Below, piece by piece: positions 1-64,000 of a stretch of DNA of 64,000 nucleotides. The notes below the pieces were generated by a model, which was not told the origin of the DNA, ran no database searches, and saw only the letters and a list, made by a program, of their open reading frames with translations. Location of the stretch: positions 4,780 through 68,779 of the forward strand of contig JBMFUY010000001.1 of assembly GCA_049966275.1 (NCBI GenBank), given 5' to 3'. The position numbers and the translations under genes are program-made. How positions within the stretch are numbered: the first letter of the stretch is position 1; every line of letters starts with the position of its first letter. The DNA is from a bacterium (lineage in GTDB: Bacteria > JAMCPX01).

Positions 1-480
1 AATACTATTTCAGACCCAGAGCTTGCAAATATGCTTGATATACTCCTTTATCTACCGGATGATCTGCTGGTGAAAGCGGATAGAACAACCATGTTTGCAT
101 CCATTGAAGCACGTGTTCCTTTGCTTGATAATAGACTCATTGATTTCAGTATGTCATTGCCATTCAATTATAAGATAAGGGGATTTACGCAGAAGTATAT
201 AGTTAAAGCATTAATGAAAGATAGATTGCCTGATGTTATTATAAATAGAAAGAAAAAGGGCTTTGGCATACCTGTTGCAAGATGGTTGAGAAAAGAATTT
301 AGATATAAATCTGAATTGATCTTATCAAAGGATGCAATAGAGCCTGCTGGTTTATTTAACTATGAGTATGTTCATAGGCTATTGAAAGAGCACGTTACAG
401 GTATGCATGATCATAGGAAAAAGATATGGTCTTTACTTGTGTTTGTGGGCTGGTTACAGAAAAACAATCTAAAGGTATAG
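1..480 (+). CDS. asnB: Asparagine synthetase (glutamine-hydrolysing), C-terminal fragment. The reading frame is open from base 1, so the gene starts upstream of the window.
   Basis: In-frame translation from nt 1 (NTISDPELANMLDILLYLPDDLLVKADRTTMFASIEARVPLLD...) matches the conserved AsnB C-terminal synthetase region. The ORF track begins at an internal Met at nt 31. Confidence 0.8.
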   Translation, partial: NTISDPELANMLDILLYLPDDLLVKADRTTMFASIEARVPLLDNRLIDFSMSLPFNYKIRGFTQKYIVKALMKDRLPDVIINRKKKGFGIPVARWLRKEFRYKSELILSKDAIEPAGLFNYEYVHRLLKEHVTGMHDHRKKIWSLLVFVGWLQKNNLKV

Positions 481-488
481 ATGAAAAT

Positions 489-517
489 GGGGACAGAGTT
501 CTGTCCCCATTTTCTTT
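489..517. terminator. Bidirectional rho-independent terminator between the convergent asnB and aminotransferase genes
   Basis: GGGGACAG-agtt-CTGTCCCC hairpin followed by ATTTTCTTT; an A-run lies on the other side. Confidence 0.65.
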
Positions 518-535
518 CGCATGTCAGGATTAGAT

Positions 536-1723
536 CTATTCTAACTTTGCTACAGCCTGCTCTATTCTTTCAAGTCCTTTCTTTATAGTTTCAAGTGAAG
601 TGGCATAGGAAAGCCTTATGTTATCCTTTGCACCAAAAGGTGCTCCTGGAACAACTGCTACCTTTGCCTCCTCAAGCAAGAAATCTGCTAAATCAAAAGA
701 GTCTTTTATTACCTTTCCATTAAATTTTTTACCATAAAGTTGACTCACATTTGGAAAGGCATAAAACGCCCCTTTAGGCGTGATGCAGGTAATACCCTTG
801 ATCCTGTTGAGTCCTTCAACAATAAATTTTCTTCTTTTATCAAATTCTGCAACCATTTTAGCTACAGAATCCTGTGGACCTCTTAATGCCTCAACGCTTG
901 CCTTCATAGCTATGGATGTAGGGTTAGATGTGCTCTGGCTTTGGATATTCTTCATCGCACCTATTATCTCTTTGGGACCAGCAGTAAAACCAATCCTCCA
1001 TCCGGTCATTGCGTATGTTTTTGATACACCATGAACGATAAGTGTTCTTTCTTTCATACCATCTGCCTGCGCGATTGTGAAGAATTGTTCACCATCATAG
1101 ATAAGTTTTTCATAAATATCGTCTGTAACTACAAAGATCTTGTGTTTCTTTACGACCTCTGCAATCTCTTCAAGTATCTGTCTTGGATATACTGCACCTG
1201 AGGGGTTACCCGGACTGTTTATAAGTAGTATCTTTGTCTTTTTTGTGATAGCCTTTTCTACTGCCTCTGGTTTTAATGCAAAATTGTCCTTTTCTTTTGT
1301 TTTTACAAATACAGATTTTGCACCTGCAACACCGAACATCTCAGGATATGATACCCAGTATGGAGTTGGTATGATAACCTCGTCACCAGGGTCTATCATT
1401 GCCAGAGCAATATTGAACAGGGCATGTTTTGCTCCCACTGATACTATTATCTCGTTCCTTGAATACTCAAGATTATTATCCCGCTTGAATTTCTCAATGA
1501 TAGCATCTTTCAGTTCCGGTATTCCATCGACAGGCATGTACTTTGTAAAACCTTTATTTATTGCATCAATAGCAGCCTGTTTGATATTTTCTGGTGTATC
1601 AAAATCTGGTTCACCAGCTCCAAAGCTTACAATATCAATACCCTTTGCCTTTAATTCCTTTGCCTTGGTATCAATTGCCAGCGTAGCTGACGGTTTGATA
1701 GCTTTAGCCCTTTTAGATAACAT
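536..1723 (-). CDS. Aspartate/aromatic aminotransferase, PLP-dependent class I
   Basis: 395 aa; MLSKRAKAIKPSATLAIDTKAKELKAKGIDIVSFGAGEPDFDTPENIKQAA... is a typical AspAT N-terminus and aminotransferase class-I architecture. Confidence 0.88.
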   Translation of the reverse strand: MLSKRAKAIKPSATLAIDTKAKELKAKGIDIVSFGAGEPDFDTPENIKQAAIDAINKGFTKYMPVDGIPELKDAIIEKFKRDNNLEYSRNEIIVSVGAKHALFNIALAMIDPGDEVIIPTPYWVSYPEMFGVAGAKSVFVKTKEKDNFALKPEAVEKAITKKTKILLINSPGNPSGAVYPRQILEEIAEVVKKHKIFVVTDDIYEKLIYDGEQFFTIAQADGMKERTLIVHGVSKTYAMTGWRIGFTAGPKEIIGAMKNIQSQSTSNPTSIAMKASVEALRGPQDSVAKMVAEFDKRRKFIVEGLNRIKGITCITPKGAFYAFPNVSQLYGKKFNGKVIKDSFDLADFLLEEAKVAVVPGAPFGAKDNIRLSYATSLETIKKGLERIEQAVAKLE

Positions 1724-1768
1724 ATGAGTCTCCTTTTATATTGGTTATTTTTTGTTTACTTAAAGACG

Positions 1769-2281
1769 TTATTCCCATGATACTATATCTGTTTTCCTCT
1801 CCCTTAATCTCTCGTTAAATTGTTTTATCACCACATCTGGAACAAGCTCTTTCACAGAACCACCAAGTGATAGTATTTCTTTTATTATGGTTGAACTCAG
1901 GAATGAGTATTTTCCCTCTGTCATCATAAATACTGTTTCAAGTTTGTTGTACATTTTTTTGTTTGCTAATGACATTTGAAGTTCAAATTCAAAGTCTGCA
2001 ACTGTTCTTAGACCCCTTAACACAACCTCTACATTCTTTGATTTTACATAATCCACAAGTAATCCTTTAAATGGTTCAACTAACACCCTTTTTTCATTTT
2101 TAAATATCTCTTTTACAATATTTACCCGTTCATCTATAGAAAAGAATGACCGCTTTCCGGATTGATTATAGGAGATTGCCACAATAATTTTATCAAACAG
2201 TTTTAGTCCTCTTTCTATTATATTTATATGCCCATAAGTAATAGGGTCAAAAGAGCCAGGATAAACAGCAGTTTTAGCCAT
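1769..2281 (-). CDS. coaD: Phosphopantetheine adenylyltransferase
   Basis: 170 aa; MAKTAVYPGSFDPITYGHINIIERG carries the (T/H)xGH nucleotidyltransferase motif. Conserved rsmD-coaD gene pair. Confidence 0.92.
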   Translation of the reverse strand: MAKTAVYPGSFDPITYGHINIIERGLKLFDKIIVAISYNQSGKRSFFSIDERVNIVKEIFKNEKRVLVEPFKGLLVDYVKSKNVEVVLRGLRTVADFEFELQMSLANKKMYNKLETVFMMTEGKYSFLSSTIIKEILSLGGSVKELVPDVVIKQFNERLRERKTDIVSWE

Positions 2282-2282
2282 T

Positions 2283-2837
2283 TTAAAGCCTCCTCAAAAC
2301 TGTAAGATTGGTATCACCATAATTGTATACCTTTACAATAATATCAGGAAACAATCCATGGAAAAGGTTTTCTGGAGCTTTATTATGTTCAATACCTATA
2401 ATAAACCTATTGTTCATAATATCGTAATGTATCATATTCTTTAATACGTGTGTATACGCTGTTATGTTTCCATACGGTGGATCAATATATGCTATATCAA
2501 ATTTTATATTCTTAAGCCTTATATGCTCTAATGCTCTCATAATATCCATCCTTACTATTACATATAGATTGCTATCAATGAATGCAAGGTTTTTTGATAA
2601 TAATGTTGCTGAAACCTTCGAATGATCTACAAAATAAACCTTACTTGCTCCACGACTCAATGCCTCTATACCCATTGCTCCGGTGCCAGCGTATAGGTCA
2701 AGAAAATATGCGCCTTCAATATCACCATTGATAATATCGAAAAAAGCCTCTCTTACCTTTGCCAGGGTGGGTCTTATGGATTTGCTGCGTGGTCCTTTGA
2801 TCTCTCTTCCTTTGTATATCCCGCCTATTATCTTCAT
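2283..2837 (-). CDS. rsmD: 16S rRNA (guanine966-N2)-methyltransferase
   Basis: 184 aa; LDLYAGTGAMGIEALSRGA SAM-binding motif and DPPY motif. Sits immediately upstream of coaD. Confidence 0.88.
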   Translation of the reverse strand: MKIIGGIYKGREIKGPRSKSIRPTLAKVREAFFDIINGDIEGAYFLDLYAGTGAMGIEALSRGASKVYFVDHSKVSATLLSKNLAFIDSNLYVIVRMDIMRALEHIRLKNIKFDIAYIDPPYGNITAYTHVLKNMIHYDIMNNRFIIGIEHNKAPENLFHGLFPDIIVKVYNYGDTNLTVLRRL

Positions 2838-2846
2838 ATCACAATG

Positions 2847-2877
2847 AAAAGGCGGGCTGAAAGCCCGCCTTTTCTCA
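2847..2877. terminator. Rho-independent terminator downstream of htrA
   Basis: GGCGGGCT-gaa-AGCCCGCC hairpin flanked by A-run and T-run (aaaaGGCGGGCTgaaAGCCCGCCttttc). Confidence 0.7.
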
Positions 2878-2911
2878 TTATAATTCTAATGTGGAAATAC
2901 AAACGCATAAC

Positions 2912-4441
2912 TTATTGTGCTGTCATTGCAACGTATATATTCGCATTACCTCTTGATATAAGTAGTGAGACCATTTCACCACTTTTTACAGAAGCAAGTA
3001 TTTTACCATACTCCTCTACGTTATTTACATCCTGTTGATTAACCTGCTTAATAACATCGCCCTTTTCAATACCAGCCATATCAGCCGGACTTCCTTCAGC
3101 AATATTTGTAACAACCACCCCTTTATTTGTCTGGATATTATATTCTTTTTGAATATCCGGGGTGATATTACTTACGGTTATACCAAGTTTTTTCTCACTT
3201 ATATTCTCTTCCTTCTGTGGTGTAACCATAGAAGCAATCTGCGTATTAGATGGGAGCTCACCCACTATCACCGGGATCGTCTTTTCTTTCCCGTGCCTTA
3301 AAATCACCACATTTACCTTTTTACCAATGGGTGTATTTGATACGATCCATGGCAGATCATCAGCACTTTTGACATCCTTACCATCGAATTTGATTATGAC
3401 ATCACCCTCTTTTATCCCAGCCTTATCAGCAGGTCCACCTTTTATTACCTTGGTTACAACAGCGCCTTTCTGATCACGTTTTAAGTGAAATGATTCAGCA
3501 AGATCAGGGGTAATATTTTGTATGTAAACACCAAGCCAGCCTCTTATAACCTTACCATGTTCAAGTAACTGAGGAATAATGGTCTTTGCTACATTAATGG
3601 GGATTGCAAATCCTATACCCTGACCTATGCTTGGTGCTATTATGGCTGTGCTTATACCAATTACCTCACCGTTGAGGTTAAATACCGGTCCGCCGCTGTT
3701 GCCCCTATTTATAGCAGCATCTGTTTGCAAGAACTGATCGTAATTACTTGAGCTCAATCTTCTTCCCTTGGCGCTTATTATTCCTGCTGTTACTGTATGA
3801 TCTAATCCAAATGGATTACCAATTACAACTACCCAATCACCTACGTGGACCTTTGATGAGTCACCAAGATACGCTACATCAAGTGGCCTTTTGGGTGTTA
3901 TTTTTAAGAGGGCTAAATCTGTTTGTGGATCCGCGCCCACGATCTTGGCAGTGTATTGATCACCGTTATCTGTTATTACCCTTATGTCTGTCATGCCTTC
4001 AATAACATGGTTGTTTGTGAGTATATAGCCATCCTTGTTTATTATAAACCCGGATCCAAGTGCATGTTCTTTGTATTCCTGAGGACCCAATGGACCCATA
4101 AATTGTTCAAAAAAGTGTGGCCCAAAGAATTGTTTGAACTGTTCGCTCATAGGACCAAAGGGCTCCATCTGTGGATTCGTTTTTACAATCTTTGTGGTTG
4201 ATATATTAACAACAGCGCCCTTTACCTTATCCACAAGTGGGGCAAATGACGCTGGAACGCATGCCTCTGAAGAATTTGATGGCTGAGTCTCATTTACAAC
4301 TGGTTTTTCACTCCATATGTGTGTTTCTGTTGCCTTTGAAGTTGTAGTTATATTCATCCTTGCAGCAAGTATCAAACCAGCGACTACAGATGCTGCTACA
4401 AGGATCCCTAACCCCAATATTGTGTATCCCTTTTTCTTCAT
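2912..4441 (-). CDS. htrA: Periplasmic serine endoprotease DegP/HtrA family with two PDZ domains
   Basis: 509 aa; N-terminal signal/TM segment, trypsin-like core with GNSGGP motif (INRGNSGGPVFNLNGEVIGI), two C-terminal PDZ-like segments. Confidence 0.92.
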   Translation of the reverse strand: MKKKGYTILGLGILVAASVVAGLILAARMNITTTSKATETHIWSEKPVVNETQPSNSSEACVPASFAPLVDKVKGAVVNISTTKIVKTNPQMEPFGPMSEQFKQFFGPHFFEQFMGPLGPQEYKEHALGSGFIINKDGYILTNNHVIEGMTDIRVITDNGDQYTAKIVGADPQTDLALLKITPKRPLDVAYLGDSSKVHVGDWVVVIGNPFGLDHTVTAGIISAKGRRLSSSNYDQFLQTDAAINRGNSGGPVFNLNGEVIGISTAIIAPSIGQGIGFAIPINVAKTIIPQLLEHGKVIRGWLGVYIQNITPDLAESFHLKRDQKGAVVTKVIKGGPADKAGIKEGDVIIKFDGKDVKSADDLPWIVSNTPIGKKVNVVILRHGKEKTIPVIVGELPSNTQIASMVTPQKEENISEKKLGITVSNITPDIQKEYNIQTNKGVVVTNIAEGSPADMAGIEKGDVIKQVNQQDVNNVEEYGKILASVKSGEMVSLLISRGNANIYVAMTAQ

Positions 4442-4450
4442 TTAATCCTC

Positions 4451-4885
4451 CTATTTTTTGCTTTCTGACATAAGAACGTATCTCATTCTTAAATCAAACA
4501 GTACATTATCAAGCATCATGGATTCCTCATTGTTCAGATTACCCGCTGTTTTTTCTTTAAGAATTTCAAGTATATCAATTGTTTGCTTTGCAGCATTTAG
4601 ATCCTTTTTAATAACATTTGTTTGTGGGTCTGCAATTGCTCCAAGTTGTATTAACGTTGTGCCTGCAAGAGAATTTATAAGGTCAATAAAGGTTATTTTA
4701 TAATTGGGATTTTGTATACTATCCTCTGTAGAGGTATTTATTTCTGAGTCGTAACCTGTAGTGTCATTGGAGGTTTCCTTTTTGTTTTGTTCTTCGGATA
4801 TGCTGGTATTTTCTTCAATATTATCATCGCTCATTTTAAATCGCCTTTTATCATTTATCTTAATATCATCATTACTGTCAGTCAT
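4451..4885 (-). CDS. Small acidic hypothetical protein (DUF1844-like)
   Basis: 144 aa, very acidic/Ser-Thr-rich N-terminus and conserved C-terminal half. Family assignment is from memory only. Confidence 0.55.
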   Translation of the reverse strand: MTDSNDDIKINDKRRFKMSDDNIEENTSISEEQNKKETSNDTTGYDSEINTSTEDSIQNPNYKITFIDLINSLAGTTLIQLGAIADPQTNVIKKDLNAAKQTIDILEILKEKTAGNLNNEESMMLDNVLFDLRMRYVLMSESKK

Positions 4886-4905
4886 ATAATCTCACCCCCT
4901 TAATA

Positions 4906-6213
4906 TTATTTGTATATGCTCTTTATTGATTTTTCAAGGGCATTTACATCATTGGTATTTAATACTGCTAACCTTGGGTCTATAGAGGTTTTTGCATAAA
5001 CTGGTGTTTTGTTCAAATCACTCAAAGATATTGTTGTGGTTGTTGGTGGAACCGTCCCGGTAATAGTGAATGTATAAGCAGGGGTCTTTAATGGAGATAC
5101 ATTGTAAATAAATTTTTCAGCCTTAATGGATGTCAAAGTGTTAAGTAGATCATTTATATCACTGACAGCTGTGAATGGAGCCCCATTTTTTGACCATTGA
5201 TTGTAAGATTTTTTGGACAGTAGCACTGATCTACCATCATGATTTATTTCTATATTTGATATTGCAAAACTATCCTCTGTTAGCAATCTCCTGTCTATCA
5301 TATCTGTAATGGGTTTATCAAACACCTCAAGCAGGGATTTATTTATCACATAAACTGGATTCTTACCTGAGACAACAGCATAAACACTATTCTGATCCGC
5401 TGATTTACCTATTTTTATAGTATAATGTTTATTGTTCATAAGTAGTATGCTAATAACTTCTGATGGTTTTTCAAGCCCTAAGCTGTTTAGATCAGTAACA
5501 TTGTCAAGTATATTACTTGCATCTAAATTTGTTAATCTAAACGCAAGATCATTAAGTATAGAAGTCTTCAATCTATTGTAAGCGGGTTTTGTAAAGATCC
5601 AGATATCCTTTTCCTTTTCAAGGGTATAAACAGGCTTTGAGTCTTTTGTGAATGATATTGCGAGTAAATCACTCTGTGAGATATTTAAAGGCTTTTTATC
5701 CCTTAATTTGAACAAATTCGCATCAAGCTGTGTCTCAAGCCAGTTATTTATGGTGAATATACCATGGATTCCATTATCTGCTATTGCATAATAATACGCT
5801 CCTATGGGAGTAGGGTTGCCTATCTTAATGGTGTATGATCTGTTATCAGATGAAATTACAGTTGCAGTGATACTTGCAGGACTCAGGCCAAAAGCTGTTA
5901 AATCTCCATTGCCTATCTTTTTTTCATAATTAAGGGTGGCTATAGAACTTACCATGGTATTAACAGTGGAAACATCTGCATCTGTGTTTACAGGTGATGT
6001 TATTATCCATCCATTCGGGGAAGATTTAACTAAAGTAAAATCTCCATTCCTGTTGGTTATAGTTATGCTTTTTATACCTTCTGTATTTATCTGAAAAACC
6101 CTTTTATCCTGTATCTTTTTCTCTGCATTATGATGTGGATTTATAATAAAAACAACAGCCACTATGGCAATCGCGAGAATGATTGTAAGATACACAGTTA
6201 GTTTTATGTTCAT
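4906..6213 (-). CDS. Membrane-anchored DUF4340-like protein, the usual partner of Gldg-type ABC systems
   Basis: 435 aa, single N-terminal TM helix (LTVYLTIILAIAIVAVVFI), and directly downstream of the gldG-like gene. Confidence 0.6.
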   Translation of the reverse strand: MNIKLTVYLTIILAIAIVAVVFIINPHHNAEKKIQDKRVFQINTEGIKSITITNRNGDFTLVKSSPNGWIITSPVNTDADVSTVNTMVSSIATLNYEKKIGNGDLTAFGLSPASITATVISSDNRSYTIKIGNPTPIGAYYYAIADNGIHGIFTINNWLETQLDANLFKLRDKKPLNISQSDLLAISFTKDSKPVYTLEKEKDIWIFTKPAYNRLKTSILNDLAFRLTNLDASNILDNVTDLNSLGLEKPSEVISILLMNNKHYTIKIGKSADQNSVYAVVSGKNPVYVINKSLLEVFDKPITDMIDRRLLTEDSFAISNIEINHDGRSVLLSKKSYNQWSKNGAPFTAVSDINDLLNTLTSIKAEKFIYNVSPLKTPAYTFTITGTVPPTTTTISLSDLNKTPVYAKTSIDPRLAVLNTNDVNALEKSIKSIYK

Positions 6214-6229
6214 CTTCCCTCCTGTATAA

Positions 6230-7750
6230 TTATAGCCTTTTCATCCTGAGGTATGCAAGTATACCACCAAAGAAGAGTATTAAGGGTATTAACACCACAG
6301 TAAGGTAAAAGATTATATTGCCCTGTTTTGCTGTAAGAAACATTGGTTGATTGTTTAGATTGGGTTTTGGCCTTATTGTTATAAGGTTCTCTTCCTTCAC
6401 AAGCCAGCTCACTGTATTCATAACAAAATCCCTGTTGAAAAGGGCATTTAAGTATTTGTTCGTAGCTATTTTAGATGTCCCGAATACAGCGATCCTCGCA
6501 ATCCTGTCACCAGATTTTATAGTGCCAGCCACAGCAACGCTCACCGGGCCCTTTATGGATGTTGGTCCAAACTTAGCTATACCCTTTTCAAAGAGGTCTT
6601 TTAGATCCGTATCAGCCCAGCTTGTTTTACTTGTCATTGCAATAGGTACAATATTAATATTTGCATTGTGCTCTTTTGCGACCTCAACTGTTCTCACAAG
6701 CGGGAATACAGTTGTGCCCTTGAAATCTTTTGTGATATCGCTTGTATTACTGTAATTGGTCACTATGGGTTCAACACCAAGGGTTGGTCCTTGAAACAGC
6801 CTTACAACCTCATCAAGTACAACATTATTACCTACTTTTATTCCATAGCTGGAAAGCAGTTGTTCTAATCCTGAATCTGTTCTTGGGTCTATCATCAATA
6901 ATAAATATCCTCCATCCTGTATATATGTCTTTAAGGCATCTATTTCAGATGGTAAAAATGGCTTGGTAGCTCCTGCATCCACAACCATTGTGCACGATGA
7001 TGGTATTGAGCCCACTGAAGGCAAAAGGATCTCATCAACCTTATAATCCTGATCAAGTAATGCCTGTTTAAAATCACCAAAACCATCAACCCCGGTTGTA
7101 TCTGATAATGCTCTCTCTCCGTTGCCGGTTAAATAGCACACATTTATCACGCGTTTTCGTAATATTTTTATTATGGCATTGGTAATACCATTTTCATTGG
7201 CTTGTTCTGTTTTTATTGTTTTGCCTTCATACTGAATAACAATAGTACCATTTGTATTGATACCAAAATCTTTTGCTATTGTAGGCTCTTTGTCTGGATC
7301 AATAACTGTATAGTGTACATTCCTGTTAACATACGCATACTCTGAAAGCAGATCCCTTATGTTGCCACCTGTTCCTTCCTGAAAGAAGGCGGTTATCTTT
7401 AGTTCGTGTTTCAGCTGTTTTAACACATTATCTGTTTCTTTTGAAAGGGTGAATTGTTTGTTAGATGTAAGATCCCATCTGTGATAGTACTCATTTGATA
7501 CATAGTTAATTATGGTTATAAGCCCGAGTACAACAAGCACAAGTATTATAAAATTGAAGCTATAAAAAAGCCTCTTCAACCACGAGCCTTCCTTAAATCT
7601 ATGCCTGTTGATCACCCCCCATAGTATAACAAGTAAAATCCCAATTGCTGCTATTGATATTCCCAAAACGTTCCATGTGGTTGTGATTAAACGTATTAAC
7701 AATCCAACAATTATTAATAGTGTACCTATGATCCCAATGGCTGTTTTCAT
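6230..7750 (-). CDS. ABC-transport-system auxiliary component, GldG-like (Gldg family)
   Basis: 506 aa with N- and C-terminal TM helices and a large periplasmic domain; in operon with an ABC-2 permease and ATPase. Confidence 0.75.
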   Translation of the reverse strand: MKTAIGIIGTLLIIVGLLIRLITTTWNVLGISIAAIGILLVILWGVINRHRFKEGSWLKRLFYSFNFIILVLVVLGLITIINYVSNEYYHRWDLTSNKQFTLSKETDNVLKQLKHELKITAFFQEGTGGNIRDLLSEYAYVNRNVHYTVIDPDKEPTIAKDFGINTNGTIVIQYEGKTIKTEQANENGITNAIIKILRKRVINVCYLTGNGERALSDTTGVDGFGDFKQALLDQDYKVDEILLPSVGSIPSSCTMVVDAGATKPFLPSEIDALKTYIQDGGYLLLMIDPRTDSGLEQLLSSYGIKVGNNVVLDEVVRLFQGPTLGVEPIVTNYSNTSDITKDFKGTTVFPLVRTVEVAKEHNANINIVPIAMTSKTSWADTDLKDLFEKGIAKFGPTSIKGPVSVAVAGTIKSGDRIARIAVFGTSKIATNKYLNALFNRDFVMNTVSWLVKEENLITIRPKPNLNNQPMFLTAKQGNIIFYLTVVLIPLILFFGGILAYLRMKRL

Positions 7751-7753
7751 AAC

Positions 7754-8530
7754 CTACCTCCATCTTTCTGATTCTAAAACCCTATGCGTTAGAAACAGGA
7801 AAAAGAAAACAAAGCTGATGTAATAGACTATGTCTCTTGTATCTATAAGACCTTTTAGCAGATCCTGAAAGTGCATATCTATAAGTGATATGTAATTTAA
7901 AACTGATGAGAGTGCAGGGCTTGTTCCATGTGATACCCAGCCAATAGCCCAGAATAAAAGCAAAATGCCAAATGTAATGACTGCTGCGACTATCTGGTTC
8001 TCTGTGATGCTTGAGGCAAACATGCCAATTGCTATCATGGAAGCCCCAAGTAGAAACATACCAATGTACGTTGTTATAAATATTCCCCTGTCTGCTGAAG
8101 TATATGAACTTAAAATGATGGGAACCGATAGTGTGAGTAAAAGCATGGCAGAAAAGACAATACACGCGGATATGAACTTACCCAGAACGATGTCTGTCAG
8201 TGTAATTGGAGATGTCATGATCAGCTCCTTTGTTCCATTCCTTTTTTCTTCTGCAAAAGATTTCATGGTAATAATAGGTATAAGTAAAAGTAATACAACC
8301 CCAAGGTTTGCATATAAGGGTTGTATGATGAAATTACCTATGTTCAGTGATTGAATGTATCCCTGATACCTCATAAACTGTAAACTCAGGAAAGTGTAAA
8401 GTTGTACCCTTACATAAAAGAAATAGCCTGTTAACAATGAGAATATAGCAAGTATAACATAGGCTATCGGTGATGTGAAATAAGATGTGAGTTCCCGCTT
8501 CACCACTGCCCATATTTTTCTTAAACTCAT
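7754..8530 (-). CDS. ABC-2 family permease (GldF-like)
   Basis: 258 aa polytopic membrane protein; 4-bp overlap with the ATPase gene. Confidence 0.78.
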   Translation of the reverse strand: MSLRKIWAVVKRELTSYFTSPIAYVILAIFSLLTGYFFYVRVQLYTFLSLQFMRYQGYIQSLNIGNFIIQPLYANLGVVLLLLIPIITMKSFAEEKRNGTKELIMTSPITLTDIVLGKFISACIVFSAMLLLTLSVPIILSSYTSADRGIFITTYIGMFLLGASMIAIGMFASSITENQIVAAVITFGILLLFWAIGWVSHGTSPALSSVLNYISLIDMHFQDLLKGLIDTRDIVYYISFVFFFLFLTHRVLESERWR

Positions 8531-9459
8531 TGTATACCTCCTCTATCCTGTGAGATCAACCTTATGTACTCTTCCTCTAAGTTAATAGTTTTTTGAGAGA
8601 ATTCTATAATCCCATACCCTGCCTTAAATACCTTTTCTGTTATAGATTCAGGAGCATTGAAGTCGCTGTTTACCTTTATTGTAAAGGTCTCGTTTTCTTT
8701 GTTGATGTCTTTGACACCTTGTATGGTTTTTAATAGTTGTGGGATGTTATCATCTGGTCTGGTAACAATAAGTTTGTAGGATTTATCCCCCTGGATATTA
8801 CCAAACGACAATTCATAGTTGCCATTTGTAAGTAACCTTCCATCATTGATGATGATCACCCTGTTACATGTTACTGTAACCTCAGGGAGTATATGTGTGC
8901 TGAGTATGATCGTGTGATCTTTACCAAGTTCTTTTATCAGGTTTCGTATCTCTATAATTTGTTCTGGATCAAGCCCAACTGTTGGTTCGTCAAGTATCAA
9001 TATTGGGGGATCAGTTAATAGTGCCTGAGCAATTCCAACCCTTTGTTTGTAACCCCTTGATAGATTTCCTATGATCCTGTTGCTTACCCTGGTAAGACTT
9101 GTCTGGACGAGGACCCTGTCAATTGCAGAGTTTAATTTGTCCCCATATAGCCCCTTTATACCAGCCATAAATTGTAGATAATTAATAACAGTCATTTCAG
9201 GGTATGCCGGGGCAAGTTCTGGAAGATATCCAATTGCAGCCTTTACATTAAGCGGGTTCTTTTTGATATCAAAGCCGTTAACTATAACATCCCCCTGTGT
9301 TGGTGAAAGGTATCCTGTTATAATCCTCATGGTAGTTGTTTTACCAGCTCCATTGGGACCTAAAAAGCCAAGGACCTCACCTTTCTCTACCTTAAACGAA
9401 ACATCGTTTAATACTGTTCGCTCCCCGTATTTTTTTATAATGTGCTTTAGTTCGATCAT
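8527..9459 (-). CDS. ABC transporter ATP-binding protein (GldA-like)
   Basis: Walker A GPNGAGKTTT, signature LSRGYKQRVGIAQAL, Walker B ILILDEPT. Confidence 0.9.
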   Translation of the reverse strand: MIELKHIIKKYGERTVLNDVSFKVEKGEVLGFLGPNGAGKTTTMRIITGYLSPTQGDVIVNGFDIKKNPLNVKAAIGYLPELAPAYPEMTVINYLQFMAGIKGLYGDKLNSAIDRVLVQTSLTRVSNRIIGNLSRGYKQRVGIAQALLTDPPILILDEPTVGLDPEQIIEIRNLIKELGKDHTIILSTHILPEVTVTCNRVIIINDGRLLTNGNYELSFGNIQGDKSYKLIVTRPDDNIPQLLKTIQGVKDINKENETFTIKVNSDFNAPESITEKVFKAGYGIIEFSQKTINLEEEYIRLISQDRGGIQ

Positions 9460-9522
9460 GAACTACCCCCCTTTTTAAAATAAAAAGATAAGAGTTATTG
9501 TGAATTTATAAAGGAAAAAGAT

Positions 9523-11823
9523 TCAGGTCATCATGGGTTCAAGCATATTCTCATTGGATAGTGGACTTAGCTCAACCTTTACGTCGATCTCTCCATTGTT
9601 CATGTACACAGTAAATTTATTACCCTTTTGCCACTGGATTGTTATGGGTATCTTTATAAGCTGATCTATTGTCCTTTTTAATAATCTTGCCCCATACTTC
9701 TGGCTATAACCGTTTGTTACAACATAGTCCAGAGCATCTTCTGTTACAATGAGCTGTTTTCCCTCTTTCTCCATCTGCTTTGCTGTCTTACTGATATAGT
9801 TTCTTGCAATTTCCTTTACTGTTTCATACCTCAATGGGTTAAAGACAATGATCTCATCTATTCTATTGAGAAATTCAGGTGAAAATGTCCGCTCTGCCTC
9901 TGCTATAACAGCCCTGCGCATGGATTCAATGCCCTGCTGGGTGTCATTTAAAAACCCAAGAGGCTGCATGAACTTTTTGAACTGCTCTGCCCCAAGATTG
10001 CTTGTCATTATAATAACCGCATCACTAAAATAGACCTTCTTTCCTTTTCCATCTGTAAGCCAGCCTTCATCAAATACCTGTAATAAAAGATTATGAACAA
10101 AGCTATTGGCTTTTTCTATCTCATCAAGCAATACAATAGAAGATGGGTTATCCCTTACCATATTTGTAAGGGTACCACCCCGTTCAGAACCCACAATACC
10201 TCTTGGCATACCTATAAGTTTGTCAATAGCCAATGATGAATCTCCATATTCTGACATATCAAGCCTGATGATCTTGTTTTCATCCTCATAAAAGAACTCT
10301 GCAAGTGCTTTTGCAAGCTCTGTTTTGCCTACCCCTGTGGGCCCTAAAAACAACAATACACCATCAGGTCTGTTGAAATTTTCTTTTAATGGTCCCTTGT
10401 TTAAACGTATTCTGTTACTTACCCTTCTTATTGCATCTTCCTGTCCGATAACCCTCTTTGAAAGGATAGATTCTATGTTTGAGAAACGTTTATCTGTATC
10501 CCTGAATACCATATCAAGAGGTATTTGAGACTCCTGAGCGATCACCTCTTTAATTGTGCTTATAGATACAACCTCTTCATTTTTTATCTCTGTTTTAACC
10601 GAAGATGTATCCAACCACCCAATTACCTTGTCCGGGAGCCTTATGGCTCTGTTGTATCTCTGGCTCATCTCCATTACAGTATCAATGGCTTCCTGAGGAA
10701 TCTTTACATTGTAAAGCCTTTCCAGTCTCGGCACAACACCTTCCACAATTGTGCGGGCTTCTGCTAAAGAAGGTTCTTTTACATGCACAAGTCTAAACCT
10801 TCTTGCAAGTGCTTCGTCTTCTGCTATAAACTCTTTATATTCTGTATATGTTGTAGCACCTATAATTTGTACTTCCCCTCTTGCTAAACTTGATTTGAAT
10901 ATATTGGCAGCGTCACTTGGTACTCCCATTGCAGAACCAGCACCCACAAGACTATGAGCTTCATCCACAAATAGTATAATATTTTGTTTCTCTTTTAATT
11001 CCTTGATGATCCTTTCTATTCTATCCTCAAACATGCCTCTGAACATGGTGCCTGCAACAATGGTATTCATCTGAAGGTTTACGATCTGTTTATCCCTTAA
11101 TCTTAAAGGTACCTTTTCTGGTTCAAGCTCTATAAGTCTTGCAAGTCCCTCTACAATGGCTGTTTTCCCAACGCCAGCTTCCCCAACCAGCATCACAGAG
11201 TTGCTGCGTTCTCTGTGAGATAGTATCTCCATTATCTGTGCTAATTCCTTTTCTCTACCGATCAATGGCGGAAGCTTATCCATGCGTGCCAGTCTATTTA
11301 GATTGGTTCCAAACTGTTTTAAATAAGGGGGCAATTCATATTTTTTCTTAAGTTCTCTTTCCTTTTCTTCTCGCTTTTTTATCTGTCTTTCTATCTCAAT
11401 AATAACGGTTCTTGGATCGTAACCAAAACCTTTGAGCAGTTGAACAGGATAACAATGGCCCTCTTCAAACATGGCTTGAAGCACATCCACAGGCGCCACA
11501 ACCTGTTTACCTTCACGCCTGATGTTTTCCCATGCAATCTGCAAAACTGCTGTTGCATCAGGTAAAAATTTTACACCTCTTGTGACAAAGTATTTAGAGT
11601 TGTTAAGATGTTCATTTAAAAGTTCTTCTACAAGCTTTCTCTCAATGCCAAGAGCGTTGGTAAGATCATTGTAAAACTCCTTTTCAATGGTCATAAAAGC
11701 AAGGAATATATGCTCTACTCCAACGTAGAATTGCTGGCGTTTTTTAGACTCGTCTATTGCCAGGTTTAACATTGCCTGTGTTCGCTCTGAAAGTCTATCT
11801 TTGTAGTTGGTTAAATCAAACAT
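9523..11823 (-). CDS. ATP-dependent Clp protease ATP-binding subunit (ClpA/ClpC family, two AAA+ modules)
   Basis: 766 aa; Clp_N-like N-terminus, D1 Walker A GEAGVGKTAIVEGLA, D2 Walker A GPTGVGKTELAKALA, no long coiled-coil M-domain, candidate ClpP-docking loop PLGFL. Confidence 0.85.
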   Translation of the reverse strand: MFDLTNYKDRLSERTQAMLNLAIDESKKRQQFYVGVEHIFLAFMTIEKEFYNDLTNALGIERKLVEELLNEHLNNSKYFVTRGVKFLPDATAVLQIAWENIRREGKQVVAPVDVLQAMFEEGHCYPVQLLKGFGYDPRTVIIEIERQIKKREEKERELKKKYELPPYLKQFGTNLNRLARMDKLPPLIGREKELAQIMEILSHRERSNSVMLVGEAGVGKTAIVEGLARLIELEPEKVPLRLRDKQIVNLQMNTIVAGTMFRGMFEDRIERIIKELKEKQNIILFVDEAHSLVGAGSAMGVPSDAANIFKSSLARGEVQIIGATTYTEYKEFIAEDEALARRFRLVHVKEPSLAEARTIVEGVVPRLERLYNVKIPQEAIDTVMEMSQRYNRAIRLPDKVIGWLDTSSVKTEIKNEEVVSISTIKEVIAQESQIPLDMVFRDTDKRFSNIESILSKRVIGQEDAIRRVSNRIRLNKGPLKENFNRPDGVLLFLGPTGVGKTELAKALAEFFYEDENKIIRLDMSEYGDSSLAIDKLIGMPRGIVGSERGGTLTNMVRDNPSSIVLLDEIEKANSFVHNLLLQVFDEGWLTDGKGKKVYFSDAVIIMTSNLGAEQFKKFMQPLGFLNDTQQGIESMRRAVIAEAERTFSPEFLNRIDEIIVFNPLRYETVKEIARNYISKTAKQMEKEGKQLIVTEDALDYVVTNGYSQKYGARLLKRTIDQLIKIPITIQWQKGNKFTVYMNNGEIDVKVELSPLSNENMLEPMMT

Positions 11824-11836
11824 TTAACTTCTCTTT

Positions 11837-12685
11837 TTATCCTCTACTATACATTAATTTCTCAAGTCTTTCAATTCTTTCTTCTGTGGGTGGATGAGTA
11901 CTGAAGAGAGATGCAATACCTTTACCAAGGAATGGAGAAACAATAAACATATGGGCAGTGGATGGATTTGCATTCATGGGTAATCTATTATTCGCGTACT
12001 CCAATTTCTTCAGCGCAGAGATCAAACCACCAGGGTTGCCTGTGAGTTTGGCACTTCCCTCATCAGCATAGTACTCCCTTGATCTTGATATGGCAAGTTG
12101 AATAATGCTAGCTGCTATTGGAGCAAGGATGGCAAACAAAAGCATTACAAATATATTATTGTTTCTATCTCTTTCATTGAAGCCACCAAACATCCCGGCA
12201 AACATAGCCATTCTCGCAAGAAGAATAATAGCACCTGCTATTGTCGCAGATATGCTACTTATCAGTATATCTCTATGTCTCACATGGGAAAGTTCATGTC
12301 CGAGTACCCCTTCAATCTCTTCGTCATTAAGCATATCAAGTAGCCCCTGCGTAACTGCTACTGCTGCGTGCTCGGGATTTCTTCCAGTTGCAAATGCGTT
12401 GGGTGTTTGAGTTGGTATAAGATATATTCTTGGCATGGGTAATCCTGCTTTGGTAGTGAGATTTCTTACAATACTGAATAGTCTCGGTGCCTCTGATTCA
12501 GAAAGCTCTCTCGCCCTGTACATGGTTAAGACTATCTTATCTGAAAACCAGTAACTGAAGAAGTTCATAGCTACAGCAATCACAAATGCTATCAACATTC
12601 CATTCTCACCGCCAAGAGCCCCACCTATTACTATTAATAACCCAGTCAATGCTCCAAGCAACAAAACAGTTTTTAACTGATTCAT
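11837..12685 (-). CDS. htpX: Membrane zinc metalloprotease HtpX (M48)
   Basis: 282 aa; HEXXH motif ([11 protein letters not shown]) and TM helices. Confidence 0.9.
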
Positions 12686-12944
12686 ACTTTATTCTCCAAT
12701 CTATTCTGTCTTTCTATGAAAATTTTAAAACCAATTGCCTGATAAGTCAATAGGTATGGATGGCTGATGGATCAACATTATACAGAGTAAACAGAATGAA
12801 TTCTGTATCTTTGGTATGGACTCCTATACCCCCTGTTGCTTAAAATTGAAAAGTGCACACCCAAGGGTTATATTCTGAAACCAAAAAGGAGGCTTTAGAT
12901 TATTACTCAAATACACAAAAAATTTATGGAAAGAGCTGATGATC

Positions 12945-13213
12945 TTAACCCGAAAAATGCAATAGGAAAGTTTGCTCATTCGTTCGGGGTACCCATCCAA
13001 AGGATGGGTCGTGCGATCCACCTAAGATACAAAGACTTTTTGCTGTAAAGGAGGTTTAAGTCCTTTGTATGTTTATATGCAATCACATTCCGTTTCTTTT
13101 TTTCTAATATTCGAAGAATACCTATATTTGACGCGTGACCCTTCCCTTCGGGTGGGTACCCCATCACTCATTACACAAACTTCCCTATTTCGCAAATGCA
13201 TTTTTCGGGTTAA
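12945..13213 (+). mobile_element. MITE-like element, long (269-bp) form, copy 1
   Basis: Termini TTAACCCGAAAAATGCA...TGCATTTTTCGGGTTAA (17-bp terminal inverted repeats), flanked by TTAA. Near-identical copies at 28485..28710 and 44321..44589; the 100-bp core is shared with 37706..37808 and 60411..60512. Confidence 0.8.
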
Positions 13214-13312
13214 TATGTTTTGAATTGAGTTTAAATGAAAAGCCTCAACATTATCTTGACACTTCATGAAATATAGTTTACGCATGTCTACATTAATTAT
13301 GGATACTATGCA

Positions 13313-15022
13313 ATGCTCAATATTGAGCTTAAGAAATATCAACAAATATGGCTTGACATTAGTTTCGTTATTATTCTCGCAGGCATAGTATACCTATTAA
13401 TCCATGTATACACACATTTAATAGTTCCTTATAAACCACTTTCTTCGATCTCTCTTTCTCCTGTATCCCTGCTCCTTTATTCTGTTTACTCAATTATCAG
13501 AATGTTTGCAGCATACATACTATCCCTTCTCTTTGCATTAGGGTATGGTTATCTCGCTGCACGCACAAAGTTTGGTGAGATCGTTCTTGTGCCATTGCTT
13601 GATATTCTACAGAGTATTCCTGTCTTAAGTCTTATGCCTGCTATAGTTTTATTTTTGATCTCATTATTTCCAAGAAGTAATATAGGACTTGAGCTGGCTG
13701 CTATTGTTATGATCTTTACAGCCATGGCATGGAATATGGCTTTTGCAGTGTATCAATCGCTTAAATCTATACCAAAGGACCTGCTCTATGTTTCAAACCT
13801 GTATCAATTCTCCAGGGTTAAGAAATTTTTGTGGCTTGAAATGCCATATTCAGCAATCTCTCTTATATGGAATAGCATGATGTCGTTTGCAGGTGGCTGG
13901 TTTTTTCTGTCTGTTAATGAAGCATTTGTGCTTGGAAATCAATCCTTCAGGCTTCAGGGTATTGGTGCATATATGAGTGTTGCTCAAGAACATGGTAATA
14001 CACTGGCAATGTTTTATTCCCTTATTGCAATGGGTATGATCATAATCCTTGTAGATAGGTTGTTGTGGAAACCACTTATTGTCTGGTCAGATAAATTTAA
14101 GGTTGAGGATACAAGTAGCGAGGAGGCAGCAAAATCAATGGTGCTGGACTATTTAAAACGTATTACCATCTTCAGGGGTATTAATAAAATTTTTAAGAAT
14201 TATAGCAAGAAACCAACAGGGATCTTGCTAAAACCAACAACAAAAAGCAGAATAGGTAATACATTATCTTTGTTCTTAAAGGCTATATCAATCGCATTAT
14301 TTATTGTGCTTATTTTAGTAATACTCTGGGGCATTTACAGGGCTGGCAGTATGCTTAATAAACTCACGTATAAGGACTTTGTATATATCCTTACATCCGT
14401 GTTGCTTACTTTTTTACGTGTCATTGCTGTTCTTATTATAAGCGCTGTATGGACTGTTCCTCTCGGGGTGTACATTGGTTTAAGAAAAAAACTTGCAACC
14501 AGACTCCAGTCTGTTGTGCAGTTCTTTGCATCCTATCCTGCTCCAATGCTATATCCTATTGCATTGTTTGTTTTGCAAAAGCTTCATGTAGGTCTTGGTA
14601 TAGGTGCTGTTGTGCTTATGTTACTTGGTTCTCAATGGTATATACTCTACAACACAATTTCAGGTGCAATGAGTATGTCTGAGGATCTAATAGATGTAAA
14701 ACAATTATTCAACATAAAAGGATTACTTATGTGGAAAGAGATTATTATACCTGCCATAGCACCACAATTGATTACAGGTATAATAACTGCAGCTGGTGGT
14801 GCGTGGAATGCTTCTATAGTTGCAGAATATGTGCTTTATAAGAATAAAATTATTTACACAAAGGGAATAGGAACCTTAATCAATCTGGCTATAGAAAAAG
14901 GGAATATGAACATGCTTCTTGGTGGGACATTTGCTATGATACTCGTTGTTGTAATAATAAATATTACTGTATGGAAAAGGTTGTATAAGAGTGTTAGCCA
15001 GCTACACCAATTGGAGAGTTGA
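13313..15022 (+). CDS. ABC transporter permease, duplicated/fused binding-protein-dependent transport domain (NitT/TauT-like)
   Basis: 569 aa, roughly 12 predicted TM segments in two halves, typical ABC inner-membrane-component topology. Confidence 0.75.
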   Translation: MLNIELKKYQQIWLDISFVIILAGIVYLLIHVYTHLIVPYKPLSSISLSPVSLLLYSVYSIIRMFAAYILSLLFALGYGYLAARTKFGEIVLVPLLDILQSIPVLSLMPAIVLFLISLFPRSNIGLELAAIVMIFTAMAWNMAFAVYQSLKSIPKDLLYVSNLYQFSRVKKFLWLEMPYSAISLIWNSMMSFAGGWFFLSVNEAFVLGNQSFRLQGIGAYMSVAQEHGNTLAMFYSLIAMGMIIILVDRLLWKPLIVWSDKFKVEDTSSEEAAKSMVLDYLKRITIFRGINKIFKNYSKKPTGILLKPTTKSRIGNTLSLFLKAISIALFIVLILVILWGIYRAGSMLNKLTYKDFVYILTSVLLTFLRVIAVLIISAVWTVPLGVYIGLRKKLATRLQSVVQFFASYPAPMLYPIALFVLQKLHVGLGIGAVVLMLLGSQWYILYNTISGAMSMSEDLIDVKQLFNIKGLLMWKEIIIPAIAPQLITGIITAAGGAWNASIVAEYVLYKNKIIYTKGIGTLINLAIEKGNMNMLLGGTFAMILVVVIINITVWKRLYKSVSQLHQLES

Positions 15023-15025
15023 GAT

Positions 15026-16336
15026 ATGATAAAAAATAATATGCCTGTTACAATAGCTGAATTAAGACATGTGACTAAAACCTTTGAGGGTATAAAAGGC
15101 AATACCATAACCATTGTTGAGAACATAGATTTTCAGCTTAAAAAGAATAAAATAACAGCCCTATTAGGACCTTCTGGTTCTGGCAAATCAACACTGATAA
15201 AGATCATTTCAGGATTGCAGAAACCAACAAGTGGTGAGGTTTTATTTCTTGGTAAGCCTCTAACTAATCCTGATCCAAAGATTTCTATAGTGTTTCAGAA
15301 TTTTGCCCTATTCCCCTGGCTCACAGTCCTTGAAAATGTAGCTATTGTTTTAAAAGCAAAAGGGGTTGATGAACAGATAATAAAAGAAAAGGCATTAAAA
15401 ATTCTGGACACAGTGGGGCTTGATGGTTTTGAAGAGGCTTATCCTAAAGAGTTGTCAGGGGGGATGAAACAGCGGGTTGGTTTTGCACGGGCATTGATAG
15501 TAGAACCTGAGCTCTTGTGCATGGATGAGCCATTCAGCGCACTTGATATACTGACAGCTGAAAACCTCAGGAGGGAGATTATAGATCTCTGGGTGGATAA
15601 AAAATTACCAACAGAGGCTATTTTGCTTGTTACACACAACATAGAGGAGGCAGTATTTTTTGCGGATGAATGTGTGATACTATCAAAGAATCCAGGAAGG
15701 ATAAGAGCCAAATTCCCAATAGATCTTCACCATAAACGAAACCCTGAATCCGATGAGTTTAAAATGTTCGTTGATATGATATACCAGCTTTTAACAAATC
15801 CAGAGATAGAGGCAGAATCCATACAGAGCAGGTTTTTTGTATCAAAAGAAAAATATCAGATGCTTCCCAATGCAAAGCCAGGTGCAATTGCTGGTCTGCT
15901 GGAATTAATATTTGAAAGGGGAGGGGAGGAAGATATATATAAACTTAGTGATGAGCTTCAGATGGAAGTTGATGATATTTTACCTATTGTAGATGCGGCT
16001 GTACTTCTTCAATACGTTAAGGTAACAGAGGGTGATATAACGCTAACCGAGACAGGAAAAGAGTTTGTTACAGCAGATATACTTGGGAGAAAGGTTAATT
16101 TCAGTAAGCAGACCATTGAAAATGTTGCACTCGTAAAGCAAATAATCAGGTTGTTAAATACAAAAAAGAATAAAAGGATACACGAAGATTTTATAGAGGA
16201 ATATCTGCTTAAGTTTTTCACACCCGAAGAGGCAAAAAGACAGCTTGATATAGCTATAACATGGGGTAGGTTTGGTGAATTGTTTTCTTACGATGCATCT
16301 ACAGGTGAATTATACCTCGAGGATAATCCAGCATAA
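15026..16336 (+). CDS. ABC transporter ATP-binding protein (NitT/TauT family) with C-terminal AAA-associated extension
   Basis: Walker A GPSGSGKST, signature LSGGMKQRVGFARAL, Walker B LLCMDEPFSALD, plus a ~190-aa C-terminal domain. Confidence 0.85.
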   Translation: MIKNNMPVTIAELRHVTKTFEGIKGNTITIVENIDFQLKKNKITALLGPSGSGKSTLIKIISGLQKPTSGEVLFLGKPLTNPDPKISIVFQNFALFPWLTVLENVAIVLKAKGVDEQIIKEKALKILDTVGLDGFEEAYPKELSGGMKQRVGFARALIVEPELLCMDEPFSALDILTAENLRREIIDLWVDKKLPTEAILLVTHNIEEAVFFADECVILSKNPGRIRAKFPIDLHHKRNPESDEFKMFVDMIYQLLTNPEIEAESIQSRFFVSKEKYQMLPNAKPGAIAGLLELIFERGGEEDIYKLSDELQMEVDDILPIVDAAVLLQYVKVTEGDITLTETGKEFVTADILGRKVNFSKQTIENVALVKQIIRLLNTKKNKRIHEDFIEEYLLKFFTPEEAKRQLDIAITWGRFGELFSYDASTGELYLEDNPA

Positions 16337-16393
16337 GCCTTTGTGTGTTTGCATTTAAACCGAACAGTTAGAATTATGTGCTCTGTGATTCAG

Positions 16394-17290
16394 TTACAAT
16401 ACAGACCAGATGAATGGCAGGGTGAAAAAGCTTACAAAGGTTGTGCCAAAAACAATCTGAGCTGCAAGTGATTCATCAAGATCATAAAGTTGAGCAAAGA
16501 CAACGCTTGTCATCATTGATGGCATAGCTGATTGCAGGATAGTTATTTTTTGTGGAAAGGCTGGTAATCCAGTTATAGAAATAAACAGATACATTACCAG
16601 TGGCATAACCATAAGCTTGATTAAAGCAGATGTACCAAGCAGTGGTAGACTGTGCAATTTTACTGGTTTTGTCAGATTCATTCCTACTATTAGCATCATG
16701 AGTGGTGTTGTGATATTTCCAACCAGCTCGATGGCATTCAGAACAAATTTTGGCAATACCACGGACACAGGGAATGCCAGACCTATTATCAGGGCTATGA
16801 ACGGCGGTGTTAATACGCCTGTGAGCACGTTTTTCCATGATAGTGATTTGTGTGTAAGGTTTGATATTAAGATCAGAAGCACTGTGTAGATAAACAAACC
16901 ATTGCCGAATTGATCGTACACAACAGCGATAGGCATACCAGCATCACCCGTAAGGCTATGAACAACAGAGTAACCAAGGAACGCCGTGTTTCCACCAACT
17001 GCTGTCAGAATAAACACCCCCAGTCTTCTGGTATCTTTTATGATAACCCTTCCAGCAAAGAATAAAATAGCTGTGAATATCCCGAGTAATAACCATGTTA
17101 GCAGACTTATTTTTAAGTATATAAGGGTTGGTTGTTGACGGAACATTGCAAGGAATACAAGGAATGGCAGGGTGATATTAAAAACAAACCTGGATAAGAT
17201 ACGATTGTCCTGCTCTTTTACAAGACCGGTTAATCGCGCAAGCATACCAACTATGATCAGAAGGAAGGCTTCTAAAAGCGTGTTGTTCAT
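16394..17290 (-). CDS. AEC (auxin efflux carrier) family permease
   Basis: 298 aa polytopic membrane protein; N-terminus MNNTLLEAFLLIIVGMLARLTGLV is typical of AEC/malate-permease family. Confidence 0.75.
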   Translation of the reverse strand: MNNTLLEAFLLIIVGMLARLTGLVKEQDNRILSRFVFNITLPFLVFLAMFRQQPTLIYLKISLLTWLLLGIFTAILFFAGRVIIKDTRRLGVFILTAVGGNTAFLGYSVVHSLTGDAGMPIAVVYDQFGNGLFIYTVLLILISNLTHKSLSWKNVLTGVLTPPFIALIIGLAFPVSVVLPKFVLNAIELVGNITTPLMMLIVGMNLTKPVKLHSLPLLGTSALIKLMVMPLVMYLFISITGLPAFPQKITILQSAMPSMMTSVVFAQLYDLDESLAAQIVFGTTFVSFFTLPFIWSVL

Positions 17291-17327
17291 ATTATTTTCA
17301 GGTGAGAGGTAAAACCTCGCACCGTTT

Positions 17328-19241
17328 TTATCTTGTTTTTCTTCTCGTGTGTTTTATTAAACTTTTCTTTAACTTTAACTTTTCAAATACAACCACCTGG
17401 TTTTTCTCCAGTATTACTGCATTGTTGAAGAGTTGTTTTATAAGAGGATAATCTGCTGGTTCAACGGAATATGCATTTGATACTATCCTGCTGTTGTAGC
17501 TTAATTCTTTTTCAAGCCTTTTATAAAACACCTTAAATTCACCAAATTTGTTCTTATAGTCTGTGTTATCAGGCACGTATCTGATTTTGTAACCTTGAGG
17601 TATGTTAAAATTAACTGTGTTACTCTTCTCAAAATTATAGCCTATAACAAGCGAGTATGTTCTTTTATCCCGAGCTACAATTTGCGAGAGATTCTGCATT
17701 GACATATTGGGCACTTTCACAATTAACAGGTCTCCTGCCTTTATAATATAATCCTGGCATGTAAACGTGAGGCCAATGTTAACAGGTATATTCAGGCTAT
17801 AGATGTCAGATATGCTATAGTTATTTACAATTGCCCCAGGACATATATCGTTTGCCATTGACTCTATAAAGGATTTTCTCTGTATGGGTTTCATGCTCCT
17901 TAACATGGATTTTTCATACATACTGTAAACACCATTATATGTAACATTCATGGAGATCTGCAGGGAGTTGTTTTCTTCTATTTTCACAGTTCTTTTGTCC
18001 ATTATGCTATTTACATTCGGATCAAACACTGGTGTTTTTACTATAATTGCCTTGTCAGGTTCTATTACAACAACATCCCTTCCCTGATCCATTGGAGGCA
18101 GATCCTTATATCCTGTAACATCAGATGTTGAATCAAGAAACCAGTAACCTTTATCCTGTGGAATGGCGACTATCTCGTGATCAAATTGTCCAGGTGATGG
18201 TAATGTTGGATCCATTCTGGCAATGCCTGCAGTATCAACGAGTACAGGAAAGGCTTTAATGCCTATATGTCTTAGCATAGCTATAAGTAAGGTTGCATGA
18301 TCCTTGCAATCCCCATACTTGTTTTTAAATATGTCTACTGCCTTGTGTGGTTTATAACCTTCTATGCCAAATTCTATACCTACATAACGAATATTCATTG
18401 CAACATAGTTGTATATAGCCCTGATCTTCTCGTCTGTGGTAGAAAGTCCGTTTGTAAGCTCTTCAATCTTTTTATCAATAGCCTGGTCCGTGCCATATTG
18501 TTCTCCTGCCAATCCCCAGTACCACTTTGCAAGCGCATCCCAGGAACTAACTGTGCTTATAGCGACACGGTTGGCAATATCAGACATAGGTGGCATATTC
18601 TGTTCTGGTATGATCTGTGGGATATTTTTAAGTTCCCAGGTATAAACAACTCTGTTATTTTTTTCTGTAATAGAAGGTGGGGTTTTAAAGTTATACTGTC
18701 TGTAATCAAACTTTATATCTTTAGGAAAACTTAATTCGTAAACAGACAAATCTATCGGATCGCTTGTTTGGAGCCTATCACTGTCAAAGAAATTATTTTC
18801 CATATAGGGCTTTATAGTGGTTATCATTACCTGATATTCAATTGTGGCGTCAGGTGTACAACCAGGCATGGTTATTGTTCTATATTTAACATCAGAATAG
18901 ATTGGAGCACTAACTATAAAAGGAGGTGTTACATCGTTTATAGCCTTTTTACCCGGTTTTAAAACCTTACCATCTGGCGTGATAGTTTTAGCATCCAGAA
19001 TCTCTATTTTTTGATATTCTGTTGAGTACGGTAGAACAACCTCGCAGTAATCATTCACACCACGTTTGTTAAGGATCTTTATCTGTTCATGCATCAGAGT
19101 AGTGTACGTGAAATTACTGTACACTGTTACCCTGTTTATATCCTTTAAAACAATTGCTCCTGCTTCATGTTGTGGCTGATCCGCAAGTACATTTACTGGA
19201 ACCAGTATAGCAATAACCAATAAGGTTAATATATTTTTCAT
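17328..19241 (-). CDS. Secreted DUF3857 + transglutaminase-like cysteine-protease-fold protein
   Basis: 637 aa with signal peptide; transglutaminase-core Cys motif YGDCKDHATLLIAMLRHIGI. 4-bp overlap with nadC. Confidence 0.75.
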   Translation of the reverse strand: MKNILTLLVIAILVPVNVLADQPQHEAGAIVLKDINRVTVYSNFTYTTLMHEQIKILNKRGVNDYCEVVLPYSTEYQKIEILDAKTITPDGKVLKPGKKAINDVTPPFIVSAPIYSDVKYRTITMPGCTPDATIEYQVMITTIKPYMENNFFDSDRLQTSDPIDLSVYELSFPKDIKFDYRQYNFKTPPSITEKNNRVVYTWELKNIPQIIPEQNMPPMSDIANRVAISTVSSWDALAKWYWGLAGEQYGTDQAIDKKIEELTNGLSTTDEKIRAIYNYVAMNIRYVGIEFGIEGYKPHKAVDIFKNKYGDCKDHATLLIAMLRHIGIKAFPVLVDTAGIARMDPTLPSPGQFDHEIVAIPQDKGYWFLDSTSDVTGYKDLPPMDQGRDVVVIEPDKAIIVKTPVFDPNVNSIMDKRTVKIEENNSLQISMNVTYNGVYSMYEKSMLRSMKPIQRKSFIESMANDICPGAIVNNYSISDIYSLNIPVNIGLTFTCQDYIIKAGDLLIVKVPNMSMQNLSQIVARDKRTYSLVIGYNFEKSNTVNFNIPQGYKIRYVPDNTDYKNKFGEFKVFYKRLEKELSYNSRIVSNAYSVEPADYPLIKQLFNNAVILEKNQVVVFEKLKLKKSLIKHTRRKTR

Positions 19242-20083
19242 GCTTTCCCCTTTCTATATACATCAGTAATTTTTAGAGATATATCTATCGCTCGTGCAGA
19301 ATGTGTTATAGCCCCGGATGAAATGAAATCTGGTTTTAAATTAGCCACTGCTTTTAAATTATTCAATGTGATGTTACCGGAGACCTCTACCAGTACCCTG
19401 TTTTTAGCTAATTTTATTGCTTCCTCCAATAACTTAAGCTCCATATTATCAAGCAAAACAATGTCTGCGCCTGCTTCTATGGCTAACTTGAGTTCTTCAA
19501 TATTTTTTACTTCTATCTCCACCTTATGATATGGTCTGGCTGACTTAATAGTCCTGATGGCTTCTCTTATAGAGCCTGTAGCTTTAATATGATTATCCTT
19601 TATTAAGATTCCATCAAACAAACCAAATCTATGATTTGTTCCGCCTCCCATTTTAACAGCGTATTTCTCAACCAGACGTAGCCCCGGTGTGGTCTTTCTT
19701 GTATCAAGCAATACCACATTTGTACCATCAAGTTCCTTCACATACTGATTGGTTATCGTTGCTATGCCTGATAATCGCATGAGGAAGTTTAGGGCTGTGC
19801 GTTCACCCTTCAAAATAGAGGAAATGCGTCCTTTAACATTGGCAAGTATAGTGTTTTTTTCTACGCTGTCCCCTTCTTTTACAAGACTTTCAAATTCAAT
19901 CTCAGGATCTATCTTTTCAAAGACTTTACCTGCAATGTCAAGTCCTGCAACAATAGCTGATTCTTTTACCTTTATCTCTCCAACCCCGGATAATGAGCGG
20001 TCTATGATCGTATCTGTTGTTATATCTTCAAACCCTATATCCTCATCCAATGCATGTTCAATAATTTGATCAAGCGTTCTCAT
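19238..20083 (-). CDS. nadC: Nicotinate-nucleotide pyrophosphorylase (quinolinate phosphoribosyltransferase)
   Basis: 281 aa; QPRTase N- and C-terminal domains (…LLDTRKTTPGLRLVEKYAV…GADIVLLDNM…). Confidence 0.9.
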   Translation of the reverse strand: MRTLDQIIEHALDEDIGFEDITTDTIIDRSLSGVGEIKVKESAIVAGLDIAGKVFEKIDPEIEFESLVKEGDSVEKNTILANVKGRISSILKGERTALNFLMRLSGIATITNQYVKELDGTNVVLLDTRKTTPGLRLVEKYAVKMGGGTNHRFGLFDGILIKDNHIKATGSIREAIRTIKSARPYHKVEIEVKNIEELKLAIEAGADIVLLDNMELKLLEEAIKLAKNRVLVEVSGNITLNNLKAVANLKPDFISSGAITHSARAIDISLKITDVYRKGKA

Positions 20084-22749
20084 TTTAGCAATGTTTTTAT
20101 TCTGTTAAGGGAAGCAATGAGTTGTTCGTAGCGTGCTTTTAATTGTTCGTTAATGTTCTTTGTTTCTTCAATTACATCTTCAGGAGCCTTTTTTAGAAAA
20201 TCTTCGTTACTGAGTTTGTACTTGTACTTTTCTAATTCTATTTGCAATTTTCCCATTTCTTTTTCCAATCTCTGTATTTCTAATGAGGGCTCTATAACAC
20301 CTGCAAGGTGCACATATATGTTCAAGCCATCTATGTGCTCAACAGCACTACCTTTTACATTTACGCCTGTTTCTTCAGTGTTGATTACTTTGCCTCGTAC
20401 CATTCTTGTTATATAATTTGAGTATTTATTGATAAGGCTTACCTTCTCATCTGTGCCAGAAAAACTTAAATCAACCATTGCTGATAAAGGTACATTACAC
20501 TCAGCCCTGATGGTTCTTATCTTTGTAATAGCATCTATAATAGCATCTACCTCACTTACATATTTTTTAGAAGTATCATCTATATCTAAAAGAGCCTCTT
20601 CAGAAGGGTAGGTAGCCTCCATAACTGAGGTGTCGCGTCCGGTTGAGCCTGTAATATCTTTAAGAACATGATATATCTCTTCTGTTACAAATGGTGTGAA
20701 TGGATGCATAAGCCTTATCATAACATCATGAACGAATAGCATGTTTTCCACTGCCTTCTTCTCTGAATAATGGTCATCGCTGATCTTAACCATTTCTATA
20801 TACCAATCGCAGTATTCATGCCAGACGAATTGGTATATGGCTATTGCTGCATCGTTAAATCTGTAACCATCAATGGCATTCTTAACAAGGATCACTGCAT
20901 CACGAAGCTTCTTGTTTATCCAGGCATTTATTGGTATGTCATTGTTTTGCTCGGGCTTTAACATTGTGCCTTTATCTCCTAGCTTCATGGTTACAAATCT
21001 TGTGCTGTTCCACAACTTATTTATAAAGTTTCTATATCCTGCTATCCTTTGTTCGGATAATTTGATGTCTCTGCCCTGAGCAGCCATTGATGCAAGGGTG
21101 AACCTGAAAGCATCTGTTCCATATTTGTCAATTACAACAAGTGGATCTATCACATTGCCCTTTGTTTTGCTCATCTTCTTTCCAAACTCATCCCTTACAA
21201 GTGCATGTATATACACGTCTCTGAACGGGACATCACCCATAAACTTCAGTCCCATCATCATCATACGGGCAACCCAGAAAAACAGAATATCAAAGGCAGT
21301 TATAAGGACACTCGTGGGATAATAATAGGCAAGCTCAGGGGTTTTATCGGGCCAGCCTAATGTTGAGAATGGCCAGAGGGCTGATGAGAACCATGTGTCA
21401 AGCACATCTTCATCCTGATGAATCTTTGTGCTACCACATTTGCTACACTTATCTGGTTGATCTGTTGAAACAGTAATGCCATTACATTCCTCGCAGTACC
21501 ATGCAGGTATTCTGTGTCCCCACCATATCTGTCTTGATATACACCAGTCCTTAATATTCTCCATCCATTCAAAGTAAACCTTTTCCCATTGCTGGGGTAT
21601 AATCCGGGTTTTATGCTGTTTTACAGCCTCGATCGCCTTCTCTGCCAATGGTTCAGTTTTAACAAACCATTGTGTTGATACCATTGGTTCTGTAGCTGTT
21701 CCGCATCTATAACATGTTCCCAGGGATAGCTTGTAGTTTTCTATCTTTACAAGCATGCCGAGTTTTTGTAGCTCATCAATAATTGCTGCCCTTGCTTTAT
21801 ATCTGTCCATCCCATGGTATTTGCCTGCAGCAGGGGTCATTTTACCATTAAGATCAATAACCTGGATCAGAGGTAAAGAGTGCCTTCTTGAAACTTCAAA
21901 ATCATCAAAATCATGTGCTGGTGTTATTTTTACAGCTCCGGTACCAAAATCCATGTGGACAAGTTGATCTGAAATAACAGGCACAGGTCTGTTAACTATA
22001 GGAACAACCACAAGCCTTCCAACCAGTCCCTTATACCTTGCGTCCTCCGGGTTTATAGCCACTGCTGTGTCTCCGAGCATGGTTTCAGGCCTTGTTGTTG
22101 CAACGGTTATTCCACCATTGCCTTCCTGAAAAGGATAAAATATATAGTATAATTTACCGGCTTCGTCTTTATGTTCAATTTCAAGATCAGACAGTGCAGT
22201 AAAACACCTTGGACACCAGTTTATAATGTATTCACCTCTATAGATAAGTCCTTCATTGTAAAGTCTGACAAACACCTCTTTAACAGCGCGTGATAATCCT
22301 TCATCCATTGTAAAACGTTGTCTTGACCAATCACAGGCAACGCCGAGTTTCATCAGTTGGTTAACTATTGTATCTCCTGATTGTTTCTTCCACTCCCATA
22401 CTCGTTGTATAAACTTCTCTCTCCCCAATTTAAACCTATCAAGACCTTCCTTTGCAAGTTGCCTTTCCACAACATTCTGGGTTGCTATACCGGCGTGATC
22501 CGTACCAGGTATCCAGACAGTGTTAAATCCCTGCATTTTTTTGTAGCGTATCATTATGTCCTGCAAAGTATTGTTAAGTGCATGTCCCATGTGGAGAGAA
22601 CCTGTAACATTCGGAGGGGGAATAACTATTGAATATGGTGGCCTGTTATCAGGTACTGAATGAAACAATCCTCTTCTTAACCATTCAGAATACCATTTTT
22701 CTTCAATATGTTTAGGGGTATATACTTTATCCATCAGATTAACAGTCAA
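20080..22749 (-). CDS. valS: Valine--tRNA ligase
   Basis: 889 aa; class-I HIGH motif (PNVTGSLHMGHA), KMSKS motif (KMSKTKGN), C-terminal coiled coil. Confidence 0.95.
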   Translation of the reverse strand: MTVNLMDKVYTPKHIEEKWYSEWLRRGLFHSVPDNRPPYSIVIPPPNVTGSLHMGHALNNTLQDIMIRYKKMQGFNTVWIPGTDHAGIATQNVVERQLAKEGLDRFKLGREKFIQRVWEWKKQSGDTIVNQLMKLGVACDWSRQRFTMDEGLSRAVKEVFVRLYNEGLIYRGEYIINWCPRCFTALSDLEIEHKDEAGKLYYIFYPFQEGNGGITVATTRPETMLGDTAVAINPEDARYKGLVGRLVVVPIVNRPVPVISDQLVHMDFGTGAVKITPAHDFDDFEVSRRHSLPLIQVIDLNGKMTPAAGKYHGMDRYKARAAIIDELQKLGMLVKIENYKLSLGTCYRCGTATEPMVSTQWFVKTEPLAEKAIEAVKQHKTRIIPQQWEKVYFEWMENIKDWCISRQIWWGHRIPAWYCEECNGITVSTDQPDKCSKCGSTKIHQDEDVLDTWFSSALWPFSTLGWPDKTPELAYYYPTSVLITAFDILFFWVARMMMMGLKFMGDVPFRDVYIHALVRDEFGKKMSKTKGNVIDPLVVIDKYGTDAFRFTLASMAAQGRDIKLSEQRIAGYRNFINKLWNSTRFVTMKLGDKGTMLKPEQNNDIPINAWINKKLRDAVILVKNAIDGYRFNDAAIAIYQFVWHEYCDWYIEMVKISDDHYSEKKAVENMLFVHDVMIRLMHPFTPFVTEEIYHVLKDITGSTGRDTSVMEATYPSEEALLDIDDTSKKYVSEVDAIIDAITKIRTIRAECNVPLSAMVDLSFSGTDEKVSLINKYSNYITRMVRGKVINTEETGVNVKGSAVEHIDGLNIYVHLAGVIEPSLEIQRLEKEMGKLQIELEKYKYKLSNEDFLKKAPEDVIEETKNINEQLKARYEQLIASLNRIKTLLK

Positions 22750-22843
22750 TCATTATAAACGATCCGATTTTAATTTGCTGATACAGTGAAAAACCTTATT
22801 ATAGGATACCCGTTATAAGGTATTTATATCTTATAATTGTTTG

Positions 22844-24061
22844 TTAAGTTTTCTTTTTAGCCGTTTTTAATCGCTGAATCTCCTCTTTGATCATGGTTTC
22901 TGTTAAAGCAGGCACTACCTCCCAGATGATCTTTTCTGCAACCTCTTTTAATACAGCATCAACCCTGCTTTCCACAGCCTGTTTAACAGCATCCGGAAGG
23001 ATATCCTTCAATAGAGCCTCTATCTTTATGGATGCTTGTTCAAGGAGTTCTTCTTTGCTTAAACTTACCTGAGGTGTTGCCTCACTTTGAGGTGTTGCTT
23101 CTTGTTCCAGGGGTTTTACAAGTTCCTGTTCCTCGTAAGTTTTTTCATACTCTACCTGTTCAGAAACAGGCTCTTTTGACAACGGTTTTTCTGTTTCTTC
23201 TAAAGCTGCCTCAAGGTCTTCAAAGCCAACTTCTGGTTCTCCGGTTCCTTCAGTCTCTTCTATTGACTCAGAGGGTTTTGTTTCTTCTGTGAATGATATC
23301 TCTTTCTCTTCTGGTAATTCCTCTTTTATAGGTTCATTAAAACTTTCAGTTATGGGTGTCTCTTTTGGCTCTTCGTTGAGAGGGACAGCCTCCCATTCAC
23401 TTTCATCACCAACAGTATCCCCGGTTAACTCAAACGATTCTGCCTCTGTGAGTTCCATTACCTCTTCCTCGTGCTTTTCCGGGGCAATCCTTTTTTCAGA
23501 TGCCTTTGCCTCTTCTACCTTTGGAGAAGACGGGGGCGGTGATGGCTTTCTTGGAGGTGGTGGTGGAGGAACGCCAGGTTTTGAAGAAGGAGGTGGGGTA
23601 GGAGCGCTGGGTCTTGCAGAAGGAGGTGGAGGAGGCGGTTTTGGTGCAGCTTTGGGTTGGGCTGGTTTTGCCTCTACTGGTTTTTTGACAGCTGGTTTTG
23701 AGAGTAATCCGTTAACTTTATCAATAAGTGCCTGTGTTTCAAATGGTTTTGAAAGCCAGGCATCTGCACCTACCTGTCTGGCGCGTTGTTCATCAAATGC
23801 TTCAAAAGCTCCTGTGAGAAGAAGCACAGGGATTGATTGTAATGAAGGATCGCTTTTTATAGCATCACATACCTCATAGCCATTCTTACCTGGCATTACT
23901 ATATCAGTAAGTATGATATCAGGTTTTACCTCAAAGGCTTTTTTTATTGCATCATTACCATTATCAACAATAGTGATCTCATATTCTGGTGAAGAAAAGG
24001 TGATGGATATAACCTTTTGTATAGTTATAGAATCATCCGCAAGCAAAATTTTTTTACTCAT
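22844..24061 (-). CDS. CheY-like receiver protein with long poly-proline linker and acidic C-terminal region
   Basis: N-terminal REC domain (ILLADDS…DIILTDIVMPGKNGYEV…SKPF), then PKAAPKPPPPPPSARPSAPTPPPSSKPGVPPPPPPRKPSPPPSSP, then a Glu-rich segment and a conserved C-terminal helix-rich region. Confidence 0.8.
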   Translation of the reverse strand: MSKKILLADDSITIQKVISITFSSPEYEITIVDNGNDAIKKAFEVKPDIILTDIVMPGKNGYEVCDAIKSDPSLQSIPVLLLTGAFEAFDEQRARQVGADAWLSKPFETQALIDKVNGLLSKPAVKKPVEAKPAQPKAAPKPPPPPPSARPSAPTPPPSSKPGVPPPPPPRKPSPPPSSPKVEEAKASEKRIAPEKHEEEVMELTEAESFELTGDTVGDESEWEAVPLNEEPKETPITESFNEPIKEELPEEKEISFTEETKPSESIEETEGTGEPEVGFEDLEAALEETEKPLSKEPVSEQVEYEKTYEEQELVKPLEQEATPQSEATPQVSLSKEELLEQASIKIEALLKDILPDAVKQAVESRVDAVLKEVAEKIIWEVVPALTETMIKEEIQRLKTAKKKT

Positions 24062-24372
24062 AAGACCTCCTTCATCTTTTTAGTTTTGTATCACATTAGA
24101 TTAGATAGTGTCAAGACTATGTATAAGTTCGTATGTGCATACTGTTAAATTACTTTGTTCGTCTGAATTTCATGATATGCCACTTCAAATATATCGGTTA
24201 TCGTATGGCTTTTTATGTAAGTCTGAATCTTTCATGTAGTTTTCTTATCTTCTCAGGATAAGACATTCTGAAAAGGTTTCCCATATACAACCATTGCAGT
24301 CGCAACTCCAGGGGTCTTTTACGGTAATCATTTATGATCACTTTACTAAGATAGTAATTGAATCCAGTGGTT

Positions 24373-24867
24373 TTATTTTTCTTCATTTTTTAATTTTCTG
24401 AGATATTTTATATCTGCTCTGTCCTGTTGCCTGCCTGTCTTTTCCTTCATTTTTATTAAATCCGGAATTGATATAGTAGGAATTTCTACGTTACCAGTTT
24501 TTATATAGATAACATGCTTTGCAGCATTTACATAATCCACAGGTGCGTCAATAATAATATCAATTTCAGAGATTGCCCATGCAGGGTTAATGAGATTAAA
24601 TGCTTTCATGTGTTTCTTTTTTATCCATTCATCTCTTTTAGGTTTTTGAACAAAGTCCATTATATCGACTGGAACTTTTGGTTTGAAACCCCATTCTTTC
24701 AAAAGACGTATGAACTTCTTCAGGTTACTCTCTTCAAGATCAACGAGAAGATCTATATCGTATGTCATCCTCGGAATTCCATGTAGGTTAACAGCAATTC
24801 CACCAACCACAATATATTTAATTCCTTCTTCGTTCAGCTTTTTAAAGATAGCAATATAATCAAGCAT
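24373..24867 (-). CDS. Orphan minimal nucleotidyltransferase-fold protein
   Basis: 164 aa; hGG-x13-DxD pattern (VVGGIAVNLHGIPRMTYDIDLLV) of pol-beta-type NTases. No partner gene adjacent. Confidence 0.55.
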   Translation of the reverse strand: MLDYIAIFKKLNEEGIKYIVVGGIAVNLHGIPRMTYDIDLLVDLEESNLKKFIRLLKEWGFKPKVPVDIMDFVQKPKRDEWIKKKHMKAFNLINPAWAISEIDIIIDAPVDYVNAAKHVIYIKTGNVEIPTISIPDLIKMKEKTGRQQDRADIKYLRKLKNEEK

Positions 24868-24939
24868 ATTAATCTTCTATCATAGTCTTATATGGATTTC
24901 CACTATACCATAAATGGAATTACTCTATGGCTTGATTCT

Positions 24940-26220
24940 TTATTGTACTGTTACACTACCAGATTGAACGCGTGTTGATGGGAGTGCACTACCTGTTGTA
25001 TCAATCATGGAATTTACAATTATCGTTAAGGTTGTTGTCCCAGGATACGCTGCATAAAAGGTTATATTTGCTACATTAAATAAACCAACAGGAGTAGAAT
25101 AATATCCACTCCCAAGAAGATTGTATCCATTTATTTCAACACCAGAAGATGTTTGATAATAACCAGGTGGATTGGAAAATTCCTGTGAATATCCAACACC
25201 AGGATATCCTGACATACTTCCGCTTACAGAGACAAAGTTTAATATGCGCTGGTTAAAATTAACATATATGTTATAACTACCAAGCCCATAGGGATGGGAT
25301 GGGTCAATGAATATGTTTATTGGTATTGTAAATTCAGTGCCAGTATCTACATTTGCACTTCCTATCCCTATATTTGCGAGTGATAAGGTTATAACAGATG
25401 TTGCAGTGCCTGTGTTACCAACGTTATCAGAAACCTGCGCTGTTATTACATAAGTACCTGTTCCATTACTACCACCTGAAACAGGAAGGGTAATTGGTAA
25501 TGTACCTGTTGCGCTTATTGGAGTGGCGTTTACAGTTCCATACACACCATTTGCATTGATATTGAATGTTGATGTATTTACACCACTCTGGCTATCGTTG
25601 TATGTAACCTCATATGGTATTGTAATGTATGGATAGATAAAATACGGAAATATCGTTCCAGATGTGCCACCAGAAGTGCTTCCTGAAATGGGTTGTACAA
25701 AGCTGAGTGATGGTGGGGTGGTGTCAACTGAAAAAGTTTGTGAAGCAGTGCCTGTTGTATTGTAGAATAGATTTGTTACATATGCCTGAATTGTATGTGT
25801 ACCTTGAGAATTAAGAACAACATTGCCTTTAGCTGTAAATGAAGTTGGTGTTGAAGGAAACCCGGTTAATGTGCTGTTGGTTTGTGTTACAAGTGAACCT
25901 GTTACTGAATTTCCGTCAATAAAAACATTGTAGGTATTCAGGTTTAATCCAAGTTTATTGGTTGTGTCAGAAAATAGTATGCTTACATTAGAGCCTGCAG
26001 GCCCTATATAACCAGAAGGACTGAAAATATCAACCAGAGGCACTGGTGGAGTAAACTTAAAAGAAGAACTTACGCTACAACATGGTCCATTGTTTGAAAA
26101 GCACCGATGAATATCAATGGAGTGTGTACCAGGAGGTGTTATGTATTGACCAATGGGTTTTTCACATGTAGCTGATGTGCTTCCTGTAAGACAGTATCCG
26201 GTAATATTTGAACTATCCAT
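24940..26220 (-). CDS. Thr/Ser/Gly-rich beta-rich protein with Ig-like (Big/TTPP) segment. No signal peptide; possibly a truncated surface adhesin.
   Basis: 426 aa, low complexity typical of surface adhesins (SVDTTPPSLSFVQP...). The upstream in-frame sequence has no Met or hydrophobic leader before the stop. Confidence 0.5.
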   Translation of the reverse strand: MDSSNITGYCLTGSTSATCEKPIGQYITPPGTHSIDIHRCFSNNGPCCSVSSSFKFTPPVPLVDIFSPSGYIGPAGSNVSILFSDTTNKLGLNLNTYNVFIDGNSVTGSLVTQTNSTLTGFPSTPTSFTAKGNVVLNSQGTHTIQAYVTNLFYNTTGTASQTFSVDTTPPSLSFVQPISGSTSGGTSGTIFPYFIYPYITIPYEVTYNDSQSGVNTSTFNINANGVYGTVNATPISATGTLPITLPVSGGSNGTGTYVITAQVSDNVGNTGTATSVITLSLANIGIGSANVDTGTEFTIPINIFIDPSHPYGLGSYNIYVNFNQRILNFVSVSGSMSGYPGVGYSQEFSNPPGYYQTSSGVEINGYNLLGSGYYSTPVGLFNVANITFYAAYPGTTTLTIIVNSMIDTTGSALPSTRVQSGSVTVQ

Positions 26221-26470
26221 TGTAACGCTAAAACCTGCATTTGTTGTTCTATAATCATATGCTATATATATTGCTGGTAAAGGGTCATCAATTTATGTCC
26301 ACATAATTTTATTATAAAAAACAATCTCTGTATCTATAATAAAATTATACTATATATTACCCCAAAATTGCAATAAAAGATACGGCTCTTCAGGTCTTTG
26401 ATAAAATTATTGATACACAGATTTGTATATGAGATACTGACATAAATTTAACTGGTGGTTACTACAAAAA

Positions 26471-27607
26471 ATGAAAGGATCAGAGCAAACAGTAATAAAA
26501 CAAAGAGTAGCCTTAAGCTCGGTGGTGGCAAGTTTATTTCTGGTGATAGCAAAGTTTGCTGTTGGAATAATCACAGGAAGTCTTGGTATAATATCAGAGG
26601 CTATACATTCAACCCTTGATTTAGGTGCAGCACTGCTCACCTATTTCGCTGTTAAAGTGTCAGATAAACCTGCTGATAGAAAGTATAACTATGGATATGG
26701 CAAATACGAAAGCCTGTCGGCTTTTATAGAAACAGGCTTACTTGTAATAACGAGCTTCTGGATAATCTATAAAGCCTTTGAAAGACTCTTCATAACACAT
26801 GTAAAAATAGAAGTTACTGCAATGTCATTTGGCGTTATGATACTTGCCATTATAGTGGATGCCTCAAGAGCAACTATACTCTCACGGACCGCTAAAAAGT
26901 ATAATAGCCAGGCACTCGAAGCCGATGCTTTACATTTCTCAAGTGATATTTTAAGTTCCTCTGTCGTTATCATTGGTCTTATTAGTGCAAAGATGGGTTT
27001 TGTTGATGGTGATTCTATCGCTGCTGCATTTGTGGCTATAGTTGTTCTTGTAGCAAGTTACAGGCTGGGCAGGAAAACAATCAATGTGTTGCTTGACAGA
27101 GCGCCGGAAGGACTTGCCGAGCAAATAAGAACAAGTGTGATGAAGATAAGTGGTGTAACCGGTGTTCACAACATAAGGATCAGGCATAGCAATGCTCGAT
27201 TGTTCATAGATATGCACGTTAATGTAGAAGAAAGCTTACCATTTGTTGAGGTGCATGATGTTACAGAAAAGATTGAAAAGGATTTAGCCTCTTTAGGCTA
27301 TGATGCAGATGTTGTTGTGCATGCAGAGCCAGACCAGGAAACTGAAACAGATATAAGCACTAAAGTTCTCTCAAAGAGTGTATCACGCGAAACCATTGCT
27401 GGAATATTAAAATCACACAGCATGAAATTTCACGATCTGACAATAAGACATTCATCCAGAAGGTGTTTCATAGACTTCCACCTTGAGTTACCAAGCGACA
27501 TATCTGTAGAACAGGCACATAATATCTGTGATATGCTTGAAGCTGATATTAAGAGACTTGTACCTCATTCAGTTGTTAATATCCATGTTGAACCGATGAG
27601 GAAATAG
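26471..27607 (+). CDS. Cation diffusion facilitator (CDF) family metal efflux transporter with tandem C-terminal cytoplasmic domains
   Basis: 378 aa; 6-TM CDF core (HSTLDLGAALLTYFAV…DALHFSSDILSS) plus two repeated cation-efflux C-terminal-domain-like segments. Confidence 0.85.
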   Translation: MKGSEQTVIKQRVALSSVVASLFLVIAKFAVGIITGSLGIISEAIHSTLDLGAALLTYFAVKVSDKPADRKYNYGYGKYESLSAFIETGLLVITSFWIIYKAFERLFITHVKIEVTAMSFGVMILAIIVDASRATILSRTAKKYNSQALEADALHFSSDILSSSVVIIGLISAKMGFVDGDSIAAAFVAIVVLVASYRLGRKTINVLLDRAPEGLAEQIRTSVMKISGVTGVHNIRIRHSNARLFIDMHVNVEESLPFVEVHDVTEKIEKDLASLGYDADVVVHAEPDQETETDISTKVLSKSVSRETIAGILKSHSMKFHDLTIRHSSRRCFIDFHLELPSDISVEQAHNICDMLEADIKRLVPHSVVNIHVEPMRK

Positions 27608-27610
27608 GGT

Positions 27611-28567
27611 ATGATACAAACCAAACATGTTGAGAATGTACATCTACCACATGGCCTTAAAAAACATATTAGTTTAAGTGGGGAGGTGCACAGAACAAAG
27701 GTAGTTCTGCGGGCAAACAGGATCCACACAGTGTGTGAATCAGCCCGTTGTCCCAATATCAGCGAATGCTTTGGTATGCATCGCGCAACATTTATGATCA
27801 TGGGAGATATATGTACAAGGGCATGCAGGTTCTGTTCTATTGATAAAGGGCATCCAGCAAAGATTGATCCTGAGGAGCCTTACAGAATAGCTAAGAGTGT
27901 TGCTGAGCTTGGCATAATGCATGCTGTTATAACATCTGTTACCAGAGATGATCTTAATGATGGTGGTGCAGACCACTTTTATAGAACAGTGTGCGTTGTT
28001 AAAGAACTTAATCCAGATGTCACTGTAGAGCTGCTAACCCCGGACTTTAAGGGTAACAGGGACGCGATTATGCATCTACTTGAGGCTGATTTTGAGATAT
28101 TTAATCACAATGTGGAGACTGTACCACGCCTATACAGGGGAATAAGGCCCCAGGCTTTGTATGAACGTTCCATTGAAGTGCTTGGTTTTGTAAAACGTCA
28201 GAAGCGCATCATCATTAAGTCAGGATTAATGGTTGGGCTTGGAGAAACCATGGAAGAGGTAAAGGCTGTACTCAGGGATTTAAAGGAAGTGGGATGTGAT
28301 ATTGTTACCATAGGTCAGTATCTTATGCCAACATCACAGAATATACCGGTTCAGGCATATATAACTCAAGAATTGTATGATGAGTACGAGAGATTCGGTA
28401 GAGAAATTGGCATCCCATTTGTTTATGCCGGTCCTTTTATCAGAAGTTCATACCATGCGCAGGAGATTATGAATAAATTAGTCATTAACCCGAAAAATGC
28501 AATAGGGAAGTTTGCTCATTCGTTCAACCCTGCGATCCACCTAAGATACAAAGACTTTTTGCTGTAA
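27611..28567 (+). CDS. lipA: Lipoyl synthase; the last ~28 codons and the stop are supplied by an inserted MITE
   Basis: Radical-SAM CxxxCxxC (CTRACRFC) plus N-terminal Cys cluster (CESARCPNISEC) and SSYHA motif. The ORF runs into repeat copy 28485..28710 (…MNKLV|INPKNAIGKFAHSFNPAIHLRYKDFLL*). Confidence 0.9.
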   Translation: MIQTKHVENVHLPHGLKKHISLSGEVHRTKVVLRANRIHTVCESARCPNISECFGMHRATFMIMGDICTRACRFCSIDKGHPAKIDPEEPYRIAKSVAELGIMHAVITSVTRDDLNDGGADHFYRTVCVVKELNPDVTVELLTPDFKGNRDAIMHLLEADFEIFNHNVETVPRLYRGIRPQALYERSIEVLGFVKRQKRIIIKSGLMVGLGETMEEVKAVLRDLKEVGCDIVTIGQYLMPTSQNIPVQAYITQELYDEYERFGREIGIPFVYAGPFIRSSYHAQEIMNKLVINPKNAIGKFAHSFNPAIHLRYKDFLL

Positions 28568-28710
28568 AGGAGGCTTAAGTCCTTTGTATGTTTATATGCA
28601 ATCACATTCCGTTTCTTTTTTTCTAATATTCGAAGAATACCTATATTTGACGCGGGGTTATCACTCATTACACAAACTTCCCTATTTCGCAAACGCATTT
28701 TTCGGGTTAA
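28485..28710 (+). mobile_element. MITE-like element, 226-bp form (long form with two internal deletions), copy 2, inserted in the 3' end of lipA
   Basis: Same TTAACCCGAAAAATGCA / TGCATTTTTCGGGTTAA termini, flanked by TTAA. Removing the element and one TTAA restores an in-frame lipA ending …KLVINPQRA*. Confidence 0.8.
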
Positions 28711-28732
28711 CCCTCAAAGAGCATAGTTTGAA

Positions 28733-29812
28733 CTACCATTTTGTGATCATTATTACGATTATGGAAACACATAATGTTATTATGTTTGGTAACCATGCTG
28801 AAACTATGCCACTCAGTATACCCGAATTCCCGAGTGACATTGATAGAGCCATTACAATCCAGTAGCTGAATCCTATAGCAAGGGAAAGTCCGAACGCCAG
28901 CATAAAGCCGGATGTTCTTCTTTTCTTTAGAGAAAAAGGAATCACAAGCAATATTACAAATAAAGAGGATAATGGATAAGAAATCTTGGAATTAAGATCA
29001 ACATCATAAGGTGCGTATGTGTAACCTTCATCTTTTAGTTTCTTTATGTAAGCCTTTAGTTCCACGTAATTCATTTCATCAGGAGTTTTTCCTGTATGCT
29101 TTAGATCTGTTAGCATAAATGGTAAGGTCATATCAGTGGATTCAGTAAAATTATACCCTATCTGTTCACCATTTTTGAAATCTCTAATATACACACCCTC
29201 AGCCTTCCATACTCCATTGTCCCATTTCGCATCATTGATATCTGTTCTGCCTATGAGGTCATTGTTATAGAAGCTGTAAACGGTGATATCTTTAACTGTA
29301 TTTAGCCATGGTATAAACAATCCAACTCTGTACAGGTTACTGCCTGATTTGAACCATATATTATTAACTTTAAAATTGTTTGATAGGCTTAATTTTGTGT
29401 GATGGATCTCAGCATCAAGCAGTGCATTTTTTAAATTTGCCTCAGGAACAATGTATTCTCCTAACAAAAAATGTAATATGGATATGATAGCCACTATTAC
29501 AATGGCAGGTTTGACTATGTACATCGGGCTTACGCCGGTTGTTAATAAAGAACCTATTTCGTTGTTTCTTGACATAACAGTATAAACTATAACAACCGTA
29601 AGTAATGCTGCCATTGGGATTGTCTGGTATAAAATGGTTGGCACCTGGGTTGCATAAAACATTACAATTGTATTAATCGCCGGGTGCAAAGATATTACAT
29701 CCTTCAAGCTTTCGAAAATATTAACGATAATATAGAGCCCTGATAGTGCTATGATTGATATTAAGTAAACCTGGAGGAATTCATCTACAATATATCTTGT
29801 TATGATTTTCAT
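28733..29812 (-). CDS. lptG: LPS export ABC permease LptG (YjgP/YjgQ family)
   Basis: 359 aa YjgP/YjgQ-type permease with periplasmic beta-jellyroll insertion. It is the second of two overlapping paralogous genes. Confidence 0.75.
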   Translation of the reverse strand: MKIITRYIVDEFLQVYLISIIALSGLYIIVNIFESLKDVISLHPAINTIVMFYATQVPTILYQTIPMAALLTVVIVYTVMSRNNEIGSLLTTGVSPMYIVKPAIVIVAIISILHFLLGEYIVPEANLKNALLDAEIHHTKLSLSNNFKVNNIWFKSGSNLYRVGLFIPWLNTVKDITVYSFYNNDLIGRTDINDAKWDNGVWKAEGVYIRDFKNGEQIGYNFTESTDMTLPFMLTDLKHTGKTPDEMNYVELKAYIKKLKDEGYTYAPYDVDLNSKISYPLSSLFVILLVIPFSLKKRRTSGFMLAFGLSLAIGFSYWIVMALSMSLGNSGILSGIVSAWLPNIITLCVSIIVIMITKW

Positions 29813-30957
29813 AGGTACTGTTTTATATATGAAATAGGATTGAGGAATCGAAGGTCCTTTTCAAGCGAGACTAAATAAAACAGAACTATAGCTGATAGAA
29901 AAAAGAGCAGGTCCACCAATGATATGGCTATAACAGGATTAAGGATGTTTAGTTTACCAACTGTCTCAGCCCCACTGAGAACTATGTAGTAAAGCAAAAC
30001 AAGTATAACTGCCACAGTGATTCCATAAGCCTTGCCTGACCTTGGTGATTTTATACCAAGCGGTATACCCATTATTGCAAATATGATGACAGTGAATGGG
30101 ATTGCAAAGCGTTCAGCGATATCTGTCAACAAAGAATTATAGTGTTCCTTGTTTGCCTTTAATTCAAAGTATTTATGGATGAGCTCTGGTATGGTCATCT
30201 CAAATGTGGATTTATTATAATAGGACATTGATGGGCTGATCTCATCTTCTGAAAATGATATGTCGTAATGTTTGAAATTTATGATGCGTATTGTATCCGG
30301 GTTCCTGCCAAGTTGTTGAATAGCTCCATTTGATAGAGATAGTGTTATGGTCTTATCAGGTTTGTCAACTATAAACCTGCCCTTTTCTGCTATGATTGTA
30401 TTGGGTAGTTCTGGATCCCTTGTGTCGTAAATAATTACGTGGTCCATTGTTTCCCTGTTATTTGAAAGTTTATCAACGTAAAATATTATATCACTGGTAA
30501 AGGTGTTAAAAGCCTTTTCATTTATGCCCACTGTTGTTTTTGTTATAATAATATTAAAGAATTCGTTTTTTAAGGCTACATTTGCATCAGGTAAAACGTA
30601 AAATGATATAATGCTTGTTATAACATAACATATACCTCCTAACCATAGAGGGACTTTTGAAAGCTTTGACAATTTTATTCCTATTGACTTCATTGCTATT
30701 ATCTCACTATCACTGGACAATCTGTTGAACGCGAGTACAACTGATATGAGCACAGAAATTGGTATTGACAGGGCAAGGATAAATGGGGTCATGTAGAGGA
30801 ATAATAACAAAACCTGTTTAGAGGAAACCCCTTTTGCAATAATAAGATCAAAAAATCTTACCATCCTGCCTATGAGCATCAGCGCACTAACAGCGATAAG
30901 GCTTACTATAAATGGTGATGATATTTCTTTAGCTATATATCTATTTATGATCTTCAC
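29809..30957 (-). CDS. lptF: LPS export ABC permease LptF (YjgP/YjgQ family)
   Basis: 382 aa paralogue immediately upstream, 4-bp overlap with lptG. Confidence 0.75.
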   Translation of the reverse strand: MKIINRYIAKEISSPFIVSLIAVSALMLIGRMVRFFDLIIAKGVSSKQVLLLFLYMTPFILALSIPISVLISVVLAFNRLSSDSEIIAMKSIGIKLSKLSKVPLWLGGICYVITSIISFYVLPDANVALKNEFFNIIITKTTVGINEKAFNTFTSDIIFYVDKLSNNRETMDHVIIYDTRDPELPNTIIAEKGRFIVDKPDKTITLSLSNGAIQQLGRNPDTIRIINFKHYDISFSEDEISPSMSYYNKSTFEMTIPELIHKYFELKANKEHYNSLLTDIAERFAIPFTVIIFAIMGIPLGIKSPRSGKAYGITVAVILVLLYYIVLSGAETVGKLNILNPVIAISLVDLLFFLSAIVLFYLVSLEKDLRFLNPISYIKQYL

Positions 30958-30974
30958 ATGTAAAATGCGTGTAA

Positions 30975-31529
30975 CTAAACTTTCGGGATTGTTATTCCAA
31001 GTTGTCCCTGATATTTGCCTTTTCTGTCTCCATAAGAAACTTCACAGATCTGGTCACTCTCAAAAAATAGTATTTGAGCAATTCCTTCGTTTGCATAGAT
31101 CTTTGCAGGTAAGGGGGTTGTGTTTGATATTTCCAGCGTTATGAAGCCCTCCCACTCTGGTTCAAGTGGTGTTACATTGGTTATAATACCACACCGTGCG
31201 TATGTAGATTTCCCAACGCATATTGTCATTATATTCCTTGGTACCCTGAAGTACTCAACAGATCTGCCAAGTGCAAACGAATTGGGAGGAATGATACATA
31301 CATCGCCTTTAAAATCCACAAAGGACCTTGTATCAAACCCCTTGGGATCTACAATGGCTGTATTTATGTTTGTAAAGATCTTGAACTCGTCAGCTATCCT
31401 TATATCGTATCCATATGAAGAAAGCCCATAAGAAATCACACCTCTGGAAACCTGTTTTTCTGCAAATGGTTCTATCATCTTGTGCTTGATCGCCATTTCT
31501 CTTATCCATCTGTCAGCCTTTATTGTCAT
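30975..31529 (-). CDS. dcd: dCTP deaminase
   Basis: 184 aa; [13 protein letters not shown]… N-terminus and dUTPase-like fold are typical of Dcd. Confidence 0.88.
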
Positions 31530-31574
31530 ATATCATCTCCTTTTATTGAATTTAATGTCCAATCAGCATGTTTT

Positions 31575-32153
31575 TTATTTAGATTGTTTTTTTATCCATT
31601 CTACTGCGTCAAGTATGTCTTTTGCAACATATAAAGGAGTATGCCTGGGTGAATTTATCTTTTTAACCTCCTCTTCTCCATAACCTGTTAACAATAAAAT
31701 TCCTCTGCCACCAAAGTTGTACGCCAATTCTATATCTGTGAGCTTGTCCCCTATCATATAGGCACCTTTTGCGTTAATGTTTAATTCTCTTTCAGCTCGT
31801 TTGATCATACCAATCTTTGGCTTTCTACACTCACAATCCTTTTTGTATTCAGGGATTACTGCTTCAGGATGGTGAGGACAATAGTATAGTCCATCAATAA
31901 AAATATTCTCCTGTAGTAACATTGAAAGAAGGGCTTTATTGATCTCAACAAGCGTTGCCTCTGTTAATAGCCCTTTTGCAACCCCTGCCTGGTTGGAGAC
32001 AATAACAAGTTTATAACCCAATTCCTTTAAAATCTTTAAAGCAGTGATCGTTTCTTTATAAAGGTGTAGTTGCTCTATCTTTGTAATGTAGCCATCCTCT
32101 ACATTGATAGTACCATCTCTGTCTAAAAAGATTACATTGTTCTGGACTGTCAT
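31575..32153 (-). CDS. gmhB: HAD-IIIA phosphatase, D-glycero-D-manno-heptose-1,7-bisphosphate phosphatase-like
   Basis: 192 aa; DRDGTIN motif I, SNQ motif; C-x-H-x-n-C-x-C zinc site typical of GmhB/HisB-N. Confidence 0.75.
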   Translation of the reverse strand: MTVQNNVIFLDRDGTINVEDGYITKIEQLHLYKETITALKILKELGYKLVIVSNQAGVAKGLLTEATLVEINKALLSMLLQENIFIDGLYYCPHHPEAVIPEYKKDCECRKPKIGMIKRAERELNINAKGAYMIGDKLTDIELAYNFGGRGILLLTGYGEEEVKKINSPRHTPLYVAKDILDAVEWIKKQSK

Positions 32154-32156
32154 GTT

Positions 32157-34769
32157 TTAATCTGGCATCAACACAAGCGTTGCAAACCTATCTGGTATTA
32201 AATATTTCTTTATAACTCTATTTACCTCTGTTCTTGTCACACGCTTTATAAAACCAGGAAACCTGTTGTAATAATCAATGCTTCTATCAAACAATTCGTT
32301 GTAAGCTAACATACTTGATACACTGATTGCAGTTTGCTTGCGGCGGTCATAGTCTGAAAGCACATATCTCTTACTGTTTTCCAGCTCCACATCATTTATA
32401 CCTTTATCATAAAGTTTTTTTATTTCACTGGCTATAACTTCAAGAGAGATATCCACCTTTTCAGGAGACGTTGCTGTGTATATACCAAACCAGCCTTTGT
32501 TATTGAACTTTGCCTCGCCAATTGTTTGAACAGCATAACATATACCACGTTTATCCCTTAATTCAACAAACATTCTACCACTCTGTCCGCCAAGTATTTG
32601 ATCAATGAGCATAAGTGCAAACCTATCCTCATGATTAATCGGGATAGTAAGTGTACCTGTTATTATGTGTGCCTGATTTTTCTCCATTTTATATTTTTCT
32701 GTTCTTATTATGTTTTGAGGCATCTTAATTTTATAAGATGGAGGCATGTAGATCTTACCAGTCTTTATTGTGAAAAGATACCGCGCAAGTTTATTTATAA
32801 TTTCAGTTTTATTCATATCCCCAACAACAGATATTACACCATTTTTACCTACAACAAACCTGTTGTATGCTTCTATAAGATCATCCCTCTCAATCTTTTT
32901 AAGGGTAGATTCATTACCCTTTTCAGACAAACTTAAAGGCGTGCCTCCATAGATAAGCTTTAAGAAGGCATTCTTTGCCTGTAGTCCTATATTATCTTTA
33001 TCCATTTTTATATCAGCAATAATATCCTTTTTTACCTGTTTAATCTCATCAGTATCAAAGGTTGAATTTAACAGCATATCAGCAAACAAACTTAACCCAT
33101 CGTCCGTGTACCTGTTCAGAAATTCGCCTGTAATGCCAAAGGATTGCTTGGTTCTTACGCATGAAAAAATACCGGATATATTATCGCTCTCTCTTTCTAT
33201 GTCGCTTTCTTTTCTATAATGAGTTCCCTTTTTAAGCATCATGGACATAATCTTTATAAGCCCGGTTTTTTCAGAGGGTTCTTCTGCGACATCACCAAGG
33301 AATAAGGCTGAGAAAGCAATTATTGGAATGGTATGTTTTTCCTTCAATATAACACGCAAGCCGTTCTCAAACTTTGCTATTGTAATATCGCCAGCATTGC
33401 TCAATTGATAATCAATCCCTTTAATTGAAGGATGTATTATGGTATTTATATGTCGTGGTTTAGAGGTGGTGTTTTTAGGCAGTATACTTACTACGTTGAG
33501 CCTTTTTGGGTCAAAGTACCTGTTTATTACATTGCTTATCATTTCCAGATTAACGCGATCCACATTTCTGGTATAATCCATTATATAGTTAACACCACCC
33601 ATTTCTACAACTGCCTCTCCGATCTTCATTGCACGCTGCTTTACTGTTTCAAGCTCATAAATGAACATACTCTTAAGCATCTGTTTTGCCCGGGCTATTT
33701 CCTCATGCGTTGGCAATTGTATGCCGGTATCAACTATCACATCCATGATATTGTTGAGAGCATCCTTTAATTTGTTGGGTTCTGTGGTTCCGCTTATACT
33801 GAAAAAGCCTGTATATCTGTTAGCAGAATGAGAAACTGTCAGGCTATCAACCAGTCTATTCTCATTTTTTACTATACGCGGTAACCTTGAGGTGTCATTG
33901 CCTCCAAGGATATAGGATAACACCTCGAGCGCAAAGCTTTCCTCACTTGTTACTGGTGGTGTTAAGAACCCCAATGCATAGTAGGTGTCTTTTACATCCA
34001 TATTCTTTACAAGATTCCTCTGTGCTTTTTGATCTGGCTGTTTTGGTCTTATATGCTTTATAACACCATCTGATTTCATTGCTCCAAACGCCTTATAAAT
34101 GCCCTGTTCAACCTGCTGTTCTGGAATATCGCCTGCAATTACGATATTCATATTAGATGGGGTGTACCATCTTTTATAGTACGTAAAAATGTGATTTCTA
34201 TTGAGTGTTCTTACAGTATTCTCGTATCCTATTATGGGTCTGCCATACGGGTGTCCTTTGTATGCGAGCGAATAAAGGTTAATAAATAGGTTTTGATATG
34301 TATCGTCCTTTCCTCTCTTTATCTCATCAAGTACAACCTGCTTTTCTCTTTTCAACTCATCCTCATCAAATGACGGATTGATAATAGTCTGGGCAAGCAC
34401 TTCTATAGCCCTGTTAAAATAGATATTTTTGATAGTTATATAGAACACTGTTTCTTCGAACGAGGTAAATGCATTTATATAACCTCCAAGTGACTCAATC
34501 TCTTTTGCTATTACAGCTATCTTTTTGTTGGCAGAGCCCTTGAAAAACATGTGTTCTATAAGATGAGATATACCAGCCCATCTTGGTGGCTCGTCTGCAC
34601 TTCCTGTATTTATCCATGCCTGGATAGAAACAAGGGGTGTGTCAGGAACATGATCATAAAAAACCTTTAACCCATTGGGCAGGGTAAAAGCCTTTATTGT
34701 AGGATATTTATCGCTTCCTATGGTAAAATCATCAACCTTTAATGTGTATAACTTTGTATATAATCTCAT
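32157..34769 (-). CDS. Zinc-dependent peptidase, M16 family, two tandem M16 units (pitrilysin-like)
   Basis: 870 aa; inverted zinc motif HxxEH (HLIEHMFFKG) in the first half and a second M16-like half. Confidence 0.85.
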   Translation of the reverse strand: MRLYTKLYTLKVDDFTIGSDKYPTIKAFTLPNGLKVFYDHVPDTPLVSIQAWINTGSADEPPRWAGISHLIEHMFFKGSANKKIAVIAKEIESLGGYINAFTSFEETVFYITIKNIYFNRAIEVLAQTIINPSFDEDELKREKQVVLDEIKRGKDDTYQNLFINLYSLAYKGHPYGRPIIGYENTVRTLNRNHIFTYYKRWYTPSNMNIVIAGDIPEQQVEQGIYKAFGAMKSDGVIKHIRPKQPDQKAQRNLVKNMDVKDTYYALGFLTPPVTSEESFALEVLSYILGGNDTSRLPRIVKNENRLVDSLTVSHSANRYTGFFSISGTTEPNKLKDALNNIMDVIVDTGIQLPTHEEIARAKQMLKSMFIYELETVKQRAMKIGEAVVEMGGVNYIMDYTRNVDRVNLEMISNVINRYFDPKRLNVVSILPKNTTSKPRHINTIIHPSIKGIDYQLSNAGDITIAKFENGLRVILKEKHTIPIIAFSALFLGDVAEEPSEKTGLIKIMSMMLKKGTHYRKESDIERESDNISGIFSCVRTKQSFGITGEFLNRYTDDGLSLFADMLLNSTFDTDEIKQVKKDIIADIKMDKDNIGLQAKNAFLKLIYGGTPLSLSEKGNESTLKKIERDDLIEAYNRFVVGKNGVISVVGDMNKTEIINKLARYLFTIKTGKIYMPPSYKIKMPQNIIRTEKYKMEKNQAHIITGTLTIPINHEDRFALMLIDQILGGQSGRMFVELRDKRGICYAVQTIGEAKFNNKGWFGIYTATSPEKVDISLEVIASEIKKLYDKGINDVELENSKRYVLSDYDRRKQTAISVSSMLAYNELFDRSIDYYNRFPGFIKRVTRTEVNRVIKKYLIPDRFATLVLMPD

Positions 34770-34810
34770 TATACCTCCTGAGTCGCATATCTGTTATAAG
34801 GAAATATGTG

Positions 34811-34833
34811 CAGTTGACATGATAAGTCAACTG
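34811..34833. promoter_or_regulatory. Perfect 8-bp inverted repeat (candidate operator) in the M16 peptidase promoter region
   Basis: CAGTTGAC-atgataa-GTCAACTG lies ~45-65 nt upstream of the M16 start and overlaps a TTGACT -35-like hexamer on the gene strand. Confidence 0.3.
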
Positions 34834-34898
34834 TTTGTAACATAAAAACTGATTTGTTTTATATTTCAAGTAGTTAGTGTATATCTCAATATTGGATA

Positions 34899-35429
34899 TT
34901 AAACTTTGTTAAGCATTTCAATAAGTATGGTAATGGCTGTAATGGTTGTTTGTTTTCTGTTACCATCTCTATCATGTTGAAAAACAAATCTTTTTACCTG
35001 TATGTCCTTTTTGTTCGCAACTGCAATATAAACAAGTCCAACGGGCTTTTCAGGTGTACCACCATCTGGCCCGGCTATACCTGTTACTGCTATTGCACAA
35101 TCTGTTTTCATTAATCGCTGAACACCTTTTAACATTGCCAGAGCAACCTCTTGAGAGACAGCCCCATACCTGTTGAGTAATGCTTTGTCTACATGTAATA
35201 TCCTGTTTTTTATATCATTTGAATAACTTACAACACCTCCTGCAAAGTATCTTGAACTCCCGGGGATATCAGTTATAACCTTTGAGATCATACCTCCTGT
35301 GCATGATTCTGCTGTTGAAAGGGTCTTTTTTTGTTCCATTAGTAGTTTGCCCAATCTTTTCGAAAGTAGTTTAAGATTTTTTATCTTTGATAAGCCATTT
35401 GTAATATCAGTATTTTTATAGGTTTTCAT
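34899..35429 (-). CDS. CinA C-terminal domain protein (nicotinamide-nucleotide amidase PncC-like)
   Basis: 176 aa; LSTAESCTGGMIS…GAVSQEVALAMLKGV matches the CinA_C family. Confidence 0.85.
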   Translation of the reverse strand: MKTYKNTDITNGLSKIKNLKLLSKRLGKLLMEQKKTLSTAESCTGGMISKVITDIPGSSRYFAGGVVSYSNDIKNRILHVDKALLNRYGAVSQEVALAMLKGVQRLMKTDCAIAVTGIAGPDGGTPEKPVGLVYIAVANKKDIQVKRFVFQHDRDGNRKQTTITAITILIEMLNKV

Positions 35430-35820
35430 CTACCTTACTCCTTAATGCCTTTTTAATAGAGGTATGTTTTTTCTCCTGCAAAATCTTTTCTTTAGCCCTT
35501 CTGGATCGCTTTCTTTTCTGACGCTTTATTCTTTCTATCTCCTGTTGTATGCGACTTTTCTCACCCAGCATCATCTGTTCAATCTTATCAACCAATAGCC
35601 TTCTTGCAAGAAACCTGTTTAAGGCCTGGGATCTTTCCCTTTGCATTTTTACCTCTATACCGGTAGGTTTATGTTTAAGATACACACATGTTGAGGTTTT
35701 GTTAACGTTCTGTCCACCGTGTCCCTGAGAGCGAAGGAATTTTTCTATAATATCCTGTTCTTTAATACCAAGACGTTCCATTCTTTCTAACAATTCTTTT
35801 TGTTTGCTTTCTTTTATCAT
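35416..35820 (-). CDS. arfB: Peptidyl-tRNA hydrolase domain protein, ArfB-like alternative ribosome rescue factor
   Basis: 134 aa; GGQ motif (SQGHGGQNVNKTSTCV) and basic C-terminal tail. Confidence 0.8.
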   Translation of the reverse strand: MIKESKQKELLERMERLGIKEQDIIEKFLRSQGHGGQNVNKTSTCVYLKHKPTGIEVKMQRERSQALNRFLARRLLVDKIEQMMLGEKSRIQQEIERIKRQKRKRSRRAKEKILQEKKHTSIKKALRSKVDENL

Positions 35821-35838
35821 AAAGTTAATTCTGGTTAT

Positions 35839-36219
35839 TTATTGTTTGAACAATGGTGAGGATATTAAATAATCCGCGGTTGATCTGTTGCATGCCATGG
35901 GGATATTGTGAAGCACTGCGAGCCTTAACAATGCCTTTACATCAACGTCATGTGGCTGTGGGGTTAAGGGATCCCATAAAAAGATCAGTATATCTATTTT
36001 CCCTTCTGCTATCATAGCACCTGTTTGAGCGTCACCTCCAAGTGGTCCACTGAGTAAGAGGTTTATCTCTAAGTTTGTATGCTTTTTTATTTCTGTACCT
36101 GTGGATCTGGTGGCGTATAATGTATAATTTTTAAGAGTACCTTCGTTGTATTTTACCCATTCAACAAGATCAAGCTTTTTTGCATCATGAGCTACAAGGG
36201 CAATCACCTTATTCTTCAT
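35839..36219 (-). CDS. mgsA: Methylglyoxal synthase
   Basis: 126 aa; MKNKVIALVAHDAKK… and GPLGGD motif. Confidence 0.88.
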   Translation of the reverse strand: MKNKVIALVAHDAKKLDLVEWVKYNEGTLKNYTLYATRSTGTEIKKHTNLEINLLLSGPLGGDAQTGAMIAEGKIDILIFLWDPLTPQPHDVDVKALLRLAVLHNIPMACNRSTADYLISSPLFKQ

Positions 36220-36269
36220 ATAAACACCTTCCTTTTTATATTACAGTATGGGCGAATAATCATTCGTCC

Positions 36270-37676
36270 CTACTTACCTATGCAAAATTCAGAGAAGATC
36301 TTATCCAGAATATCCTGAGATGTTATCTCGCCTGTTAATTCCCCTAATTCAGCAATTGCACCATCAACCTCCTCTGCTATGATCTCTGGAAAAGCCTGTT
36401 GATCAATAAGCTCCATAGCCTTGCGTAAAGAAACTTCTATGCGTTCAAGAGCCTGCTTATGTCTATACCTGTTTATCACAGGTGTATTTTCAATAGAGGG
36501 TATGCGTTGGGGTTCTGTAATACCCTGTTTTAAATACTCAATCCCTTCCTGTGTTTTTGCGGATACATGGAATACAGAAAAGGCTTTAAACATGGTCTTT
36601 GCACGTTCTAAATCAGATGAAGATGCTATATCTATCTTATTTATCGCTATAATCACACGCTCCCTGTATTTATCAGCCAGTGACAACTCACTATCAAAAT
36701 CTTCTCCTGTGGTTGGATCAACAACAATAACAATCATATCTGTTTTATCAATGAGACTTTTTGTCATCTCTATGCCAATCTTTTCTATAGGTTCATCACT
36801 GCTCCTTATACCAGCAGTATCTGCAAACACAAGTTTTATGCCTTTATATTCTATGGCTTCTTCTATATAGTCTCTTGTTGTACCTGGATGAGGTGTTACA
36901 ATAGCCCTGTTTTCACCTATAATTGCATTGAACAGGCTTGATTTCCCAACATTGGGCTTACCCACCAATGCAATATGGATCCCATCCTTTATGATCTTTG
37001 CATGATCATAGGTTTTTAATACATGGATGACCTCATCATGGGTTGCCTGAAGTATAAGCTTCAAATCATCCCATTGTTTTGGTGACACATCGTCTTCCGG
37101 GAAATCTATCATGACCTCTATATGTGTTTTTACCTCTATGAGTTTTTCCCTTATTGAACCAACAAATCGTGACAATAGCCCTGTAATCTGATTGATCGCC
37201 TGCTTTCGTGCAATGTCAGTATCTGCCTTTACAAGGTCCAGCACAGCCTCTGCCTGAAGCAGGTCCATCTTGCCGTTTAAGAATGCCCGTCTTGTAAACT
37301 CTCCTCTTTCTGCCAATCTTGCACCTGCTTTTATTACCCTCTGTAAAACAGCGTGCACAGTATTTGAGCCTCCATGCGTGTATATCTCAAGCATATCCTC
37401 ACCTGTGTATGTTTTATCTGCCTTCATAAAAGCTATCATGACCTGATCTATGATGTTATTTGACTCATCTATAATAGCTCCATAGTATAGCCTGTGGCTT
37501 TGATACTGGTGCCTGGGTTTTGCTGGTAAAAAAACATCTCTCAGGATTCTATACACATGATTACCACTCAACCTTACAATACCTATCGCGCCCTCTCCTG
37601 GAGGTGTACTAATAGCTGCTATGGTATCATTGTCATTTTTTAGATCCTTTTTCATATTCTCTGTATCTCTGAACAA
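36270..37676 (-). CDS. mnmE: tRNA modification GTPase MnmE
   Basis: 468 aa; G-domain GKPNVGKSSLFNAI, DTAGIR, C-terminal CIGK motif. The true start may be a few codons inside. Confidence 0.92.
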   Translation of the reverse strand: MFRDTENMKKDLKNDNDTIAAISTPPGEGAIGIVRLSGNHVYRILRDVFLPAKPRHQYQSHRLYYGAIIDESNNIIDQVMIAFMKADKTYTGEDMLEIYTHGGSNTVHAVLQRVIKAGARLAERGEFTRRAFLNGKMDLLQAEAVLDLVKADTDIARKQAINQITGLLSRFVGSIREKLIEVKTHIEVMIDFPEDDVSPKQWDDLKLILQATHDEVIHVLKTYDHAKIIKDGIHIALVGKPNVGKSSLFNAIIGENRAIVTPHPGTTRDYIEEAIEYKGIKLVFADTAGIRSSDEPIEKIGIEMTKSLIDKTDMIVIVVDPTTGEDFDSELSLADKYRERVIIAINKIDIASSSDLERAKTMFKAFSVFHVSAKTQEGIEYLKQGITEPQRIPSIENTPVINRYRHKQALERIEVSLRKAMELIDQQAFPEIIAEEVDGAIAELGELTGEITSQDILDKIFSEFCIGK

Positions 37677-37705
37677 GTACGAATAAAACTATTTAGAACT
37701 GTAGT

Positions 37706-37808
37706 TTAACCCGAAAAATGCAATAGGAAAGTTTGCTCATTCGTTCGGGGTACCCCATCACTCATTACACAAACTTCCCTATTTCGCAAATGCATTTTTT
37801 TGGGTTAA
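37706..37808 (+). mobile_element. MITE-like element, short (103-bp) near-palindromic core form, copy 3
   Basis: TTAACCCGAAAAATGCAATAGGAAAGTTTGCTCATTCGTTCGGGGTACCCCATCACTCATTACACAAACTTCCCTATTTCGCAAATGCATTTTTTTGGGTTAA; the two halves are imperfect inverted repeats. Confidence 0.8.
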
Positions 37809-37871
37809 TATAGAATTTACACACTATCATACCTGTGTCAACAGCAATACAATGGTTGCTATGTAGGGGGT

Positions 37872-39341
37872 TTATGGGTATGAGGCAAGCGCGAGTTGCC
37901 AGTGGGTTCCATCAAAGTACGAAAAATAAAGGAATATGTTATTTAAAATGAACATAGGTGATTGCACCCCATTGCTATACGTAAGTTTTGGATTTGAATA
38001 AGATTTAAGCCAGGTTACACCATCAGTGGATGTTGCGTAATTTATAGTAAAATTGCCTGAAGAGTTGATACCAGTATAGTACATTTTGTAAACCTTCTGG
38101 TCTTTTGAAACAGTTGATTGATATGCTCCATCAGCATCAGTGCCGGTTCCTGACACATCAAGTATCACTGCCTCAACCCCATTTTTTGTGTACTTTGCCC
38201 AGTTTATACCATCGGATGATGTTGCATATCCAATGCGCCAGGTTGTACCATCGTATCCTGAGAACCACATCTTGTATATGCCATTATCCTTTATAACGCA
38301 TGGGAAGGCAACCCCTAAATAATCCCATGTGCCTGTTGTACCGGTGTTTAATACAGGTGTACTGTTTACTGTCCAGGTGATCCCATTTGCAGAGCTGGCA
38401 TATCCGATACGTATAAAGTGTCCATCGTATCCTGTAAACCATACCTTGAACATGCCATTATCATACATAAAACTTGAACCGGAAATATCCGTAGCATAAA
38501 ATGTAGTTGGACTTATACTTAAAACAGGGTTACCCGCATACTTTGTCCATGTTTTAGCATCCTGTGATGTTGCAAGTCCTATATTCCATGTGGAGCCGTT
38601 ATTACCGGAGTATAGCATATAAAATGTACCTTTTACATTTATCACAGAAGGGAAAGCCACGCCAGTATTGTCCCAGCCAGAGCCTGAAATACTCAGGATC
38701 GGTGAATTGTTAATCCGCCATGGAATAGAAAGTACATTTATGCCAACGGATGAAGTTGCCTGCGGTGCGGTTGCATCTGAAAACGTTATGCTTGCAGGTC
38801 CTTCCCTATTTAACCATGCACTGAATGTAGCAGTACCATTGGAAAAGTTTGATATGGATGTGGGTGTAATATCGCCCCAGCTTGAGTGTAATAAGAGTGT
38901 TCCACTGTATGTTTGAAGTATTGCATTATCAAGCATTGCAGATACTGTTATAGAAAATGGCTGATCCTCAATTGTTGTAAAAGGTGTTGATGCAGAGAAG
39001 GAGGTTGCGAGTAAATGAAGTACCATGGGCAATGCCTTGACAGTTTGTCCTGCAATAACAGTAATATGCTGAGAACTTGATGCATATCCGGCTCTGGTGG
39101 CATTAAGTGTATAAGTGCCCGCGGGTATACCGGTTAATATATAATTTCCCTGTGTATCTGTGTAAGCTATAATAGAGGTACCACTTACATAAACGAGTAT
39201 ATTTTGAGGGGATGTCTGGTCGTTTAATATAACAGTGCCTGATATACTTCCGGTAGAAGGATTGGTTGAAGAACCACCACATCCAGCCTGGATGATGGTT
39301 AATAATAAGAATGCAAAAGCTAAAACCAGGTATTGCCTCAT
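37872..39341 (-). CDS. Secreted protein: N-terminal carboxypeptidase-regulatory/Ig-like domain plus five-bladed beta-propeller glycoside-hydrolase-like domain (GH43/GH32/GH130 superfamily-like)
   Basis: Signal peptide. Repeated blades of the type W(D/N)..GVAFP.VI…Y(K)M(W/Y)(F/Y)(S/T)G(Y)DG..W(R)IG(Y/L)ATS.DG..W. Confidence 0.6.
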   Translation of the reverse strand: MRQYLVLAFAFLLLTIIQAGCGGSSTNPSTGSISGTVILNDQTSPQNILVYVSGTSIIAYTDTQGNYILTGIPAGTYTLNATRAGYASSSQHITVIAGQTVKALPMVLHLLATSFSASTPFTTIEDQPFSITVSAMLDNAILQTYSGTLLLHSSWGDITPTSISNFSNGTATFSAWLNREGPASITFSDATAPQATSSVGINVLSIPWRINNSPILSISGSGWDNTGVAFPSVINVKGTFYMLYSGNNGSTWNIGLATSQDAKTWTKYAGNPVLSISPTTFYATDISGSSFMYDNGMFKVWFTGYDGHFIRIGYASSANGITWTVNSTPVLNTGTTGTWDYLGVAFPCVIKDNGIYKMWFSGYDGTTWRIGYATSSDGINWAKYTKNGVEAVILDVSGTGTDADGAYQSTVSKDQKVYKMYYTGINSSGNFTINYATSTDGVTWLKSYSNPKLTYSNGVQSPMFILNNIFLYFSYFDGTHWQLALASYP

Positions 39342-39345
39342 CCTT

Positions 39346-40452
39346 TTAAAACCTCCTGTAAACTGCGTACTTTAACGCCCTGTTTCTATAATCTCTGTAA
39401 CTAACATGCGCATTGTTATTGTCATCAAGCTTTAGAGAAGAGTATAAACCTACAATGCCTTCACCATCTATAATGTCAATGTTAAAACCAACGCCGTTGT
39501 ACCATGCGTACTTAAGATCACCATTCACCCCGTCAAAGTATGTTATATGAGGGTAACCATATGTATCAAGTGCAATTGATGTGTCTGTTCCAACTCCATA
39601 ATCCGGATCAGCAATATTTATATCCCATTGCTTAAGGTTTGCATCATACCATGCACATTTCAATTGTTCGTTTGTAGCATCGTAATAGCTTATAAATGGT
39701 GTGCCATCTTCTCTAATAGCGAGTGATGCATACCTGCCGGCATCATCACCACTTCCACCATCAACAGTGGTTATTGACCATCCAGAACCTGTAAAATGTG
39801 CATATTTTAACGCACCATTGGATGCATCATAATACGCAATGGCAGGGTTATCAGATGGATCGAGCGCAAGAGAACTGTATAATCCCACCTCACCTAAAAA
39901 GTCTACTGTGGTAATGTTAAAGCCTGTGCTTGTGCCTGTGGCAAGCTTTAAATTGCCATTTGTAAAATCGTAATAACTTATAATGGGCTCATCATTCTTG
40001 TTTATTGCAAGAGAAGCAAAACCACCTACATTTGCGTATGAGTTATCAACAACTGTAATATTGAATCCAGTGTTTGTTTCTTTCGCAAGTTTTAAATGCC
40101 CATTGGTATTGTCATAATAGGCAATGACCGGGTTACCGTTTCTATCAAGTGCAAGGGAAGAGAACATACCAACATTATTCCCATTTCCACCATCAACCTT
40201 TGTAATAACCCATGCATTGTTTGCAGTGGACCAATGTGCAAGTAGTAAACTTCCGTGTGTAACATCATAGTAAGAGATGTATGGATTACCCGAGCTATCA
40301 AGCGCAAGAGAGGTATATTCGCCAACATCTGCACTCTTATCTACAAAACTTGTTGCAAACAAATTCTGTGTTTGTTTTAACCCTGATATATCTTTACCAC
40401 ATCCGGTAATCATAAGTATTGCTGTAATAAACAACATCAATCTTTTCATCAC
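39346..40452 (-). CDS. Lipoprotein with seven tandem ~45-aa beta-propeller-type repeats
   Basis: Lipobox ILMITGCG; seven repeats (Y/F)(S/A)SLA(L/I)D..GNP.I(S/A)YYD.TNG.LK(L/Y)A. Confidence 0.6.
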   Translation of the reverse strand: MMKRLMLFITAILMITGCGKDISGLKQTQNLFATSFVDKSADVGEYTSLALDSSGNPYISYYDVTHGSLLLAHWSTANNAWVITKVDGGNGNNVGMFSSLALDRNGNPVIAYYDNTNGHLKLAKETNTGFNITVVDNSYANVGGFASLAINKNDEPIISYYDFTNGNLKLATGTSTGFNITTVDFLGEVGLYSSLALDPSDNPAIAYYDASNGALKYAHFTGSGWSITTVDGGSGDDAGRYASLAIREDGTPFISYYDATNEQLKCAWYDANLKQWDINIADPDYGVGTDTSIALDTYGYPHITYFDGVNGDLKYAWYNGVGFNIDIIDGEGIVGLYSSLKLDDNNNAHVSYRDYRNRALKYAVYRRF

Positions 40453-41906
40453 TGCCCCTTTATGATCTTGAATTCAACCCTTCTGTTTTTAGCTCTGCCT
40501 GCTGGAGTGTTGTTGGAAGCAATAGGGAATTCTTCACCAAAACCAATTGCTGTAAGCCTGTCAGATGATATGCCATGCTGGATCAAATAATCCATAACTG
40601 ATTCAGCCCTTTTCTGTGATAAGGTTTTGTTGTATGCAGGTGAACCTATATTGTCTGTATAACCCTCTATCCTGACATGGATTTCAGGATTGTATTTAAG
40701 CAAGGTTACAACATCATCAAGTATAGGATATGACGCAGGCACAATAACAGCGCTACCTAATTTGAAATGTATTGCACGGGTTATTTCTATCTTCATACCA
40801 AGCTTATTGATATACGCATACCTGAGATGCGTTTTGTAAAATGGAGCTGGTTTTGGCGATGGAGGAGGCGGTGGTGGGGCCTGGGTCTGAGCCTGCTGGT
40901 TTAATGTGGGGTGTTGTACAGGAGCAGGTGCTGGAGCTGCTGTTGCTGGCTTTACCATTGTGTATTCCCTTACAACTGTAGGTTTGCAGGAAATGATCTT
41001 ATATCCTATTTCAACATATACACTCCATGGTACATACGGATACGCAGTTGTGGTTGAGATATCTGAGAGGCTTTTTTCTAAACCAATATCAAAACCTGCA
41101 AGCGCATATATCCTGTTGGGAAAGATCAATTTAATACCTGGTGTAATATAGAATGGATTTTGCATGAACGATGGATTTCCGAGTGATGGTAGGCTTGCTT
41201 TGTAATAGCTATATTGTGAAGCTTGCTCAGTGTATACTTCAATAAATGGATGCAGAAGATTGTTTAAAGCAACGCCTTCCAATGACAGATCCCCTATAAG
41301 CCTATTGTCCCCCCTTACCCCAAGTCCATAAAGCCCTGTTATATTGTACTCGTATGGGTTATCCAGTAGATTTATGGAGTTATCTAAGTAATAACCAAGG
41401 TTTAGATGAAATATTAATGGTGTAAACCTTGAAACATCCGTTAGGTTAAAAGAAAAAAGTAACAATCCAAGATAGCTTGTTGCAGATGTATTAAAGCCTA
41501 AACCACTTGCAGAGGATAGCAATCTTGGTTGAACAAGCGCGCCTAAACTAAACCATTTTTTCAGATCATAACCGTACTTAACCGTTAGCCATATATCTCC
41601 ATTATCATGGTATGCTGTGCTGTTTAAAACAAACGTGTTCTGATAAAGGGTTATGCCAAGGTCCAGACCTTTAACAATGGAGGCATAACCAAAATCAAGG
41701 TGCCCATTCAAATTTTGATAGGTGTTAGAAGCTCCGAGTAGATTTGAGGTATTAGCATAGCCAAGCCCTGCAGATTCGTAAAATCCGGATTGTGATACTG
41801 ATGCTGATGTTGCATGTTCAAGCCCTGATTGTCCGATCAGATCTGCATGCGCATTAACCGAATATAGAAACAAAGATATTATCCAGCACAAAATTATCTT
41901 TCTCAT
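40449..41906 (-). CDS. Outer-membrane OmpA-family protein: N-terminal beta-barrel-like domain, Pro-rich linker, C-terminal OmpA peptidoglycan-binding domain
   Basis: Likely start at the internal Met (MRKIILCWIISLFLYSVNAHA signal peptide; the track ORF runs to 42008). Linker PAPAPVQHPTLNQQAQTQAPPPPPPSPKPAP. OmpA motif …EGYTDNIGSPAYNKTLSQKRAESV…RRVEFKI. Confidence 0.7.
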   Translation of the reverse strand: MRKIILCWIISLFLYSVNAHADLIGQSGLEHATSASVSQSGFYESAGLGYANTSNLLGASNTYQNLNGHLDFGYASIVKGLDLGITLYQNTFVLNSTAYHDNGDIWLTVKYGYDLKKWFSLGALVQPRLLSSASGLGFNTSATSYLGLLLFSFNLTDVSRFTPLIFHLNLGYYLDNSINLLDNPYEYNITGLYGLGVRGDNRLIGDLSLEGVALNNLLHPFIEVYTEQASQYSYYKASLPSLGNPSFMQNPFYITPGIKLIFPNRIYALAGFDIGLEKSLSDISTTTAYPYVPWSVYVEIGYKIISCKPTVVREYTMVKPATAAPAPAPVQHPTLNQQAQTQAPPPPPPSPKPAPFYKTHLRYAYINKLGMKIEITRAIHFKLGSAVIVPASYPILDDVVTLLKYNPEIHVRIEGYTDNIGSPAYNKTLSQKRAESVMDYLIQHGISSDRLTAIGFGEEFPIASNNTPAGRAKNRRVEFKIIKGQ

Positions 41907-41919
41907 CTGTTTTTTTCTC

Positions 41920-44238
41920 TTAATCTTCTGTTTTCTCTTTTCTGGTACACAGATATAGAAACAACAAAACAATAAACAATGACAATACAAAGTTAAACAT
42001 TGAACCATTTGTTGTATTGAAAGGTACTGTCCCGCATCCGCCTGTTACACTTGCAGTAACCGTATAATTTATTCCTACAACAGATGAGGTGTTGCCTGCT
42101 TCATCAATAGCCTTTACATAAAGGGTATGATTGCCCACAGGACTGTTCCCAACATCAATGGTATACTCACCAGGCTCAAGTGTAGTAAAAGATGTTTGAT
42201 TGTCAATTGCGTACATCAACCTTGCCTGGGTTACTGCATCTGTAACATTGAATGTAAAATATGGATAATCTGCCTTTGATAAGGTTAATTCCGGGGGCAC
42301 TGTATCCACAGTGAATACAGTTGTATCACCTGTAACTGTTAAGCCTGTTTGCGCATCCCTTATTCTGACCTGAAGTGAATGTTCTCCATCCATCAGGTTA
42401 TCAAGTCTTATCGTTGTATCTGTTGACCATAGTGACCATCCCTGCCATACAGGACCCAAAACAGATTGATCAGAGATTCTCCAGGATATTTCTGCATGCT
42501 CTGGTAAAGCTGTGTTAAGTTTAAACACAACACCTGATCGCGTATTGATAATAGGTTTCATACCATCATTAAGTGACATGATGCTTAATGACCCGGTTGA
42601 AGGGTTGTTGTATGATAGAAATCCAATATGAGGCATTGAGAGGGTGGATAGATTGAGCAGGTTCATAAATCCTGTGACATTAAGGTATACGTTTAGATAA
42701 CCGCCTGATGGCACAATATCCTTTACAAGTACTGTTACGCCACTGAATGTAAATGCAGAACTTATGGTAGGTAAGGCTGTGCCAATAAAGCTTGTTGCAA
42801 GGCTCAAGCCCATCTGGATCACGCTGTTAACATTGGATGGTTTTGTAAGTTCAGAGGCAAGTATAACATCATTTATTTTTATGCCACCCGGGGTACTATC
42901 TATCGCAACAACTATCATTGGATTCCCATTTTGATCAAGTTTGTTTTGATCAAGGTAGACCTCTGCTTTTATAGAAACATTGGCACTTAATACAAAGGCA
43001 TCTGTATACTGTGTGTTGTAGGCTGCACTTGCATCAGGATATGTTTGAGCCTCATCAACCCCTAATAACCCTTCAATAATGATGCCATTGAGCGTTACAG
43101 TATCCCACATATTCTGTGGTGAACCAAGTGTTAGCACCGGTGGCTGTGTAGGTATGATCTTTAAAACGAGTGTTCCGGTACTTGGCAGTTCAGGGATTAA
43201 ACCTTTTAATAACCCAACTGGAAGTGGCGGTGTGGTTATGCACATCATACCGCTTAAGTAAACAGCATACAATGCTTGATTGATCAGATCCTGTGACACA
43301 CCAAAACCAAGCATCACATCTGTTCTGGCTGTGTCAATGGTTGGAGCTGATATGGTTGGTGTAGGTGGAGAGGCTATTGGTAATGGCAGGCATGGCGCGG
43401 GCTCTGTTGCAGGTCCAACCCCTCCATCAAGACTTATATCAGCTGCATTGTTTGTAATATTCAAAGCCTGGTAAAATAAAGATGGCCTGATTTGATATGA
43501 AACAGGTGGATATGTTCCATGAAGATATAGATTGATATTGATACTGCTCAACATCTGGTTTATTTGAGGGATCAGCATAGAATTTATGGCTGAATTAATA
43601 GCGGATGTTATAGAACTCTGTATAAGCGACCATATCGCATCCCATGCCCCTTGGGGAATAGTAATGCCACATACTGTTGGAGGGGATGGCTCTGGTATTG
43701 GTTGTACATTCACACTTGGTGTTCCCACAAGTTTTAACCGTAAATAATGCCCATCTATATAAGGCTCTACGTTTATATTGGCTGATGCATCAGCATTTAG
43801 ATTTGATATGCTAAACCCGCATGTGGTACATAGCCCCAAAGCTACTGCATGCACAACCCCATTAACCTGATTGATATATGCGTGTATATCATTCACAACC
43901 AATGAAATGCTTTGCGTTGCACCGTTCCATGCAAGATTTAGGTTTGGTTGATTGTTGTATTGTCCTGGAATAGTTATCTGAACATTAAATGGATAGATAC
44001 CATAACTAAAGCCAGAAAACCCCCCTGGACAACCAGGGTCAGGTATGCCTGAAAACGGATAGTTCACAGTTAATCCTGTAAAATTCTGAGAGATATAGTT
44101 TAATAGTGCCTGGTATGCGACAATATTGACTGCATTCGGTTCCCACAAAGGTGGTGTTTGTGTATCCGCAACCCCCTTACCACACAAGGAAAAGCTTATT
44201 AAAAATAATCCTATAAAAAGGATAAATAACCTTTTCAT
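41920..44238 (-). CDS. Large secreted cell-surface protein with Ig-like C-terminal domains and a C-terminal sorting-signal-like tail
   Basis: 772 aa; signal peptide MKRLFILFIGLFLISFSLC. C-terminus …TASVTGGCGTVPFNTTNGSMFNFVLSLFIVLLFLYLCTRKEKTED has Gly/Cys motif, TM helix and basic cluster; Big-like VDTVPPELTL. Confidence 0.6.
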   Translation of the reverse strand: MKRLFILFIGLFLISFSLCGKGVADTQTPPLWEPNAVNIVAYQALLNYISQNFTGLTVNYPFSGIPDPGCPGGFSGFSYGIYPFNVQITIPGQYNNQPNLNLAWNGATQSISLVVNDIHAYINQVNGVVHAVALGLCTTCGFSISNLNADASANINVEPYIDGHYLRLKLVGTPSVNVQPIPEPSPPTVCGITIPQGAWDAIWSLIQSSITSAINSAINSMLIPQINQMLSSININLYLHGTYPPVSYQIRPSLFYQALNITNNAADISLDGGVGPATEPAPCLPLPIASPPTPTISAPTIDTARTDVMLGFGVSQDLINQALYAVYLSGMMCITTPPLPVGLLKGLIPELPSTGTLVLKIIPTQPPVLTLGSPQNMWDTVTLNGIIIEGLLGVDEAQTYPDASAAYNTQYTDAFVLSANVSIKAEVYLDQNKLDQNGNPMIVVAIDSTPGGIKINDVILASELTKPSNVNSVIQMGLSLATSFIGTALPTISSAFTFSGVTVLVKDIVPSGGYLNVYLNVTGFMNLLNLSTLSMPHIGFLSYNNPSTGSLSIMSLNDGMKPIINTRSGVVFKLNTALPEHAEISWRISDQSVLGPVWQGWSLWSTDTTIRLDNLMDGEHSLQVRIRDAQTGLTVTGDTTVFTVDTVPPELTLSKADYPYFTFNVTDAVTQARLMYAIDNQTSFTTLEPGEYTIDVGNSPVGNHTLYVKAIDEAGNTSSVVGINYTVTASVTGGCGTVPFNTTNGSMFNFVLSLFIVLLFLYLCTRKEKTED

Positions 44239-44320
44239 TATTTAAGGCTTAACCCATGATATTCAAAAAGTCAAGCGCACGCATCGAGTCTTGTCTTTTA
44301 AACTTGAAAAGTGCACTTCT

Positions 44321-44589
44321 TTAACCCCCAAAAAATGTAATGAGGAAATTTCTTTATTCACCCGGGGTACCCATGCAGAGCATGGATCGTGCGATCCAAT
44401 CGATAGCTATATGTTTCCTTATAGAAACGAGGTTTTAGTCCTTTGTATGTTTATATGCAATCACATTCCGTTCTTTTTTTCTAATATTCGAAGAATACCT
44501 ATATTTGACGCGTGACCCTTCCCTTCGGGTGGATACCCCATCACTCATTACACAAACTTCCCTATTTCGCAAATGCATTTTGGGGTTAA
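44321..44589 (+). mobile_element. MITE-like element, long (269-bp) form, copy 4, with a degenerate left terminus
   Basis: TTAACCCCCAAAAAATG…GCAAATGCATTTTGGGGTTAA; the internal ~170-bp module is shared with copies 1 and 2. The terminal TTAA supplies the stop codon of the adjacent minus-strand gene. Confidence 0.75.
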
Positions 44590-45248
44590 TGTTTGCCTGC
44601 CTCATTTACCCATTTCTGGATCGCATTGGTGTATACAAGTGCTGATGATGTTGAGATCGCTGTGTTGAGTATGGGTTGTTTTTCAAGCATGTATCTAATC
44701 AAGAAACTAAGTGAGCTTATATCAGTGTATACCCTGTAGAAACCAATGGTCTTTTTGCCATTATCTACAGGCAGGAATTTCCATGATCCTTCTACAGTTT
44801 TAAGATTACCAGCAACCCTTGTCCATGTAATACTGTCCGGAGGATTTAAAACATGTTTCAGTGTATAGTTTGCGTGTTCGGATAGAATAGAGAATTTAAA
44901 CTCAACTTTATAGTCTACGATCAGTACATTACCATTTTTCTGGACGACCTTTACACTTGTGGTTTGTGGTATATGCTTTGCATAATCATTGTAGTCTGAG
45001 ACTATAGAAAAAACCTCGTTTATGGGCGCATTGAACAATGTTATAACAGTAACAAACTGAGGCTTTCCAGGCACTTCTTTATCAATAGATACGAGCTGTT
45101 CATCCTTCAGAATACTTCCAAACAGGTTGGGCGATGTTAATGCCAGCTGCTCAAGGGCTGACATTTGCTGGGCATTTGTTATTCCCGGGAGCAATAAAAG
45201 AAATGTGATTGTTAAAATCACGTAAGCCATTTTGTGTTTGATAAGCAT
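44586..45248 (-). CDS. Secreted hypothetical protein, possibly SRPBCC/START-like fold
   Basis: 220 aa with signal peptide (MAYVILTITFLLLLPGITNA). The fold assignment is weak. Confidence 0.45.
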   Translation of the reverse strand: MLIKHKMAYVILTITFLLLLPGITNAQQMSALEQLALTSPNLFGSILKDEQLVSIDKEVPGKPQFVTVITLFNAPINEVFSIVSDYNDYAKHIPQTTSVKVVQKNGNVLIVDYKVEFKFSILSEHANYTLKHVLNPPDSITWTRVAGNLKTVEGSWKFLPVDNGKKTIGFYRVYTDISSLSFLIRYMLEKQPILNTAISTSSALVYTNAIQKWVNEAGKH

Positions 45249-45344
45249 ATTTACCCCCTTTGTATTTTTGTAGGGGCAACAAACCCTGCTGCCCCTTGAT
45301 GAATTTTACATTCATAACAAAACATCTGTACTCTTAAAAGGGGG

Positions 45345-45794
45345 TTATATTAACTGGAAATGGGATAGATCCGCTAATACCCCATGGGTCTCTTCCTTCC
45401 ACACCACCTTTACCCGCATACCCTCTTTCACGCTTTTCCAGTCTGTCCAGCCTTCAAGTATACCCATTAGATAAGAATCAGAACCGTCAAGTTTTACAGT
45501 GCATGTAATGTAAGGATGTTCAACTGGATTACCCCTGACATCAGAAAGGTTAACTGTAAAGGCATCCAGTACACCTTCCTGTTTAACCTCAACAACCTCA
45601 TCTATGTCTATAAAACATTTTCTGCAGTACGTTGGTCCTGGGACGTACACAGTCCCACACTTTGGACATTTTCTACCGAGTATCTTTTTATCCTTCAGCC
45701 CTTTTACAAATAAACTCAATGCATCTGATTCGATCTTCCATTGATACGTTGTTAGGTCCCATAAACTCTCTATTACTTTTGTTTCCTGAGTCAT
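45345..45794 (-). CDS. DUF35 family Zn-ribbon/OB-fold protein (thiolase-associated subunit)
   Basis: 149 aa; C-x2-C…C-x2-C zinc ribbon (CPKCGTVYVPGPTYCRKC) followed by OB-fold region. Confidence 0.8.
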   Translation of the reverse strand: MTQETKVIESLWDLTTYQWKIESDALSLFVKGLKDKKILGRKCPKCGTVYVPGPTYCRKCFIDIDEVVEVKQEGVLDAFTVNLSDVRGNPVEHPYITCTVKLDGSDSYLMGILEGWTDWKSVKEGMRVKVVWKEETHGVLADLSHFQLI

Positions 45795-45802
45795 AACACC
45801 TC

Positions 45803-47050
45803 CTATCTTTTTACTGGTGTCCTACCAAGGACTGTAACAGTAACAAACTGGAATAATCCACCCCAGCCATGGGCTAATGCATTTTCCACCTTTCCTGGTA
45901 CCTGATGCCCTCCTTCTGCAAGCCCCATAACCTGTAAAGCAGCCTCTCCAACCCTTACCATTGCAGATGCTCCTATTGCATTTGTGCTCGTTACACCACC
46001 TGATGGATTGATAGGCATTTCTCCATCTATTGCAAATGCCCCTTTATCAAGCATCTCCGGGGATTTTCCTTCATCAACCAGACCAAGCCTTTCGGGCCAC
46101 ATAAGATCCTGATGTGAGAAACCAGAGTAAACCTCAGCCACCTGGATCTCTTTTTTAGGATTTTTAATGCCTGCCATTGCATACACCTTGTTTGCAACGA
46201 CCTTACATATGTATTGTTCTGCCGGGTCAGTGATCTGTCCCTCAATAATATTACCGGTCGTTGCATCTGATGTTCCAGAACCAAGTCCTTTAACCCATGC
46301 CACCCTATCTGTTATACCAAACTTCTTTGCCTTTTCTTCTGAAACAAGGATCATGGCTATTGCACCACATGATGTTGGACACGTATGCCCATACCTTAAT
46401 GGATAGGAGATAATTGGTGTTTTCGCTATGTCTGCTTCTGTGCAACCTGGCTGTTGAAGATGTGCATAGGGATTTTTTGCTGCATTGGATCGCATGAGTG
46501 CTGCTATTCTGTCTATGTGTTCTATGCCTGCGTTTGCCTTTGTGAGATATGACATGGCTTGAAATGCAGCTCCACCTGTTGAACCACCCCCTCCAAGTCC
46601 TGCTATGCCACGTTCACTGCTCATATCAGGTCCAAAGTTGAACATAGAAAATGCCTCAGGTAACAATATTCCCATTAATCCCACCTGTGCATCGCCTTCA
46701 TCGTGCTTCTCCCATCCTATTGCCATGACTACATCGTACAAGCCAGATGCTACATGATAGTACGCTGCCTGAAATACAGAGGCCCCGGTTGTACCACCTG
46801 TTGCGATCCTCATTACAGGCTTTTTTGAACCTCCAAAATGATCGCTTGCCCATAAATGTGGCATGTTCACACCTTCAAACGTATGCATATTCCCCACAAC
46901 ATAAGCCTCTATCTGTTCTGGCTTAAGCCTTGTTTTACTTATAGCATTGTCAACTGCGGGTTGAATTAACTCTGGAATGTTAATATCAGGTCTTTTGCTC
47001 ACAAACCTTCCATTATAACCAACACTTATAATTGCCACGTTACGCTTCAT
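45803..47050 (-). CDS. Thiolase-like protein (SCP-x / nonspecific lipid-transfer-type 3-ketoacyl-CoA thiolase family)
   Basis: 415 aa; thiolase-fold N- and C-terminal halves, …MPINPSGG… motif. Confidence 0.78.
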   Translation of the reverse strand: MKRNVAIISVGYNGRFVSKRPDINIPELIQPAVDNAISKTRLKPEQIEAYVVGNMHTFEGVNMPHLWASDHFGGSKKPVMRIATGGTTGASVFQAAYYHVASGLYDVVMAIGWEKHDEGDAQVGLMGILLPEAFSMFNFGPDMSSERGIAGLGGGGSTGGAAFQAMSYLTKANAGIEHIDRIAALMRSNAAKNPYAHLQQPGCTEADIAKTPIISYPLRYGHTCPTSCGAIAMILVSEEKAKKFGITDRVAWVKGLGSGTSDATTGNIIEGQITDPAEQYICKVVANKVYAMAGIKNPKKEIQVAEVYSGFSHQDLMWPERLGLVDEGKSPEMLDKGAFAIDGEMPINPSGGVTSTNAIGASAMVRVGEAALQVMGLAEGGHQVPGKVENALAHGWGGLFQFVTVTVLGRTPVKR

Positions 47051-47052
47051 GA

Positions 47053-48207
47053 TTACCTCCTTATAACAAATACAGTGTTTAATTGTGCACCAGGTCCATC
47101 CTGTGCATGGACAACAGCGGTTTTAGCATTCTTAACCTGATTATCCCCTGCTTCTTTTCTCAACTGTGAAGCAGCTTCAACAAGTCTTATAATACCGGTT
47201 GCATTGATTGGATTTGCCCCGAGTGCTCCCCCTGATGGGTTTATGGGCATTGAACCATCTATCCTGCTTTCACCGTTTCTGACCACATCCCTGCCTGTGC
47301 CTGGCTTAAAGAGTCCCATTGCCTCTGCAAAGATAGGTTCTTCAGAAACAAAGTTGGTATGAATTTCTGCAAGATTGATCTCTTTTTTAGGATTCTTTAT
47401 CCCTGCCATTTTGTATGCCTTTTTTGCAGCTGCTGACAGATGATCCATTGTAAGAAGGTCACGATCCCCTATATAATAGGTATCCATAAAATGCCCAACA
47501 CCATCTATCCATACCGGCTTATCTGTAAACTTCCTTGCCATCTTTTTTGATGTAAGGATAACAGCGCATGCACCATCAGCATAGGCTGAAACATGTGCCT
47601 CTCTGATAGGCATGTATAAAGGTTTTGAACTTAGAACCTTTTCAACAGATGGATTGTCTTCTTTTCTTGCTGCGAACGGATTTCTATTTGCATTCTCAAG
47701 ATTTTTTACAGTGAGCTTTGCAAGGTCTTCTTCTGTGAACCTATACTTCTTCATGTATGCATTTGCCTGCAAACCTGCAATGGAGTAATAATTTATAAGC
47801 CCTCTGGGTCTTTCATAGGCAGGATCAAGCGTGTATGATTGAATAAGTGGGACTCTGAATTCAGAGCCAGACATGCTGAAGCCAATAACAAGCGCTGTAC
47901 TGTACAATCCTGAAAGGATCCGCATGTACCCATACAACACAGCACTCAAACCATCTGACTCTACCTTTGTCTCATCCTTCATGTACGCACCTACCCGTGG
48001 AACAGTAAACACCTCTGAGATTGTTCTGCCATCAGTAAAATCATTGCTTGCCAGAATAAACGTATCTATATCATCCCTTGTAATACCAAGCTCTTCAAAC
48101 AAAGATTTCACAAGCTCGTATACCATTCTCTCTCTTGCAACAGGGCTATTAAAACTGTGTTTTGTTTGTTTATAACCAACAATGGCTACTCTTTCATTCA
48201 TAAACAC
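47053..48207 (-). CDS. Thiolase-like protein, paralogue of the preceding gene
   Basis: 384 aa; shares KNPKKEI…AE…MPINPSGG motifs with the neighbour. Confidence 0.75.
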   Translation of the reverse strand: MFMNERVAIVGYKQTKHSFNSPVARERMVYELVKSLFEELGITRDDIDTFILASNDFTDGRTISEVFTVPRVGAYMKDETKVESDGLSAVLYGYMRILSGLYSTALVIGFSMSGSEFRVPLIQSYTLDPAYERPRGLINYYSIAGLQANAYMKKYRFTEEDLAKLTVKNLENANRNPFAARKEDNPSVEKVLSSKPLYMPIREAHVSAYADGACAVILTSKKMARKFTDKPVWIDGVGHFMDTYYIGDRDLLTMDHLSAAAKKAYKMAGIKNPKKEINLAEIHTNFVSEEPIFAEAMGLFKPGTGRDVVRNGESRIDGSMPINPSGGALGANPINATGIIRLVEAASQLRKEAGDNQVKNAKTAVVHAQDGPGAQLNTVFVIRR

Positions 48208-48216
48208 CTCCGTTTT

Positions 48217-48669
48217 CTATTGCACTGCTTCAAAATATAAAAGGTCGCTGTAATCCCCCTGAGTGCTTTCTTTCCAAACTGCCTTTACCCGCATACCCGT
48301 TTTAATTGCATCAACAGAAGGGGCTTTCACAATAGCTGATATCAGGCTTGAAGCTCCTTTTAATTTTATCAAACCTATAACATAGGGTTCCTGAGCATCT
48401 TTGATCTCGCCATTAACAATATTTACATACGAGATCGTAAAATTCTTCAATGTACCTTCCTGGCTGATCTCAACCATTTTATCTATTGGCTTGTGACATG
48501 TACTGCATACTGTGCGTGGTGGTACATAAACCTTCTTGCAGGTTGGACATTTAACACCCAGGATCTTTCTTTCTTTAAGTCCTCCTATGAATTGTTCCAG
48601 AGCTTTGCCTACCCTGTTTTTGTAAACAAAAGTTATAGGCACTGTAGCCTTTACAACTTCTCCTGGCAT
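48217..48669 (-). CDS. DUF35 family Zn-ribbon/OB-fold protein (second copy)
   Basis: 150 aa; CPTCKKVYVPPRTVCSTC zinc ribbon plus OB-fold. Confidence 0.8.
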   Translation of the reverse strand: MPGEVVKATVPITFVYKNRVGKALEQFIGGLKERKILGVKCPTCKKVYVPPRTVCSTCHKPIDKMVEISQEGTLKNFTISYVNIVNGEIKDAQEPYVIGLIKLKGASSLISAIVKAPSVDAIKTGMRVKAVWKESTQGDYSDLLYFEAVQ

Positions 48670-48796
48670 ATAACCCTCCTTTCAGAAACAGACTATACAG
48701 AAATTAAATGCTCATTGCAAGCATTTTGATTATTCAATCAATTGATGTGGGTCTATTATCTTGAAAACTTTTAAATGTATGCTTTTATAGATCATT

Positions 48797-49684
48797 ATGA
48801 AATCAGGACTCATTGCAGTTATAGGAAGACCCAATGTTGGTAAATCTACATTATTGAACAGACTGGTTGGAGAAAAGCTTTCAATTATTTCTCCAAAACC
48901 TCAAACAACATGGCAGAGATTACATGGCATTCTAACAACAGAGGATGCTCAATTTGTTTTTATAGATACACCTGGATTAGAAACAGATAAAAACTCTAAT
49001 TTTATCTCAATCCTTAAAAAAATAAGCATCACAGCTATGAATGATGCTGATGTGATTGCACATATTGTAGAGCCAATTATAACAGACAGGGAAGAGGCTA
49101 TACAAAAAGAGTTGAAAAAAATCTTGCAAAAGCCCAAAGTTCTTATCATAAACAAGATTGATCTGAAGAAAGATAAAAGATTGCTTCTGCCTGTTATTGA
49201 GCATTATGCAAAAACTGGTCTGTACAATGACATAATACCTTTATCTGCCATCACAGGGGATGGCGTTGATACCCTGCTAAAAGAACTGAAAAAATATCTA
49301 CCCAATGATGGTATGCTTTACAGCAATGACACGATCACAGACAAATATGAAAAAGAACTCGTTGCTGAAATCATAAGAGAAAAATTGTTTTACTTTACAA
49401 GAGAAGAGATACCTTATTCTTCAGCGTGTGTTGTTGATAGGTTTGATGAGACACAGAGAGACAGGATCGTTAAAATATACGCTACAATCTATGTAGAAAA
49501 GATGTCACAAAAGGGAATACTCATTGGAGCAAATGGTTCAATGTTGAAAAGGATAGGTACATCTGCGAGAAAGGATATAGAGAGATTGTTGGGTACAAAG
49601 GTTTATCTATCATTATATGTGAAGGTAATGAAGAACTGGAAAAAGGATAAACAGTTTCTTAAAGAGATAGGTTTGTTAAAATGA
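48797..49684 (+). CDS. era: GTPase Era
   Basis: 295 aa; G1 GRPNVGKSTL, DTPG, C-terminal KH domain. Confidence 0.92.
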   Translation: MKSGLIAVIGRPNVGKSTLLNRLVGEKLSIISPKPQTTWQRLHGILTTEDAQFVFIDTPGLETDKNSNFISILKKISITAMNDADVIAHIVEPIITDREEAIQKELKKILQKPKVLIINKIDLKKDKRLLLPVIEHYAKTGLYNDIIPLSAITGDGVDTLLKELKKYLPNDGMLYSNDTITDKYEKELVAEIIREKLFYFTREEIPYSSACVVDRFDETQRDRIVKIYATIYVEKMSQKGILIGANGSMLKRIGTSARKDIERLLGTKVYLSLYVKVMKNWKKDKQFLKEIGLLK

Positions 49685-50991
49685 ATCCTGTTGTTGCGAT
49701 AGTTGGAAGACCAAACGTCGGAAAATCAAGACTGTTTAACAGGATGCTGTCAAAAAACAGGTCTATAGTGTTTGATCTGCCGGGTACCACCAGGGATACC
49801 ATATATGATACAGCAGAATGGAATCGGGTTACCTTTGACATAGTAGATACAGGTGGGCTCAGTAATGAGAAAAATGATGTTCATTTCAAGATTAACAAAA
49901 GGGTTGAAGAGGTTGTTAAAAAAGCTACTGCTGTAATACTGGTATGTGATTATAGAACAGGTATAATGCCTTATGATTTTGAAATAGCAAATTGGTTGAG
50001 GAAGACCAACAAGCAGGTGTTTTTAGTGATCAATAAGGTGGATAAGCCTGGTGATCCATCAGCACTCTCTGATTTTTATCAGCTTGGTTTTAAAGATATG
50101 TTTGCTGTATCAGCTGAACACGGATACGGAGTTGATGAACTTTTAGATGCTACTGTAAACTACATTAAATCATCCGCCATGATCACAGAGCCAGTAGAGG
50201 ATGAACATACACCTCTGAAGCTTGCCTTTGCAGGAAGACCAAATGTTGGTAAATCAAGTATGATAAACTACATAATAGGCAATGAATTTGTGCTTGTTGA
50301 TGATAAACCAGGAACTACAAGAGACCCTGTAGAATTAAGTATAGAGATTAAAAATGTTCCTTTGACTTTGATAGATACTGCAGGACTTAAAAAAAAGAAA
50401 GACAGCACAAAGATCGAGGCAATCTCTGCGATAAGAACAAGAGACTCAATACGAAGGTCTGATATTGTTGTGTTGGTACTGGATGCTTCTCAAGGTGTAA
50501 CAGCGTATGACAAAAAGCTCATAGGTATGATACAGTCCTATGGGAAAGGATGTGTGATAGCAGCAAACAAATGGGATATTATCAGTAAACAGAATAGACA
50601 ATCAGAATTCAAAATATTGACGCAAAGATTAGATTTTGTAGAATATATACCTGTTGTCCCAACATCTGCTATAACAGGTGAGGGCATAGGTGATCTTGTA
50701 GATGGGATAATAAGGGTTTCTCATAACTATGAACACAGGATCCCCACTTCAGAGTTAAATAGGTTTTTTAAGAAAGTCATAAATGAGTATCAACCCATTT
50801 CAGATGGTGGAAAGATAATAAAACCACAGTACATTGTTCAGGTGGCAACAAGACCACCAGTGTTTGTTGTTTTTACGAACAGCAAAACACGTGTAAAAGA
50901 AAATTATGGCAGATTTATGGCAAAAAGGATAAGAGACCTTTTTGGTTTTGAGGGTGTTCCTGTTAGAGTAATATTTAGAAATAAGGATTGA
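49681..50991 (+). CDS. der: Ribosome-associated GTPase Der/EngA (tandem G domains + KH-like)
   Basis: 436 aa; two G domains (GRPNVGKSRLFN; GRPNVGKSSMIN) and a C-terminal KH-like domain. 4-bp overlap with era. Confidence 0.92.
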   Translation: MNPVVAIVGRPNVGKSRLFNRMLSKNRSIVFDLPGTTRDTIYDTAEWNRVTFDIVDTGGLSNEKNDVHFKINKRVEEVVKKATAVILVCDYRTGIMPYDFEIANWLRKTNKQVFLVINKVDKPGDPSALSDFYQLGFKDMFAVSAEHGYGVDELLDATVNYIKSSAMITEPVEDEHTPLKLAFAGRPNVGKSSMINYIIGNEFVLVDDKPGTTRDPVELSIEIKNVPLTLIDTAGLKKKKDSTKIEAISAIRTRDSIRRSDIVVLVLDASQGVTAYDKKLIGMIQSYGKGCVIAANKWDIISKQNRQSEFKILTQRLDFVEYIPVVPTSAITGEGIGDLVDGIIRVSHNYEHRIPTSELNRFFKKVINEYQPISDGGKIIKPQYIVQVATRPPVFVVFTNSKTRVKENYGRFMAKRIRDLFGFEGVPVRVIFRNKD

Positions 50992-51821
50992 CAATGCCTA
51001 AAAAACAAAACTCTGTTATACAGATGACAATCGATAGGTTTATTGCAGACACGTGTTTATCACATGCTGCTGCACTATCTTTTTATACCATATTGTCTAT
51101 CATTCCTCTATTGTTTGTCCTTGTTTCTGTTGGTAGCTATATTGTTGGCTCCACGCATAACTTTTTTCTGTATATAACATCCATTCTAAAACAGTTTATA
51201 CCAGATGTATCAAATGCTGTTATAAATGATGTGGGAAATTTATTAAAAAAACGCAGCACCATAGGAATCGTTGGATTTATATTTCTCTTATTTTCATCTG
51301 ATCTTGCACTGCTTGAAGCAAAACGTTCACTTGATGTGATCTTCAGACTTGAGAAACGTAAAAACCCTTTGTTTATAAAAGGGAAATCCATGCTTGTGAT
51401 CCTTGTAAGCGGTGTATTCATATCATTCTTATTTGTTATTACGCCTTTATTTAAGATCCTGATAAAATTGGACCTATCGTATATAAGTACACCGCTTTAT
51501 ATTCTGGCACGTATTCTATCAAGTCGCGTATTTGCTTTTTTTATGATCTTCTCTTTATTCACATCTGCTTATTACTTCTTACCTTCTAAAAAGATCGGAG
51601 GTAAATATGCTTTTCTGGCAGGAGGGATAACATCCGTACTGTGGACAATTGTAAGGGTATTATTCTCATGGTATATCAAAAACCATTCTAAAATAAATAT
51701 AGTTTATGGTTCTATCGCTGCAATCATTATTGCTATTGTATGGGTCTATTATACATCGCTTATCTTTCTATTTTCTGCTGAATTAGTCTCAAGCATTAAG
51801 GAAAAAATGGAGCTGCATTGA
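50988..51821 (+). CDS. YihY/BrkB family inner membrane protein
   Basis: 277 aa polytopic membrane protein with the YihY signature region (…LSHAAALSFYTILSIIPLLFV…). Confidence 0.8.
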   Translation: MTMPKKQNSVIQMTIDRFIADTCLSHAAALSFYTILSIIPLLFVLVSVGSYIVGSTHNFFLYITSILKQFIPDVSNAVINDVGNLLKKRSTIGIVGFIFLLFSSDLALLEAKRSLDVIFRLEKRKNPLFIKGKSMLVILVSGVFISFLFVITPLFKILIKLDLSYISTPLYILARILSSRVFAFFMIFSLFTSAYYFLPSKKIGGKYAFLAGGITSVLWTIVRVLFSWYIKNHSKINIVYGSIAAIIIAIVWVYYTSLIFLFSAELVSSIKEKMELH

Positions 51822-53286
51822 AGAAGCCATTAAGAGTACCCATTAACCTTAAATACATGCTTCCGGTGGTATTACTTACGATTGTAATAATATCTATTTA
51901 TACTTTATTCATAAGACTCAGCACAGAAAGCGTTTTCAGACAATATCTTGAGGATGAGATAAGGCTGATAATAAACGATGTAAACAAGACAATTACCATT
52001 CATATGCTAAAGGGACAGGGTAAGGACTTTAGTTTTTATCTTTCAAGTCTCTACAATTATGAGATAAAAGATATAATTGCAATAGGCATACTCTCTCCAA
52101 ATGGTAAACCCTTATACCTGTATTCTAAAGACAACATAAAGGGAATAGAAATACCACAGTTAAAAAGCTATCTTAACATGGTAATGATAAAACATCGCAA
52201 CAACATAGAGGTGTTTTATCCTATTAACAATGAGAAGATATGCTATAGGTGTCATGGTTCCGGGAAAACATTGCTTGGGCTGTTATATATAAATACATCA
52301 ACTCAAAGATACAATAAGGCATTTGCAGGGCTTATGGCAAACTGGTTTACCATGAGTGTGGTTATAACTTCGATACTGATATTTTCAATATGGCTCATTA
52401 AACCATTGTTATAGAAAGACCTGTGGAAGAGCTTGTAAATACACTGAAAAGAGCATCAGAGGGTGATCTCTCTGCCAGATCAGGCTTTAAAGAAAACGAT
52501 GAATTGGGTTTTTTAAGTGAACAACTCAATAAAATGCTGGATAGGCTTGCATACAGGGAAGCAGAGTACAAAAGGCTTGCAGAACTACAGCTTCAACAGA
52601 TGGACAAACTTGCATCTCTTGGAGAGATATCCCTGTCTCTTGCACACGAGATAAGGAATCCATTGGCTGGTATAAGCGGTGTTTTACAGGTGTTCAAAGA
52701 TGACTTTGTTACTGACCAGGAGCGATCCGCTATTTTCACACAACTTATGGCTCAGATAAATAAAATAGATAGGCTTGTCGGGGATATGTTAAAATTTGCA
52801 AAATTCCCTTCGCACGGCATCTCAACCTTTAACATAAATGAGAGCATAAAAACATTAAAACAATTGCTTTCCCCTCAAGCTTCAACCAATCATGTAACCG
52901 TTACATTAGACCTTGATGACAGTATGCCGGATATTGCAGAGGATAGAGATGCATTTGAGCAGGCGATCCTCAATCTTATGCTCAATGCAATACAGGCAAT
53001 GCCCGATGGAGGTGTACTGAATGTCACAACAGAATTTACAGATAAGTTTGGAGAACCGTATATCTTAATAAAAGTCAGTGATACAGGTAAAGGTATACCT
53101 CAGGATATAAAAGATAGGATCTTTGATCCATTTTTCACAACAAAACGAGATGGTACAGGGCTTGGACTCGCAATAAGCCTGAATGCTATAAGGACAATGA
53201 ATGGCAGCATAACCTTTGAATCTGAAGAAGGAAGAGGCACCACGTTTTTTTTACGGGTGCCTTACAGAAGTGCTGGAAAAAGATAA
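51818..53286 (+). pseudogene. Sensor histidine kinase (periplasmic sensor–TM–HAMP–HisKA–HATPase) interrupted by a -1 frameshift at ~52410
   Basis: ORF 51818..52414 carries TM1–sensor–TM2 and ends …IWLIKPLL*. ORF 52423..53286 in another frame carries HAMP (…ASEGDLSARS…), H-box (SLAHEIRNPLAGI) and the HATPase G-boxes. One missing base in 'ttata' would fuse them. Confidence 0.65.
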
Positions 53287-53340
53287 AAATTGCATTTTTA
53301 CAACAAACATGGAACAGTATATTTAAGATAGGATAATACT

Positions 53341-54686
53341 ATGGGCACAGTACTTATTATAGATGATGAGCAGCTTGTAAGGTGGTCTATAGAGAAGCTT
53401 CTCTCAAAAGATGGACATGAGATCATTTCAGCAGACACAGGAGCAGCGGGACTTTTAAAGTTGAAGGATAGTACGCCTGATATAGTATTACTGGACATGA
53501 AATTGCCGGATATCGATGGTATAGAGGTATTACGCACAATAAAGAAAGACACGCCAGAGCTGCCTGTTGTTATAATAACAGCATACGGTAGTATAGATTC
53601 TGCAATAGATGCTATAAAAAATGGTGCCTTTGATTACATTGTTAAGCCATTTGACGCAGAAAAACTCAAGTTGACTGTGAATAGGGCGCTGGAACTTTTC
53701 AAGCTGAAAACAGAGCTTGAGATATTTAAGGATAAAGCACATAATCAGTATGGATTCCATAGGATCGTTGCTGAATCAACAGCAGTTAAGCAGGCAATAG
53801 ATATAGCAAAAAAGCTCGCAATGAGTGACACCACAGTATTGATCCAGGGTGAGAGTGGAACAGGAAAAGAATTGTTTGCAAGGGCAATCCATTGTGCGAG
53901 TCCCAGGCAGGATAGTGCGTTTGTAGATCTTAACTGTTCTGCTATCCCGGTGCATCTCATTGAAAGTGAACTGTTTGGCTATGAAAAAGGGGCTTTTACT
54001 GATGCAAAAACCTCAAAAAAAGCTTATTTGAGCTTGCAGATAAAGGCACTTTATTCCTTGATGAGATAGGAGATATGGATCTTTCAACCCAGGCAAAATT
54101 ATTACGTGTTATTGAAACAAAAAGCTTTAAGAGGCTTGGTGGTACAAAGGATATAACAGTGGATGTGAGGATTATATCAGCAACGAACAAGGATCTGAAA
54201 AAACTGGTAGAGAAAGGCGCATTCAGGGATGATCTGTATTACAGGATCAATGTTGTCCCCCTTGTCATCCCTCCTTTACGAAAAAGAAAGGACGATATTC
54301 CATTGCTTGTTAATTATTTTATAAATGTTATTTCAAAGGATCTGAAAAAAGAGGTTACAGGTATTGAGAAGGAGGCACTGGATTATCTGATAAGATACGA
54401 TTGGCCCGGCAATGTGCGGGAGTTAAAAAATGTTGTAGAGAGGATGATACTTCTCACAAACACAAAGGTTTTGACCAAAGAGTTTATACCTATAGAACTA
54501 ATGGAATCCAATGCTGATACAGACGCAGAGCAATTTAACACTCTGGAGCTTGAAAAGGTGGAAAAGGAACTCATAATAAAGGCTTTATCACTTGCAGAGG
54601 GCAATCAAACAAAAGCAGCTCGGGCGTTGTCCATATCAAGGGATGCATTAAGATATAGGATGAAAAAATACAATATCAAACAATAG
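53341..54686 (+). pseudogene. Sigma-54-dependent response regulator (REC–AAA+ sigma54 activator–HTH, NtrC family) interrupted by a -1 frameshift in an A7 run at ~54016-54022
   Basis: ORF 53341..54069: REC (LIIDDE…DIVLLDMKLPDIDG), Walker A GESGTGKE, GAFTDA (variant of GAFTGA), then out-of-frame tail. Shifted frame reads …KKSLFELADKGTLFLDEIGDMDLSTQAKLLRVIE…, continuous with ORF 54075..54686 (arginine finger, Fis-type HTH). Confidence 0.7.
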
Positions 54687-54691
54687 ATTTT

Positions 54692-56032
54692 ATGGCTGAA
54701 AAGGATATTGAGTTTGTATGCAGTGCGTGTTCGTATTCTTCTGCAAAATGGCTTGGTAGATGCCCAAATTGTGGAGAATGGAATACGTTTGTCCAGGTTT
54801 CTCATGAGAAGATAACAAAAAAGCCATCAAAAGATAGCCACAGTATAAAATTAAAATCAATAAGTTCAGAGACAAAAACCAGACTTTCAACAGGCATGGA
54901 GGAGTTTGATAGGGTACTCGGGGGTGGTATAGTAGAAGGTGCACTAATACTTATAGGTGGGGATCCAGGTATAGGTAAGTCCACACTTGCCCTTGCCACA
55001 ATGGATGCTATTGCCAGGCAGAATGTCCGTGTTCTGTATGTTACAGGAGAGGAATCGCTTCAACAGTTGAAACTCCGTGCAAACAGGCTCAATGTAAGTG
55101 AGGATATAGATGTGCTTGCTGAAACCGAACTTGATACAATCCTCAATGTTATAGAGAAAGATAAACCCGAGGTTGTTGTTATTGACTCAATTCAAACAAT
55201 GGAAAGTTCTACAACATCAGCACCAAGAGGAAGTGTAGCACAGCTTAAAGAGATCACTGATAGGCTTATGAGATTTTCAAAGCAAAACAATATAAGCTTT
55301 CTTATAGTGGGACACGTAACAAAGGAGGGGGTAATAGCAGGTCCGAAGCTACTTGAACATATGGTGGATACTGTCCTGTATTTTGAGGGTGATAGAAATA
55401 CCAGCTACAGGATACTTAGAGCTATTAAGAACAGGTTTGGTTCTACCAATGAAATAGGGGTTTTTGAAATGACAGAGCAGGGGCTTATTGAGATCAAAAA
55501 TCCCTCAAAGCTATTTCTTTCAGACAGTGTTCAACCAAGGGATGGCTCAGCAGTATTTGCGAGTATTGAAGGAACAAGGGCATTACTGGTAGAGATACAA
55601 TCACTTGTTACACAGAGTTATCTTGCAATGCCCAGGAGAACAACTGTTGGGGTTGATCAAACAAGATTGTCAATGCTTGTTGCTGTACTTGATAAAAAGG
55701 CTGGATTCAACCTTGGTGGTCATGACATATATATAAACGTGGTTGGTGGTGTTACCATTGATGAGCCTGCGTCTGATCTGTGTGTGGTATCTGCACTTGT
55801 ATCAAGTTATAAAAGAAAACCATTACCATCAAATGCTGTTTTTGTAGGAGAAATTGGTTTAACAGGTGAGGTAAGGGCTGTTGGAATGATAGAAAAACGC
55901 CTGAAAGAAGCACAAAAATTAGGTTTTAAAAGGGCGTACGTACCAGCAGGCAATTCCAGGGCTATTAAGGTACATGATATAGAGGTTATCGAGATAGGTA
56001 ATATTGACTCTTTACTTGAACAGGCATTTTAG
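54692..56032 (+). CDS. radA: DNA repair protein RadA/Sms
   Basis: 446 aa; N-terminal C4 zinc finger (CSACSYSSAKWLGRCPNCGEWNTF), RecA-like Walker A GDPGIGKST, KNRFG motif, Lon-like C-terminal domain. Confidence 0.93.
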   Translation: MAEKDIEFVCSACSYSSAKWLGRCPNCGEWNTFVQVSHEKITKKPSKDSHSIKLKSISSETKTRLSTGMEEFDRVLGGGIVEGALILIGGDPGIGKSTLALATMDAIARQNVRVLYVTGEESLQQLKLRANRLNVSEDIDVLAETELDTILNVIEKDKPEVVVIDSIQTMESSTTSAPRGSVAQLKEITDRLMRFSKQNNISFLIVGHVTKEGVIAGPKLLEHMVDTVLYFEGDRNTSYRILRAIKNRFGSTNEIGVFEMTEQGLIEIKNPSKLFLSDSVQPRDGSAVFASIEGTRALLVEIQSLVTQSYLAMPRRTTVGVDQTRLSMLVAVLDKKAGFNLGGHDIYINVVGGVTIDEPASDLCVVSALVSSYKRKPLPSNAVFVGEIGLTGEVRAVGMIEKRLKEAQKLGFKRAYVPAGNSRAIKVHDIEVIEIGNIDSLLEQAF

Positions 56033-56282
56033 ATAACCCGTTCAATCCGGACAGGTAGGCTGTCCGATAATCAAAGATCATTATTGTGAGCGTCAGTGAA
56101 GCAATTCCTCTGTATGCTGGTAGATTGCTTCGTCGCTTCCACTTCTAGCAATAACATTCTTGGGCAGTCTGATAAAAGGAGCGCCCTGCAAAAGGTAGAA
56201 CAGTGTATTTAATCCCCCATGCCGCTTTTTAAAAAAAGGCTTTCTTCTGATTTCACACTATATAAGATGCTCCTGCACGTGC

Positions 56283-56312
56283 TTGACAACTACCAGTGTA
56301 AAGATTTATTAT
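56283..56312 (+). promoter_or_regulatory. Candidate sigma-70-type promoter upstream of the TPR gene
   Basis: TTGACA – 18 nt – TATTAT about 30 nt upstream of the TTG start at 56344. Confidence 0.3.
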
Positions 56313-56343
56313 CCTATTTAGAGCCTTATAAAGGGGATATATT

Positions 56344-59331
56344 TTGGCTGGAGTAGACAAAAACAAATTAATAGAAAGTGCTAATAAGTTTATAGCCAGG
56401 AATCAACCTGACAAGGCTATAAAGGAACTGCAGAGGGTTTTAGAATTAGAACCTAAGAATACCCAGATTGCTCTTAAAATAGCAGAACTTTTTTTAAAGC
56501 TTAATAACAAAGAAGAAGCCATAAAACACTACGAAATAGCCTCTAACATATTCAGGGATAGTGGTTTCTATGATAAGGCTATAGCTGTTTTCAGACAGAT
56601 ACTAACCCTTAATCCTGTTTCAGCCCAGGCGTACATAAAACTCGCAGAACTTTTCAGGAAAAAGAATTTAATTGCAGAGGCAGTATCAAACTATAAGGTT
56701 GCCATAGCTATCTATGAGAAAGAGGGTAAACCTCAGGAAGCATTAAAAATACTACAAACAATAACAGAATTAGAGCCTTCCAACCTGCCAGGACGCATGA
56801 AGCTTGCAGAACTATACATAAAGAATGGTTTGAAAGAACAAGCATATACAGAACTTTCCAGGATTGCAAACAAACTTATAGAAGCGAGAAGGGTGGTAGA
56901 CCTTATCACTGTTTACGAAAAGATGCTTTCTATCAAACCGGGTGAAATAAGCATAATTAAAGAGCTTATAAAGTTGTACCTATCAAGGGGTGACTACCAG
57001 AAGGTGTTGCTAAAAGTAAAGGATATTATTGCATCAGGAAATTCTGATACAGATGTACTCTTAGCATTGGCAAAGGCTTATACTGCTCTTGACAAAATTC
57101 CACATGCAATATCTGCCTATAAAGAGGTAGCCAAACTATACTCAAAAGCAGGGCTTGAGGATGAAGCAGATAACATTTATAAAAAGATCCTGGAGCTTGA
57201 TCCAACTGATCAACAGGCATTGCAGAAGGTTGTGAAGGTAAAGGTAGAACCACAACCAGTAGAGGAGATCATACCTCAACCCATAGAAACAAAAGAGGAA
57301 AAACCTAAAATACAGGTACAAGAACAACCAGCCAAACCACCTGAGACTTTTGTAGAAAAAGAGAAAAAACAGGTTGTTGAGCAAAGAAAACCGGTTGTTG
57401 AGCCTGCAACACAGATCAGTTCTGTTAAACCAGAGGTTGAGAAAAAAGAAAAACCATCAACAGAAGAAATTGAAAAGCTATTTTCAGAAGCAGAGGTTTA
57501 CAAACGATATGGGCTAAGTAATAAGGCTGAAGAAAAGTTCAAACAGATTCTCGAAATCAGTCCTCACAATAGAAAGGCATTAATTAGTCTGTTTGAGATC
57601 TATGAAGCCAGCAAACGATTTAGTGAGGCTTCAGGACTGGCAGAGAAACTATACAACGAGCTGATCGCTGATGGAGAAATAGAAAAGGCAGAGGATTTTG
57701 TTAAACGGGCAATAGCAAACGATCCCGGTAATGAGGTGTTGAAGGCGCTTATAGGTTACACACCAGAAGAAGAAAAACCATCAACTGAATTTGAGGAATT
57801 AAAACCGCATGAAGAACCACCTGTATCTGTGGAGGTGCCGGTTGAAGAGAAACGTGTTGAACCACCTCCTTCACCCACTCAGCAACAGCCAGTAGAAGCA
57901 CCTTATAATCAGGAAATCCCTTCAACTTCAGAAGAAACAGAAGTCAGTCAACAGATAGATACTGGTATAGAAATAGAGGTTGAACCTTCTGCTCCACCAC
58001 CAGAGGCTTCTGCAGAAGAGGTAAATGTTGAAATACCTGTCGTAAATATAAATGAACAGGCTCAAGAGGAAAAAATCGCAGGAGAACAGGTTAAAGAAGA
58101 AGTTCCGATCCCGGATCAGATCAATTTCGCGCCTGAATTAACCGAAGAAAGAGAAGAAGTAAATGTTACTGCGGATCAGAAACAGGTACAGGAAGATGAA
58201 ATAGGTATTAGTTTCTCAGAAGAGGAATTTGAAACAGGAAAAGAGGACTATATTCCTCAAGAGGAAAAAGAAAAGCCTCCCATCATAGAAAAAGAAGAAA
58301 AACCTCTGGATATTGATATTGTTGATGCGTTGGATGAAGCAGAATTTTATTATCAACAGGGTATCCTATCTGAAGCAAAAGAAATCTTACAAAAGGTGCT
58401 CAAGTTAGCACCCAATGAGCAAAGGGCTAAAGATAGACTCGCAGAGATACTCGCCAGAGAAGAGGCATCAAAACCACAGGTTGAATCAATCCCTTCTGAT
58501 TTAGATGAGTCATTCATTCAGAAAGAGGCTGATCATGTTGTGGTTGCTTCCTCGGATGAAGGATTATTTGATCTGGCACAGGAACTTGAAAAAGAATTAG
58601 CCGTAAGTTCTATAACACAGGAGGTACAGCAGCCTTCTGAGGAAGAACAGCAAATAAGTGTTGAAGAAGTGCTTGAGGCTTTTAAGAAAGGTGTTGAGAA
58701 GAGCGTTGACAAGCAGGATGCAGAAACACATTACAATCTTGGCATAGCGTATAAAGAAATGGGGTTGCTGGATGAGGCTATAAATGAATTTAACATAGCA
58801 ACCCTTTCACCTGAAAAGAAAGCAGATGGATTAATAATGCTTGGAATGAGCTATATGGGAAAAGGTTTGCCTGGCAAAGCGATAGAGATGTACAAACAGG
58901 CTCTGGAGGCAAAAGGCGGTATAAAGCCAGAGAACATAGGATTGCTTTACGAATTTGCTATAGCTTATGAAGCCTATGGGGATATGCAGAATGCCTATAA
59001 CTATTATGATGAGGTGCGCAAGATTGATGAAGGCTTTAGAGAGGTAAAAGTCAAATTAGAGCAGCTTAAAAAGTTTATTGAAGAACAATCAGCAGAAAAA
59101 CAGGTTACGGATGAACAGTCTGAGAAATTCACCCTGGACAGTTTATTAAAGGAAGAAGATTTAATAGAAACTCCAGAGCATAACACTCGTGAGGAAAAAG
59201 AAGAGGTAATCGTTTCTAAGGAACAGGAGGCACCAATCGAGGTAACTAAATTTGAGGAACCGAAAACACCAGAAGAAAATATGAAACAGGACAAGGTAAA
59301 GCCAGCAAAGAAAAAGGTATCATATATTTAA
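56344..59331 (+). CDS. Large TPR-repeat protein with Glu/Pro/Lys-rich low-complexity central region
   Basis: 995 aa, probable TTG start; TPR repeats at both ends (…AIKELQRVLELEPKN…; …AETHYNLGIAYKEMGLLDEAINEF…) flank a ~400-aa acidic Pro/Glu-rich segment. Confidence 0.75.
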   Translation: MAGVDKNKLIESANKFIARNQPDKAIKELQRVLELEPKNTQIALKIAELFLKLNNKEEAIKHYEIASNIFRDSGFYDKAIAVFRQILTLNPVSAQAYIKLAELFRKKNLIAEAVSNYKVAIAIYEKEGKPQEALKILQTITELEPSNLPGRMKLAELYIKNGLKEQAYTELSRIANKLIEARRVVDLITVYEKMLSIKPGEISIIKELIKLYLSRGDYQKVLLKVKDIIASGNSDTDVLLALAKAYTALDKIPHAISAYKEVAKLYSKAGLEDEADNIYKKILELDPTDQQALQKVVKVKVEPQPVEEIIPQPIETKEEKPKIQVQEQPAKPPETFVEKEKKQVVEQRKPVVEPATQISSVKPEVEKKEKPSTEEIEKLFSEAEVYKRYGLSNKAEEKFKQILEISPHNRKALISLFEIYEASKRFSEASGLAEKLYNELIADGEIEKAEDFVKRAIANDPGNEVLKALIGYTPEEEKPSTEFEELKPHEEPPVSVEVPVEEKRVEPPPSPTQQQPVEAPYNQEIPSTSEETEVSQQIDTGIEIEVEPSAPPPEASAEEVNVEIPVVNINEQAQEEKIAGEQVKEEVPIPDQINFAPELTEEREEVNVTADQKQVQEDEIGISFSEEEFETGKEDYIPQEEKEKPPIIEKEEKPLDIDIVDALDEAEFYYQQGILSEAKEILQKVLKLAPNEQRAKDRLAEILAREEASKPQVESIPSDLDESFIQKEADHVVVASSDEGLFDLAQELEKELAVSSITQEVQQPSEEEQQISVEEVLEAFKKGVEKSVDKQDAETHYNLGIAYKEMGLLDEAINEFNIATLSPEKKADGLIMLGMSYMGKGLPGKAIEMYKQALEAKGGIKPENIGLLYEFAIAYEAYGDMQNAYNYYDEVRKIDEGFREVKVKLEQLKKFIEEQSAEKQVTDEQSEKFTLDSLLKEEDLIETPEHNTREEKEEVIVSKEQEAPIEVTKFEEPKTPEENMKQDKVKPAKKKVSYI

Positions 59332-59343
59332 AAAGGAAACGCA

Positions 59344-60414
59344 ATGAATTATTTAGATTTTTACAAACTGAAAGAAGAACCCTTCTCAAGTGCACCGGAT
59401 ATTAAGTTTTATTATAACAGTGCTCAACACTCAAAAGCACTTGTAAGGTTGATGTACGCAATTGATTCAATGAAAGGTCTTGCACTATTAATAGGTGATA
59501 TTGGAACCGGAAAAACCACGCTTGCAAGACGCATGCTTGATAGCCTGCCTGAAGAAGAATATGAATCAGCATTACTTGTTATTATCCATTCCGGAATCAC
59601 AGCTGACTGGCTTCTCAAAAAGATAGCAATGCAGCTTGGTATTGCTGAGCCTTCTGAAAACAAGATCACACTCTTATCACAACTGTATGAGCGATTGAAT
59701 GAATTGTATGAACAGCATAAAAAGGCAGTGGTCTTAATAGATGAAGCGCAGATGTTAAAAACAAAAGAGATGATGGAGGAATTTAGAGGGTTATTGAATT
59801 TAGAAGCCCCTGATAGAAAGTTGATCACCTTTGTGTTTTTTGGTTTACCAGAGATAGAAGAAAATTTACTGCTTGATAGTCCACTTGCCCAGCGGGTAGC
59901 ACTTAAATATAGATTGGAATCTTTAAACTATGAGTCCACAGAGGCTTACATAAAACACAGATTAGGGCTCGCGGGGAACAAGGATGAAATATTCACACCT
60001 GATGCTATTGAGAAGATCCATAAGTATTCAAAAGGCATACCAAGGATGATCAATATCATATCCTCAAATGCCTTATTTGAAGGGTTTCTTGTTAAGGCTA
60101 AGGTTATAGATGGTAAGATTATAGATAGTGTTGCTGCAGATTTAGGCGTAACAGGAGAACAGATAGAAAAAAGAGAAGCGCAGGTGAATGAAGAGATCAA
60201 AGAACAACCCATTGTTGAACCTACCAGACAGGTTACGCAGGAGCCTGTTAATGAAAGGGTAAAACAAACACAGGCAAAAGCATCAACAATACCATCCCCT
60301 CCACCAAAATCTGAGGTGACAGCTCCAAAACCTCCTGAAACAAAGCCAAAACAACAGAAACAGGAAGAGGATGAAATTGATTCTATCCTTGATAAGCTTG
60401 AAAAAGGCGGTTAA
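59344..60414 (+). CDS. ExeA/GspA/MshM-like AAA ATPase
   Basis: 356 aa; Walker A GDIGTGKTTLARRM, Walker B VVLIDEAQ; Pro/Lys-rich C-terminal tail. The TAA stop lies inside the TTAA terminus of the adjacent MITE. Confidence 0.75.
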   Translation: MNYLDFYKLKEEPFSSAPDIKFYYNSAQHSKALVRLMYAIDSMKGLALLIGDIGTGKTTLARRMLDSLPEEEYESALLVIIHSGITADWLLKKIAMQLGIAEPSENKITLLSQLYERLNELYEQHKKAVVLIDEAQMLKTKEMMEEFRGLLNLEAPDRKLITFVFFGLPEIEENLLLDSPLAQRVALKYRLESLNYESTEAYIKHRLGLAGNKDEIFTPDAIEKIHKYSKGIPRMINIISSNALFEGFLVKAKVIDGKIIDSVAADLGVTGEQIEKREAQVNEEIKEQPIVEPTRQVTQEPVNERVKQTQAKASTIPSPPPKSEVTAPKPPETKPKQQKQEEDEIDSILDKLEKGG

Positions 60415-60512
60415 CCCCAAAAATGCGTTTGCGAAATAGGGAAGTTTGTGTAATGAGTGATGGGGTACCTCGAACGAATGAGCAAACTTTCCTATTGCAT
60501 TTTTTGGGTTAA
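60411..60512 (-). mobile_element. MITE-like element, short (102-bp) core form, copy 5, inverted orientation
   Basis: Reverse complement matches copy 3 almost base for base; TTAACCCCAAAAATGC…GCATTTTTTGGGTTAA. Confidence 0.8.
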
Positions 60513-60620
60513 GATAGGACAGTCAGGTTTAAAGGAAAGAAGAACAGAATAAAAGTTTTTTCCTTTTACGCTTGACATAAAAAGGGTTTTTAAATAAAAG
60601 ATAAATAAAGGAGGTAGAGT

Positions 60621-62102
60621 ATGAACAGAAAAAAATTAGTATTATCTCTAACCGTGGTTGTTGCATCATTGGTGAGTATGTTGTTCGTGGTTTCACCGGG
60701 TTTTGCTGATCTTCTTAGCGCTTCTAGTTTTAAGTTTGGAGGGTATTACAGGGTAAGGCAGATATACTACCATGATCTTACAGTATATCAGAATCCACTC
60801 AATACTTCATACTTTGATCAGAGGTTCCGTCTTGAACCACAAATAAATGTTAACGAGGACATCATCATAAAGTCGCAGATAGACATGCTTGATGATGTAT
60901 TATGGGGTGATAATGTGGATCCGGATAACTCCATAAATACTGGTAATCCTACAAACAACTCTGCTTATTATCCATACGGTGTAACCACACCGGATGGTAC
61001 ATCGCTCCTGAATATCAATGTTAAAAGGGTATGGCTTGAGTACAATTCTCCTTTTGGACAGTTCTCCATAGGACGTATGCCCTATGGCTTTGGACTTGGT
61101 ATACTTTACAATAATGGAGATGGGTTTAAGAATGAATGGGGAGATGCATATTATGGGAACACAGCGGATCAGATACAGTTTGCAACAATGCCAATGGGCA
61201 AGGAAGGACCATTGATCACAGTACTTAACTATGCAAAGATAAAAACAAACAATATTAACAATCCATACGATGATGATGACTGGTATTCGTTTATCCCGGG
61301 TTATACTTCAAAGAAGGCAACTGTACTGGTGCTTTTACAACACCAGGAACAAAACTCCTTTAAAAAGTATATTAACCTTGCAGAGCTTTATGCTGATTTA
61401 ACACCAATAGAAAACCTGAAAATACAACTTGATTACTTCTACATAAGTGGTCACCTTATGCCATTTTTAGCAGGAACACCATCTGCTACAACATTAAAGA
61501 CAGTTATTGGAACAGATGAACTGAAGGTAATGGATGCACAGGGCGGTGTTTTAAGGGGTAGTTACAGTATGAGCCCAATGGAATACGCTTTAGAAATTGG
61601 TTTTTCACCGGCTAATGGCACAGCCAAAAATGGAGTAGAAACATATCCATTCAGCAATGATTACAATTCAAGCCTTATACTGTTTAACAATACAGGGCTT
61701 GCTTCTCAGGGCATATTTCAGAATGCAACACTTGTTGGACTTAATACAATAGCAGGTCCTAACAATCCTATACCACCTCAATCAGCAATGAAAGATGACT
61801 TTATATACATTGCACCAATGGTAAAGTTTATCCCGGCAGACTTCCTGAAGATGAAACTTCAGTATCTATACGCTGAAACAAACGATTTTACAAACTATGC
61901 TGCCCTTATGGGTAGACAGCCAGGCAAGAATGCCCGTGACCTTGGTAATGAGGTTGACTTTGGGGTTGACACAACACTTTCGGACAAATTCATATTTGGT
62001 TTCCAGACAGGTTACTTTATGCCAGGTGCAGTATTCAAGGATGCAAATAATTACGCGGCAAGCATATTCTCATTCCAGACAAGGTTTACGGTTCTGTTCT
62101 AA
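60621..62102 (+). CDS. Outer-membrane beta-barrel porin-like protein; by context a candidate phosphate-selective porin
   Basis: 493 aa; signal peptide ending …SPGFA, beta-rich alternating pattern, C-terminal aromatic residue (…RFTVLF). AGGAGG RBS 6 nt upstream. Adjacent to pstS. Confidence 0.55.
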   Translation: MNRKKLVLSLTVVVASLVSMLFVVSPGFADLLSASSFKFGGYYRVRQIYYHDLTVYQNPLNTSYFDQRFRLEPQINVNEDIIIKSQIDMLDDVLWGDNVDPDNSINTGNPTNNSAYYPYGVTTPDGTSLLNINVKRVWLEYNSPFGQFSIGRMPYGFGLGILYNNGDGFKNEWGDAYYGNTADQIQFATMPMGKEGPLITVLNYAKIKTNNINNPYDDDDWYSFIPGYTSKKATVLVLLQHQEQNSFKKYINLAELYADLTPIENLKIQLDYFYISGHLMPFLAGTPSATTLKTVIGTDELKVMDAQGGVLRGSYSMSPMEYALEIGFSPANGTAKNGVETYPFSNDYNSSLILFNNTGLASQGIFQNATLVGLNTIAGPNNPIPPQSAMKDDFIYIAPMVKFIPADFLKMKLQYLYAETNDFTNYAALMGRQPGKNARDLGNEVDFGVDTTLSDKFIFGFQTGYFMPGAVFKDANNYAASIFSFQTRFTVLF

Positions 62103-62121
62103 CAAATTACGAAAGCATCAT

Positions 62122-62158
62122 AAAAAAACGCCTCGTGTGCTCACGAGGCGTTTTTTTA
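62122..62158. terminator. Bidirectional rho-independent terminator between the porin gene and pstS
   Basis: aaaaaaaCGCCTCGTG-tgct-CACGAGGCGttttttt: perfect 9-bp stem with A-run and T-run. Confidence 0.85.
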
Positions 62159-62207
62159 TAACAAAAGCACAAACGTAAAGATAACCCAGCCTTAATATTT
62201 GCTGTTG

Positions 62208-63257
62208 CTATTTTATACTAACACCCTTTAACTGTTCTTCTATCCTGTGTATAATCCTCTCAGGTAAGGGAACATAGTCAAGTGAGGCTGCCATCTTTTG
62301 CCCTTCATCTGAATATATCCATTTGATAAATTCTACGAGCGCCTTACCTTTAACCGGGTCATGCTGATGTTTGTATATTATAAGATAGGTAAACCCTGCT
62401 ATTGGGTAAACATCCTTTCCTTCCGGGTTTATAAACATAATATTGAAATCATCGGGTATGCTTTTTACTGTTGCTGCAGCTGCTCTGCACGATTCAACAC
62501 TGGGAAAAACAAAATAGCCGGATTTATTCTTAACAGCTCCATACGCCATATTATTTTGTAACACATAAGCAAGTTCCACATAACCAATACTACCTCTTGT
62601 CTTTGAAACAAAAGCAGCCACCCCGGGATTCCCTTTGCCGCCTATTCCAGTGGGCCAGTTTACAGATATAGCACTCCCAACCTTTTTTGCCCATTCAGGG
62701 CTTACACTGCTCAAATAAGAAGTAAATATAAATGTAGTTCCGCTCCCATCTGACCTGTGAACAACAACAATAGGAAGATTGGGTAGTTTAATATCCGGAT
62801 TAACTGATTTTATCCTCGGATCATCCCAGGTTGTAATTTTACCAAGATAAATATCCGCCAATATCTGTGGTGTAAACTTTAATCCCTTACCAACACCTGG
62901 AATATTATAAGCAATAGCCACACCCCCAGCAACATCAGGCATCTGAATGAGCCCATACTCCTTTAGCTCTTTTTCATTAAGTGGTGCATCGCTTGCACCA
63001 AAGTCAACGGTCTTTGCCCTGATCTGCTGTATACCTCCACCACTACCTATAGGTTGATAATTGATCTTGATGCCTGTCCTTTTTTCGTACTCATACGACC
63101 ATTTTGATAATAATGGGTAAACAAATGTAGAACCAGCACCGCTCAGCGTCACATTCTGTGATTGACCTGCAAATACAGGATGTGAAAGTGATGTTAAGCC
63201 CGGAACAAGCACTGCAAATACCAGAATGGCAACACCACTCAGCCGTTTTATCTGCAT
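62208..63257 (-). CDS. pstS: Phosphate ABC transporter substrate-binding protein PstS
   Basis: PBP2 PstS-type motifs (…LSGAGSTFVYPL…; …GSGGGIQQI…; …SDGSGTTF…). Start placed at the internal Met MQIKRLSGVAILVF…, which has a GAGGA RBS; the track ORF extends to 63350. Confidence 0.8.
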   Translation of the reverse strand: MQIKRLSGVAILVFAVLVPGLTSLSHPVFAGQSQNVTLSGAGSTFVYPLLSKWSYEYEKRTGIKINYQPIGSGGGIQQIRAKTVDFGASDAPLNEKELKEYGLIQMPDVAGGVAIAYNIPGVGKGLKFTPQILADIYLGKITTWDDPRIKSVNPDIKLPNLPIVVVHRSDGSGTTFIFTSYLSSVSPEWAKKVGSAISVNWPTGIGGKGNPGVAAFVSKTRGSIGYVELAYVLQNNMAYGAVKNKSGYFVFPSVESCRAAAATVKSIPDDFNIMFINPEGKDVYPIAGFTYLIIYKHQHDPVKGKALVEFIKWIYSDEGQKMAASLDYVPLPERIIHRIEEQLKGVSIK

Positions 63258-63401
63258 AATCCTCAGCCTTATACCCGCTACCAGATACAGGTATTTACTC
63301 TTTAACTTTAGTTTTAATCTTTTCATTTTTTTTCCTCCTTGCTTATACATTAAGCTGCGTGTGTAAAACCTGTATTACAAATAGGTATAATATGGGTAAA
63401 T

Positions 63402-64000
63402 TTATGAAAGCCTCACCCTGAATGTTGAACCAGCCCCCTTTTTGCTATCTACTGAGATCTCTCCCCCTAATTCATGAACAAGATTTTTTACTATAGCCAG
63501 CCCAAGCCCTGTTCCTTTACCAGCACCTTTGGTTGTAAAAAATGGTTCGAAGATCCTTTCAATAATCTGTTCATCCATACCCTCTCCTGTATCAGTTACC
63601 TCGAGCATAAGGTGTTGATTTTTAACATCAGCAGATATTGTAAGAGTGCCTGTGCCATTCATAGCATCCACTGCATTGGTAACAAGATTTAAAAGGATCT
63701 GCCTCAACTTTTCATAATCTGTTTTAAACACCATATCAGGTTTTACATTTAACAAAACCTTAATATCCTTTAGCTCTCTGCTTGAGCCTACACTGGTTAT
63801 CACATCGTCTACCAGAGCTTTGATATTCACATTATTCACAATAACAGGTCTTTGCCTGACATATAAGAGCAATTGTTTTATCAGGGCATCTATTCTATAG
63901 GCTTCATTCAATGAGCGATTTATCATATCAAGATGCATGTCAATCCTTTTTTTTAAATCTTGATCATCAATGTTCTTCTTATCAAGTGTCATATATGATT
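63402..64000 (-). CDS. Sensor histidine kinase, C-terminal portion (HisKA + HATPase_c). The frame stays open to the window edge, so the gene is incomplete.
   Basis: …LVTNAVDAM…DTGEGMD…[20 protein letters not shown]… G-boxes. Adjacent to pstS, so possibly PhoR-like. Confidence 0.7.

What the first reader, a model, noticed from the sequence alone, without database searches (positions are those of the whole stretch)
28485..28710. MITE insertion rewrites the 3' end of lipA
The lipoyl synthase ORF runs through the conserved SSYHA region and then straight into the repeat. Its last ~28 residues (…INPKNAIGKFAHSFNPAIHLRYKDFLL*) and its stop codon are encoded by the element; the same peptide is encoded by copy 1 in an intergenic region.

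Removing the element together with one TTAA gives a clean native end, …KLVINPQRA*. This supports TTAA as a target-site duplication and the insertion as recent. It is an essential radical-SAM enzyme carrying a transposon-derived C-terminal tail.
Basis: seen in the sequence. Interest (0 to 1): 0.6.

Follow-up and report, generated by a model that had tools for sequence, protein, structure and literature searches.

The report
Small transposon rewrites lipA gene end
A 222-bp non-coding mobile element has landed four codons before the end of the lipoyl synthase gene in an uncultured bacterium, swapping the enzyme's last 4 residues for 25 element-encoded ones beyond the conserved fold; small bacterial transposons are already known to do this.

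Summary
lipA (27611-28567, +) runs into a repeat at 28485-28710, and its stop codon lies inside that repeat. The repeat is a MITE, a small non-autonomous transposon. It has imperfect terminal inverted repeats of about 25-40 bp, flanking TTAA and no transposase. The window holds five copies, and diverged relatives occur in other metagenomes.

Removing 28489-28710 restores a 297-aa LipA ending ...NKLVINPQRA*, 6 bp from the convergent lptG stop. The restored junction aligns colinearly with the closest element-free relative (76% identity, same gene order). Nineteen orthologues (61-76% identity) end 2-22 residues after the conserved AQE and none has the tail.

Six MAG assemblies carry the same junction, and two of them cross the whole element, so it is not an assembly artefact.

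- The element supplies 25 new residues, not about 28.
- Copy 1 encodes a variant of the peptide, not the same one.
- "Recent" and "essential" are not established.

All catalytic motifs are intact. The tail starts after the last predicted helix and is modelled with low confidence.

MITE-derived C-termini are documented (Coxiella QMITE, Correia, RU-3, Rickettsia RPE). This is a new member of a known kind, of low to moderate interest. The transposase is unidentified. The TTAA target and CCC...GGG ends resemble piggyBac/IS1380.

The parts
27611..28567 (+). lipA (lipoyl synthase) ORF as it now stands, 318 aa. Residues 1-293 are native; residues 294-318 and the stop come from the element.
   Evidence: ORF list. 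Pfam Radical_SAM and LIAS_N. PDB LipA chains match at E 1e-76 to 1e-78 over residues 7-291. The motifs C42/C47/C53, C68/C72/C75 and R278-S-S-Y281 fall in invariant alignment columns.
28485..28488 (.). Left TTAA: the original target site, and the left copy of the target-site duplication. It spans codons I292/N293.
   Evidence: Sequence. All full copies carry a flanking TTAA or a near variant. A TTCA/TTCA-flanked copy is at L009 4188-4413.
28489..28706 (+). Body of the MITE (218 bp, CCCG...CGGG), lipA-type 226-bp subfamily. Modules: outer left arm 28489-28525; inner inverted pair AACCCTGCG (28526-28534) and CGCGGGGTT (28651-28659); about 116 bp of core between them; outer right arm 28660-28706.
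   Evidence: Inverted repeats. Alignment of copies, A2. Module printout. RNA fold -70 kcal/mol, z = -7.9. No Rfam match.
28490..28567 (+). Element-encoded part of the lipA reading frame: PKNAIGKFAHSFNPAIHLRYKDFLL plus stop TAA (28565-28567).
   Evidence: Translation. The same tail, with an A/T variant, is in six MAG proteins. AF2 pLDDT is below 50 for residues 291-318.
28707..28710 (.). Right TTAA, the duplicated copy of the target.
28711..28726 (+). Orphaned native 3' end of lipA: CC CTC AAA GAG CAT AG. With the preceding AA this reads ...N P Q R A *, with the native stop TAG at 28724-28726.
   Evidence: Reconstruction and translation. Colinear alignment with the L002 lipA/lptG junction.
28733..29812 (-). 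Convergent lptG-like gene (LptF_LptG family). Its stop is 6 bp from the native lipA stop and it is untouched by the insertion.
   Evidence: Same arrangement in L001 and L002.
12945..13213 (+). Copy 1: 269-bp long form, lying between divergent genes (M48 peptidase, ABC permease). It contains a 40-aa ORF that NCBI annotates as a hypothetical protein.
37706..37808 (+). Copy 3: 103-bp short form (outer arms only, central GGGGTACCCC). Intergenic, upstream of mnmE.
44321..44589 (+). Copy 5: 269-bp long form with a diverged left half (68% over the first 50 nt) and a right half 99% identical to copy 1. The stop codon of the minus-strand ORF 44586-45248 lies in its right TTAA.
60411..60512 (-). Copy 4: 102-bp short form. 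The stop codon (60412-60414) of the AAA_22 ATPase ORF 59344-60414 lies in its flanking TTAA.

Best explanation
A non-autonomous cut-and-paste transposon (a MITE) was moved by a transposase encoded elsewhere in the genome and inserted at the sequence TTAA, four codons before the lipA stop codon. The TTAA was duplicated on insertion.

This TTAA is out of frame (A-TTA-AC), so translation now reads through the left arm of the element for 25 codons until an element-borne TAA. The native last four codons (PQRA) and the native stop are stranded downstream.

The insertion falls after the last helix of the LipA fold and after every catalytic motif. The enzyme is therefore most likely still active, with a tolerated and probably disordered tail. 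That would explain why the allele is the only one seen in the population.

Shown: the element, its family, the duplicated flank, the restored reading frame, absence of the tail from orthologues, and presence in six assemblies.

Inferred: transposase-mediated mobility, retained enzyme activity and neutrality of the tail.
For: **Repeat family.**
- Five copies lie in 64 kb, against 0 expected by chance.
- Further copies occur in the same population (L009, L010; proteins P0127-P0131).
- Relatives 86-92% identical occur in other MAGs and metagenomes (L004-L008, L012).

**Transposon anatomy.**
- Terminal inverted repeats and a long hairpin fold.
- No ORF resembling a transposase.
- Flanking TTAA at almost all copies, and one 226-bp copy with a TTCA/TTCA direct duplication.

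**Empty site.**
- Excision restores a 297-aa LipA ending 6 bp from the lptG stop.
- The syntenic relative L002 has a 291-aa LipA ending 10 bp from lptG and no element. The two junctions align colinearly.

**Orthologues.** Nineteen relatives end 2-22 residues after the conserved AQE, and none carries the tail.

**Not an artefact.**
- Six MAG proteins carry the tail.
- The contigs of the window and of L001 both span the whole element with both native flanks.

**Tolerance.**
- The cysteine motifs and RSSY are intact.
- Alignments to solved LipA structures end at residues 286-291.
- In the AF2 model the last helix is 279-292 and pLDDT is below 50 for 291-318.

**Precedent.** In Coxiella, QMITE insertions sit at the 3' ends of all affected functional genes, and EnhC gains 33 C-terminal residues from QMITE2 (PMC5896051).
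Against: - No autonomous partner element or transposase was found in about 160 kb of sequence in hand, so mobility is inferred from structure and distribution alone.
- No orthologous empty site from the same species is available. The nearest element-free relative is 76% identical and does not have TTAA at the homologous position.
- Enzyme activity with the tail is untested.
- The long stem that includes the last 79 coding bases could affect mRNA processing or translation.
- The low AF2 confidence in the tail partly reflects the absence of homologous rows in the alignment for that segment.
Confidence: 0.9

Rival explanations
1. Assembly artefact: the contig was mis-joined across a repeated element, so lipA does not really run into the element in any cell.
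For: The element is a multi-copy repeat. Four of six MAG assemblies break inside it, giving 'partial' proteins of 309-317 aa. Between two MAGs, 3 of the 14 SNPs in 20 kb fall inside the 226-bp element, which would fit reads from paralogous copies being mixed in the consensus.
Against: Both flanks belong to one locus. The sequence right of the element carries the in-frame native lipA end followed by lptG, exactly as in the syntenic relative. Two independent assemblies cross the element. All six read from lipA into the left arm. The 90% identity cluster contains no tail-less allele.
Confidence: 0.03
2. The insertion inactivates or strongly down-regulates lipA. The tail would destabilise the enzyme, or the roughly 30-bp stem formed by the coding left arm and the 3' right arm would be cut by RNase III, leaving a non-stop mRNA. 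The organism would then rely on lipoate salvage or on another copy of the gene.
For: The stem is very stable (-70 kcal/mol, z = -7.9) and includes the last 79 coding bases. The same idea was proposed for the QMITE2-extended enhC (PMC5896051). Whether a second lipA or an lplA exists could not be checked.
Against: The ORF is intact with all catalytic motifs in six MAGs. The insertion lies beyond the conserved fold. LipA C-termini vary naturally in length by about 20 residues. No degradation of the gene is visible, although the MAGs are too similar for that to carry much weight.
Confidence: 0.12
3. The repeat is a structured RNA gene or a REP/BIME-like regulatory palindrome that spreads by other means, not a transposon-derived MITE.
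For: It folds into a long hairpin, sits next to gene ends, and no transposase partner was found.
Against: There is no Rfam match at the gathering or E<=1 thresholds. Copies have defined ends with flanking 4-bp duplications, including a non-palindromic TTCA pair. They occur in both orientations and in unrelated contexts. At 102-332 bp with 25-40 bp inverted termini, the size fits MITEs and not the roughly 35-bp REPs.
Confidence: 0.04
4. The tail is ancestral and the dispersed repeats derive from the lipA 3' end.
For: None beyond the shared sequence.
Against: Orthologues lack the tail. A complete, in-frame native end survives downstream of the element. The shared sequence has inverted termini and target duplications at every locus.
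Confidence: 0.01

Closest known systems
Coxiella burnetii QMITE1 / QMITE2 (Wachter et al. 2018, PMC5896051)
   Same: Both are bacterial MITEs with terminal inverted repeats and a stable hairpin. Their overlaps with functional genes all fall at the 3' ends and replace the last residues without much change in protein size. In strain Dugway, EnhC takes its C-terminal 33 residues from QMITE2, much as the LipA tail arises here.
   Different: There is no sequence relationship and the host lineage is different. QMITE2 has a different flank at each copy, whereas this family is almost always flanked by TTAA.
Rickettsia palindromic elements (RPE) and the Correia/NEMIS 107-bp and enterobacterial RU-3 fusions (PMC10969869, PMC2229807)
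   Same: These are small palindromic mobile repeats that become part of protein-coding genes and add element-encoded peptide to otherwise conserved enzymes.
   Different: RPEs are open throughout and insert in frame inside genes. The lipA copy instead carries a stop after 25 codons and replaces the C-terminus. The 102-bp short form here is also 34 codons long and open in one frame, but no protein with such an internal insertion was found.
piggyBac superfamily (eukaryotes) and its prokaryotic relatives, the IS1380 family
   Same: The target or flank is TTAA, and the element termini are CCC...GGG, as in canonical piggyBac (PMC10140906). From my own recollection of the ISfinder family table, IS1380 elements give 4-5 bp duplications and have CC ends.
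   Different: No transposase is known for this family, so any relationship rests on the termini and the target alone. IS5-group elements (4-bp YTAR targets) or IS630/Tc1-mariner elements (TA within T-TA-A) could give the same flanks. There is no similarity to piggyBac terminal repeats beyond CCC.

Membership tests
MITE (miniature inverted-repeat transposable element) | Small size (roughly 50-500 bp) with terminal inverted repeats | tested here: met
   Copies are 102-332 bp. Arms pair over 25 nt at 84% plus a perfect 14-nt pair. The whole element folds as a hairpin.
MITE (miniature inverted-repeat transposable element) | Multiple dispersed copies in unrelated genomic contexts | tested here: met
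   Five copies lie in the 64-kb window in both orientations. Others are on further contigs of the same population and in other metagenomes.
MITE (miniature inverted-repeat transposable element) | Flanking target-site duplication | tested here: met
   TTAA flanks both ends of nearly all copies. Because TTAA is palindromic this is ambiguous on its own, but one copy is flanked by the direct repeat TTCA/TTCA. Removing the element and one TTAA restores the lipA frame.
MITE (miniature inverted-repeat transposable element) | No transposase gene of its own | tested here: met
   The longest ORFs inside copies are 40-90 aa, with stops in most frames. Database matches to the tail-frame peptide are all hypothetical ORFs of 38-67 aa.
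MITE (miniature inverted-repeat transposable element) | A cognate autonomous IS with matching termini | tested here: inconclusive
   None was seen in the window or in loci L001-L012. There was no match in the plasmid, phage or IMG/VR collections. A whole-genome search was not possible.
IS1380 / piggyBac-like non-autonomous element | TTAA target with 4-bp duplication and CC(C)...(G)GG termini | tested here: met
   A 2-bp duplication within T-NN-A cannot be excluded on sequence alone.
IS1380 / piggyBac-like non-autonomous element | Mobilised by a DDD/DDE transposase of that family with the same termini | not testable with these tools
   No transposase candidate could be retrieved from the source genome.
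Lipoyl synthase LipA (radical SAM) | CX3CX2C radical-SAM motif, N-terminal CX4CX5C auxiliary-cluster motif and C-terminal RSSY motif | tested here: met
   C68/C72/C75, C42/C47/C53 and R278-S279-S280-Y281 fall in invariant alignment columns. Pfam finds Radical_SAM and LIAS_N. PDB LipA chains match at E about 1e-77.

The most novel reading that the evidence does not exclude
This repeat family could be the non-autonomous partner of a bacterial TTAA-specific transposon with CCC...GGG ends, that is, a piggyBac/IS1380-like element. It may still be active in an uncultured lineage whose relatives come from hot-spring metagenomes.

The short form adds exactly 34 codons and is open in one frame, so it could also insert in frame inside genes as Rickettsia RPEs do.

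If the partner transposase exists and excises as precisely as piggyBac does, it would be a prokaryotic, possibly thermostable, TTAA-specific system.
Probability: 0.2. Interest if true: 0.5.

Novelty: new member of a known kind. Interest (0 to 1): 0.25.

Why it matters
This is a clean natural example of a small transposon remodelling the C-terminus of a conserved metabolic enzyme without touching its catalytic core.

It has a practical side for annotation. The 318-aa "lipoyl synthase" in the public MAG records carries 25 residues of transposon origin. The same element also produces spurious 38-67 aa "hypothetical proteins" and breaks contigs in four of six assemblies.

The family appears to be undescribed, and its TTAA target with CCC...GGG ends gives a concrete lead for finding its transposase. 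The phenomenon itself, a MITE at a gene's 3' end supplying a new tail, is already documented in Coxiella, Neisseria, enterobacteria and Rickettsia, so it does not change current understanding.

Tried and rejected
**Searches that led nowhere**
- Rfam: no match on the whole window at gathering thresholds, nor on 28400-28800 at E<=1.
- Promoter and terminator consensus scan of 28300-28900: nothing above the shuffled expectation, and no intrinsic terminator in the element.
No per-genome census was possible.
- Metagenome scan: five loci with diverged copies, none next to a transposase.
- blastn of copy 1 against the plasmid and phage collections, and a pattern scan of IMG/VR: no match.
- Tail-peptide profile search: only seven tiny hypothetical ORFs. 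It did not return LipA itself, so the word index is not exhaustive and the result is not a census.
- Exhaustive phmmer of the 34-aa open frame of the short form against 1.84 billion representatives: no hits, so no evidence for in-frame internal insertions.
- Three contig look-ups for small MITE ORFs were not on record.
- Taxonomy from ValRS and LipA neighbours: only "bacterium" or "Deltaproteobacteria bacterium" labels for close hits. Named hits at 54-57% identity are Thermodesulfobacteriota or Nitrospirota, so no firm placement.

**Idea tested and dropped**
- Copies seemed to seek out stop codons, because in 4 of about 10 copies a neighbouring gene's stop codon lies in the flanking TTAA. About 20% of tolerated TTAA sites in this compact window (5.9% intergenic) overlap stop codons anyway. 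The excess is not significant (P about 0.13).

Full report
**What is in the sequence**

The ORF at 27611-28567 (+) encodes a 318-aa lipoyl synthase. Pfam finds Radical_SAM and LIAS_N, and solved LipA structures match at E about 1e-77. All motifs that define the enzyme fall in invariant columns of an alignment with 20 homologues: CX4CX5C (C42/C47/C53), CX3CX2C (C68/C72/C75) and RSSY (R278-Y281).

From 28485 the ORF enters a 226-bp palindromic repeat that ends at 28710. The repeat has these features:
- It starts and ends with TTAA.
- Its arms pair over 25 nt at 84%, and a further 14 nt pair perfectly.
- It folds as one long hairpin, -70 kcal/mol against -39 for shuffles, z = -7.9.

The lipA stop codon, TAA at 28565-28567, lies inside the repeat.

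**The repeat is a real, dispersed family**

A 26-nt probe from the left arm finds four sites in the window, where shuffles give none. blastn finds a fifth copy. The copies are:

| Copy | Coordinates | Form |
|---|---|---|
| 1 | 12945-13213 | 269-bp long form |
| 2 | 28485-28710 | 226-bp lipA copy |
| 3 | 37706-37808 | 103-bp short form |
| 5 | 44321-44589 | 269 bp, left half diverged |
| 4 | 60411-60512 (minus strand) | 102-bp short form |

No other interspersed repeat family is present in the window.

The architecture is modular:
- The short form is just the two outer arms around a central GGGGTACCCC.
- The long forms carry about 165 bp more at that palindrome, bounded by GGGTACCC on both sides. 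This fits either a second small element nested in the first, or a deletion between those 8-bp repeats.
- The lipA copy belongs to a 226-bp subfamily with a shorter inner junction (AACCCTGCG ... CGCGGGGTT).

The 226-bp subfamily exists at other loci in the same population. A copy at L009 4188-4413 is 98.2% identical to the lipA copy of the same MAG. The subfamily-specific peptide SFNPTIHL also turns up in three small ORFs elsewhere.

**The 4-bp flank is duplicated target**

TTAA is palindromic, so TTAA at both ends could in principle be part of the inverted repeat. The copy at L009 4188-4413 settles this. It is flanked by TTCA on both sides, which is a direct repeat and not an inverted one.

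Sequence alone cannot distinguish a 4-bp duplication around an element CCCG...CGGG from a 2-bp duplication within T-NN-A around an element ACCCG...CGGGT. Both predict the same empty site.

**The empty site and the native end of LipA**

Deleting 28489-28710 and keeping one TTAA gives a 297-aa LipA that ends ...NKLVINPQRA*. Its TAG stop at 28724-28726 is 6 bp from the stop of the convergent lptG-like gene at 28733-28735.

The closest LipA outside this population is P0002 (76% identity, 291 aa). It lies on a contig with the same gene order: cation-efflux gene, lipA, then lptG, lptF and dcd on the opposite strand, and so on. It has no element, and lipA ends 10 bp from lptG. The reconstructed empty site aligns colinearly with that junction.

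Nineteen relatives at 61-76% identity end 2-22 residues after the conserved AQE. None has anything resembling the tail.

**It is not an assembly artefact**

The exact 318-aa protein is in NCBI as "MAG: lipoyl synthase [bacterium]". Its 90% identity cluster holds six MAG proteins, and all six run into the element. Four are "partial" because the contig breaks inside the repeat.

A second MAG (GCA_049968555.1, locus L001) spans the whole element with both native flanks. That MAG is 99.93% identical to the window over 20,180 bp. The shared insertion therefore shows it is real and fixed among the available assemblies, but says little about its age.

Three of the 14 differences between the two MAGs fall inside the 226-bp element. 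This is most simply explained by paralogous reads or by gene conversion among copies.

- The element supplies 25 new residues (P294-L318) in place of four native ones, a net gain of 21. It does not supply about 28.
- Copy 1 encodes a variant of the peptide with a 9-residue substitution, not the same peptide. NCBI annotates it as a 40-aa hypothetical protein.
- "Recent" is only loosely supported. Copies of the subfamily differ by 1-3%. The insertion post-dates the split from a relative with 76% LipA identity.
- "Essential" was not tested. I could not check the genome for lipoate salvage genes or a second lipA.

**Likely consequence for the enzyme**

Alignments to solved LipA structures end at query residues 286-291. 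An AlphaFold2 model built on the 21-sequence alignment has mean pLDDT 80. Its last helix is at 279-292, and pLDDT is below 50 for 291-318. The low confidence partly reflects the lack of homologues for the tail.

Natural LipA C-termini vary by about 20 residues in length. The most likely outcome is an active enzyme with a tolerated, floppy tail.

One untested alternative is that the stem formed by the coding left arm and the 3' right arm is processed, which would lower expression. The authors of the Coxiella study proposed the same for the QMITE2-extended enhC (PMC5896051).

**Why copies sit at gene ends**

In four other copies the stop codon of a neighbouring gene lies inside the flanking TTAA:
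- ORF 59344-60414 (window)
- ORF 44586-45248 (window)
- L005 3380-5746
- the GT2 gene in L012

In those cases the target duplication preserves the stop codon and the protein is unchanged.

I tested whether this reflects targeting. Only 5.9% of the window is intergenic, and about 20% of the TTAA sites where an insertion would leave proteins intact overlap a stop codon. Four of ten is therefore not a significant excess (P about 0.13). The lipA case is a near miss of the same kind: an out-of-frame TTAA four codons upstream of the stop.

**Distribution and host**

Diverged relatives (86-92% identity) occur in two JGI metagenomes, one GenBank metagenome contig and another MAG, GCA_039793605.1. A short-form copy lies on a small contig from a Kamchatka sample.

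Nothing matched in the plasmid, phage or IMG/VR collections, and there is no Rfam family.

The host is an uncultured diderm (it has LptF/G) at 38% G+C. Its close relatives carry no informative taxon label ("bacterium" or "Deltaproteobacteria bacterium"). Hits with a specific taxon name reach only 54-57% ValRS identity (Thermodesulfobacteriota, Nitrospirota).

**The transposase**

None was found near any copy. TTAA flanks with CCC...GGG termini are the hallmark of piggyBac, whose prokaryotic relatives are the IS1380 family (PMC10140906). The 4-5 bp duplications and CC ends of IS1380 are from my own recollection of ISfinder. IS5-group or IS630-type enzymes remain possible. This is a lead, not a classification.

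**Comparison with what is known, and verdict**

Bacterial MITEs fused to the 3' ends of genes are well documented:
- Coxiella QMITE1 and QMITE2: every affected functional gene is hit at its 3' end, and EnhC gains 33 residues (PMC5896051).
- The Correia 107-bp form and enterobacterial RU-3 at the C-terminus of LivJ (PMC2229807).
- In-frame RPEs in Rickettsia (PMC10969869).

The element meets every structural criterion for a MITE except an identified autonomous partner. The finding is correct and tidy, but it is a new member of a known kind. I score interest at 0.25.

The short form is exactly 34 codons long and open in one frame, so in-frame internal insertions are conceivable. An exhaustive search found none.

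Noticed in passing
window 60411-60414, 44586-44589; L005 3380-3383; L012 1636-1639: The stop codons of four unrelated genes (an AAA_22 ATPase, a polyketide-cyclase-like protein, a Ser/Thr kinase-like ORF and a GT2 glycosyltransferase) lie inside the TTAA that flanks a MITE copy. The element sits exactly at the end of the coding sequence without changing the protein. A TTAA census shows this is about what a compact genome would give (P about 0.13).
   Followed up: yes
window 28531, 28532, 28610 versus L001: Two MAGs that are 99.93% identical over 20 kb differ at 14 positions, and 3 of those fall inside the 226-bp lipA MITE, roughly 24 times the background density. One of them changes the tail (A to T). 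The window's variant matches the sequence of copy 1, which suggests gene conversion among copies or mixed reads in the consensus.
   Followed up: partly
L009 9710-10134 and L010 1080-1505: A second repeat of about 420 bp is nearly identical at two loci with different upstream genes, in two MAGs. It contains a pair of inverted CTGTCCA-AATAAT motifs around a 42-44 aa minus-strand ORF, plus a plus-strand ORF (MNQELANVIKIY...) that is itself interrupted by a 226-type MITE at a TTAA. Both contigs end inside the MITE. It may be the end of another mobile element. It is not present in the window.
   Followed up: partly
L006 1520-1585 (minus strand): A left-arm fragment of the MITE with no right arm is embedded in the 5' end of an ORF (MAWNQDFANQKNAIGKFAHSLNTWLKHGFW...). 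A decayed copy may be contributing the N-terminal coding sequence of a gene in a related organism.
   Followed up: no
window 44321-44589; L012 1636-1893: Copy 5 is a mosaic. Its right half is 99% identical to copy 1, but its first 50 nt are only 68% identical. L012, from another MAG, has the same kind of middle segment (GATCCAA..GATAGCTA...CCTTATAGAAACGAGGTTTTAG). This suggests recombination between subfamilies.
   Followed up: partly
window 37706-37808, 60411-60512; L003 117-218: The canonical short form adds exactly 102 bp (34 codons) including the duplicated TTAA. It is open in the same phase as the lipA tail (NPKNAIGKFAHSFGVPHHSLHKLPYFANAF...), so it could in principle insert in frame as Rickettsia RPEs do. 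No such protein was found in 1.84 billion representatives.
   Followed up: yes
window 12926-13048; proteins P0126-P0132: Public MAG annotations-67 aa 'hypothetical proteins' that are simply the open frame of MITE copies. The element also breaks contigs in four of the six assemblies that cover lipA.
   Followed up: yes
L003 (JBNAUV010000026.1): A 97% identical short-form copy lies on a 2.5-kb contig binned as Minisyncoccales (a candidate-phyla-radiation lineage), next to a DNA methyltransferase-like ORF and a 210-aa ORF. This is probably a binning error, not transfer between phyla.
   Followed up: no

What the first reader, a model, noticed from the sequence alone, without database searches (positions are those of the whole stretch)
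37706..44589. Two same-orientation MITEs bracket a 6.5-kb cell-surface cassette
Copies 3 and 4 are in direct orientation and flank exactly four co-directional genes, all encoding exported proteins:
- a GH43/32/130-like five-bladed beta-propeller with a carboxypeptidase-regulatory/Ig-like domain;
- a seven-repeat beta-propeller lipoprotein;
- an outer-membrane OmpA-family protein;
- a 772-aa surface protein with a C-terminal sorting-signal-like tail.

Housekeeping genes lie on both sides (mnmE, and the DUF35/thiolase cluster). This layout resembles MITE-flanked composite units that a transposase can mobilise in trans. The module could be a strain-variable unit for envelope, adhesion or polysaccharide interaction. 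It is not a described system.
Basis: partly seen in the sequence, partly recalled or inferred. Interest (0 to 1): 0.62.

Follow-up and report, generated by a model that had tools for sequence, protein, structure and literature searches.

The report
Native envelope operon between IS1380-type MITEs
Two copies of a small, recently active mobile repeat (a MITE derived from IS1380-family insertion sequences) do flank a four-gene cell-envelope operon, but that operon is a native, vertically inherited gene cluster that relatives carry without the repeats, so the "mobile cassette" reading is not supported and the layout is largely ordinary.

Summary
Repeat copies c3 (37706-37808) and c4 (44321-44589) lie in the same orientation and enclose four co-directional genes for exported proteins.

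The repeats are genuine MITEs:
- They are foldback elements with TTAA flanks, and the window holds five copies.
- Two near-identical strains carry an extra copy at a TTAA site that is empty in the window.
- The termini match a full-length IS1380-family element.

The composite-transposon interpretation fails its own test:
- Six other species or strains (71-84% protein identity) carry the same four genes in the same order, with the same conserved promoter box and no flanking MITE pair.
- Five of those loci place the operon between rlmL and M48-clpB.
- Three strains ~99.8% identical to the window keep it at the same site.
- No mnmE|SRPBCC "empty site" exists in any relative.
- GC, GC3 and codon usage match the rest of the window.
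- With MITEs in 5 of 23 usable spacers, bracketing an operon is unremarkable. Copies c2 and c3 likewise bracket nine housekeeping genes.

All three synteny breakpoints visible against the sister clade carry a MITE. The repeats may therefore have promoted rearrangement by recombination, or they may simply share a preference for inter-operon spacers.

Side lead: the 772-aa protein looks like a tandem BPI/LBP-like (TULIP) lipid-binding protein with an uncatalogued C-terminal sorting motif.

The parts
37706..37808 (+). MITE copy c3: short form, 103 nt including both TTAA. It lies between the last operon gene and mnmE.
   Evidence: Its arms are 100% identical to those of c1. The RNA hairpin is -39.9 kcal/mol (z -7.3) on the minus, co-transcribed strand.
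44321..44589 (+). MITE copy c4: long form, 269 nt, with a diverged left arm. It belongs to the older subfamily B, shared with L030 and L032. It lies upstream of the operon promoter.
   Evidence: Its right-end TTAA (44586-44589) contains the stop codon of the SRPBCC gene.
41920..44238 (-). Operon gene 1: 772-aa exported protein. It has a signal peptide, a tandem BPI/LBP-like (TULIP-like) region, two Ig/FN3-like domains, an invariant SGGCGTVPF motif, a TM helix and a basic tail.
40449..41906 (-). Operon gene 2: OmpA-family protein. It has a signal peptide, an N-terminal domain of about 330 aa with no family match, a Pro-rich linker and a peptidoglycan-binding OmpA domain. The likely start is the ATG at 41906, not 42008.
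   Evidence: Orthologues are 487-510 aa.
39346..40452 (-). Operon gene 3: 368-aa lipoprotein with seven repeats of the type (Y/F)xSLALDxxGNPxI(S/A)YYD. It is probably a 7-bladed beta-propeller and is the most conserved gene of the four (85-90% identity).
37872..39341 (-). Operon gene 4: 489-aa lipoprotein with a CarboxypepD_reg Ig-like domain and a GH130/GH43-like five-bladed propeller domain.
44269..44274 (-). Conserved TTGACT box, a putative -35 element of the operon's own promoter. It lies 30 nt upstream of the start codon and downstream of c4.
   Evidence: The box TTGAC(T/A)TTT is invariant in all six aligned loci. Promoter function is inferred.
12945..13213 (+). MITE copy c1: long form, subfamily A. 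It lies next to M48-clpB-ABC, the block that directly abuts the operon in the sister clade.
28485..28710 (+). MITE copy c2: long-form variant lacking the central GGGGTACCC hairpins. It overlaps the 3' end of a lipA-like ORF.
60411..60512 (-). MITE copy c5: short form, inverted, in a plus-strand transcription unit.
52228..52231 (.). Empty TTAA target site inside a histidine-kinase gene. It is occupied by a c2-like MITE in strains L002 and L003.
36270..37655 (-). mnmE, the housekeeping neighbour. Its 5' flank differs in every relative examined.
44586..45248 (-). SRPBCC protein with a signal peptide, the neighbour on the other side. It is the last gene of a conserved block running from radA to SRPBCC.

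Best explanation
The four genes form a native, vertically inherited envelope operon with its own promoter. The operon is conserved as a unit across a narrow uncultured bacterial lineage. In this species it sits between two independently inserted copies of an abundant, recently active MITE, which is non-autonomous and derived from an IS1380-family element.

How the MITE behaves
- It inserts at TTAA sites, which often overlap TAA stop codons in inter-operon spacers.
- It shows an orientation bias relative to transcription.

Consequences
- Two adjacent copies in the same orientation around one operon are expected by-products of MITE density. They are not the ends of a composite transposon.
- The MITEs coincide with the borders of synteny blocks. 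Either both are tolerated only between operons, or the repeats additionally serve as substrates for homologous recombination. The second option is inferred, not shown.

Function of the operon (inferred): an outer-membrane/periplasmic complex made of four parts.
- An OmpA-type peptidoglycan-anchored outer-membrane protein.
- Two propeller lipoproteins, one of them glycan-binding or GH130-like.
- A large BPI/LBP-like lipid-binding protein held by a C-terminal sorting signal or anchor.
For: MITE nature
- Five copies with conserved inverted termini, TTAA flanks and a hairpin fold.
- A filled-versus-empty TTAA site between strains about 99.7-99.9% identical.
- The same termini bound many 138-265-nt elements in unrelated metagenome contigs.
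- They also bound a 1623-bp element, L106:208-1830. It encodes a 459-aa IS1380-family transposase (NF033539 at 203.8 bits against a cutoff of 180; PF13701) and is flanked by TTAA.

The operon is native
- The same four genes occur in the same order in L028 (84/82/90/79% identity) and in L029/L030 (71/73/85/71%). L032, L033 and L034 show the same gene order and domain content.
- None of these loci has a flanking MITE pair.
- Five of these loci share rlmL | operon | (optional TonB cluster) | M48-clpB-ABC.
- A TTGACT box upstream of gene 1 is conserved in all six loci.
- Divergence is similar to the flanking housekeeping genes: ClpB 89%, M48 85%, thiolases 89-97%, era 83%, der 73%.
- GC is 0.386-0.407 against 0.379 +/- 0.028 for the rest of the window. 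GC3 is 0.30-0.335 against 0.331 +/- 0.036. Codon-usage distance is within range.
- The site is the same in three near-identical MAGs.

Bracketing is unremarkable
- MITEs occupy 5 of 23 spacers of at least 40 nt.
- c2 and c3 bracket nine housekeeping genes.
- The block between c1 and c3 is pure housekeeping with no transposase.
Against: - The operon's neighbours in this genome differ from those in the sister clade on both sides, and every junction carries a MITE: M48|c1, mnmE|c3|GH130 and 772|c4|SRPBCC. That is 3 of 3 breakpoints. If MITEs were placed at random among 23 spacers this would have a probability of roughly 0.01, so pure coincidence is not comfortable.
- TIR remnants sit at the same GH130-side junction in L029 and L034.
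- The outer ends of c3 and c4 are intact inverted termini, so transposase-mediated mobilisation of the whole unit is mechanistically possible.
- The polarity of the rearrangement is unresolved. The rlmL|operon|M48 order spans only one of two sister clades, and the outgroups lack the operon.
- Only parts of the relatives' genomes could be read.
Confidence: 0.72

Rival explanations
1. Recombination-driven relocation. MITE copies served as portable homology for RecA-dependent recombination. A segment between direct copies excised as a circle and re-integrated at another copy, or successive inversions occurred. This split an ancestral rlmL|operon|M48-clpB arrangement and left the operon, or the 24.5-kb block between c1 and c3, in a new place with MITEs at the junctions. 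On this view the MITEs cause the layout, but no transposase acts on the unit.
For: - All three breakpoints against the sister-clade order carry a MITE.
- c1 and c3 are direct repeats whose arms are 100% identical. They bound exactly the 24.5 kb that separates M48 from the GH130-like gene.
- L029 and L030 have identical 786-aa proteins but differ by a 4.4-kb TonB-ExbBD-receptor indel at the same junction, where L029 has a TIR-only palindrome.
- MITEs are documented recombination hotspots. Correia elements lie at gonococcal rearrangement sites (PMC3454330), and a review (PMC10969869) covers the general case.
Against: - The non-coding flanks are too diverged to show that the right flank of c3 and the left flank of c1 were once contiguous.
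- Polarity is unresolved.
- L028 has a third, different upstream context without any MITE in its 117-nt spacer, so rearrangements in this lineage also happen without MITEs.
- At least two events are needed under any scenario.
Confidence: 0.2
2. c3 and c4 act as the two ends of a composite transposon, and an IS1380-family transposase supplied in trans moved the 6.9-kb unit into an mnmE|SRPBCC spacer.
For: - The outer termini of c3 (left) and c4 (right) are intact and correctly inverted.
- The family is active, so a transposase must exist or have recently existed in the genome.
- MITE-flanked units that move are known, for example the Acinetobacter integron-flanking MITEs (PMC10969869).
Against: - No empty mnmE|SRPBCC site exists in any relative.
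- Relatives carry the operon without MITE pairs.
- c3 and c4 belong to different forms and subfamilies: short against long-B with a diverged left arm.
- There is no presence/absence polymorphism among strains.
- The cargo is compositionally native.
- The obligatory TTAA flank makes the target-site duplication uninformative.
Confidence: 0.05
3. The cassette is a horizontally acquired genomic island, with the MITEs as hitch-hikers or integration scars.
For: - SNP density between near-identical strains is several-fold higher in 40-46 kb than in the flanks. This could reflect recombinational import.
Against: - GC, GC3 and codon usage are native.
- The gene family is restricted to this lineage: only 10 homologues in 5.8 billion clusters, and 2-3 clusters in 1.84 billion representatives.
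- Divergence parallels the housekeeping genes.
- There is no integrase, tRNA or transposase nearby.
- The elevated SNP density is equally expected for surface proteins under diversifying selection.
Confidence: 0.03

Closest known systems
IS1380-family insertion sequences and their non-autonomous derivatives
   Same: - The 16-20 terminal nucleotides are identical to those of a full-length element encoding an IS1380-family transposase. That element is L106:208-1830.
- The TTAA flanks are consistent with a 4-bp duplication.
- The CCC...GGG tips with a TTAA target are the signature of the related eukaryotic piggyBac superfamily. IS1380 transposases are used as the prokaryotic outgroup of piggyBac in PMC10813416. 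That piggyBac has this signature is my own knowledge.
   Different: - The elements have no transposase, are 103-269 nt long and have a foldback structure.
- The long form carries a ~170-nt internal module closed by its own inverted repeat.
- The matching autonomous element was found in an unrelated, GC-rich metagenome contig, not in this genome.
Correia repeat-enclosed elements (CREE) of Neisseria
   Same: - Both are abundant intergenic MITEs of about 100-270 nt with short and long forms that insert at a T/A-rich palindromic target.
- Both are transcribed as hairpins with flanking genes.
- Both are found at synteny breakpoints (PMC3454330, PMC10969869).
   Different: - The termini are different and the parent family is different. 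The Correia target is TA (own knowledge), whereas here it is TTAA with an IS1380-type parent.
- No promoter or RNase III role was tested here.
MITE-flanked mobilisable units, such as the Acinetobacter class 1 integrons flanked by identical MITEs
   Same: Two same-family MITE copies bracket a gene set, and the outer inverted termini are intact.
   Different: - In those cases identical MITEs surround accessory resistance cargo found in different contexts (PMC10969869).
- Here the two copies are of different forms.
- The cargo is a lineage-conserved native operon, and relatives carry it without the MITEs.
BPI/LBP/Der p 7 (TULIP) lipid-binding proteins
   Same: - Foldseek's top hits for the 772-aa model are BPI 1bp1 (E 4e-10) and LBP 4m4d (E 4e-8), over ~550 columns.
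   Different: - There is no sequence-level family match.
- The model confidence is modest: pLDDT 59.8 overall, and 75-85 only for residues 45-230.
- The protein has extra Ig domains and a C-terminal motif-TM-basic tail.
- It is bacterial and encoded in an operon with OmpA-type and lipoprotein partners.

Membership tests
MITE (non-autonomous TIR transposable element) | Terminal inverted repeats, small size and no coding capacity | tested here: met
   The elements are 103-269 nt. The inverted termini extend to about 45 nt imperfectly. No ORF is conserved between copies.
MITE (non-autonomous TIR transposable element) | Multiple dispersed copies and evidence of transposition (a filled against an empty target site) | tested here: met
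   There are five copies in 64 kb and further copies in L004, L029/30, L032 and L082. A TTAA site at 52228-52231 is empty in the window and L001 and filled in L002 and L003.
MITE (non-autonomous TIR transposable element) | An autonomous element with the same termini | tested here: met
   L106:208-1830 has the same 16-20-nt termini and TTAA flanks and encodes a 459-aa transposase. It was found in another organism. A partner in this genome could not be searched for.
IS1380 family (as parent of the MITE) | The transposase of the matching full-length element scores above the curated family cutoff | tested here: met
   NF033539 transpos_IS1380 scores 203.8 bits against a cutoff of 180. PF13701 scores 91.9 bits against a cutoff of 34.7.
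IS1380 family (as parent of the MITE) | A 4-5-bp target-site duplication | tested here: inconclusive
   TTAA lies on both sides of every copy, with a single TTAA at the empty site. A 4-bp TTAA duplication and a 2-bp TA duplication within TTAA give identical sequences.
Composite transposon built from two MITEs | Two copies with intact, correctly inverted outer termini | tested here: met
   The left end of c3 and the right end of c4 are intact.
Composite transposon built from two MITEs | The unit is absent from an otherwise identical site in relatives, or present with the same ends at another locus | tested here: not met
   No relative shows an mnmE|SRPBCC junction. Three near-identical strains have the unit at the same site. 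No second copy occurs in the window or the loci.
Composite transposon built from two MITEs | The cargo travels with the flanking elements | tested here: not met
   Six relatives carry the intact operon without a flanking MITE pair.
Composite transposon built from two MITEs | The cargo is accessory or compositionally foreign | tested here: not met
   GC, GC3 and codon usage lie within the window's distribution. Divergence parallels the housekeeping genes.
OmpA family (gene 40449-41906) | A C-terminal OmpA peptidoglycan-binding domain above the curated cutoff | tested here: met
   PF00691 scores 85.9 bits against a cutoff of 27.2. No specific NCBIfam equivalog reaches its cutoff.
GH130 glycoside phosphorylase/hydrolase (gene 37872-39341) | A domain match above the Pfam cutoff | tested here: met
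   PF04041 scores 62.5 bits against a cutoff of 26, but only in two partial stretches. The NCBIfam equivalogs fall far below their cutoffs (58 bits against 450).
GH130 glycoside phosphorylase/hydrolase (gene 37872-39341) | Catalytic and phosphate-binding residues are conserved | not tested
   No structure-based alignment to a characterised GH130 enzyme was made.
BPI/LBP (TULIP) superfamily (gene 41920-44238) | The characteristic fold: a helix packed against a long curved beta-sheet, in tandem | tested here: inconclusive
BPI/LBP (TULIP) superfamily (gene 41920-44238) | Sequence-profile membership | tested here: not met
   There is no Pfam, NCBIfam or PDB sequence match in the N-terminal 600 residues.
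C-terminal sorting signals of the exosortase/rhombosortase/MYXO-CTERM type | A tripartite tail: a conserved motif, a TM helix and a basic cluster | tested here: met
   SGGCGTVPF is invariant in all 10 homologues and is followed by a hydrophobic helix. A basic (Lys/Arg) cluster follows in 9 of the 10; in P0009 only a single Arg follows the helix.
C-terminal sorting signals of the exosortase/rhombosortase/MYXO-CTERM type | A match to a curated sorting-signal model, or a cognate processing enzyme nearby | tested here: not met
   No NCBIfam model hits the tail even at E <= 10. No sortase-like gene turned up among the window ORFs that were scanned, but not all ORFs were scanned.

The most novel reading that the evidence does not exclude
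The four-gene operon is an undescribed, lineage-restricted envelope system. It is built around a bacterial tandem BPI/LBP-like (TULIP) lipid-binding protein that carries a new "GGCGTVPF-CTERM" sorting signal. This protein works with an OmpA-type outer-membrane anchor and two propeller lipoproteins to bind or shuttle lipid or glycolipid at the outer membrane. Separately, the IS1380-derived MITEs act as portable homology that reshuffles such core operons between species.
Probability: 0.25. Interest if true: 0.55.

Novelty: new member of a known kind. Interest (0 to 1): 0.3.

Why it matters
The main result is a useful negative. A layout that looks like a MITE-bounded mobile cassette turns out to be a native operon in a MITE-dense genome, so it should not be catalogued as a mobile or strain-variable element.

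Three modest positives remain:
- It documents an active, TTAA-targeting MITE family whose termini tie it to IS1380-type (piggyBac-related) transposases. The same termini occur in many unrelated environmental bacteria.
- It gives a small natural data set in which MITE positions coincide with synteny-block borders. This bears on how small repeats shape gene order in uncultured lineages.
- It flags a conserved envelope operon whose largest protein may be a bacterial BPI/LBP-like lipid binder with an uncatalogued sorting tail. That protein would be a reasonable target for structural or biochemical follow-up.

Tried and rejected
- Exact-protein look-ups failed for mnmE (with the TTG start) and for the 772-aa protein. 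The thiolase look-up worked.
- The genome-contig scan with mnmE gave only one useful relative, L004. The other 23 loci were mnmE homologues at or below 40% identity from unrelated phyla.
- I tried to rebuild the ancestral GH130|M48 spacer from the right flank of c3 plus the left flank of c1. The spacers are too diverged, so the test was inconclusive.
- I tried to polarise the gene order with the outgroups P0009 and P0010. They carry the 772-like gene alone, so they are uninformative.
- Rfam found nothing on the window at gathering thresholds, nor on c1 at E <= 1. No tRNA genes were found.
- A plasmid-collection search with c1 gave no match.
- The promoter/terminator scan of 37.5-44.8 kb found no more sites than in shuffles. 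It was used only for the TTGACA-16-TAAATT site at 37841-37814, between the operon and c3.
- A small peptide in the long-form module (MFICNH...) was rejected, because a 1-nt indel in c4 changes the frame.
- The 771-aa gene at the end of L036 was rejected as a cassette homologue.
- The afdb50 fold library was unavailable.
- The weak NCBIfam hit to the anammox S-layer family (33.6 bits against a cutoff of 1400) and the TraB hit (93 bits against 700) were treated as generic Ig and OmpA domain similarity, not as family membership.

Full report
**1. Observation**

The window contains five copies of one repeat family:

| Copy | Coordinates | Strand | Length and form |
|---|---|---|---|
| c1 | 12945-13213 | + | 269 nt, long |
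| c2 | 28485-28710 | + | 226 nt, long variant |
| c3 | 37706-37808 | + | 103 nt, short |
| c4 | 44321-44589 | + | 269 nt, long |
| c5 | 60411-60512 | - | 102 nt, short |

- Every copy begins TTAACCC(G/A)AAAAATGC and ends GCATTTTT(C/G)GGGTTAA.
- The short form is a near-perfect foldback. As RNA, c3 folds at -39.9 kcal/mol on the minus strand, with z = -7.3 and no shuffle folding as well.
- The long forms are the short form plus a ~170-nt module inserted at the central GGGGTACCCC.

Between c3 and c4 lie exactly four minus-strand genes, all with signal or lipoprotein signal peptides:
- 41920-44238: a 772-aa protein with a Big_13 Ig domain and a C-terminal TM tail.
- 40449-41906: an OmpA-domain protein.
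- 39346-40452: a seven-repeat lipoprotein.
- 37872-39341: a lipoprotein with CarboxypepD_reg and GH130-like domains.

One slip: the immediate neighbour beyond c4 is a secreted SRPBCC protein (44586-45248), not the DUF35/thiolase genes.

**2. The repeats are true, active MITEs of IS1380 type**

*Recent transposition.* Contigs L002 and L003 are 99.7-99.9% identical to the window. They start inside a c2-like copy whose right end plus TTAA joins the window sequence at 52228. At that position the window and L001 have a single TTAA inside a histidine-kinase gene. This is a filled-versus-empty site, so single copies have moved very recently and the target is TTAA.

*Spread within the lineage.* Related copies or remnants occur at other sites in more distant relatives:
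- L004 6065-6102;
- L029/L030 5745-5972;
- L032 2156-2380;
- L082 478-593 (with a terminal fragment at 41-66);
- a 30-nt TIR-only palindrome in L029 and a solo end in L034.

*Link to IS1380.*
- I scanned all fetched loci for a second, inverted terminus. Many of the metagenome hits to the 16-mer are themselves 138-265-nt MITEs with the same termini but different interiors.
- L106:208-1830 is a 1623-bp element with these termini and TTAA flanks.
- It encodes a 459-aa protein that passes the curated IS1380-family transposase cutoff (NF033539 at 203.8 bits against 180; PF13701 at 91.9 bits).
- IS1380 transposases are the prokaryotic relatives used to root piggyBac trees (PMC10813416). This fits the TTAA/CCC...GGG signature.
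- No transposase lies in the window.

**3. The cassette is a conserved native operon**

*Distribution of the 772-aa family.* The protein has only ten homologues among 5.8 billion clusters. Their contexts were fetched.

*Relatives with the full operon.*
- The same four genes, in the same order, occur in six loci:

| Locus | Protein identity to the window (772-aa / OmpA / propeller / GH130-like) |
|---|---|
| L028 | 84 / 82 / 90 / 79% |
| L029 and L030 | 71 / 73 / 85 / 71% |
| L032 | 772-aa protein 76% |
| L033 | 772-aa protein 75% |
| L034 | 772-aa protein 72% |

- The four-protein values come and the single values. For L032-L034 the other three genes were identified by order, length and Pfam domains.
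- None of these loci has a MITE on both sides of the operon.

*Shared layout in five loci.*
- L029, L030, L032, L033 and L034 share rlmL(-) | operon | M48 peptidase-ClpB-ABC.
- L029 and L034 have a TonB-ExbBD-receptor cluster inserted after the GH130-like gene.
- The M48-ClpB-ABC block is window 6230-12685 (68-89% identity). It lies immediately left of c1.
- Relative to that order, the window therefore has 24.5 kb between M48 and the GH130-like gene, bounded by c1 and c3. This block is pure housekeeping: ABC transporter, nadC, valS, lipA, lptFG, dcd, M16 peptidase, cinA, an arfB-like gene, mgsA and mnmE.
- On the other side, c4 takes the place of the rlmL junction.

*Evidence that the operon is native.*
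- An invariant TTGAC(T/A)TTT box lies ~30-40 nt upstream of gene 1 in all six loci. The operon therefore carries its own promoter, downstream of c4.
- GC, GC3 and codon usage of the four genes fall inside the window's distribution.
- Their divergence from relatives matches that of neighbouring housekeeping genes.
- The three near-identical MAG contigs have both MITEs and the operon at the same site.
- Distant homologues of the 772-aa gene (55-58% identity) stand alone, without the three partners.

**4. Test of the composite-transposon idea**

The predicted empty site, with mnmE next to SRPBCC/thiolase, was not found.
- In L004, mnmE is preceded by dnaA-dnaN.
- In L082, mnmE is preceded by jag-yidC.
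- The conserved block from radA to SRPBCC ends after SRPBCC in all lineages. It is followed by acyl-CoA dehydrogenase in L035, which comes from the same sample as L028. It is followed by toxin-antitoxin modules in L036, which comes from the same genome as L004.

Other points against the model:
- c3 and c4 are different forms. c4 belongs to an older subfamily shared with L030 and L032.
- Bracketing is not special. MITEs sit in 5 of 23 spacers of at least 40 nt, and c2-c3 enclose nine co-directional housekeeping genes.
- The shared orientation of c3 and c4 fits a transcription-related bias. In the four informative cases (c3, c4, c5 and the L082 copy), the element is oriented the same way relative to the flanking transcription unit. 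For c3 and c5, the two copies folded, that is the strand with the more stable hairpin: -39.9 against -29.9 kcal/mol for c3 and -39.0 against -28.0 for c5.

**5. What remains open**

- All three differences from the sister-clade order coincide with MITE copies.
- The GH130-side junction also shows TIR remnants and an indel polymorphism in L029/L034 against L030.
- This suggests that MITEs mark rearrangement-prone spacers, and perhaps cause rearrangements by homologous recombination. That role is documented for Correia elements and other MITEs (PMC3454330, PMC10969869).
- I could not prove it. The non-coding flanks are too diverged to reconstitute the ancestral spacer.
- A tree of the 772-aa family puts the window, L028 and P0003 in one clade and all loci with the rlmL|operon|M48 order in the sister clade, so polarity is unresolved.
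- L028 has yet another upstream context with no MITE.

**6. Function of the operon (inferred)**

*The 772-aa protein.*
- The AlphaFold model is modest (pLDDT 59.8; residues 45-230 reach 75-85).
- Foldseek ranks BPI (E 4e-10) and LBP (E 4e-8) first, over ~550 columns.
- This points to a tandem TULIP-like lipid-binding region, followed by two Ig/FN3 domains.
- All ten homologues end with an invariant SGGCGTVPF motif, a short polar spacer and a TM helix. A basic cluster follows in nine of them; P0009 has only a single Arg after the helix. This is a sorting-signal-like architecture.
- No NCBIfam model matches the tail.
- A profile search of 1.84 billion representatives found the N-terminal region in only three clusters.

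*Working model.* Together with an OmpA-type peptidoglycan-anchored protein and two propeller lipoproteins, the most likely role is an outer-membrane/periplasmic complex that binds lipid or glycan.

*Strain diversity.* SNPs between near-identical strains are concentrated in 40-46 kb: 35 of 44 differences against L001, and 38 of 44 counting the 37-kb bin. This fits surface exposure.

**7. Verdict**

The mobile-cassette interpretation is not supported. This is a new member of a known kind: an IS1380-derived MITE family in an uncultured lineage, flanking an ordinary, if functionally uncharacterised, native operon.

Noticed in passing
window 41920-44238 (also P0001-P0010, P0153): The 772-aa protein's model resembles tandem BPI/LBP/Der p 7 (TULIP) lipid-binding domains. 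All ten homologues share an invariant C-terminal SGGCGTVPF motif followed by a TM helix, with a basic cluster after the helix in nine of them. This sorting-signal-like tail matches no curated model. The N-terminal region is found in only about 3 clusters among 1.84 billion representatives.
   Followed up: partly
window 52228-52231; L002 1-74; L003 1-75: A MITE insertion is polymorphic between strains about 99.8% identical. It interrupts a histidine-kinase gene in L002 and L003, while the TTAA site is empty in the window and in L001.
   Followed up: yes
window 51818-53286 and 53341-54686: A HAMP/HisKA histidine kinase and a sigma-54 response regulator are each split into two ORFs in the window (198+287 aa and 242+203 aa). 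Relatives L035 and L036 have single genes of 477-489 aa and 447-449 aa, and L001 has an intact 489-aa kinase. These are possible pseudogenes or sequencing errors.
   Followed up: no
window 28485-28567, 44586-44588, 60412-60414: MITE ends overlap gene ends. The last 83 nt of the lipA-like ORF (27611-28567) lie inside c2. The stop codons of the SRPBCC gene and of the AAA_22 ORF (59344-60414) lie in the terminal TTAA of c4 and c5. This fits insertion at TTAA sites that contain TAA stop codons.
   Followed up: partly
window ~48670-48796: The cumulative GC skew reaches its minimum here and gene orientation switches from minus to plus, between the DUF35 gene and era. This is an origin-like signature, yet the window has no dnaA. 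In relative L004, dnaA-dnaN directly abut mnmE.
   Followed up: no
window 13005-13150, 28525-28665, 44383-44528; L030 5785-5925; L032 2200-2345: The ~170-nt internal module of the long-form MITE is closed by its own inverted repeat (CGCGATCC.../...GACGCG) with some compensatory changes. It contains blocks up to 93% identical across species, for example GAGGTTTTAGTCCTYTGTATGTTTATATGC and TTCGAAGAATACCT. These blocks flank a segment that differs completely between subfamilies A (c1, c2) and B (c4, L030, L032). There is no Rfam match and its role is unknown.
   Followed up: partly
L029 16470-16500 against L030 16437-16679; L034 7889-7905: L029 and L030 have identical 786-aa proteins but differ by a 4.4-kb TonB-ExbD-ExbB-TonB-dependent-receptor indel just after the GH130-like gene. 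L029 has a 30-nt palindrome made only of the two MITE termini at that junction, and L034 has a solo right end.
   Followed up: partly
L037-L156 (for example L041, L043, L044, L075, L077, L088, L092, L133): The same 16-nt terminus bounds many MITEs of 138, 181, 205, 217 and 265 nt in unrelated metagenome contigs. In L044 and L077, two copies lie about 1.6 kb apart. The terminus therefore defines a widespread MITE superfamily that I did not find described in the papers searched.
   Followed up: partly
window 37-46 kb against L001 and L002: SNPs between near-identical strains cluster in the operon, c4 and the SRPBCC gene: 38 of 44 differences against L001 fall in the 37-45 kb bins. The flanking housekeeping genes are almost invariant.
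   Followed up: partly
L031 14609-22346: The distant relative that carries the lone 772-like gene has a type I-C CRISPR-Cas gene set (cas3, cas5d, csd1, cas7, cas4, cas1) about 2 kb downstream.
   Followed up: no

What the first reader, a model, noticed from the sequence alone, without database searches (positions are those of the whole stretch)
44321..44589. MITE termini coincide with stop codons of adjacent genes
In two copies the TTAA terminus overlaps the stop codon of a neighbouring gene. TAA at 60412-60414 ends the ExeA-like gene, and the complement of TTA at 44586-44588 ends the minus-strand gene 44586..45248. A third copy sits inside the last codons of lipA.

This fits a TTAA target preference that often hits TAA stops in an AT-rich genome. 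It puts a ~100-nt hairpin directly after coding regions, where it could act as a terminator or mRNA-stability element, much as REP and Correia elements do.
Basis: partly seen in the sequence, partly recalled or inferred. Interest (0 to 1): 0.5.

Follow-up and report, generated by a model that had tools for sequence, protein, structure and literature searches.

The report
Active TTAA-targeting MITE at gene ends
A small mobile hairpin element that inserts at TTAA sites really does overlap the stop codons of two genes here, but about as often as its target preference plus removal of harmful insertions would predict, so the coincidence is ordinary; the element itself is undescribed and still moving in a hot-spring bacterial population.

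Summary
The window holds five copies of one terminal-inverted-repeat element, each flanked TTAA...TTAA. They come as short forms (102-103 nt) and long forms (226-269 nt).

- Copy D (44321-44589): its right TTAA contains the stop of the minus-strand gene 44586..45248.
- Copy E (60411-60512): its left TTAA contains the TAA stop of the ExeA-like gene.
- Copy B: sits 5 codons before the native lipA stop and gives LipA a 27-aa element-derived tail.

The overlap is not more than chance. With the copies removed in silico, 9 of 39-58 non-disruptive TTAA sites overlap a stop, so P(at least 2 of 5) is 0.17-0.33. With 12 sites from sister MAGs, 3 overlap stops (P 0.28-0.55).

Sister MAGs (99.5-99.9% identical) show the element is mobile. 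Three window TTAA sites (52224, 62192, 62228) are empty here and filled elsewhere, and other copies lie inside coding regions.

The consensus scans of three copy regions found no terminator-like site. Copy D itself folds poorly.

Verdict: a new, active MITE family with a TTAA target. The stop-codon overlap is a by-product. A role as terminator or mRNA stabiliser is unsupported but not excluded. The transposase was not found.

The parts
44321..44589 (+). Copy D: long-form MITE (269 nt), the flagged element. The left arm and left internal part are diverged (86% to copy A); the right ~155 nt are near-identical to A.
   Evidence: weak RNA fold, z -1.7
44586..44589 (.). Right TTAA of copy D. The complement of 44586-44588 is the TAA stop of gene 44586..45248(-).
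44586..45248 (-). SRPBCC/Polyketide_cyc gene whose stop lies in the TTAA of copy D.
60411..60512 (-). Copy E: short-form MITE (102 nt), opposite orientation to A-D. TTAA 60411-60414 contains the TAA stop 60412-60414.
59344..60414 (+). AAA_22 (ExeA-like) ATPase gene whose stop lies in the left TTAA of copy E.
28485..28710 (+). Copy B: long-form variant ('B-type', 226 nt), inserted 5 codons before the native lipA stop. This is the subtype of all polymorphic (young) insertions.
27611..28567 (+). lipA, now 318 aa, with a 27-aa MITE-encoded C-terminal tail (NPKNAIGKFAHSFNPAIHLRYKDFLL).
12945..13213 (+). Copy A: long form ('A-type', 269 nt) between the divergent starts of the Peptidase_M48/htpX-like gene (-) and an ABC permease gene (+). 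Not at a gene 3' end.
37706..37808 (+). Copy C: short form (103 nt), 64 nt past the stop of 37872..39341(-) and just upstream of mnmE.
52224..52227 (.). Empty TTAA target (site F). In sister MAGs a B-type copy is inserted here, at codon 136 of a histidine-kinase gene. An empty allele also occurs in one of those MAGs.
62192..62195 (.). Empty TTAA target (site G), filled in GCA_049968555.1. Convergent intergenic region, 13 nt past a TAG stop and downstream of a canonical terminator.
62228..62231 (.). Empty TTAA target (site K), filled in GCA_049971705.1. About 6 codons before the stop of the solute-binding-protein gene 62208..63350(-).

Best explanation

Anatomy:
- The outermost 16 nt of the two ends form a perfect inverted repeat (TTAACCCGAAAAATGC at the left end, its reverse complement at the right end). 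Pairing continues imperfectly for about 45 nt.
- Short copies (~102 nt) are essentially one hairpin.
- Long copies carry a non-coding core of about 125-170 nt, in two versions (A-type and B-type).

Mechanism (inferred): a transposase supplied in trans inserts the element at TTAA. It occasionally uses a related tetranucleotide. TTAA ends up on both sides.

Why stops are hit: the frame xxT|TAA of a TTAA is by definition a stop codon, so an insertion there leaves the protein unchanged and is tolerated. About 92% of TTAA sites lie inside genes, and insertions there are mostly removed by selection. The overlap of termini with stop codons is therefore a by-product of target specificity plus purifying selection. 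It is not targeting of gene ends and not evidence of a 3'-end function.

Shown: the element's anatomy, the TTAA duplication, polymorphism between strains, and the chance-level overlap rate.
Inferred: cut-and-paste mobilisation by a DDE-type transposase, and the selective filter.
For: - Five window copies share invariant arm sequences; none is expected by chance.
- All are flanked TTAA...TTAA.
- Site F shows both junctions: the empty allele reads cctaTTAAcaatg, and the filled alleles read cctaTTAAcccg... and ...cgggTTAAcaatg.
- Two further window TTAAs are filled in other MAGs at 99.9% flank identity.
- At least 20 distinct sites were seen at DNA level and 7 more through proteins that read into the element.
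- Chance model: the stop-overlap share of tolerated TTAA sites is 0.16-0.23. Observed 2 of 5 and 3 of 12 give P = 0.17-0.55.
- Young polymorphic insertions: 0 of 4 at stops. Copies shared by all MAGs: 3 of 8. This is as expected if selection filters a broad insertion spectrum.
- No conserved ORF: the six-frame translations are full of stops and differ between copies.
- No Rfam match.
- No terminator or promoter consensus in the scanned regions around copies D, E and B.
Against: - No transposase with matching ends was found in about 90 kb examined, so trans-mobilisation and the transposase family are inferred.
- The site sample is small (12 unbiased sites), so a two- to three-fold real enrichment at stops could not be detected.
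- All three stop-overlapping copies, and 7 of 10 copies downstream of a co-directional gene, have the orientation whose RNA folds best (-39/-40 versus -27/-31 kcal/mol). This could hint at RNA-level selection. It is not significant (P = 0.34) and is confounded with the gene-strand switch at ~48.7 kb (Fisher P = 0.07).
Confidence: 0.85

Rival explanations
1. The copies at gene ends are retained because the hairpin functions in the 3' UTR. It could be a transcription terminator, a barrier to 3' exonucleases (like REP) or an RNase III/E substrate (like Correia and ERIC). The overlap with stops would then reflect selection for function.
For: - Short and B-type copies fold far better than shuffles (z -4.7 to -7.9).
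- Copies after co-directional genes are mostly in the better-folding orientation (7 of 10).
- Such roles are documented for other MITEs (review PMC10969869).
Against: - The scans of the regions around copies D, E and B found no G+C-rich stem followed by a T run.
- The flagged copy D folds at z -1.7.
- The overlap rate equals the neutral expectation.
- Copy G landed downstream of an existing canonical terminator.
- Copies A and H lie between divergent starts.
- Site J has both orientations.
- Copies B and K read in the weaker orientation.
Confidence: 0.1
2. The transposase actively targets gene ends or stop codons beyond the bare TTAA, for example through local DNA structure or coupling to transcription termination.
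For: 3 of 12 sites overlap stops, against 1.8% of all TTAA sites (P about 0.001 without selection).
Against: - The young polymorphic insertions are at codon 136 of a kinase gene, 6 codons before a stop, in a convergent spacer and at a gene 5' end.
- Peptide-detected copies interrupt aprA, an RND pump gene, an MFS gene, otsA and otsB.
- This spectrum looks like unselective TTAA use.
Confidence: 0.03
3. The element is not a DDE-type MITE. It is instead a REP/RAYT-type palindrome, or a derivative of an IS200/IS605 element that inserts next to a tetranucleotide without duplication.
For: - It is a palindromic element next to a fixed tetranucleotide.
- Orientation correlates weakly with the strand switch (Fisher P = 0.07), as is known for IS200/IS605 (own knowledge).
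Against: - The inverted repeats reach the very ends, and the two arms pair with each other.
- The empty site has one TTAA and the filled site has two.
- One site has both orientations.
Confidence: 0.02

Closest known systems
Correia elements (CREE/NEMIS) of Neisseria
   Same: Roughly 100-150-nt TIR hairpin MITEs, many copies, often beside or overlapping gene ends, co-transcribed with neighbours. RNase III processing is documented for them (PMC10969869).
   Different: - Unrelated sequence and host.
- Correia duplicates TA (own knowledge). Here the flank is TTAA, with TTGA, TGGA and ATAA variants.
- No IHF site or outward promoter was detected here, and no RNA data exist.
ERIC/IRU elements of enterobacteria and Yersinia
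   Same: A palindromic element of about 127 nt. Insertions at gene 3' ends change mRNA levels in an orientation-dependent way (PMC10969869).
   Different: No sequence relation. The effect on mRNA is untested here. ERICs are largely immobile today (own knowledge), whereas this family is polymorphic between strains that are 99.5-99.9% identical (most pairs at least 99.7%).
piggyBac-type elements and their MITEs (eukaryotes), and the prokaryotic IS1380 family
   Same: TTAA target present on both sides, and element ends CCC...GGG (piggyBac: TTAA-CCCTAGAAAG...; own knowledge). IS1380 transposases are the prokaryotic distant relatives of piggyBac (PMC10140906). IS1380 elements have CC ends and 4-5-bp duplications (own knowledge).
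   Different: No transposase was found, so this resemblance is only a lead. Three to four junctions use non-TTAA tetranucleotides.
IS630/Tc1-mariner-derived bacterial MITEs (e.g. RUP)
   Same: A TIR hairpin MITE. A TA duplication inside a palindromic NTAN context would give the same TTAA...TTAA picture.
   Different: Junctions TTGA and TGGA lack the central TA, which argues against a strict TA requirement.
QMITEs of Coxiella and RPEs of Rickettsia
   Same: MITE sequence becomes part of host ORFs and alters protein termini (PMC5896051, from the title and abstract listed). Here LipA, Lnt and MtnA gain element-encoded tails.
   Different: RPEs insert in frame inside genes (own knowledge). Here only C-terminal replacements and truncations were seen, although the short form has one frame open throughout.

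Membership tests
Prokaryotic MITE (non-autonomous TIR transposon) | Small size and no transposase gene | tested here: met
   102-269 nt. Six-frame translations are full of stops, and small ORFs are not conserved between copies.
Prokaryotic MITE (non-autonomous TIR transposon) | Terminal inverted repeats | tested here: met
   The outermost 16 nt of the two ends are a perfect inverted repeat, and pairing continues to about 45 nt. The folds show a single long hairpin.
Prokaryotic MITE (non-autonomous TIR transposon) | Target-site duplication shown by empty versus filled sites | tested here: met
   Site F has a single TTAA in the window and in L007, and TTAA at both junctions in L002 and L006. Sites G and K each show one junction.
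Prokaryotic MITE (non-autonomous TIR transposon) | Multiple dispersed copies, presence/absence polymorphism | tested here: met
   At least 20 sites at DNA level. F, G and K vary among MAGs that are 99.5-99.9% identical.
Prokaryotic MITE (non-autonomous TIR transposon) | A cognate autonomous IS with the same ends | not testable with these tools
   No transposase in the window or in the fetched flanks. The genome-collection scan returned a single locus. The metagenome and viral scans found nothing real.
Rho-independent terminator | G+C-rich stem-loop immediately followed by a T/U run | tested here: not met
   No terminator-like site in the scanned regions around copies D, E and B on either strand. 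The U run of the element is paired inside the stem.
IS630/Tc1-mariner-type MITE | Invariant TA target dinucleotide, duplicated | tested here: inconclusive
   Canonical junctions fit either TA or TTAA. Junctions TTGA (L024) and TGGA (L025) lack TA, but only one end of those copies is visible.
piggyBac / IS1380-like element | 4-bp TTAA duplication with CC(C)...GG(G) termini | tested here: met
piggyBac / IS1380-like element | Mobilised by a DDD/DDE transposase of that family | not testable with these tools
   No transposase was recovered.
REP/BIME (RAYT-mobilised) or IS200/IS605 derivative | No terminal inverted repeats pairing end to end, and no target duplication | tested here: not met
   This element has end-to-end TIRs and a duplicated TTAA.
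Correia/ERIC sequence families; any Rfam family | Sequence or structure similarity to the family | tested here: not met
   No Rfam match at the gathering threshold over the window, nor at E<=1 over copy A. No match among plasmid records.

The most novel reading that the evidence does not exclude
This is a bacterial, currently active, TTAA-preferring cut-and-paste element with piggyBac-like ends (TTAA|CCC...GGG|TTAA), mobilised by an undiscovered IS1380/piggyBac-related transposase. Its 'empty' alleles and the opposite orientations at one site could then reflect seamless excision and re-insertion, the hallmark of piggyBac. A lesser variant of this reading is that the better-folding orientation is selected in 3' UTRs.
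Probability: 0.12. Interest if true: 0.6.

Novelty: new member of a known kind. Interest (0 to 1): 0.3.

Why it matters
Mostly practical.
- **Annotation:** the element creates false C-terminal extensions (LipA +27 aa; also Lnt and MtnA) and truncated ORFs.
- **Assembly:** it breaks MAG assemblies. Most sister-MAG contigs end inside a copy.
- **Strain markers:** it gives strain-level markers for a natural population. Insertions are segregating in a histidine-kinase gene, aprA, an RND pump gene and otsAB.
- **Method:** it shows that "MITE at a stop codon" needs a target-site null model before any function is inferred.
- **Possible tool:** if the partner transposase proves to be a TTAA-specific IS1380/piggyBac relative, it would be a useful bacterial counterpart of piggyBac.

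Tried and rejected
- **Genome-collection scan** with an invariant 21-mer.
- **Metagenome scan**. The only hit was a chance 21-mer inside a deacetylase gene, with no element.
- **Viral contig scans** and **plasmid blastn**: nothing.
- **Six-frame peptide searches**. These were useful only for copies that ORFs read into, so the set is biased towards coding insertions. I did not use it for the unbiased rate.
- **Rfam**: no family.
- **Small-peptide idea.** The long-form core has AAGGAGG followed 14 nt later by an ATG and a 12-codon ORF. I rejected it because the spacing is poor and the ORF is frameshifted in copy D.
- **Conserved internal hairpin in the long form.** Rejected, because copy D changes one strand without compensation.
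- **Orientation bias as evidence of function.** Not significant, confounded with the strand switch, and contradicted by site J and by L001.
- **Literature searches** for bacterial TTAA MITEs found no matching family.
- **Two look-ups failed:** P0001 and the gene 62208..63350.

Full report
**What is in the window**

An invariant 34-mer of the right arm occurs five times, with none expected by chance. Four of those copies also match the left-arm probe (copy D's diverged left arm does not), and three share an internal core. Alignment and coordinate checks give these copies:

| Copy | Coordinates | Length | Form |
|---|---|---|---|
| A | 12945-13213 | 269 nt | long, A-type |
| B | 28485-28710 | 226 nt | long, B-type |
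| C | 37706-37808 | 103 nt | short |
| D | 44321-44589 | 269 nt | long |
| E | 60411-60512 | 102 nt | short, opposite orientation |

- Every copy starts with TTAA-CCC and ends with GGG-TTAA.
- The outermost 16 nt of the two ends are a perfect inverted repeat (TTAACCCGAAAAATGC), and pairing continues imperfectly for about 45 nt.
- Short copies are one hairpin. Their RNA folds at -27 to -40 kcal/mol with z -4.7 to -7.2. One strand is about 10 kcal/mol better because of G-U pairs.
- Long copies carry a core of about 125-170 nt between the arms. In the A-type it is bounded by GGGTACCC repeats. In the B-type it is bounded by AACCC/GGGTT.
- The window is 36-42% G+C.

**Checking the observation**

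- The right TTAA of copy D (44586-44589) contains the stop of the SRPBCC gene 44586..45248(-).
- The left TTAA of copy E (60411-60414) contains the TAA stop 60412-60414 of the AAA_22/ExeA-like gene.
- Copy B lies in lipA. Removing it restores ...KLVINPQRA*, which places the insertion 5 codons before the native stop.
- The closest LipA homologues (66-76% identity) are 285-295 aa and end at that point. The window protein is 318 aa with an element-encoded tail.

There are three caveats:
- Copy D is a 269-nt long form, not a ~100-nt hairpin. Its left arm is diverged and its transcript strand folds at z -1.7.
- Copy A lies between two divergent gene starts.
- Copy C lies in a tandem spacer, 64 nt past a stop.

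**Is it more than chance?**

I removed the five copies in silico, leaving one TTAA each. I then called 54 long ORFs (95% coding) and classified all 493 TTAA sites:

| Class | Sites |
|---|---|
| Deep in coding sequence | 435 |
| Last 10 codons | 18 |
| At a gene edge | 1 |
| Intergenic | 30 |
| Overlapping a stop | 9 |

Nine of the 54 genes end in T-TAA. If only non-disruptive insertions persist, 16-23% of permissible sites overlap a stop, so P(at least 2 of 5) = 0.17-0.33. With the enlarged, unbiased set of 12 sites described below, 3 overlap stops (P = 0.28-0.55). For the copies shared by all MAGs it is 3 of 8 (P = 0.11-0.27). Against all TTAA sites the overlap is enriched (P about 0.001), which is what removal of coding insertions predicts.

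**Related genomes: mobility and target**

- The window belongs to a 69.7-kb contig of an NCBI MAG labelled only "bacterium".
- Five sister MAGs were fetched, and they share 99.5-99.9% identity with the window over the mapped stretches.
- Their contigs mostly end inside copies of the element.
- Site F: the window and L007 read cctaTTAAcaatg (52224-52227). L002, L003, L006 and L016 carry a B-type copy there, with TTAA at both junctions. It sits at codon 136 of a histidine-kinase gene, and the truncated 144-aa product is on record.
- Site G (62192-62195) is filled in one MAG.
- Site K (62228-62231) is filled in another MAG, 36 bp from G and about 6 codons before a stop.
- Beyond the left end of the window lie three more copies. 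H is in a divergent spacer and abuts an older degenerate copy. I has its left TTAA as the TAA stop of an Slp gene, which makes a third stop overlap. J is 27 nt past a stop.
- Beyond the right end lies copy M, at the 5' end of a kinase gene.
- Site J carries the element in opposite orientations in two MAGs.
- G, K and J (in L010) share an identical arm haplotype, so a source copy is active now.

**Copies found through proteins**

A search with six-frame translations of the element found 11 partial proteins from these MAGs that read into it.
- C-terminal replacements: Lnt and MtnA.
- Interruptions: aprA, an RND pump gene, an MFS gene, otsA, otsB (polymorphic, 37 codons before the stop), a multihaem cytochrome gene and others.
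- Some junctions are non-canonical: ATAA, TTGA and TGGA. TTAA is therefore preferred, not obligatory.
- Those junctions also mean the central TA is not invariant.
- This protein-derived set is biased towards coding insertions, so I excluded it from the rate estimate.

**Function**

- The consensus scans of the regions around copies D, E and B found no terminator-like and no promoter-like site inside an element. The organism does have ordinary terminators, for example at 62123-62157.
- Rfam has no match.
- Orientation is not significantly biased (7 of 10, P = 0.34). What bias exists is confounded with the gene-strand switch near 48.7 kb (Fisher P = 0.07).
- The hairpin could still affect mRNA fate, as Correia and ERIC elements do (PMC10969869). 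Nothing here requires that.

**Comparison and novelty**

By anatomy and behaviour this is a MITE: TIRs, a target duplication, no coding capacity, many copies and presence/absence polymorphism. No known family matches, and it was absent from the JGI metagenome, viral and plasmid collections searched.

Its TTAA flank with CCC...GGG ends recalls piggyBac and its prokaryotic relatives, the IS1380 family (PMC10140906; the IS1380 end features are from my own knowledge). The transposase was not found, so the family remains open.

**Verdict**

This is a new member of a known kind. The stop-codon coincidence is real but explained, and the proposed terminator or stability role is unsupported. Interest 0.3.

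Noticed in passing
window 51818-54686 (and L006, L007, L014, L016, L017): A two-component system is decaying in the population through three independent lesions. (1) The histidine kinase is intact (489 aa) in some MAGs and frameshifted by a 1-nt deletion near 52400 in the window. (2) It is interrupted by the MITE at 52224 in other MAGs. (3) The sigma54-type response regulator is split in the window but reads through in L007.
   Followed up: partly
L010 16425 and L011 16390 (same flank aggaatatacTTAA): The same TTAA site carries a B-type copy in opposite orientations in two MAGs. The cause could be independent hits, excision and re-insertion, or in-place inversion across the inverted repeats.
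   Followed up: partly
L018 2398; L024 ~76-80; L025 ~75-80: Non-canonical junction tetranucleotides (ATAA, TTGA, TGGA) occur next to otherwise intact element ends, all at contig-end copies, so only one junction is visible.
   Followed up: partly
L010 ~13150-13260: An older, degenerate relative of the element directly abuts copy H. The TTAA at its end appears to have served as the target for the newer insertion.
   Followed up: no
L024 ~85-300: A different MITE-like repeat lies immediately next to an A-type copy. Its ends are GGTTATTCGACAATT... / ...ACAATTGTCGTATAACC and its core carries GTCATTCTGAG...CTCAGAGTGAC.
   Followed up: no
window 44321-44436: The left arm and left core of copy D are only distantly like the other copies, while its right 155 nt are near-identical to copy A. 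It looks like a recombinant of two subfamilies.
   Followed up: partly
window ~48669-48797: Gene orientation and GC skew both switch here: genes are on the minus strand to the left and on the plus strand to the right. Element orientation largely follows the switch.
   Followed up: partly
window 45345-48669: Tandem paralogous pairs of DUF35 (zf-ChsH2/OB) and thiolase-like genes account for the unrelated direct repeats D5 and D7.
   Followed up: no
P0148, P0137 (proteins from sister MAGs): Element copies interrupt aprA (adenylyl-sulfate reductase alpha) and a multihaem cytochrome gene in some population members. This suggests segregating loss-of-function alleles in energy metabolism.
   Followed up: no
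L001 (JBNAUV010000026.1): A 2.6-kb contig binned as Minisyncoccales carries a near-identical short copy next to a restriction-modification pair. It is probably mis-binned from the same organism, or else a sign of transfer.
   Followed up: no

What the first reader, a model, noticed from the sequence alone, without database searches (positions are those of the whole stretch)
51818..53286. Cognate sensor kinase also frameshifted
The sensor kinase is split exactly between TM2 and the HAMP domain (…IWLIKPLL* then TIVIERPVEELVNTLKRASEGDLSAR…). Restoring one base in 'ccattgttatagaaag' (ttata to ttaata) fuses the two ORFs.

Two independent -1 lesions within 1.7 kb, in both partners of the same sigma-54 two-component pair, argue for real pseudogenisation of the pathway rather than random sequencing error. 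They could also mark a locus under on/off switching. The target regulon is unknown.
Basis: seen in the sequence. Interest (0 to 1): 0.5.

Follow-up and report, generated by a model that had tools for sequence, protein, structure and literature searches.

The report
Frameshifted heme-sensor kinase, real segregating allele
A membrane sensor kinase of an uncultured bacterium is broken by loss of a single C, and near-identical assemblies show this is a real allele, one of three disabling mutations circulating in this kinase/regulator pair; this is ordinary recent gene decay, not a switch or a sequencing error.

Summary
The split is real. ORF 51818-52414 (TM1, periplasmic sensor, TM2) and ORF 52423-53286 (HAMP-HisKA-HATPase) are two halves of one 489-aa histidine kinase.

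One C is lost between 52400 and 52401 (ATT ACA ACC to ATT A-A ACC, Thr195). All orthologues read WLIT(T/M)IVIE there.

Five other MAGs of the same species (99.7-99.9% nt identity) settle error versus mutation:
- The same deletion is in two of them, and the intact C is in three.
- The regulator lesion (GG to G at 54022) is in five of six assembled haplotypes.
- A third lesion occurs in three, probably four, of those MAGs: a 216-bp MITE inserted at TTAA 52224-52227, just upstream of the invariant CxxCH heme motif.
- No assembled haplotype is free of all three lesions.

dN/dS against a sister species is 0.05-0.07, like era and radA, so the decay is recent. Neither lesion lies in a repeat tract, and the kinase overlap has no slippery site, so switching and recoding are unsupported.

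Short reads cannot phase the kinase and regulator lesions, so their co-occurrence in one cell is unproven. The regulon remains unknown.

The parts
51818..52414 (+). Kinase N-terminal fragment (198 aa): TM1 (about residues 14-32), periplasmic PAS/Cache-like sensor, TM2 (about residues 176-197). It ends at a premature TAG created by the frameshift.
   Evidence: ORF list. Weak PF21563 hit. AF2 model with pLDDT 81, with long terminal helices flanking a mixed alpha/beta (PAS-like) core. Foldseek hits to the GSU0935/GSU0582 sensors.
52241..52255 (+). CYRCH, a CxxCH c-type heme attachment motif in the periplasmic sensor (C142, C145, H146).
   Evidence: Invariant in 39 homologues down to 16-24% identity. 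Aligns to the CxxCH of PDB 3b42.
52224..52227 (.). TTAA target site, empty in the window. A 216-bp MITE is inserted here in sibling MAGs, truncating the kinase after residue 137 plus 7 foreign codons.
   Evidence: Contig tails and heads of L083, L084, L089 and L090 carry MITE ends flanked by duplicated TTAA. They are 69/70 identical to the reverse complement of the copy at 28490-28705, and the translation stops.
52400..52401 (+). Site of the single-base deletion: the C of Thr195 codon ACA is lost, giving ATTA|AACC. This is the actual kinase lesion.
   Evidence: Base-by-base alignment with L080, L082, L087 and L089, which have the C, and with L090 and L092, which lack it.
52402..53286 (+). Kinase C-terminal reading frame: HAMP, HisKA (H-box His at 52645-52647) and HATPase_c. 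The first possible start is GTG 52423, with no Shine-Dalgarno sequence.
   Evidence: Pfam HAMP 4.7e-9, HisKA 6.5e-12, HATPase_c 2.7e-26. Translation.
53341..54069 (+). Partner response regulator, N-terminal fragment: receiver domain and first half of the sigma-54 AAA+ domain.
   Evidence: Pfam Response_reg 7.6e-31; Sigma54_activat profile positions 1-89.
54022..54022 (+). Regulator lesion: GG to G, removing the conserved Gly codon of KKG(L/M/I)FELAD, immediately after an A7 run (54015-54021).
   Evidence: L092 has AAAAAAAGGC and an unbroken 385-aa reading frame running to the contig end. All relatives have KKG.
54075..54686 (+). Partner response regulator, C-terminal fragment: rest of the AAA+ domain, lid and Fis-type HTH.
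   Evidence: Pfam Sigma54_activat profile positions 105-167, AAA_lid_14, HTH_8.
28490..28705 (-). Resident copy of the MITE subfamily that is inserted into the kinase in sibling assemblies (TIR CCCGAAAAATGCA, TSD TTAA).

Best explanation
What the locus is. It encodes an ordinary transmembrane sensor histidine kinase: TM1, a periplasmic PAS/Cache-like domain with a covalent c-type heme site, TM2, HAMP, DHp and the catalytic ATPase. It is paired with an NtrC-type sigma-54 activator and sits in a conserved era-der-yihY-HK-RR-radA gene run.

What happened. In the window, the C of codon Thr195 (ACA) at the cytoplasmic end of TM2 is lost. Translation shifts frame and stops seven codons later. The result is a membrane sensor stub with no transmitter, and a HAMP/kinase reading frame with no proper start or membrane link.

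Why it is not an error. The deletion is a genuine allele segregating in a natural population. It is one of at least three independent recent loss-of-function mutations in the pair:
- the kinase 1-nt deletion;
- a MITE insertion upstream of the heme motif;
- a 1-nt deletion in the regulator.

Inference. The pathway is dispensable, or its loss is favoured, in this habitat, and it is at an early stage of pseudogenisation.

Shown and inferred. The alleles, their recurrence and the domain architecture are shown. Heme binding, loss of signalling and the selective regime are inferred.
For: 1. Split and domains.
2. Exact lesion: and one search show a C present in L080, L082, L087 and L089 and absent in the window and L090. 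L092 also lacks it. NCBI protein records show the 287-aa half on 3 contigs, including one of 69,709 bp that also carries the 198-aa half.
3. All 13 close orthologues (58-99% identity) are single ORFs reading WLIT(T/M/I/E)(I/T)V at the junction.
4. Across the roughly 23 kb covered by the sibling contigs (2 to 7 contigs deep depending on position) there are about 90 variable sites. Apart from the kinase and regulator deletions, the only indels are one in-frame 3-nt deletion and three indels that appear to lie in non-coding sequence. One of those, at 63326, falls inside the window's longest ORF but upstream of the start called in the sibling MAGs.
5. The MITE junctions have a TTAA duplication at 52224-52227 in L083, L084, L089 and L090. 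Contigs of GCA_049700495.1 break at the same 5 bases. The element is identified.
6. The regulator lesion is shared by L080, L082, L089 and L090 and is repaired in L092.
7. dN/dS against sister species L081: kinase 0.068, regulator 0.050, compared with era 0.062, radA 0.084 and der 0.128. With one base restored, each gene is fully open.
Against: - All six assemblies are MAG consensus sequences. The window's MAG and four of the five others share a locus-tag series (ACP5xx), so they are probably one study and possibly one community sampled repeatedly. Independence of the samples is therefore limited.
- Short reads cannot link sites 1.6 kb apart, so the window's double-mutant haplotype may be a chimera of single mutants.
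- All four combinations of MITE and deletion occur at 174 bp distance. This needs recombination, recurrent mutation or assembly mixing.
- No reads were available to measure allele frequencies.
- Heme attachment and the signal sensed are untested.
Confidence: 0.8

Rival explanations
1. Sequencing or assembly error in the window. The kinase is intact in the organism and the missing C is a consensus artefact.
For: Three sibling assemblies have the C. MAG consensus sequences can carry indel errors. The window also differs from most siblings at an intergenic A7/A6 run (56231).
Against: The identical deletion is present in contigs of two other MAGs (L090/L091 and L092). It is not in a homopolymer. 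Indels are very rare elsewhere in the 23 kb compared. The sibling contigs break at a 216-bp repeat, which indicates short-read assemblies (inference), and these do not make systematic single-base deletions.
Confidence: 0.05
2. Chimeric consensus. Both lesions are real alleles, but they sit in different cells of a mixed population, with the kinase deletion in one lineage and the regulator deletion in another. On this reading, 'both partners broken in one genome' is an assembly product.
For: L092 links the kinase deletion to an intact regulator. L082 links an intact kinase to the regulator deletion. SNP patterns across assemblies are mosaic. One MAG (GCA_049967435.1) contains contigs of two haplotypes (L083 and L092).
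Against: L090 also carries the kinase deletion and the regulator deletion on one 10-kb contig, as the window does. Recombination in the population could produce true double mutants. Either way, every observed haplotype has at least one disabling lesion.
Confidence: 0.3
3. Reversible on/off switching (phase variation), or programmed frameshifting that still yields full-length kinase.
For: Both alleles coexist in the population. The regulator lesion creates an A_AAA_AAA heptamer in the correct register for a -1 slip, which would give KKS-LFELAD.
Against: There is no tandem or simple-sequence repeat at either lesion. The kinase overlap between the frames is only 52402-52411 and has no X_XXY_YYZ motif (read from the sequence). 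All orthologues are single ORFs. There is no stimulatory RNA structure downstream of the regulator A-run (z = +1.2). The MITE insertion shows that the kinase tolerates irreversible loss.
Confidence: 0.03

Closest known systems
Periplasmic c-type heme PAS-like sensor domains of Geobacter sulfurreducens chemoreceptors GSU0935 and GSU0582 (PDB 3b42, 3b47; Pfam PF21563)
   Same: Single periplasmic domain between two TM helices. The invariant CxxCH sits at the equivalent place (sequence match to 3b42 over the motif). Foldseek hits are E 1.9e-5 to 1.9e-3. More distant homologues of this kinase carry PF21563. These Geobacter domains bind one heme c and form PAS-fold swapped dimers (PMC3460858 abstract).
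   Different: The output here is a HAMP-histidine kinase, not a methyl-accepting chemotaxis module. The Pfam score for the window protein is below the gathering threshold (21.4 against 27). Heme binding was not tested.
NtrB/NtrC-class sigma-54 two-component systems (AtoS/AtoC, ZraS/ZraR)
   Same: The transmitter is most similar to AtoS and ZraS. The regulator is most similar to AtoC and NtrC, with receiver, sigma-54 AAA+ and Fis-type HTH domains.
   Different: All NCBIfam scores are far below the equivalog cut-offs (for example AtoS 215 against 646, AtoC 484 against 714). The sensor domain is unrelated to those of AtoS or ZraS. The sigma-54 contact loop reads GAFTDA rather than GAFTGA in the whole clade.
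Recent loss-of-function polymorphism of regulatory genes by frameshift and IS/MITE insertion in bacterial populations (general knowledge, for example agrC, lasR and bvgS variants)
   Same: Several independent disabling alleles at one signalling locus, with otherwise intact reading frames and a long history of purifying selection.
   Different: It is seen here in an uncultured environmental lineage, from MAG consensus sequences only. There are no phenotype or frequency data.
Simple-sequence-repeat contingency loci (phase variation)
   Same: Both frame-intact and frame-broken alleles coexist.
   Different: There is no repeat tract. The changes are a lone C within ACAACC and a GG dinucleotide.

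Membership tests
Transmembrane HAMP-containing sensor histidine kinase (HisKA/HATPase_c) | HAMP, HisKA with phospho-acceptor His, and HATPase_c, in that order | tested here: met
   Pfam HAMP 4.7e-9, HisKA 6.5e-12, HATPase_c 2.7e-26. The H-box SLAHEIRNPLAGI is invariant.
Transmembrane HAMP-containing sensor histidine kinase (HisKA/HATPase_c) | Sensor, TM2 and transmitter on one polypeptide | tested here: not met
   In the window the frame breaks at 52400/52401 and stops at 52412-52414. The feature is met in the sibling allele L082 (489 aa) and in all orthologues.
GSU0935/GSU0582-type periplasmic heme-c sensor (PF21563) | Conserved CxxCH heme attachment motif in the periplasmic domain | tested here: met
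   C142, C145 and H146 are invariant in 39 sequences.
GSU0935/GSU0582-type periplasmic heme-c sensor (PF21563) | Sequence membership above Pfam's gathering score | tested here: inconclusive
   21.4 bits against a cut-off of 27. phmmer to 3b42 gives E 0.025. Homologues at about 35% identity do carry PF21563.
GSU0935/GSU0582-type periplasmic heme-c sensor (PF21563) | PAS-like fold similar to 3b42 and 3b47 | tested here: met
   AF2 model with pLDDT 81. Foldseek 3b42_B E 1.9e-5 and 3b47 E 1.9e-3. The rmsd is high, as expected for domain-swapped crystal dimers.
GSU0935/GSU0582-type periplasmic heme-c sensor (PF21563) | Covalently bound heme | not testable with these tools
   Needs protein expression and spectroscopy.
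Sigma-54 enhancer-binding response regulator (NtrC family), the partner gene | Receiver, sigma-54 AAA+ and HTH_8 domains | tested here: met
   One search finds them across the two fragments. The repaired protein aligns end to end with intact orthologues of 447-449 aa.
Sigma-54 enhancer-binding response regulator (NtrC family), the partner gene | Canonical GAFTGA loop | tested here: not met
   GAFTDA in the window and in all 8 relatives. It is a conserved variant in this clade and not a lesion.
Frameshift pseudogene (real mutation) | Lesion reproducible in independent assemblies, with an intact allele or orthologue available for comparison | tested here: met
   The deletion is in 3 MAGs and the intact base in 3 MAGs. 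Orthologues are intact.
Phase-variable contingency locus | Hypermutable simple-sequence repeat at the site of frame change | tested here: not met
   TRF finds nothing in 51700-54800. No short repeats at the lesions. The lesion context is ACAACC.
Programmed ribosomal frameshift | Slippery heptamer in the frame overlap, and conservation of the two-frame arrangement in relatives | tested here: not met
   The kinase overlap 52402-52411 (ACCATTGTTA) has no X_XXY_YYZ motif (sequence). Relatives are single ORFs.

The most novel reading that the evidence does not exclude
Loss of this heme-sensing sigma-54 pathway is being actively selected in the population. Three independent disabling alleles (kinase ΔC, kinase MITE insertion, regulator ΔG) have risen to assembly-level frequency on different backgrounds, and no assembled haplotype keeps both genes intact. 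This follows a long history of strong purifying selection. It would be a natural case of parallel adaptive inactivation (a soft sweep) of a redox or gas sensor in an uncultured, probably hot-spring, lineage.
Probability: 0.25. Interest if true: 0.5.

Novelty: new member of a known kind. Interest (0 to 1): 0.3.

Why it matters
- For annotation. The two halves are deposited as separate proteins, a 'hypothetical protein' of 198 aa and an 'ATP-binding protein' of 287 aa. They should be one frameshifted pseudogene.
- For biology. A regulatory pair can start to decay through several simultaneous loss-of-function alleles, including a mobile MITE. A MAG consensus can make such polymorphism look like a fixed double knockout.
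- For the sensor family. The intact alleles define a conserved, uncharacterised clade of heme-c sensor kinases paired with GAFTDA-type sigma-54 activators.

None of this is surprising to a specialist.

Tried and rejected
1. Sequencing error. Rejected because the same deletion recurs in other assemblies.
2. It fuses the ORFs but gives KPLL, where every homologue has T(T/M)IV.
3. Phase variation. No repeats.
4. Programmed frameshift. There is no slippery site in the kinase. In the regulator, the A_AAA_AAA heptamer exists but has no downstream structure, and relatives are in frame.
5. Regulon search with TGGCAC-N5-TTGCW. There are 48 hits at up to 2 mismatches against 35 +/- 5.5 expected. The one perfect hit lies inside an opposite-strand gene. 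There are no hits at up to 1 mismatch with GG/GC kept, either within +/-10 kb of the pair in seven relatives or in window 40-64 kb.
6. More haplotypes from JGI metagenomes. 0 matches.
7. Literature by accession. Nothing found.
8. Rfam on the whole window. No family reached threshold.
9. Other split genes in the window. The ten small adjacent ORFs tested are all complete domains.
10. GTDB representative genomes. The best hit was only 76% identical, so the species itself is not represented there.

Full report
**Observation.**
The window has two same-strand ORFs, 51818-52414 (198 aa, frame 2, ending IWLIKPLL*) and 52423-53286 (287 aa, frame 1). Frame 1 is already open from 52402 (TIVIERPVEEL...). 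Pfam finds only a weak periplasmic-sensor hit in the first piece (PF21563, 21.4 bits). The second piece has HAMP (from its sixth residue), HisKA and HATPase_c. The neighbouring NtrC-type regulator is also cut, inside its sigma-54 AAA+ domain (53341-54069 / 54075-54686).

**Where the lesion really is.**
A search with the artificially fused protein found full-length single-ORF orthologues of 471-496 aa (58-85% identity). It also found a 99%-identical partial protein, P0008. All of these read WLIT(T/M)IVIE(R/K)P across the junction. The contig encoding P0008 (L080, GCA_049700495.1) is 99.93% identical to window 52224-62282. It differs in the kinase by one extra C: CATTACAACC against CATTAAACC. 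The deletion itself creates the TAA that closes frame 1 just upstream of 52402.

**Population evidence.**
Exact-protein look-ups with the flanking genes retrieved contigs from five MAGs of the same species. They are 99.7-99.9% identical to the window. Protein records show that the window's own source is a sixth MAG. Its contig is 69,709 bp, and the halves are annotated as a 198-aa hypothetical protein and a 287-aa ATP-binding protein.

Base-by-base comparison gives this table:

| Assembly (locus) | MITE at 52224-52227 | Kinase C at 52400/52401 | Regulator G at 54022 |
|---|---|---|---|
| window | empty | deleted | deleted |
| GCA_049969915.1 (L082/L087) | empty | present (489-aa kinase) | deleted |
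| GCA_049700495.1 (L085 + L080) | contigs break exactly at TTAAC | present | deleted |
| GCA_049971705.1 (L086 + L089) | MITE junction | present | deleted |
| GCA_049968555.1 (L084 + L090) | MITE at both junctions | deleted | deleted |
| GCA_049967435.1, contig L083 | MITE junction | not covered | not covered |
| GCA_049967435.1, contig L092 (2.3 kb) | empty | deleted | intact |

The kinase deletion is thus seen in three MAGs and the intact base in three. No assembled haplotype is free of all three lesions.

Across the roughly 23 kb compared there are about 90 variable sites. Apart from the two frameshifts, the only indels are one in-frame 3-nt deletion and three indels that appear to lie in non-coding sequence. 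One of those, at 63326, falls inside the window's longest ORF but upstream of the start called in the sibling MAGs. Ten small adjacent ORFs tested elsewhere in the window are all complete domains, and the ORF map shows no other obvious split gene. Disruptive changes are concentrated in this one gene pair.

**The third lesion.**
Contigs L083 and L084 run 69-70 nt past ...CCTATTAA into foreign sequence. Contigs L089 and L090 begin with 69 nt of foreign sequence before TTAACAATGAG. These ends match the two termini of the reverse complement of a 216-bp element present in the window at 28490-28705, at 69/70 and about 67/69 identity. The element belongs to a MITE family with TIR CCCGAAAAATGCA and a TTAA target duplication. 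The window holds four further copies: 12950-13208, 37711-37802, 60416-60507, and a one-ended remnant at about 44534-44589. The insertion stops the kinase after residue 137 plus seven foreign codons. That is just upstream of the CxxCH motif.

**The regulator lesion.**
Relatives read TCA AAA AAA GGN (A/T)TG TT(C/T) GAG, giving SKKG(M/L/I)FE. The window reads TCA AAA AAA GC TTA TTT GAG. L092 has the second G and an unbroken regulator reading frame of 385 aa that runs to the end of its contig. The lesion is GG to G at 54022.

**Age.**
With one base restored, each gene is a clean ORF. Pairwise dN/dS against the sister species L081 (80.6% nt identity) is 0.068 for the kinase and 0.050 for the regulator. 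The neighbours give 0.062 (era), 0.074 (yihY), 0.084 (radA) and 0.128 (der). The pair was under strong purifying selection for essentially the whole divergence, so the lesions are very recent.

**What the system is.**
- The kinase transmitter is AtoS/ZraS-like and the regulator is AtoC/NtrC-like. None reaches an NCBIfam equivalog cut-off.
- The periplasmic domain carries an invariant CxxCH in all 39 aligned homologues.
- It matches the GSU0935 sensor (PDB 3b42) around that motif.
- Modelled with AF2 (pLDDT 81), its best solved-structure matches include the heme-c sensors GSU0935 and GSU0582 and extracytoplasmic PAS domains of WalK and KinD.
- The Geobacter domains bind one c-type heme (PMC3460858).

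I infer a periplasmic heme-based redox or gas sensor. This is not tested. The gene order era-der-yihY-HK-RR-radA is conserved in the sister species. The kinase TTG start overlaps the yihY stop.

No convincing sigma-54 promoter was found near the pair, in the window or in seven relatives. The regulon stays unknown.

**Mechanism of inactivation.**
The following is inference from established two-component-system architecture.
- The ΔC allele yields a 198-aa membrane stub: sensor plus TM2, with three wrong residues (PLL) after Lys195.
- The HAMP-DHp-CA frame has no start before GTG 52423 and no Shine-Dalgarno sequence. Any reinitiated product would lack the conserved Pro and the start of HAMP helix AS1, and would have no link to the sensor. 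Signal-dependent phosphorylation is therefore lost.

**Rivals.**
- Random sequencing error is very unlikely, given recurrence in other assemblies and the non-homopolymer context.
- Chimeric consensus is a real caveat. The two deletions are 1,622 nt apart. L092 and L082 each carry only one of them. One MAG holds two haplotypes. All four MITE-by-ΔC combinations occur at 174 bp distance. The window's double knockout may therefore be a composite, although L090 shows the same combination.
- Phase variation and programmed frameshifting are unsupported. There is no repeat tract. There is no slippery heptamer in the 10-nt kinase overlap. The regulator A_AAA_AAA heptamer is in register for a -1 slip, but it has no downstream structure and is not conserved as a two-frame arrangement.

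**Verdict.**
The finding is a real, correctly spotted frameshift whose exact position needed correcting. It is ordinary early pseudogenisation of a two-component system, made somewhat more interesting by three coexisting loss-of-function alleles and an active MITE. The most novel reading still open is selection for loss of the pathway. Read-level allele frequencies and phasing would decide it.

Noticed in passing
window 12950-13208, 28490-28705, 37711-37802, 44534-44589, 60416-60507: A MITE family with terminal inverted repeats CCCGAAAAATGCA and a TTAA target duplication, in size classes of 92, 216 and 259 bp. It is evidently still mobile, since one copy is polymorphically inserted in the kinase in sibling MAGs. 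No transposase gene was recognised in the window, although most ORFs were not screened. No Rfam match.
   Followed up: partly
window 27611-28567 (+) and 28490-28705: The lipoyl-synthase-like radical-SAM ORF runs 78 nt into a MITE copy, so its last 26 or so codons and its stop are supplied by the element.
   Followed up: no
window 29639-29654 (+): A perfect sigma-54 -24/-12 consensus, TGGCACCTGGGTTGCA. It lies inside an opposite-strand ORF (28733-29812) with no plus-strand gene downstream, so it is probably chance.
   Followed up: partly
window 53995-54012 and relatives L001-L007, L081: The sigma-54 contact loop of the regulator reads GAFTDA instead of the canonical GAFTGA, in the window and in all eight relatives. 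It is a conserved variant in this clade.
   Followed up: no
window 41093-44582: About half of all SNPs between the sibling MAGs, plus an in-frame 3-nt indel (43840-43842), fall in the Big_13-domain surface protein gene (41920-44238), the upstream end of the adjacent OmpA-domain gene (40449-42008) and the intergenic region beyond. This is a local hotspot of diversity.
   Followed up: no
window 56231: An intergenic A7 (window, L088) against A6 (other siblings) length polymorphism between radA and the TPR gene.
   Followed up: no
window 52224-52401; loci L080, L082, L089, L090, L092: All four combinations of MITE present or absent and C present or deleted occur only 174 bp apart. The possible causes are recombination, recurrent mutation, precise excision or assembly mixing. 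This is unresolved.
   Followed up: partly
window 54489-54495; L092 end and L088 start (GCA_049967435.1): A second contig break inside the regulator gene in one sibling MAG. There is no TTAA site there, and the cause is unknown (possibly the end of a strain bubble).
   Followed up: no
window 51818-53286 (source record): The public annotation lists the two kinase halves as separate proteins, a 198-aa 'hypothetical protein ACP5MB_00250' and a 287-aa 'ATP-binding protein', rather than as one pseudogene.
   Followed up: yes
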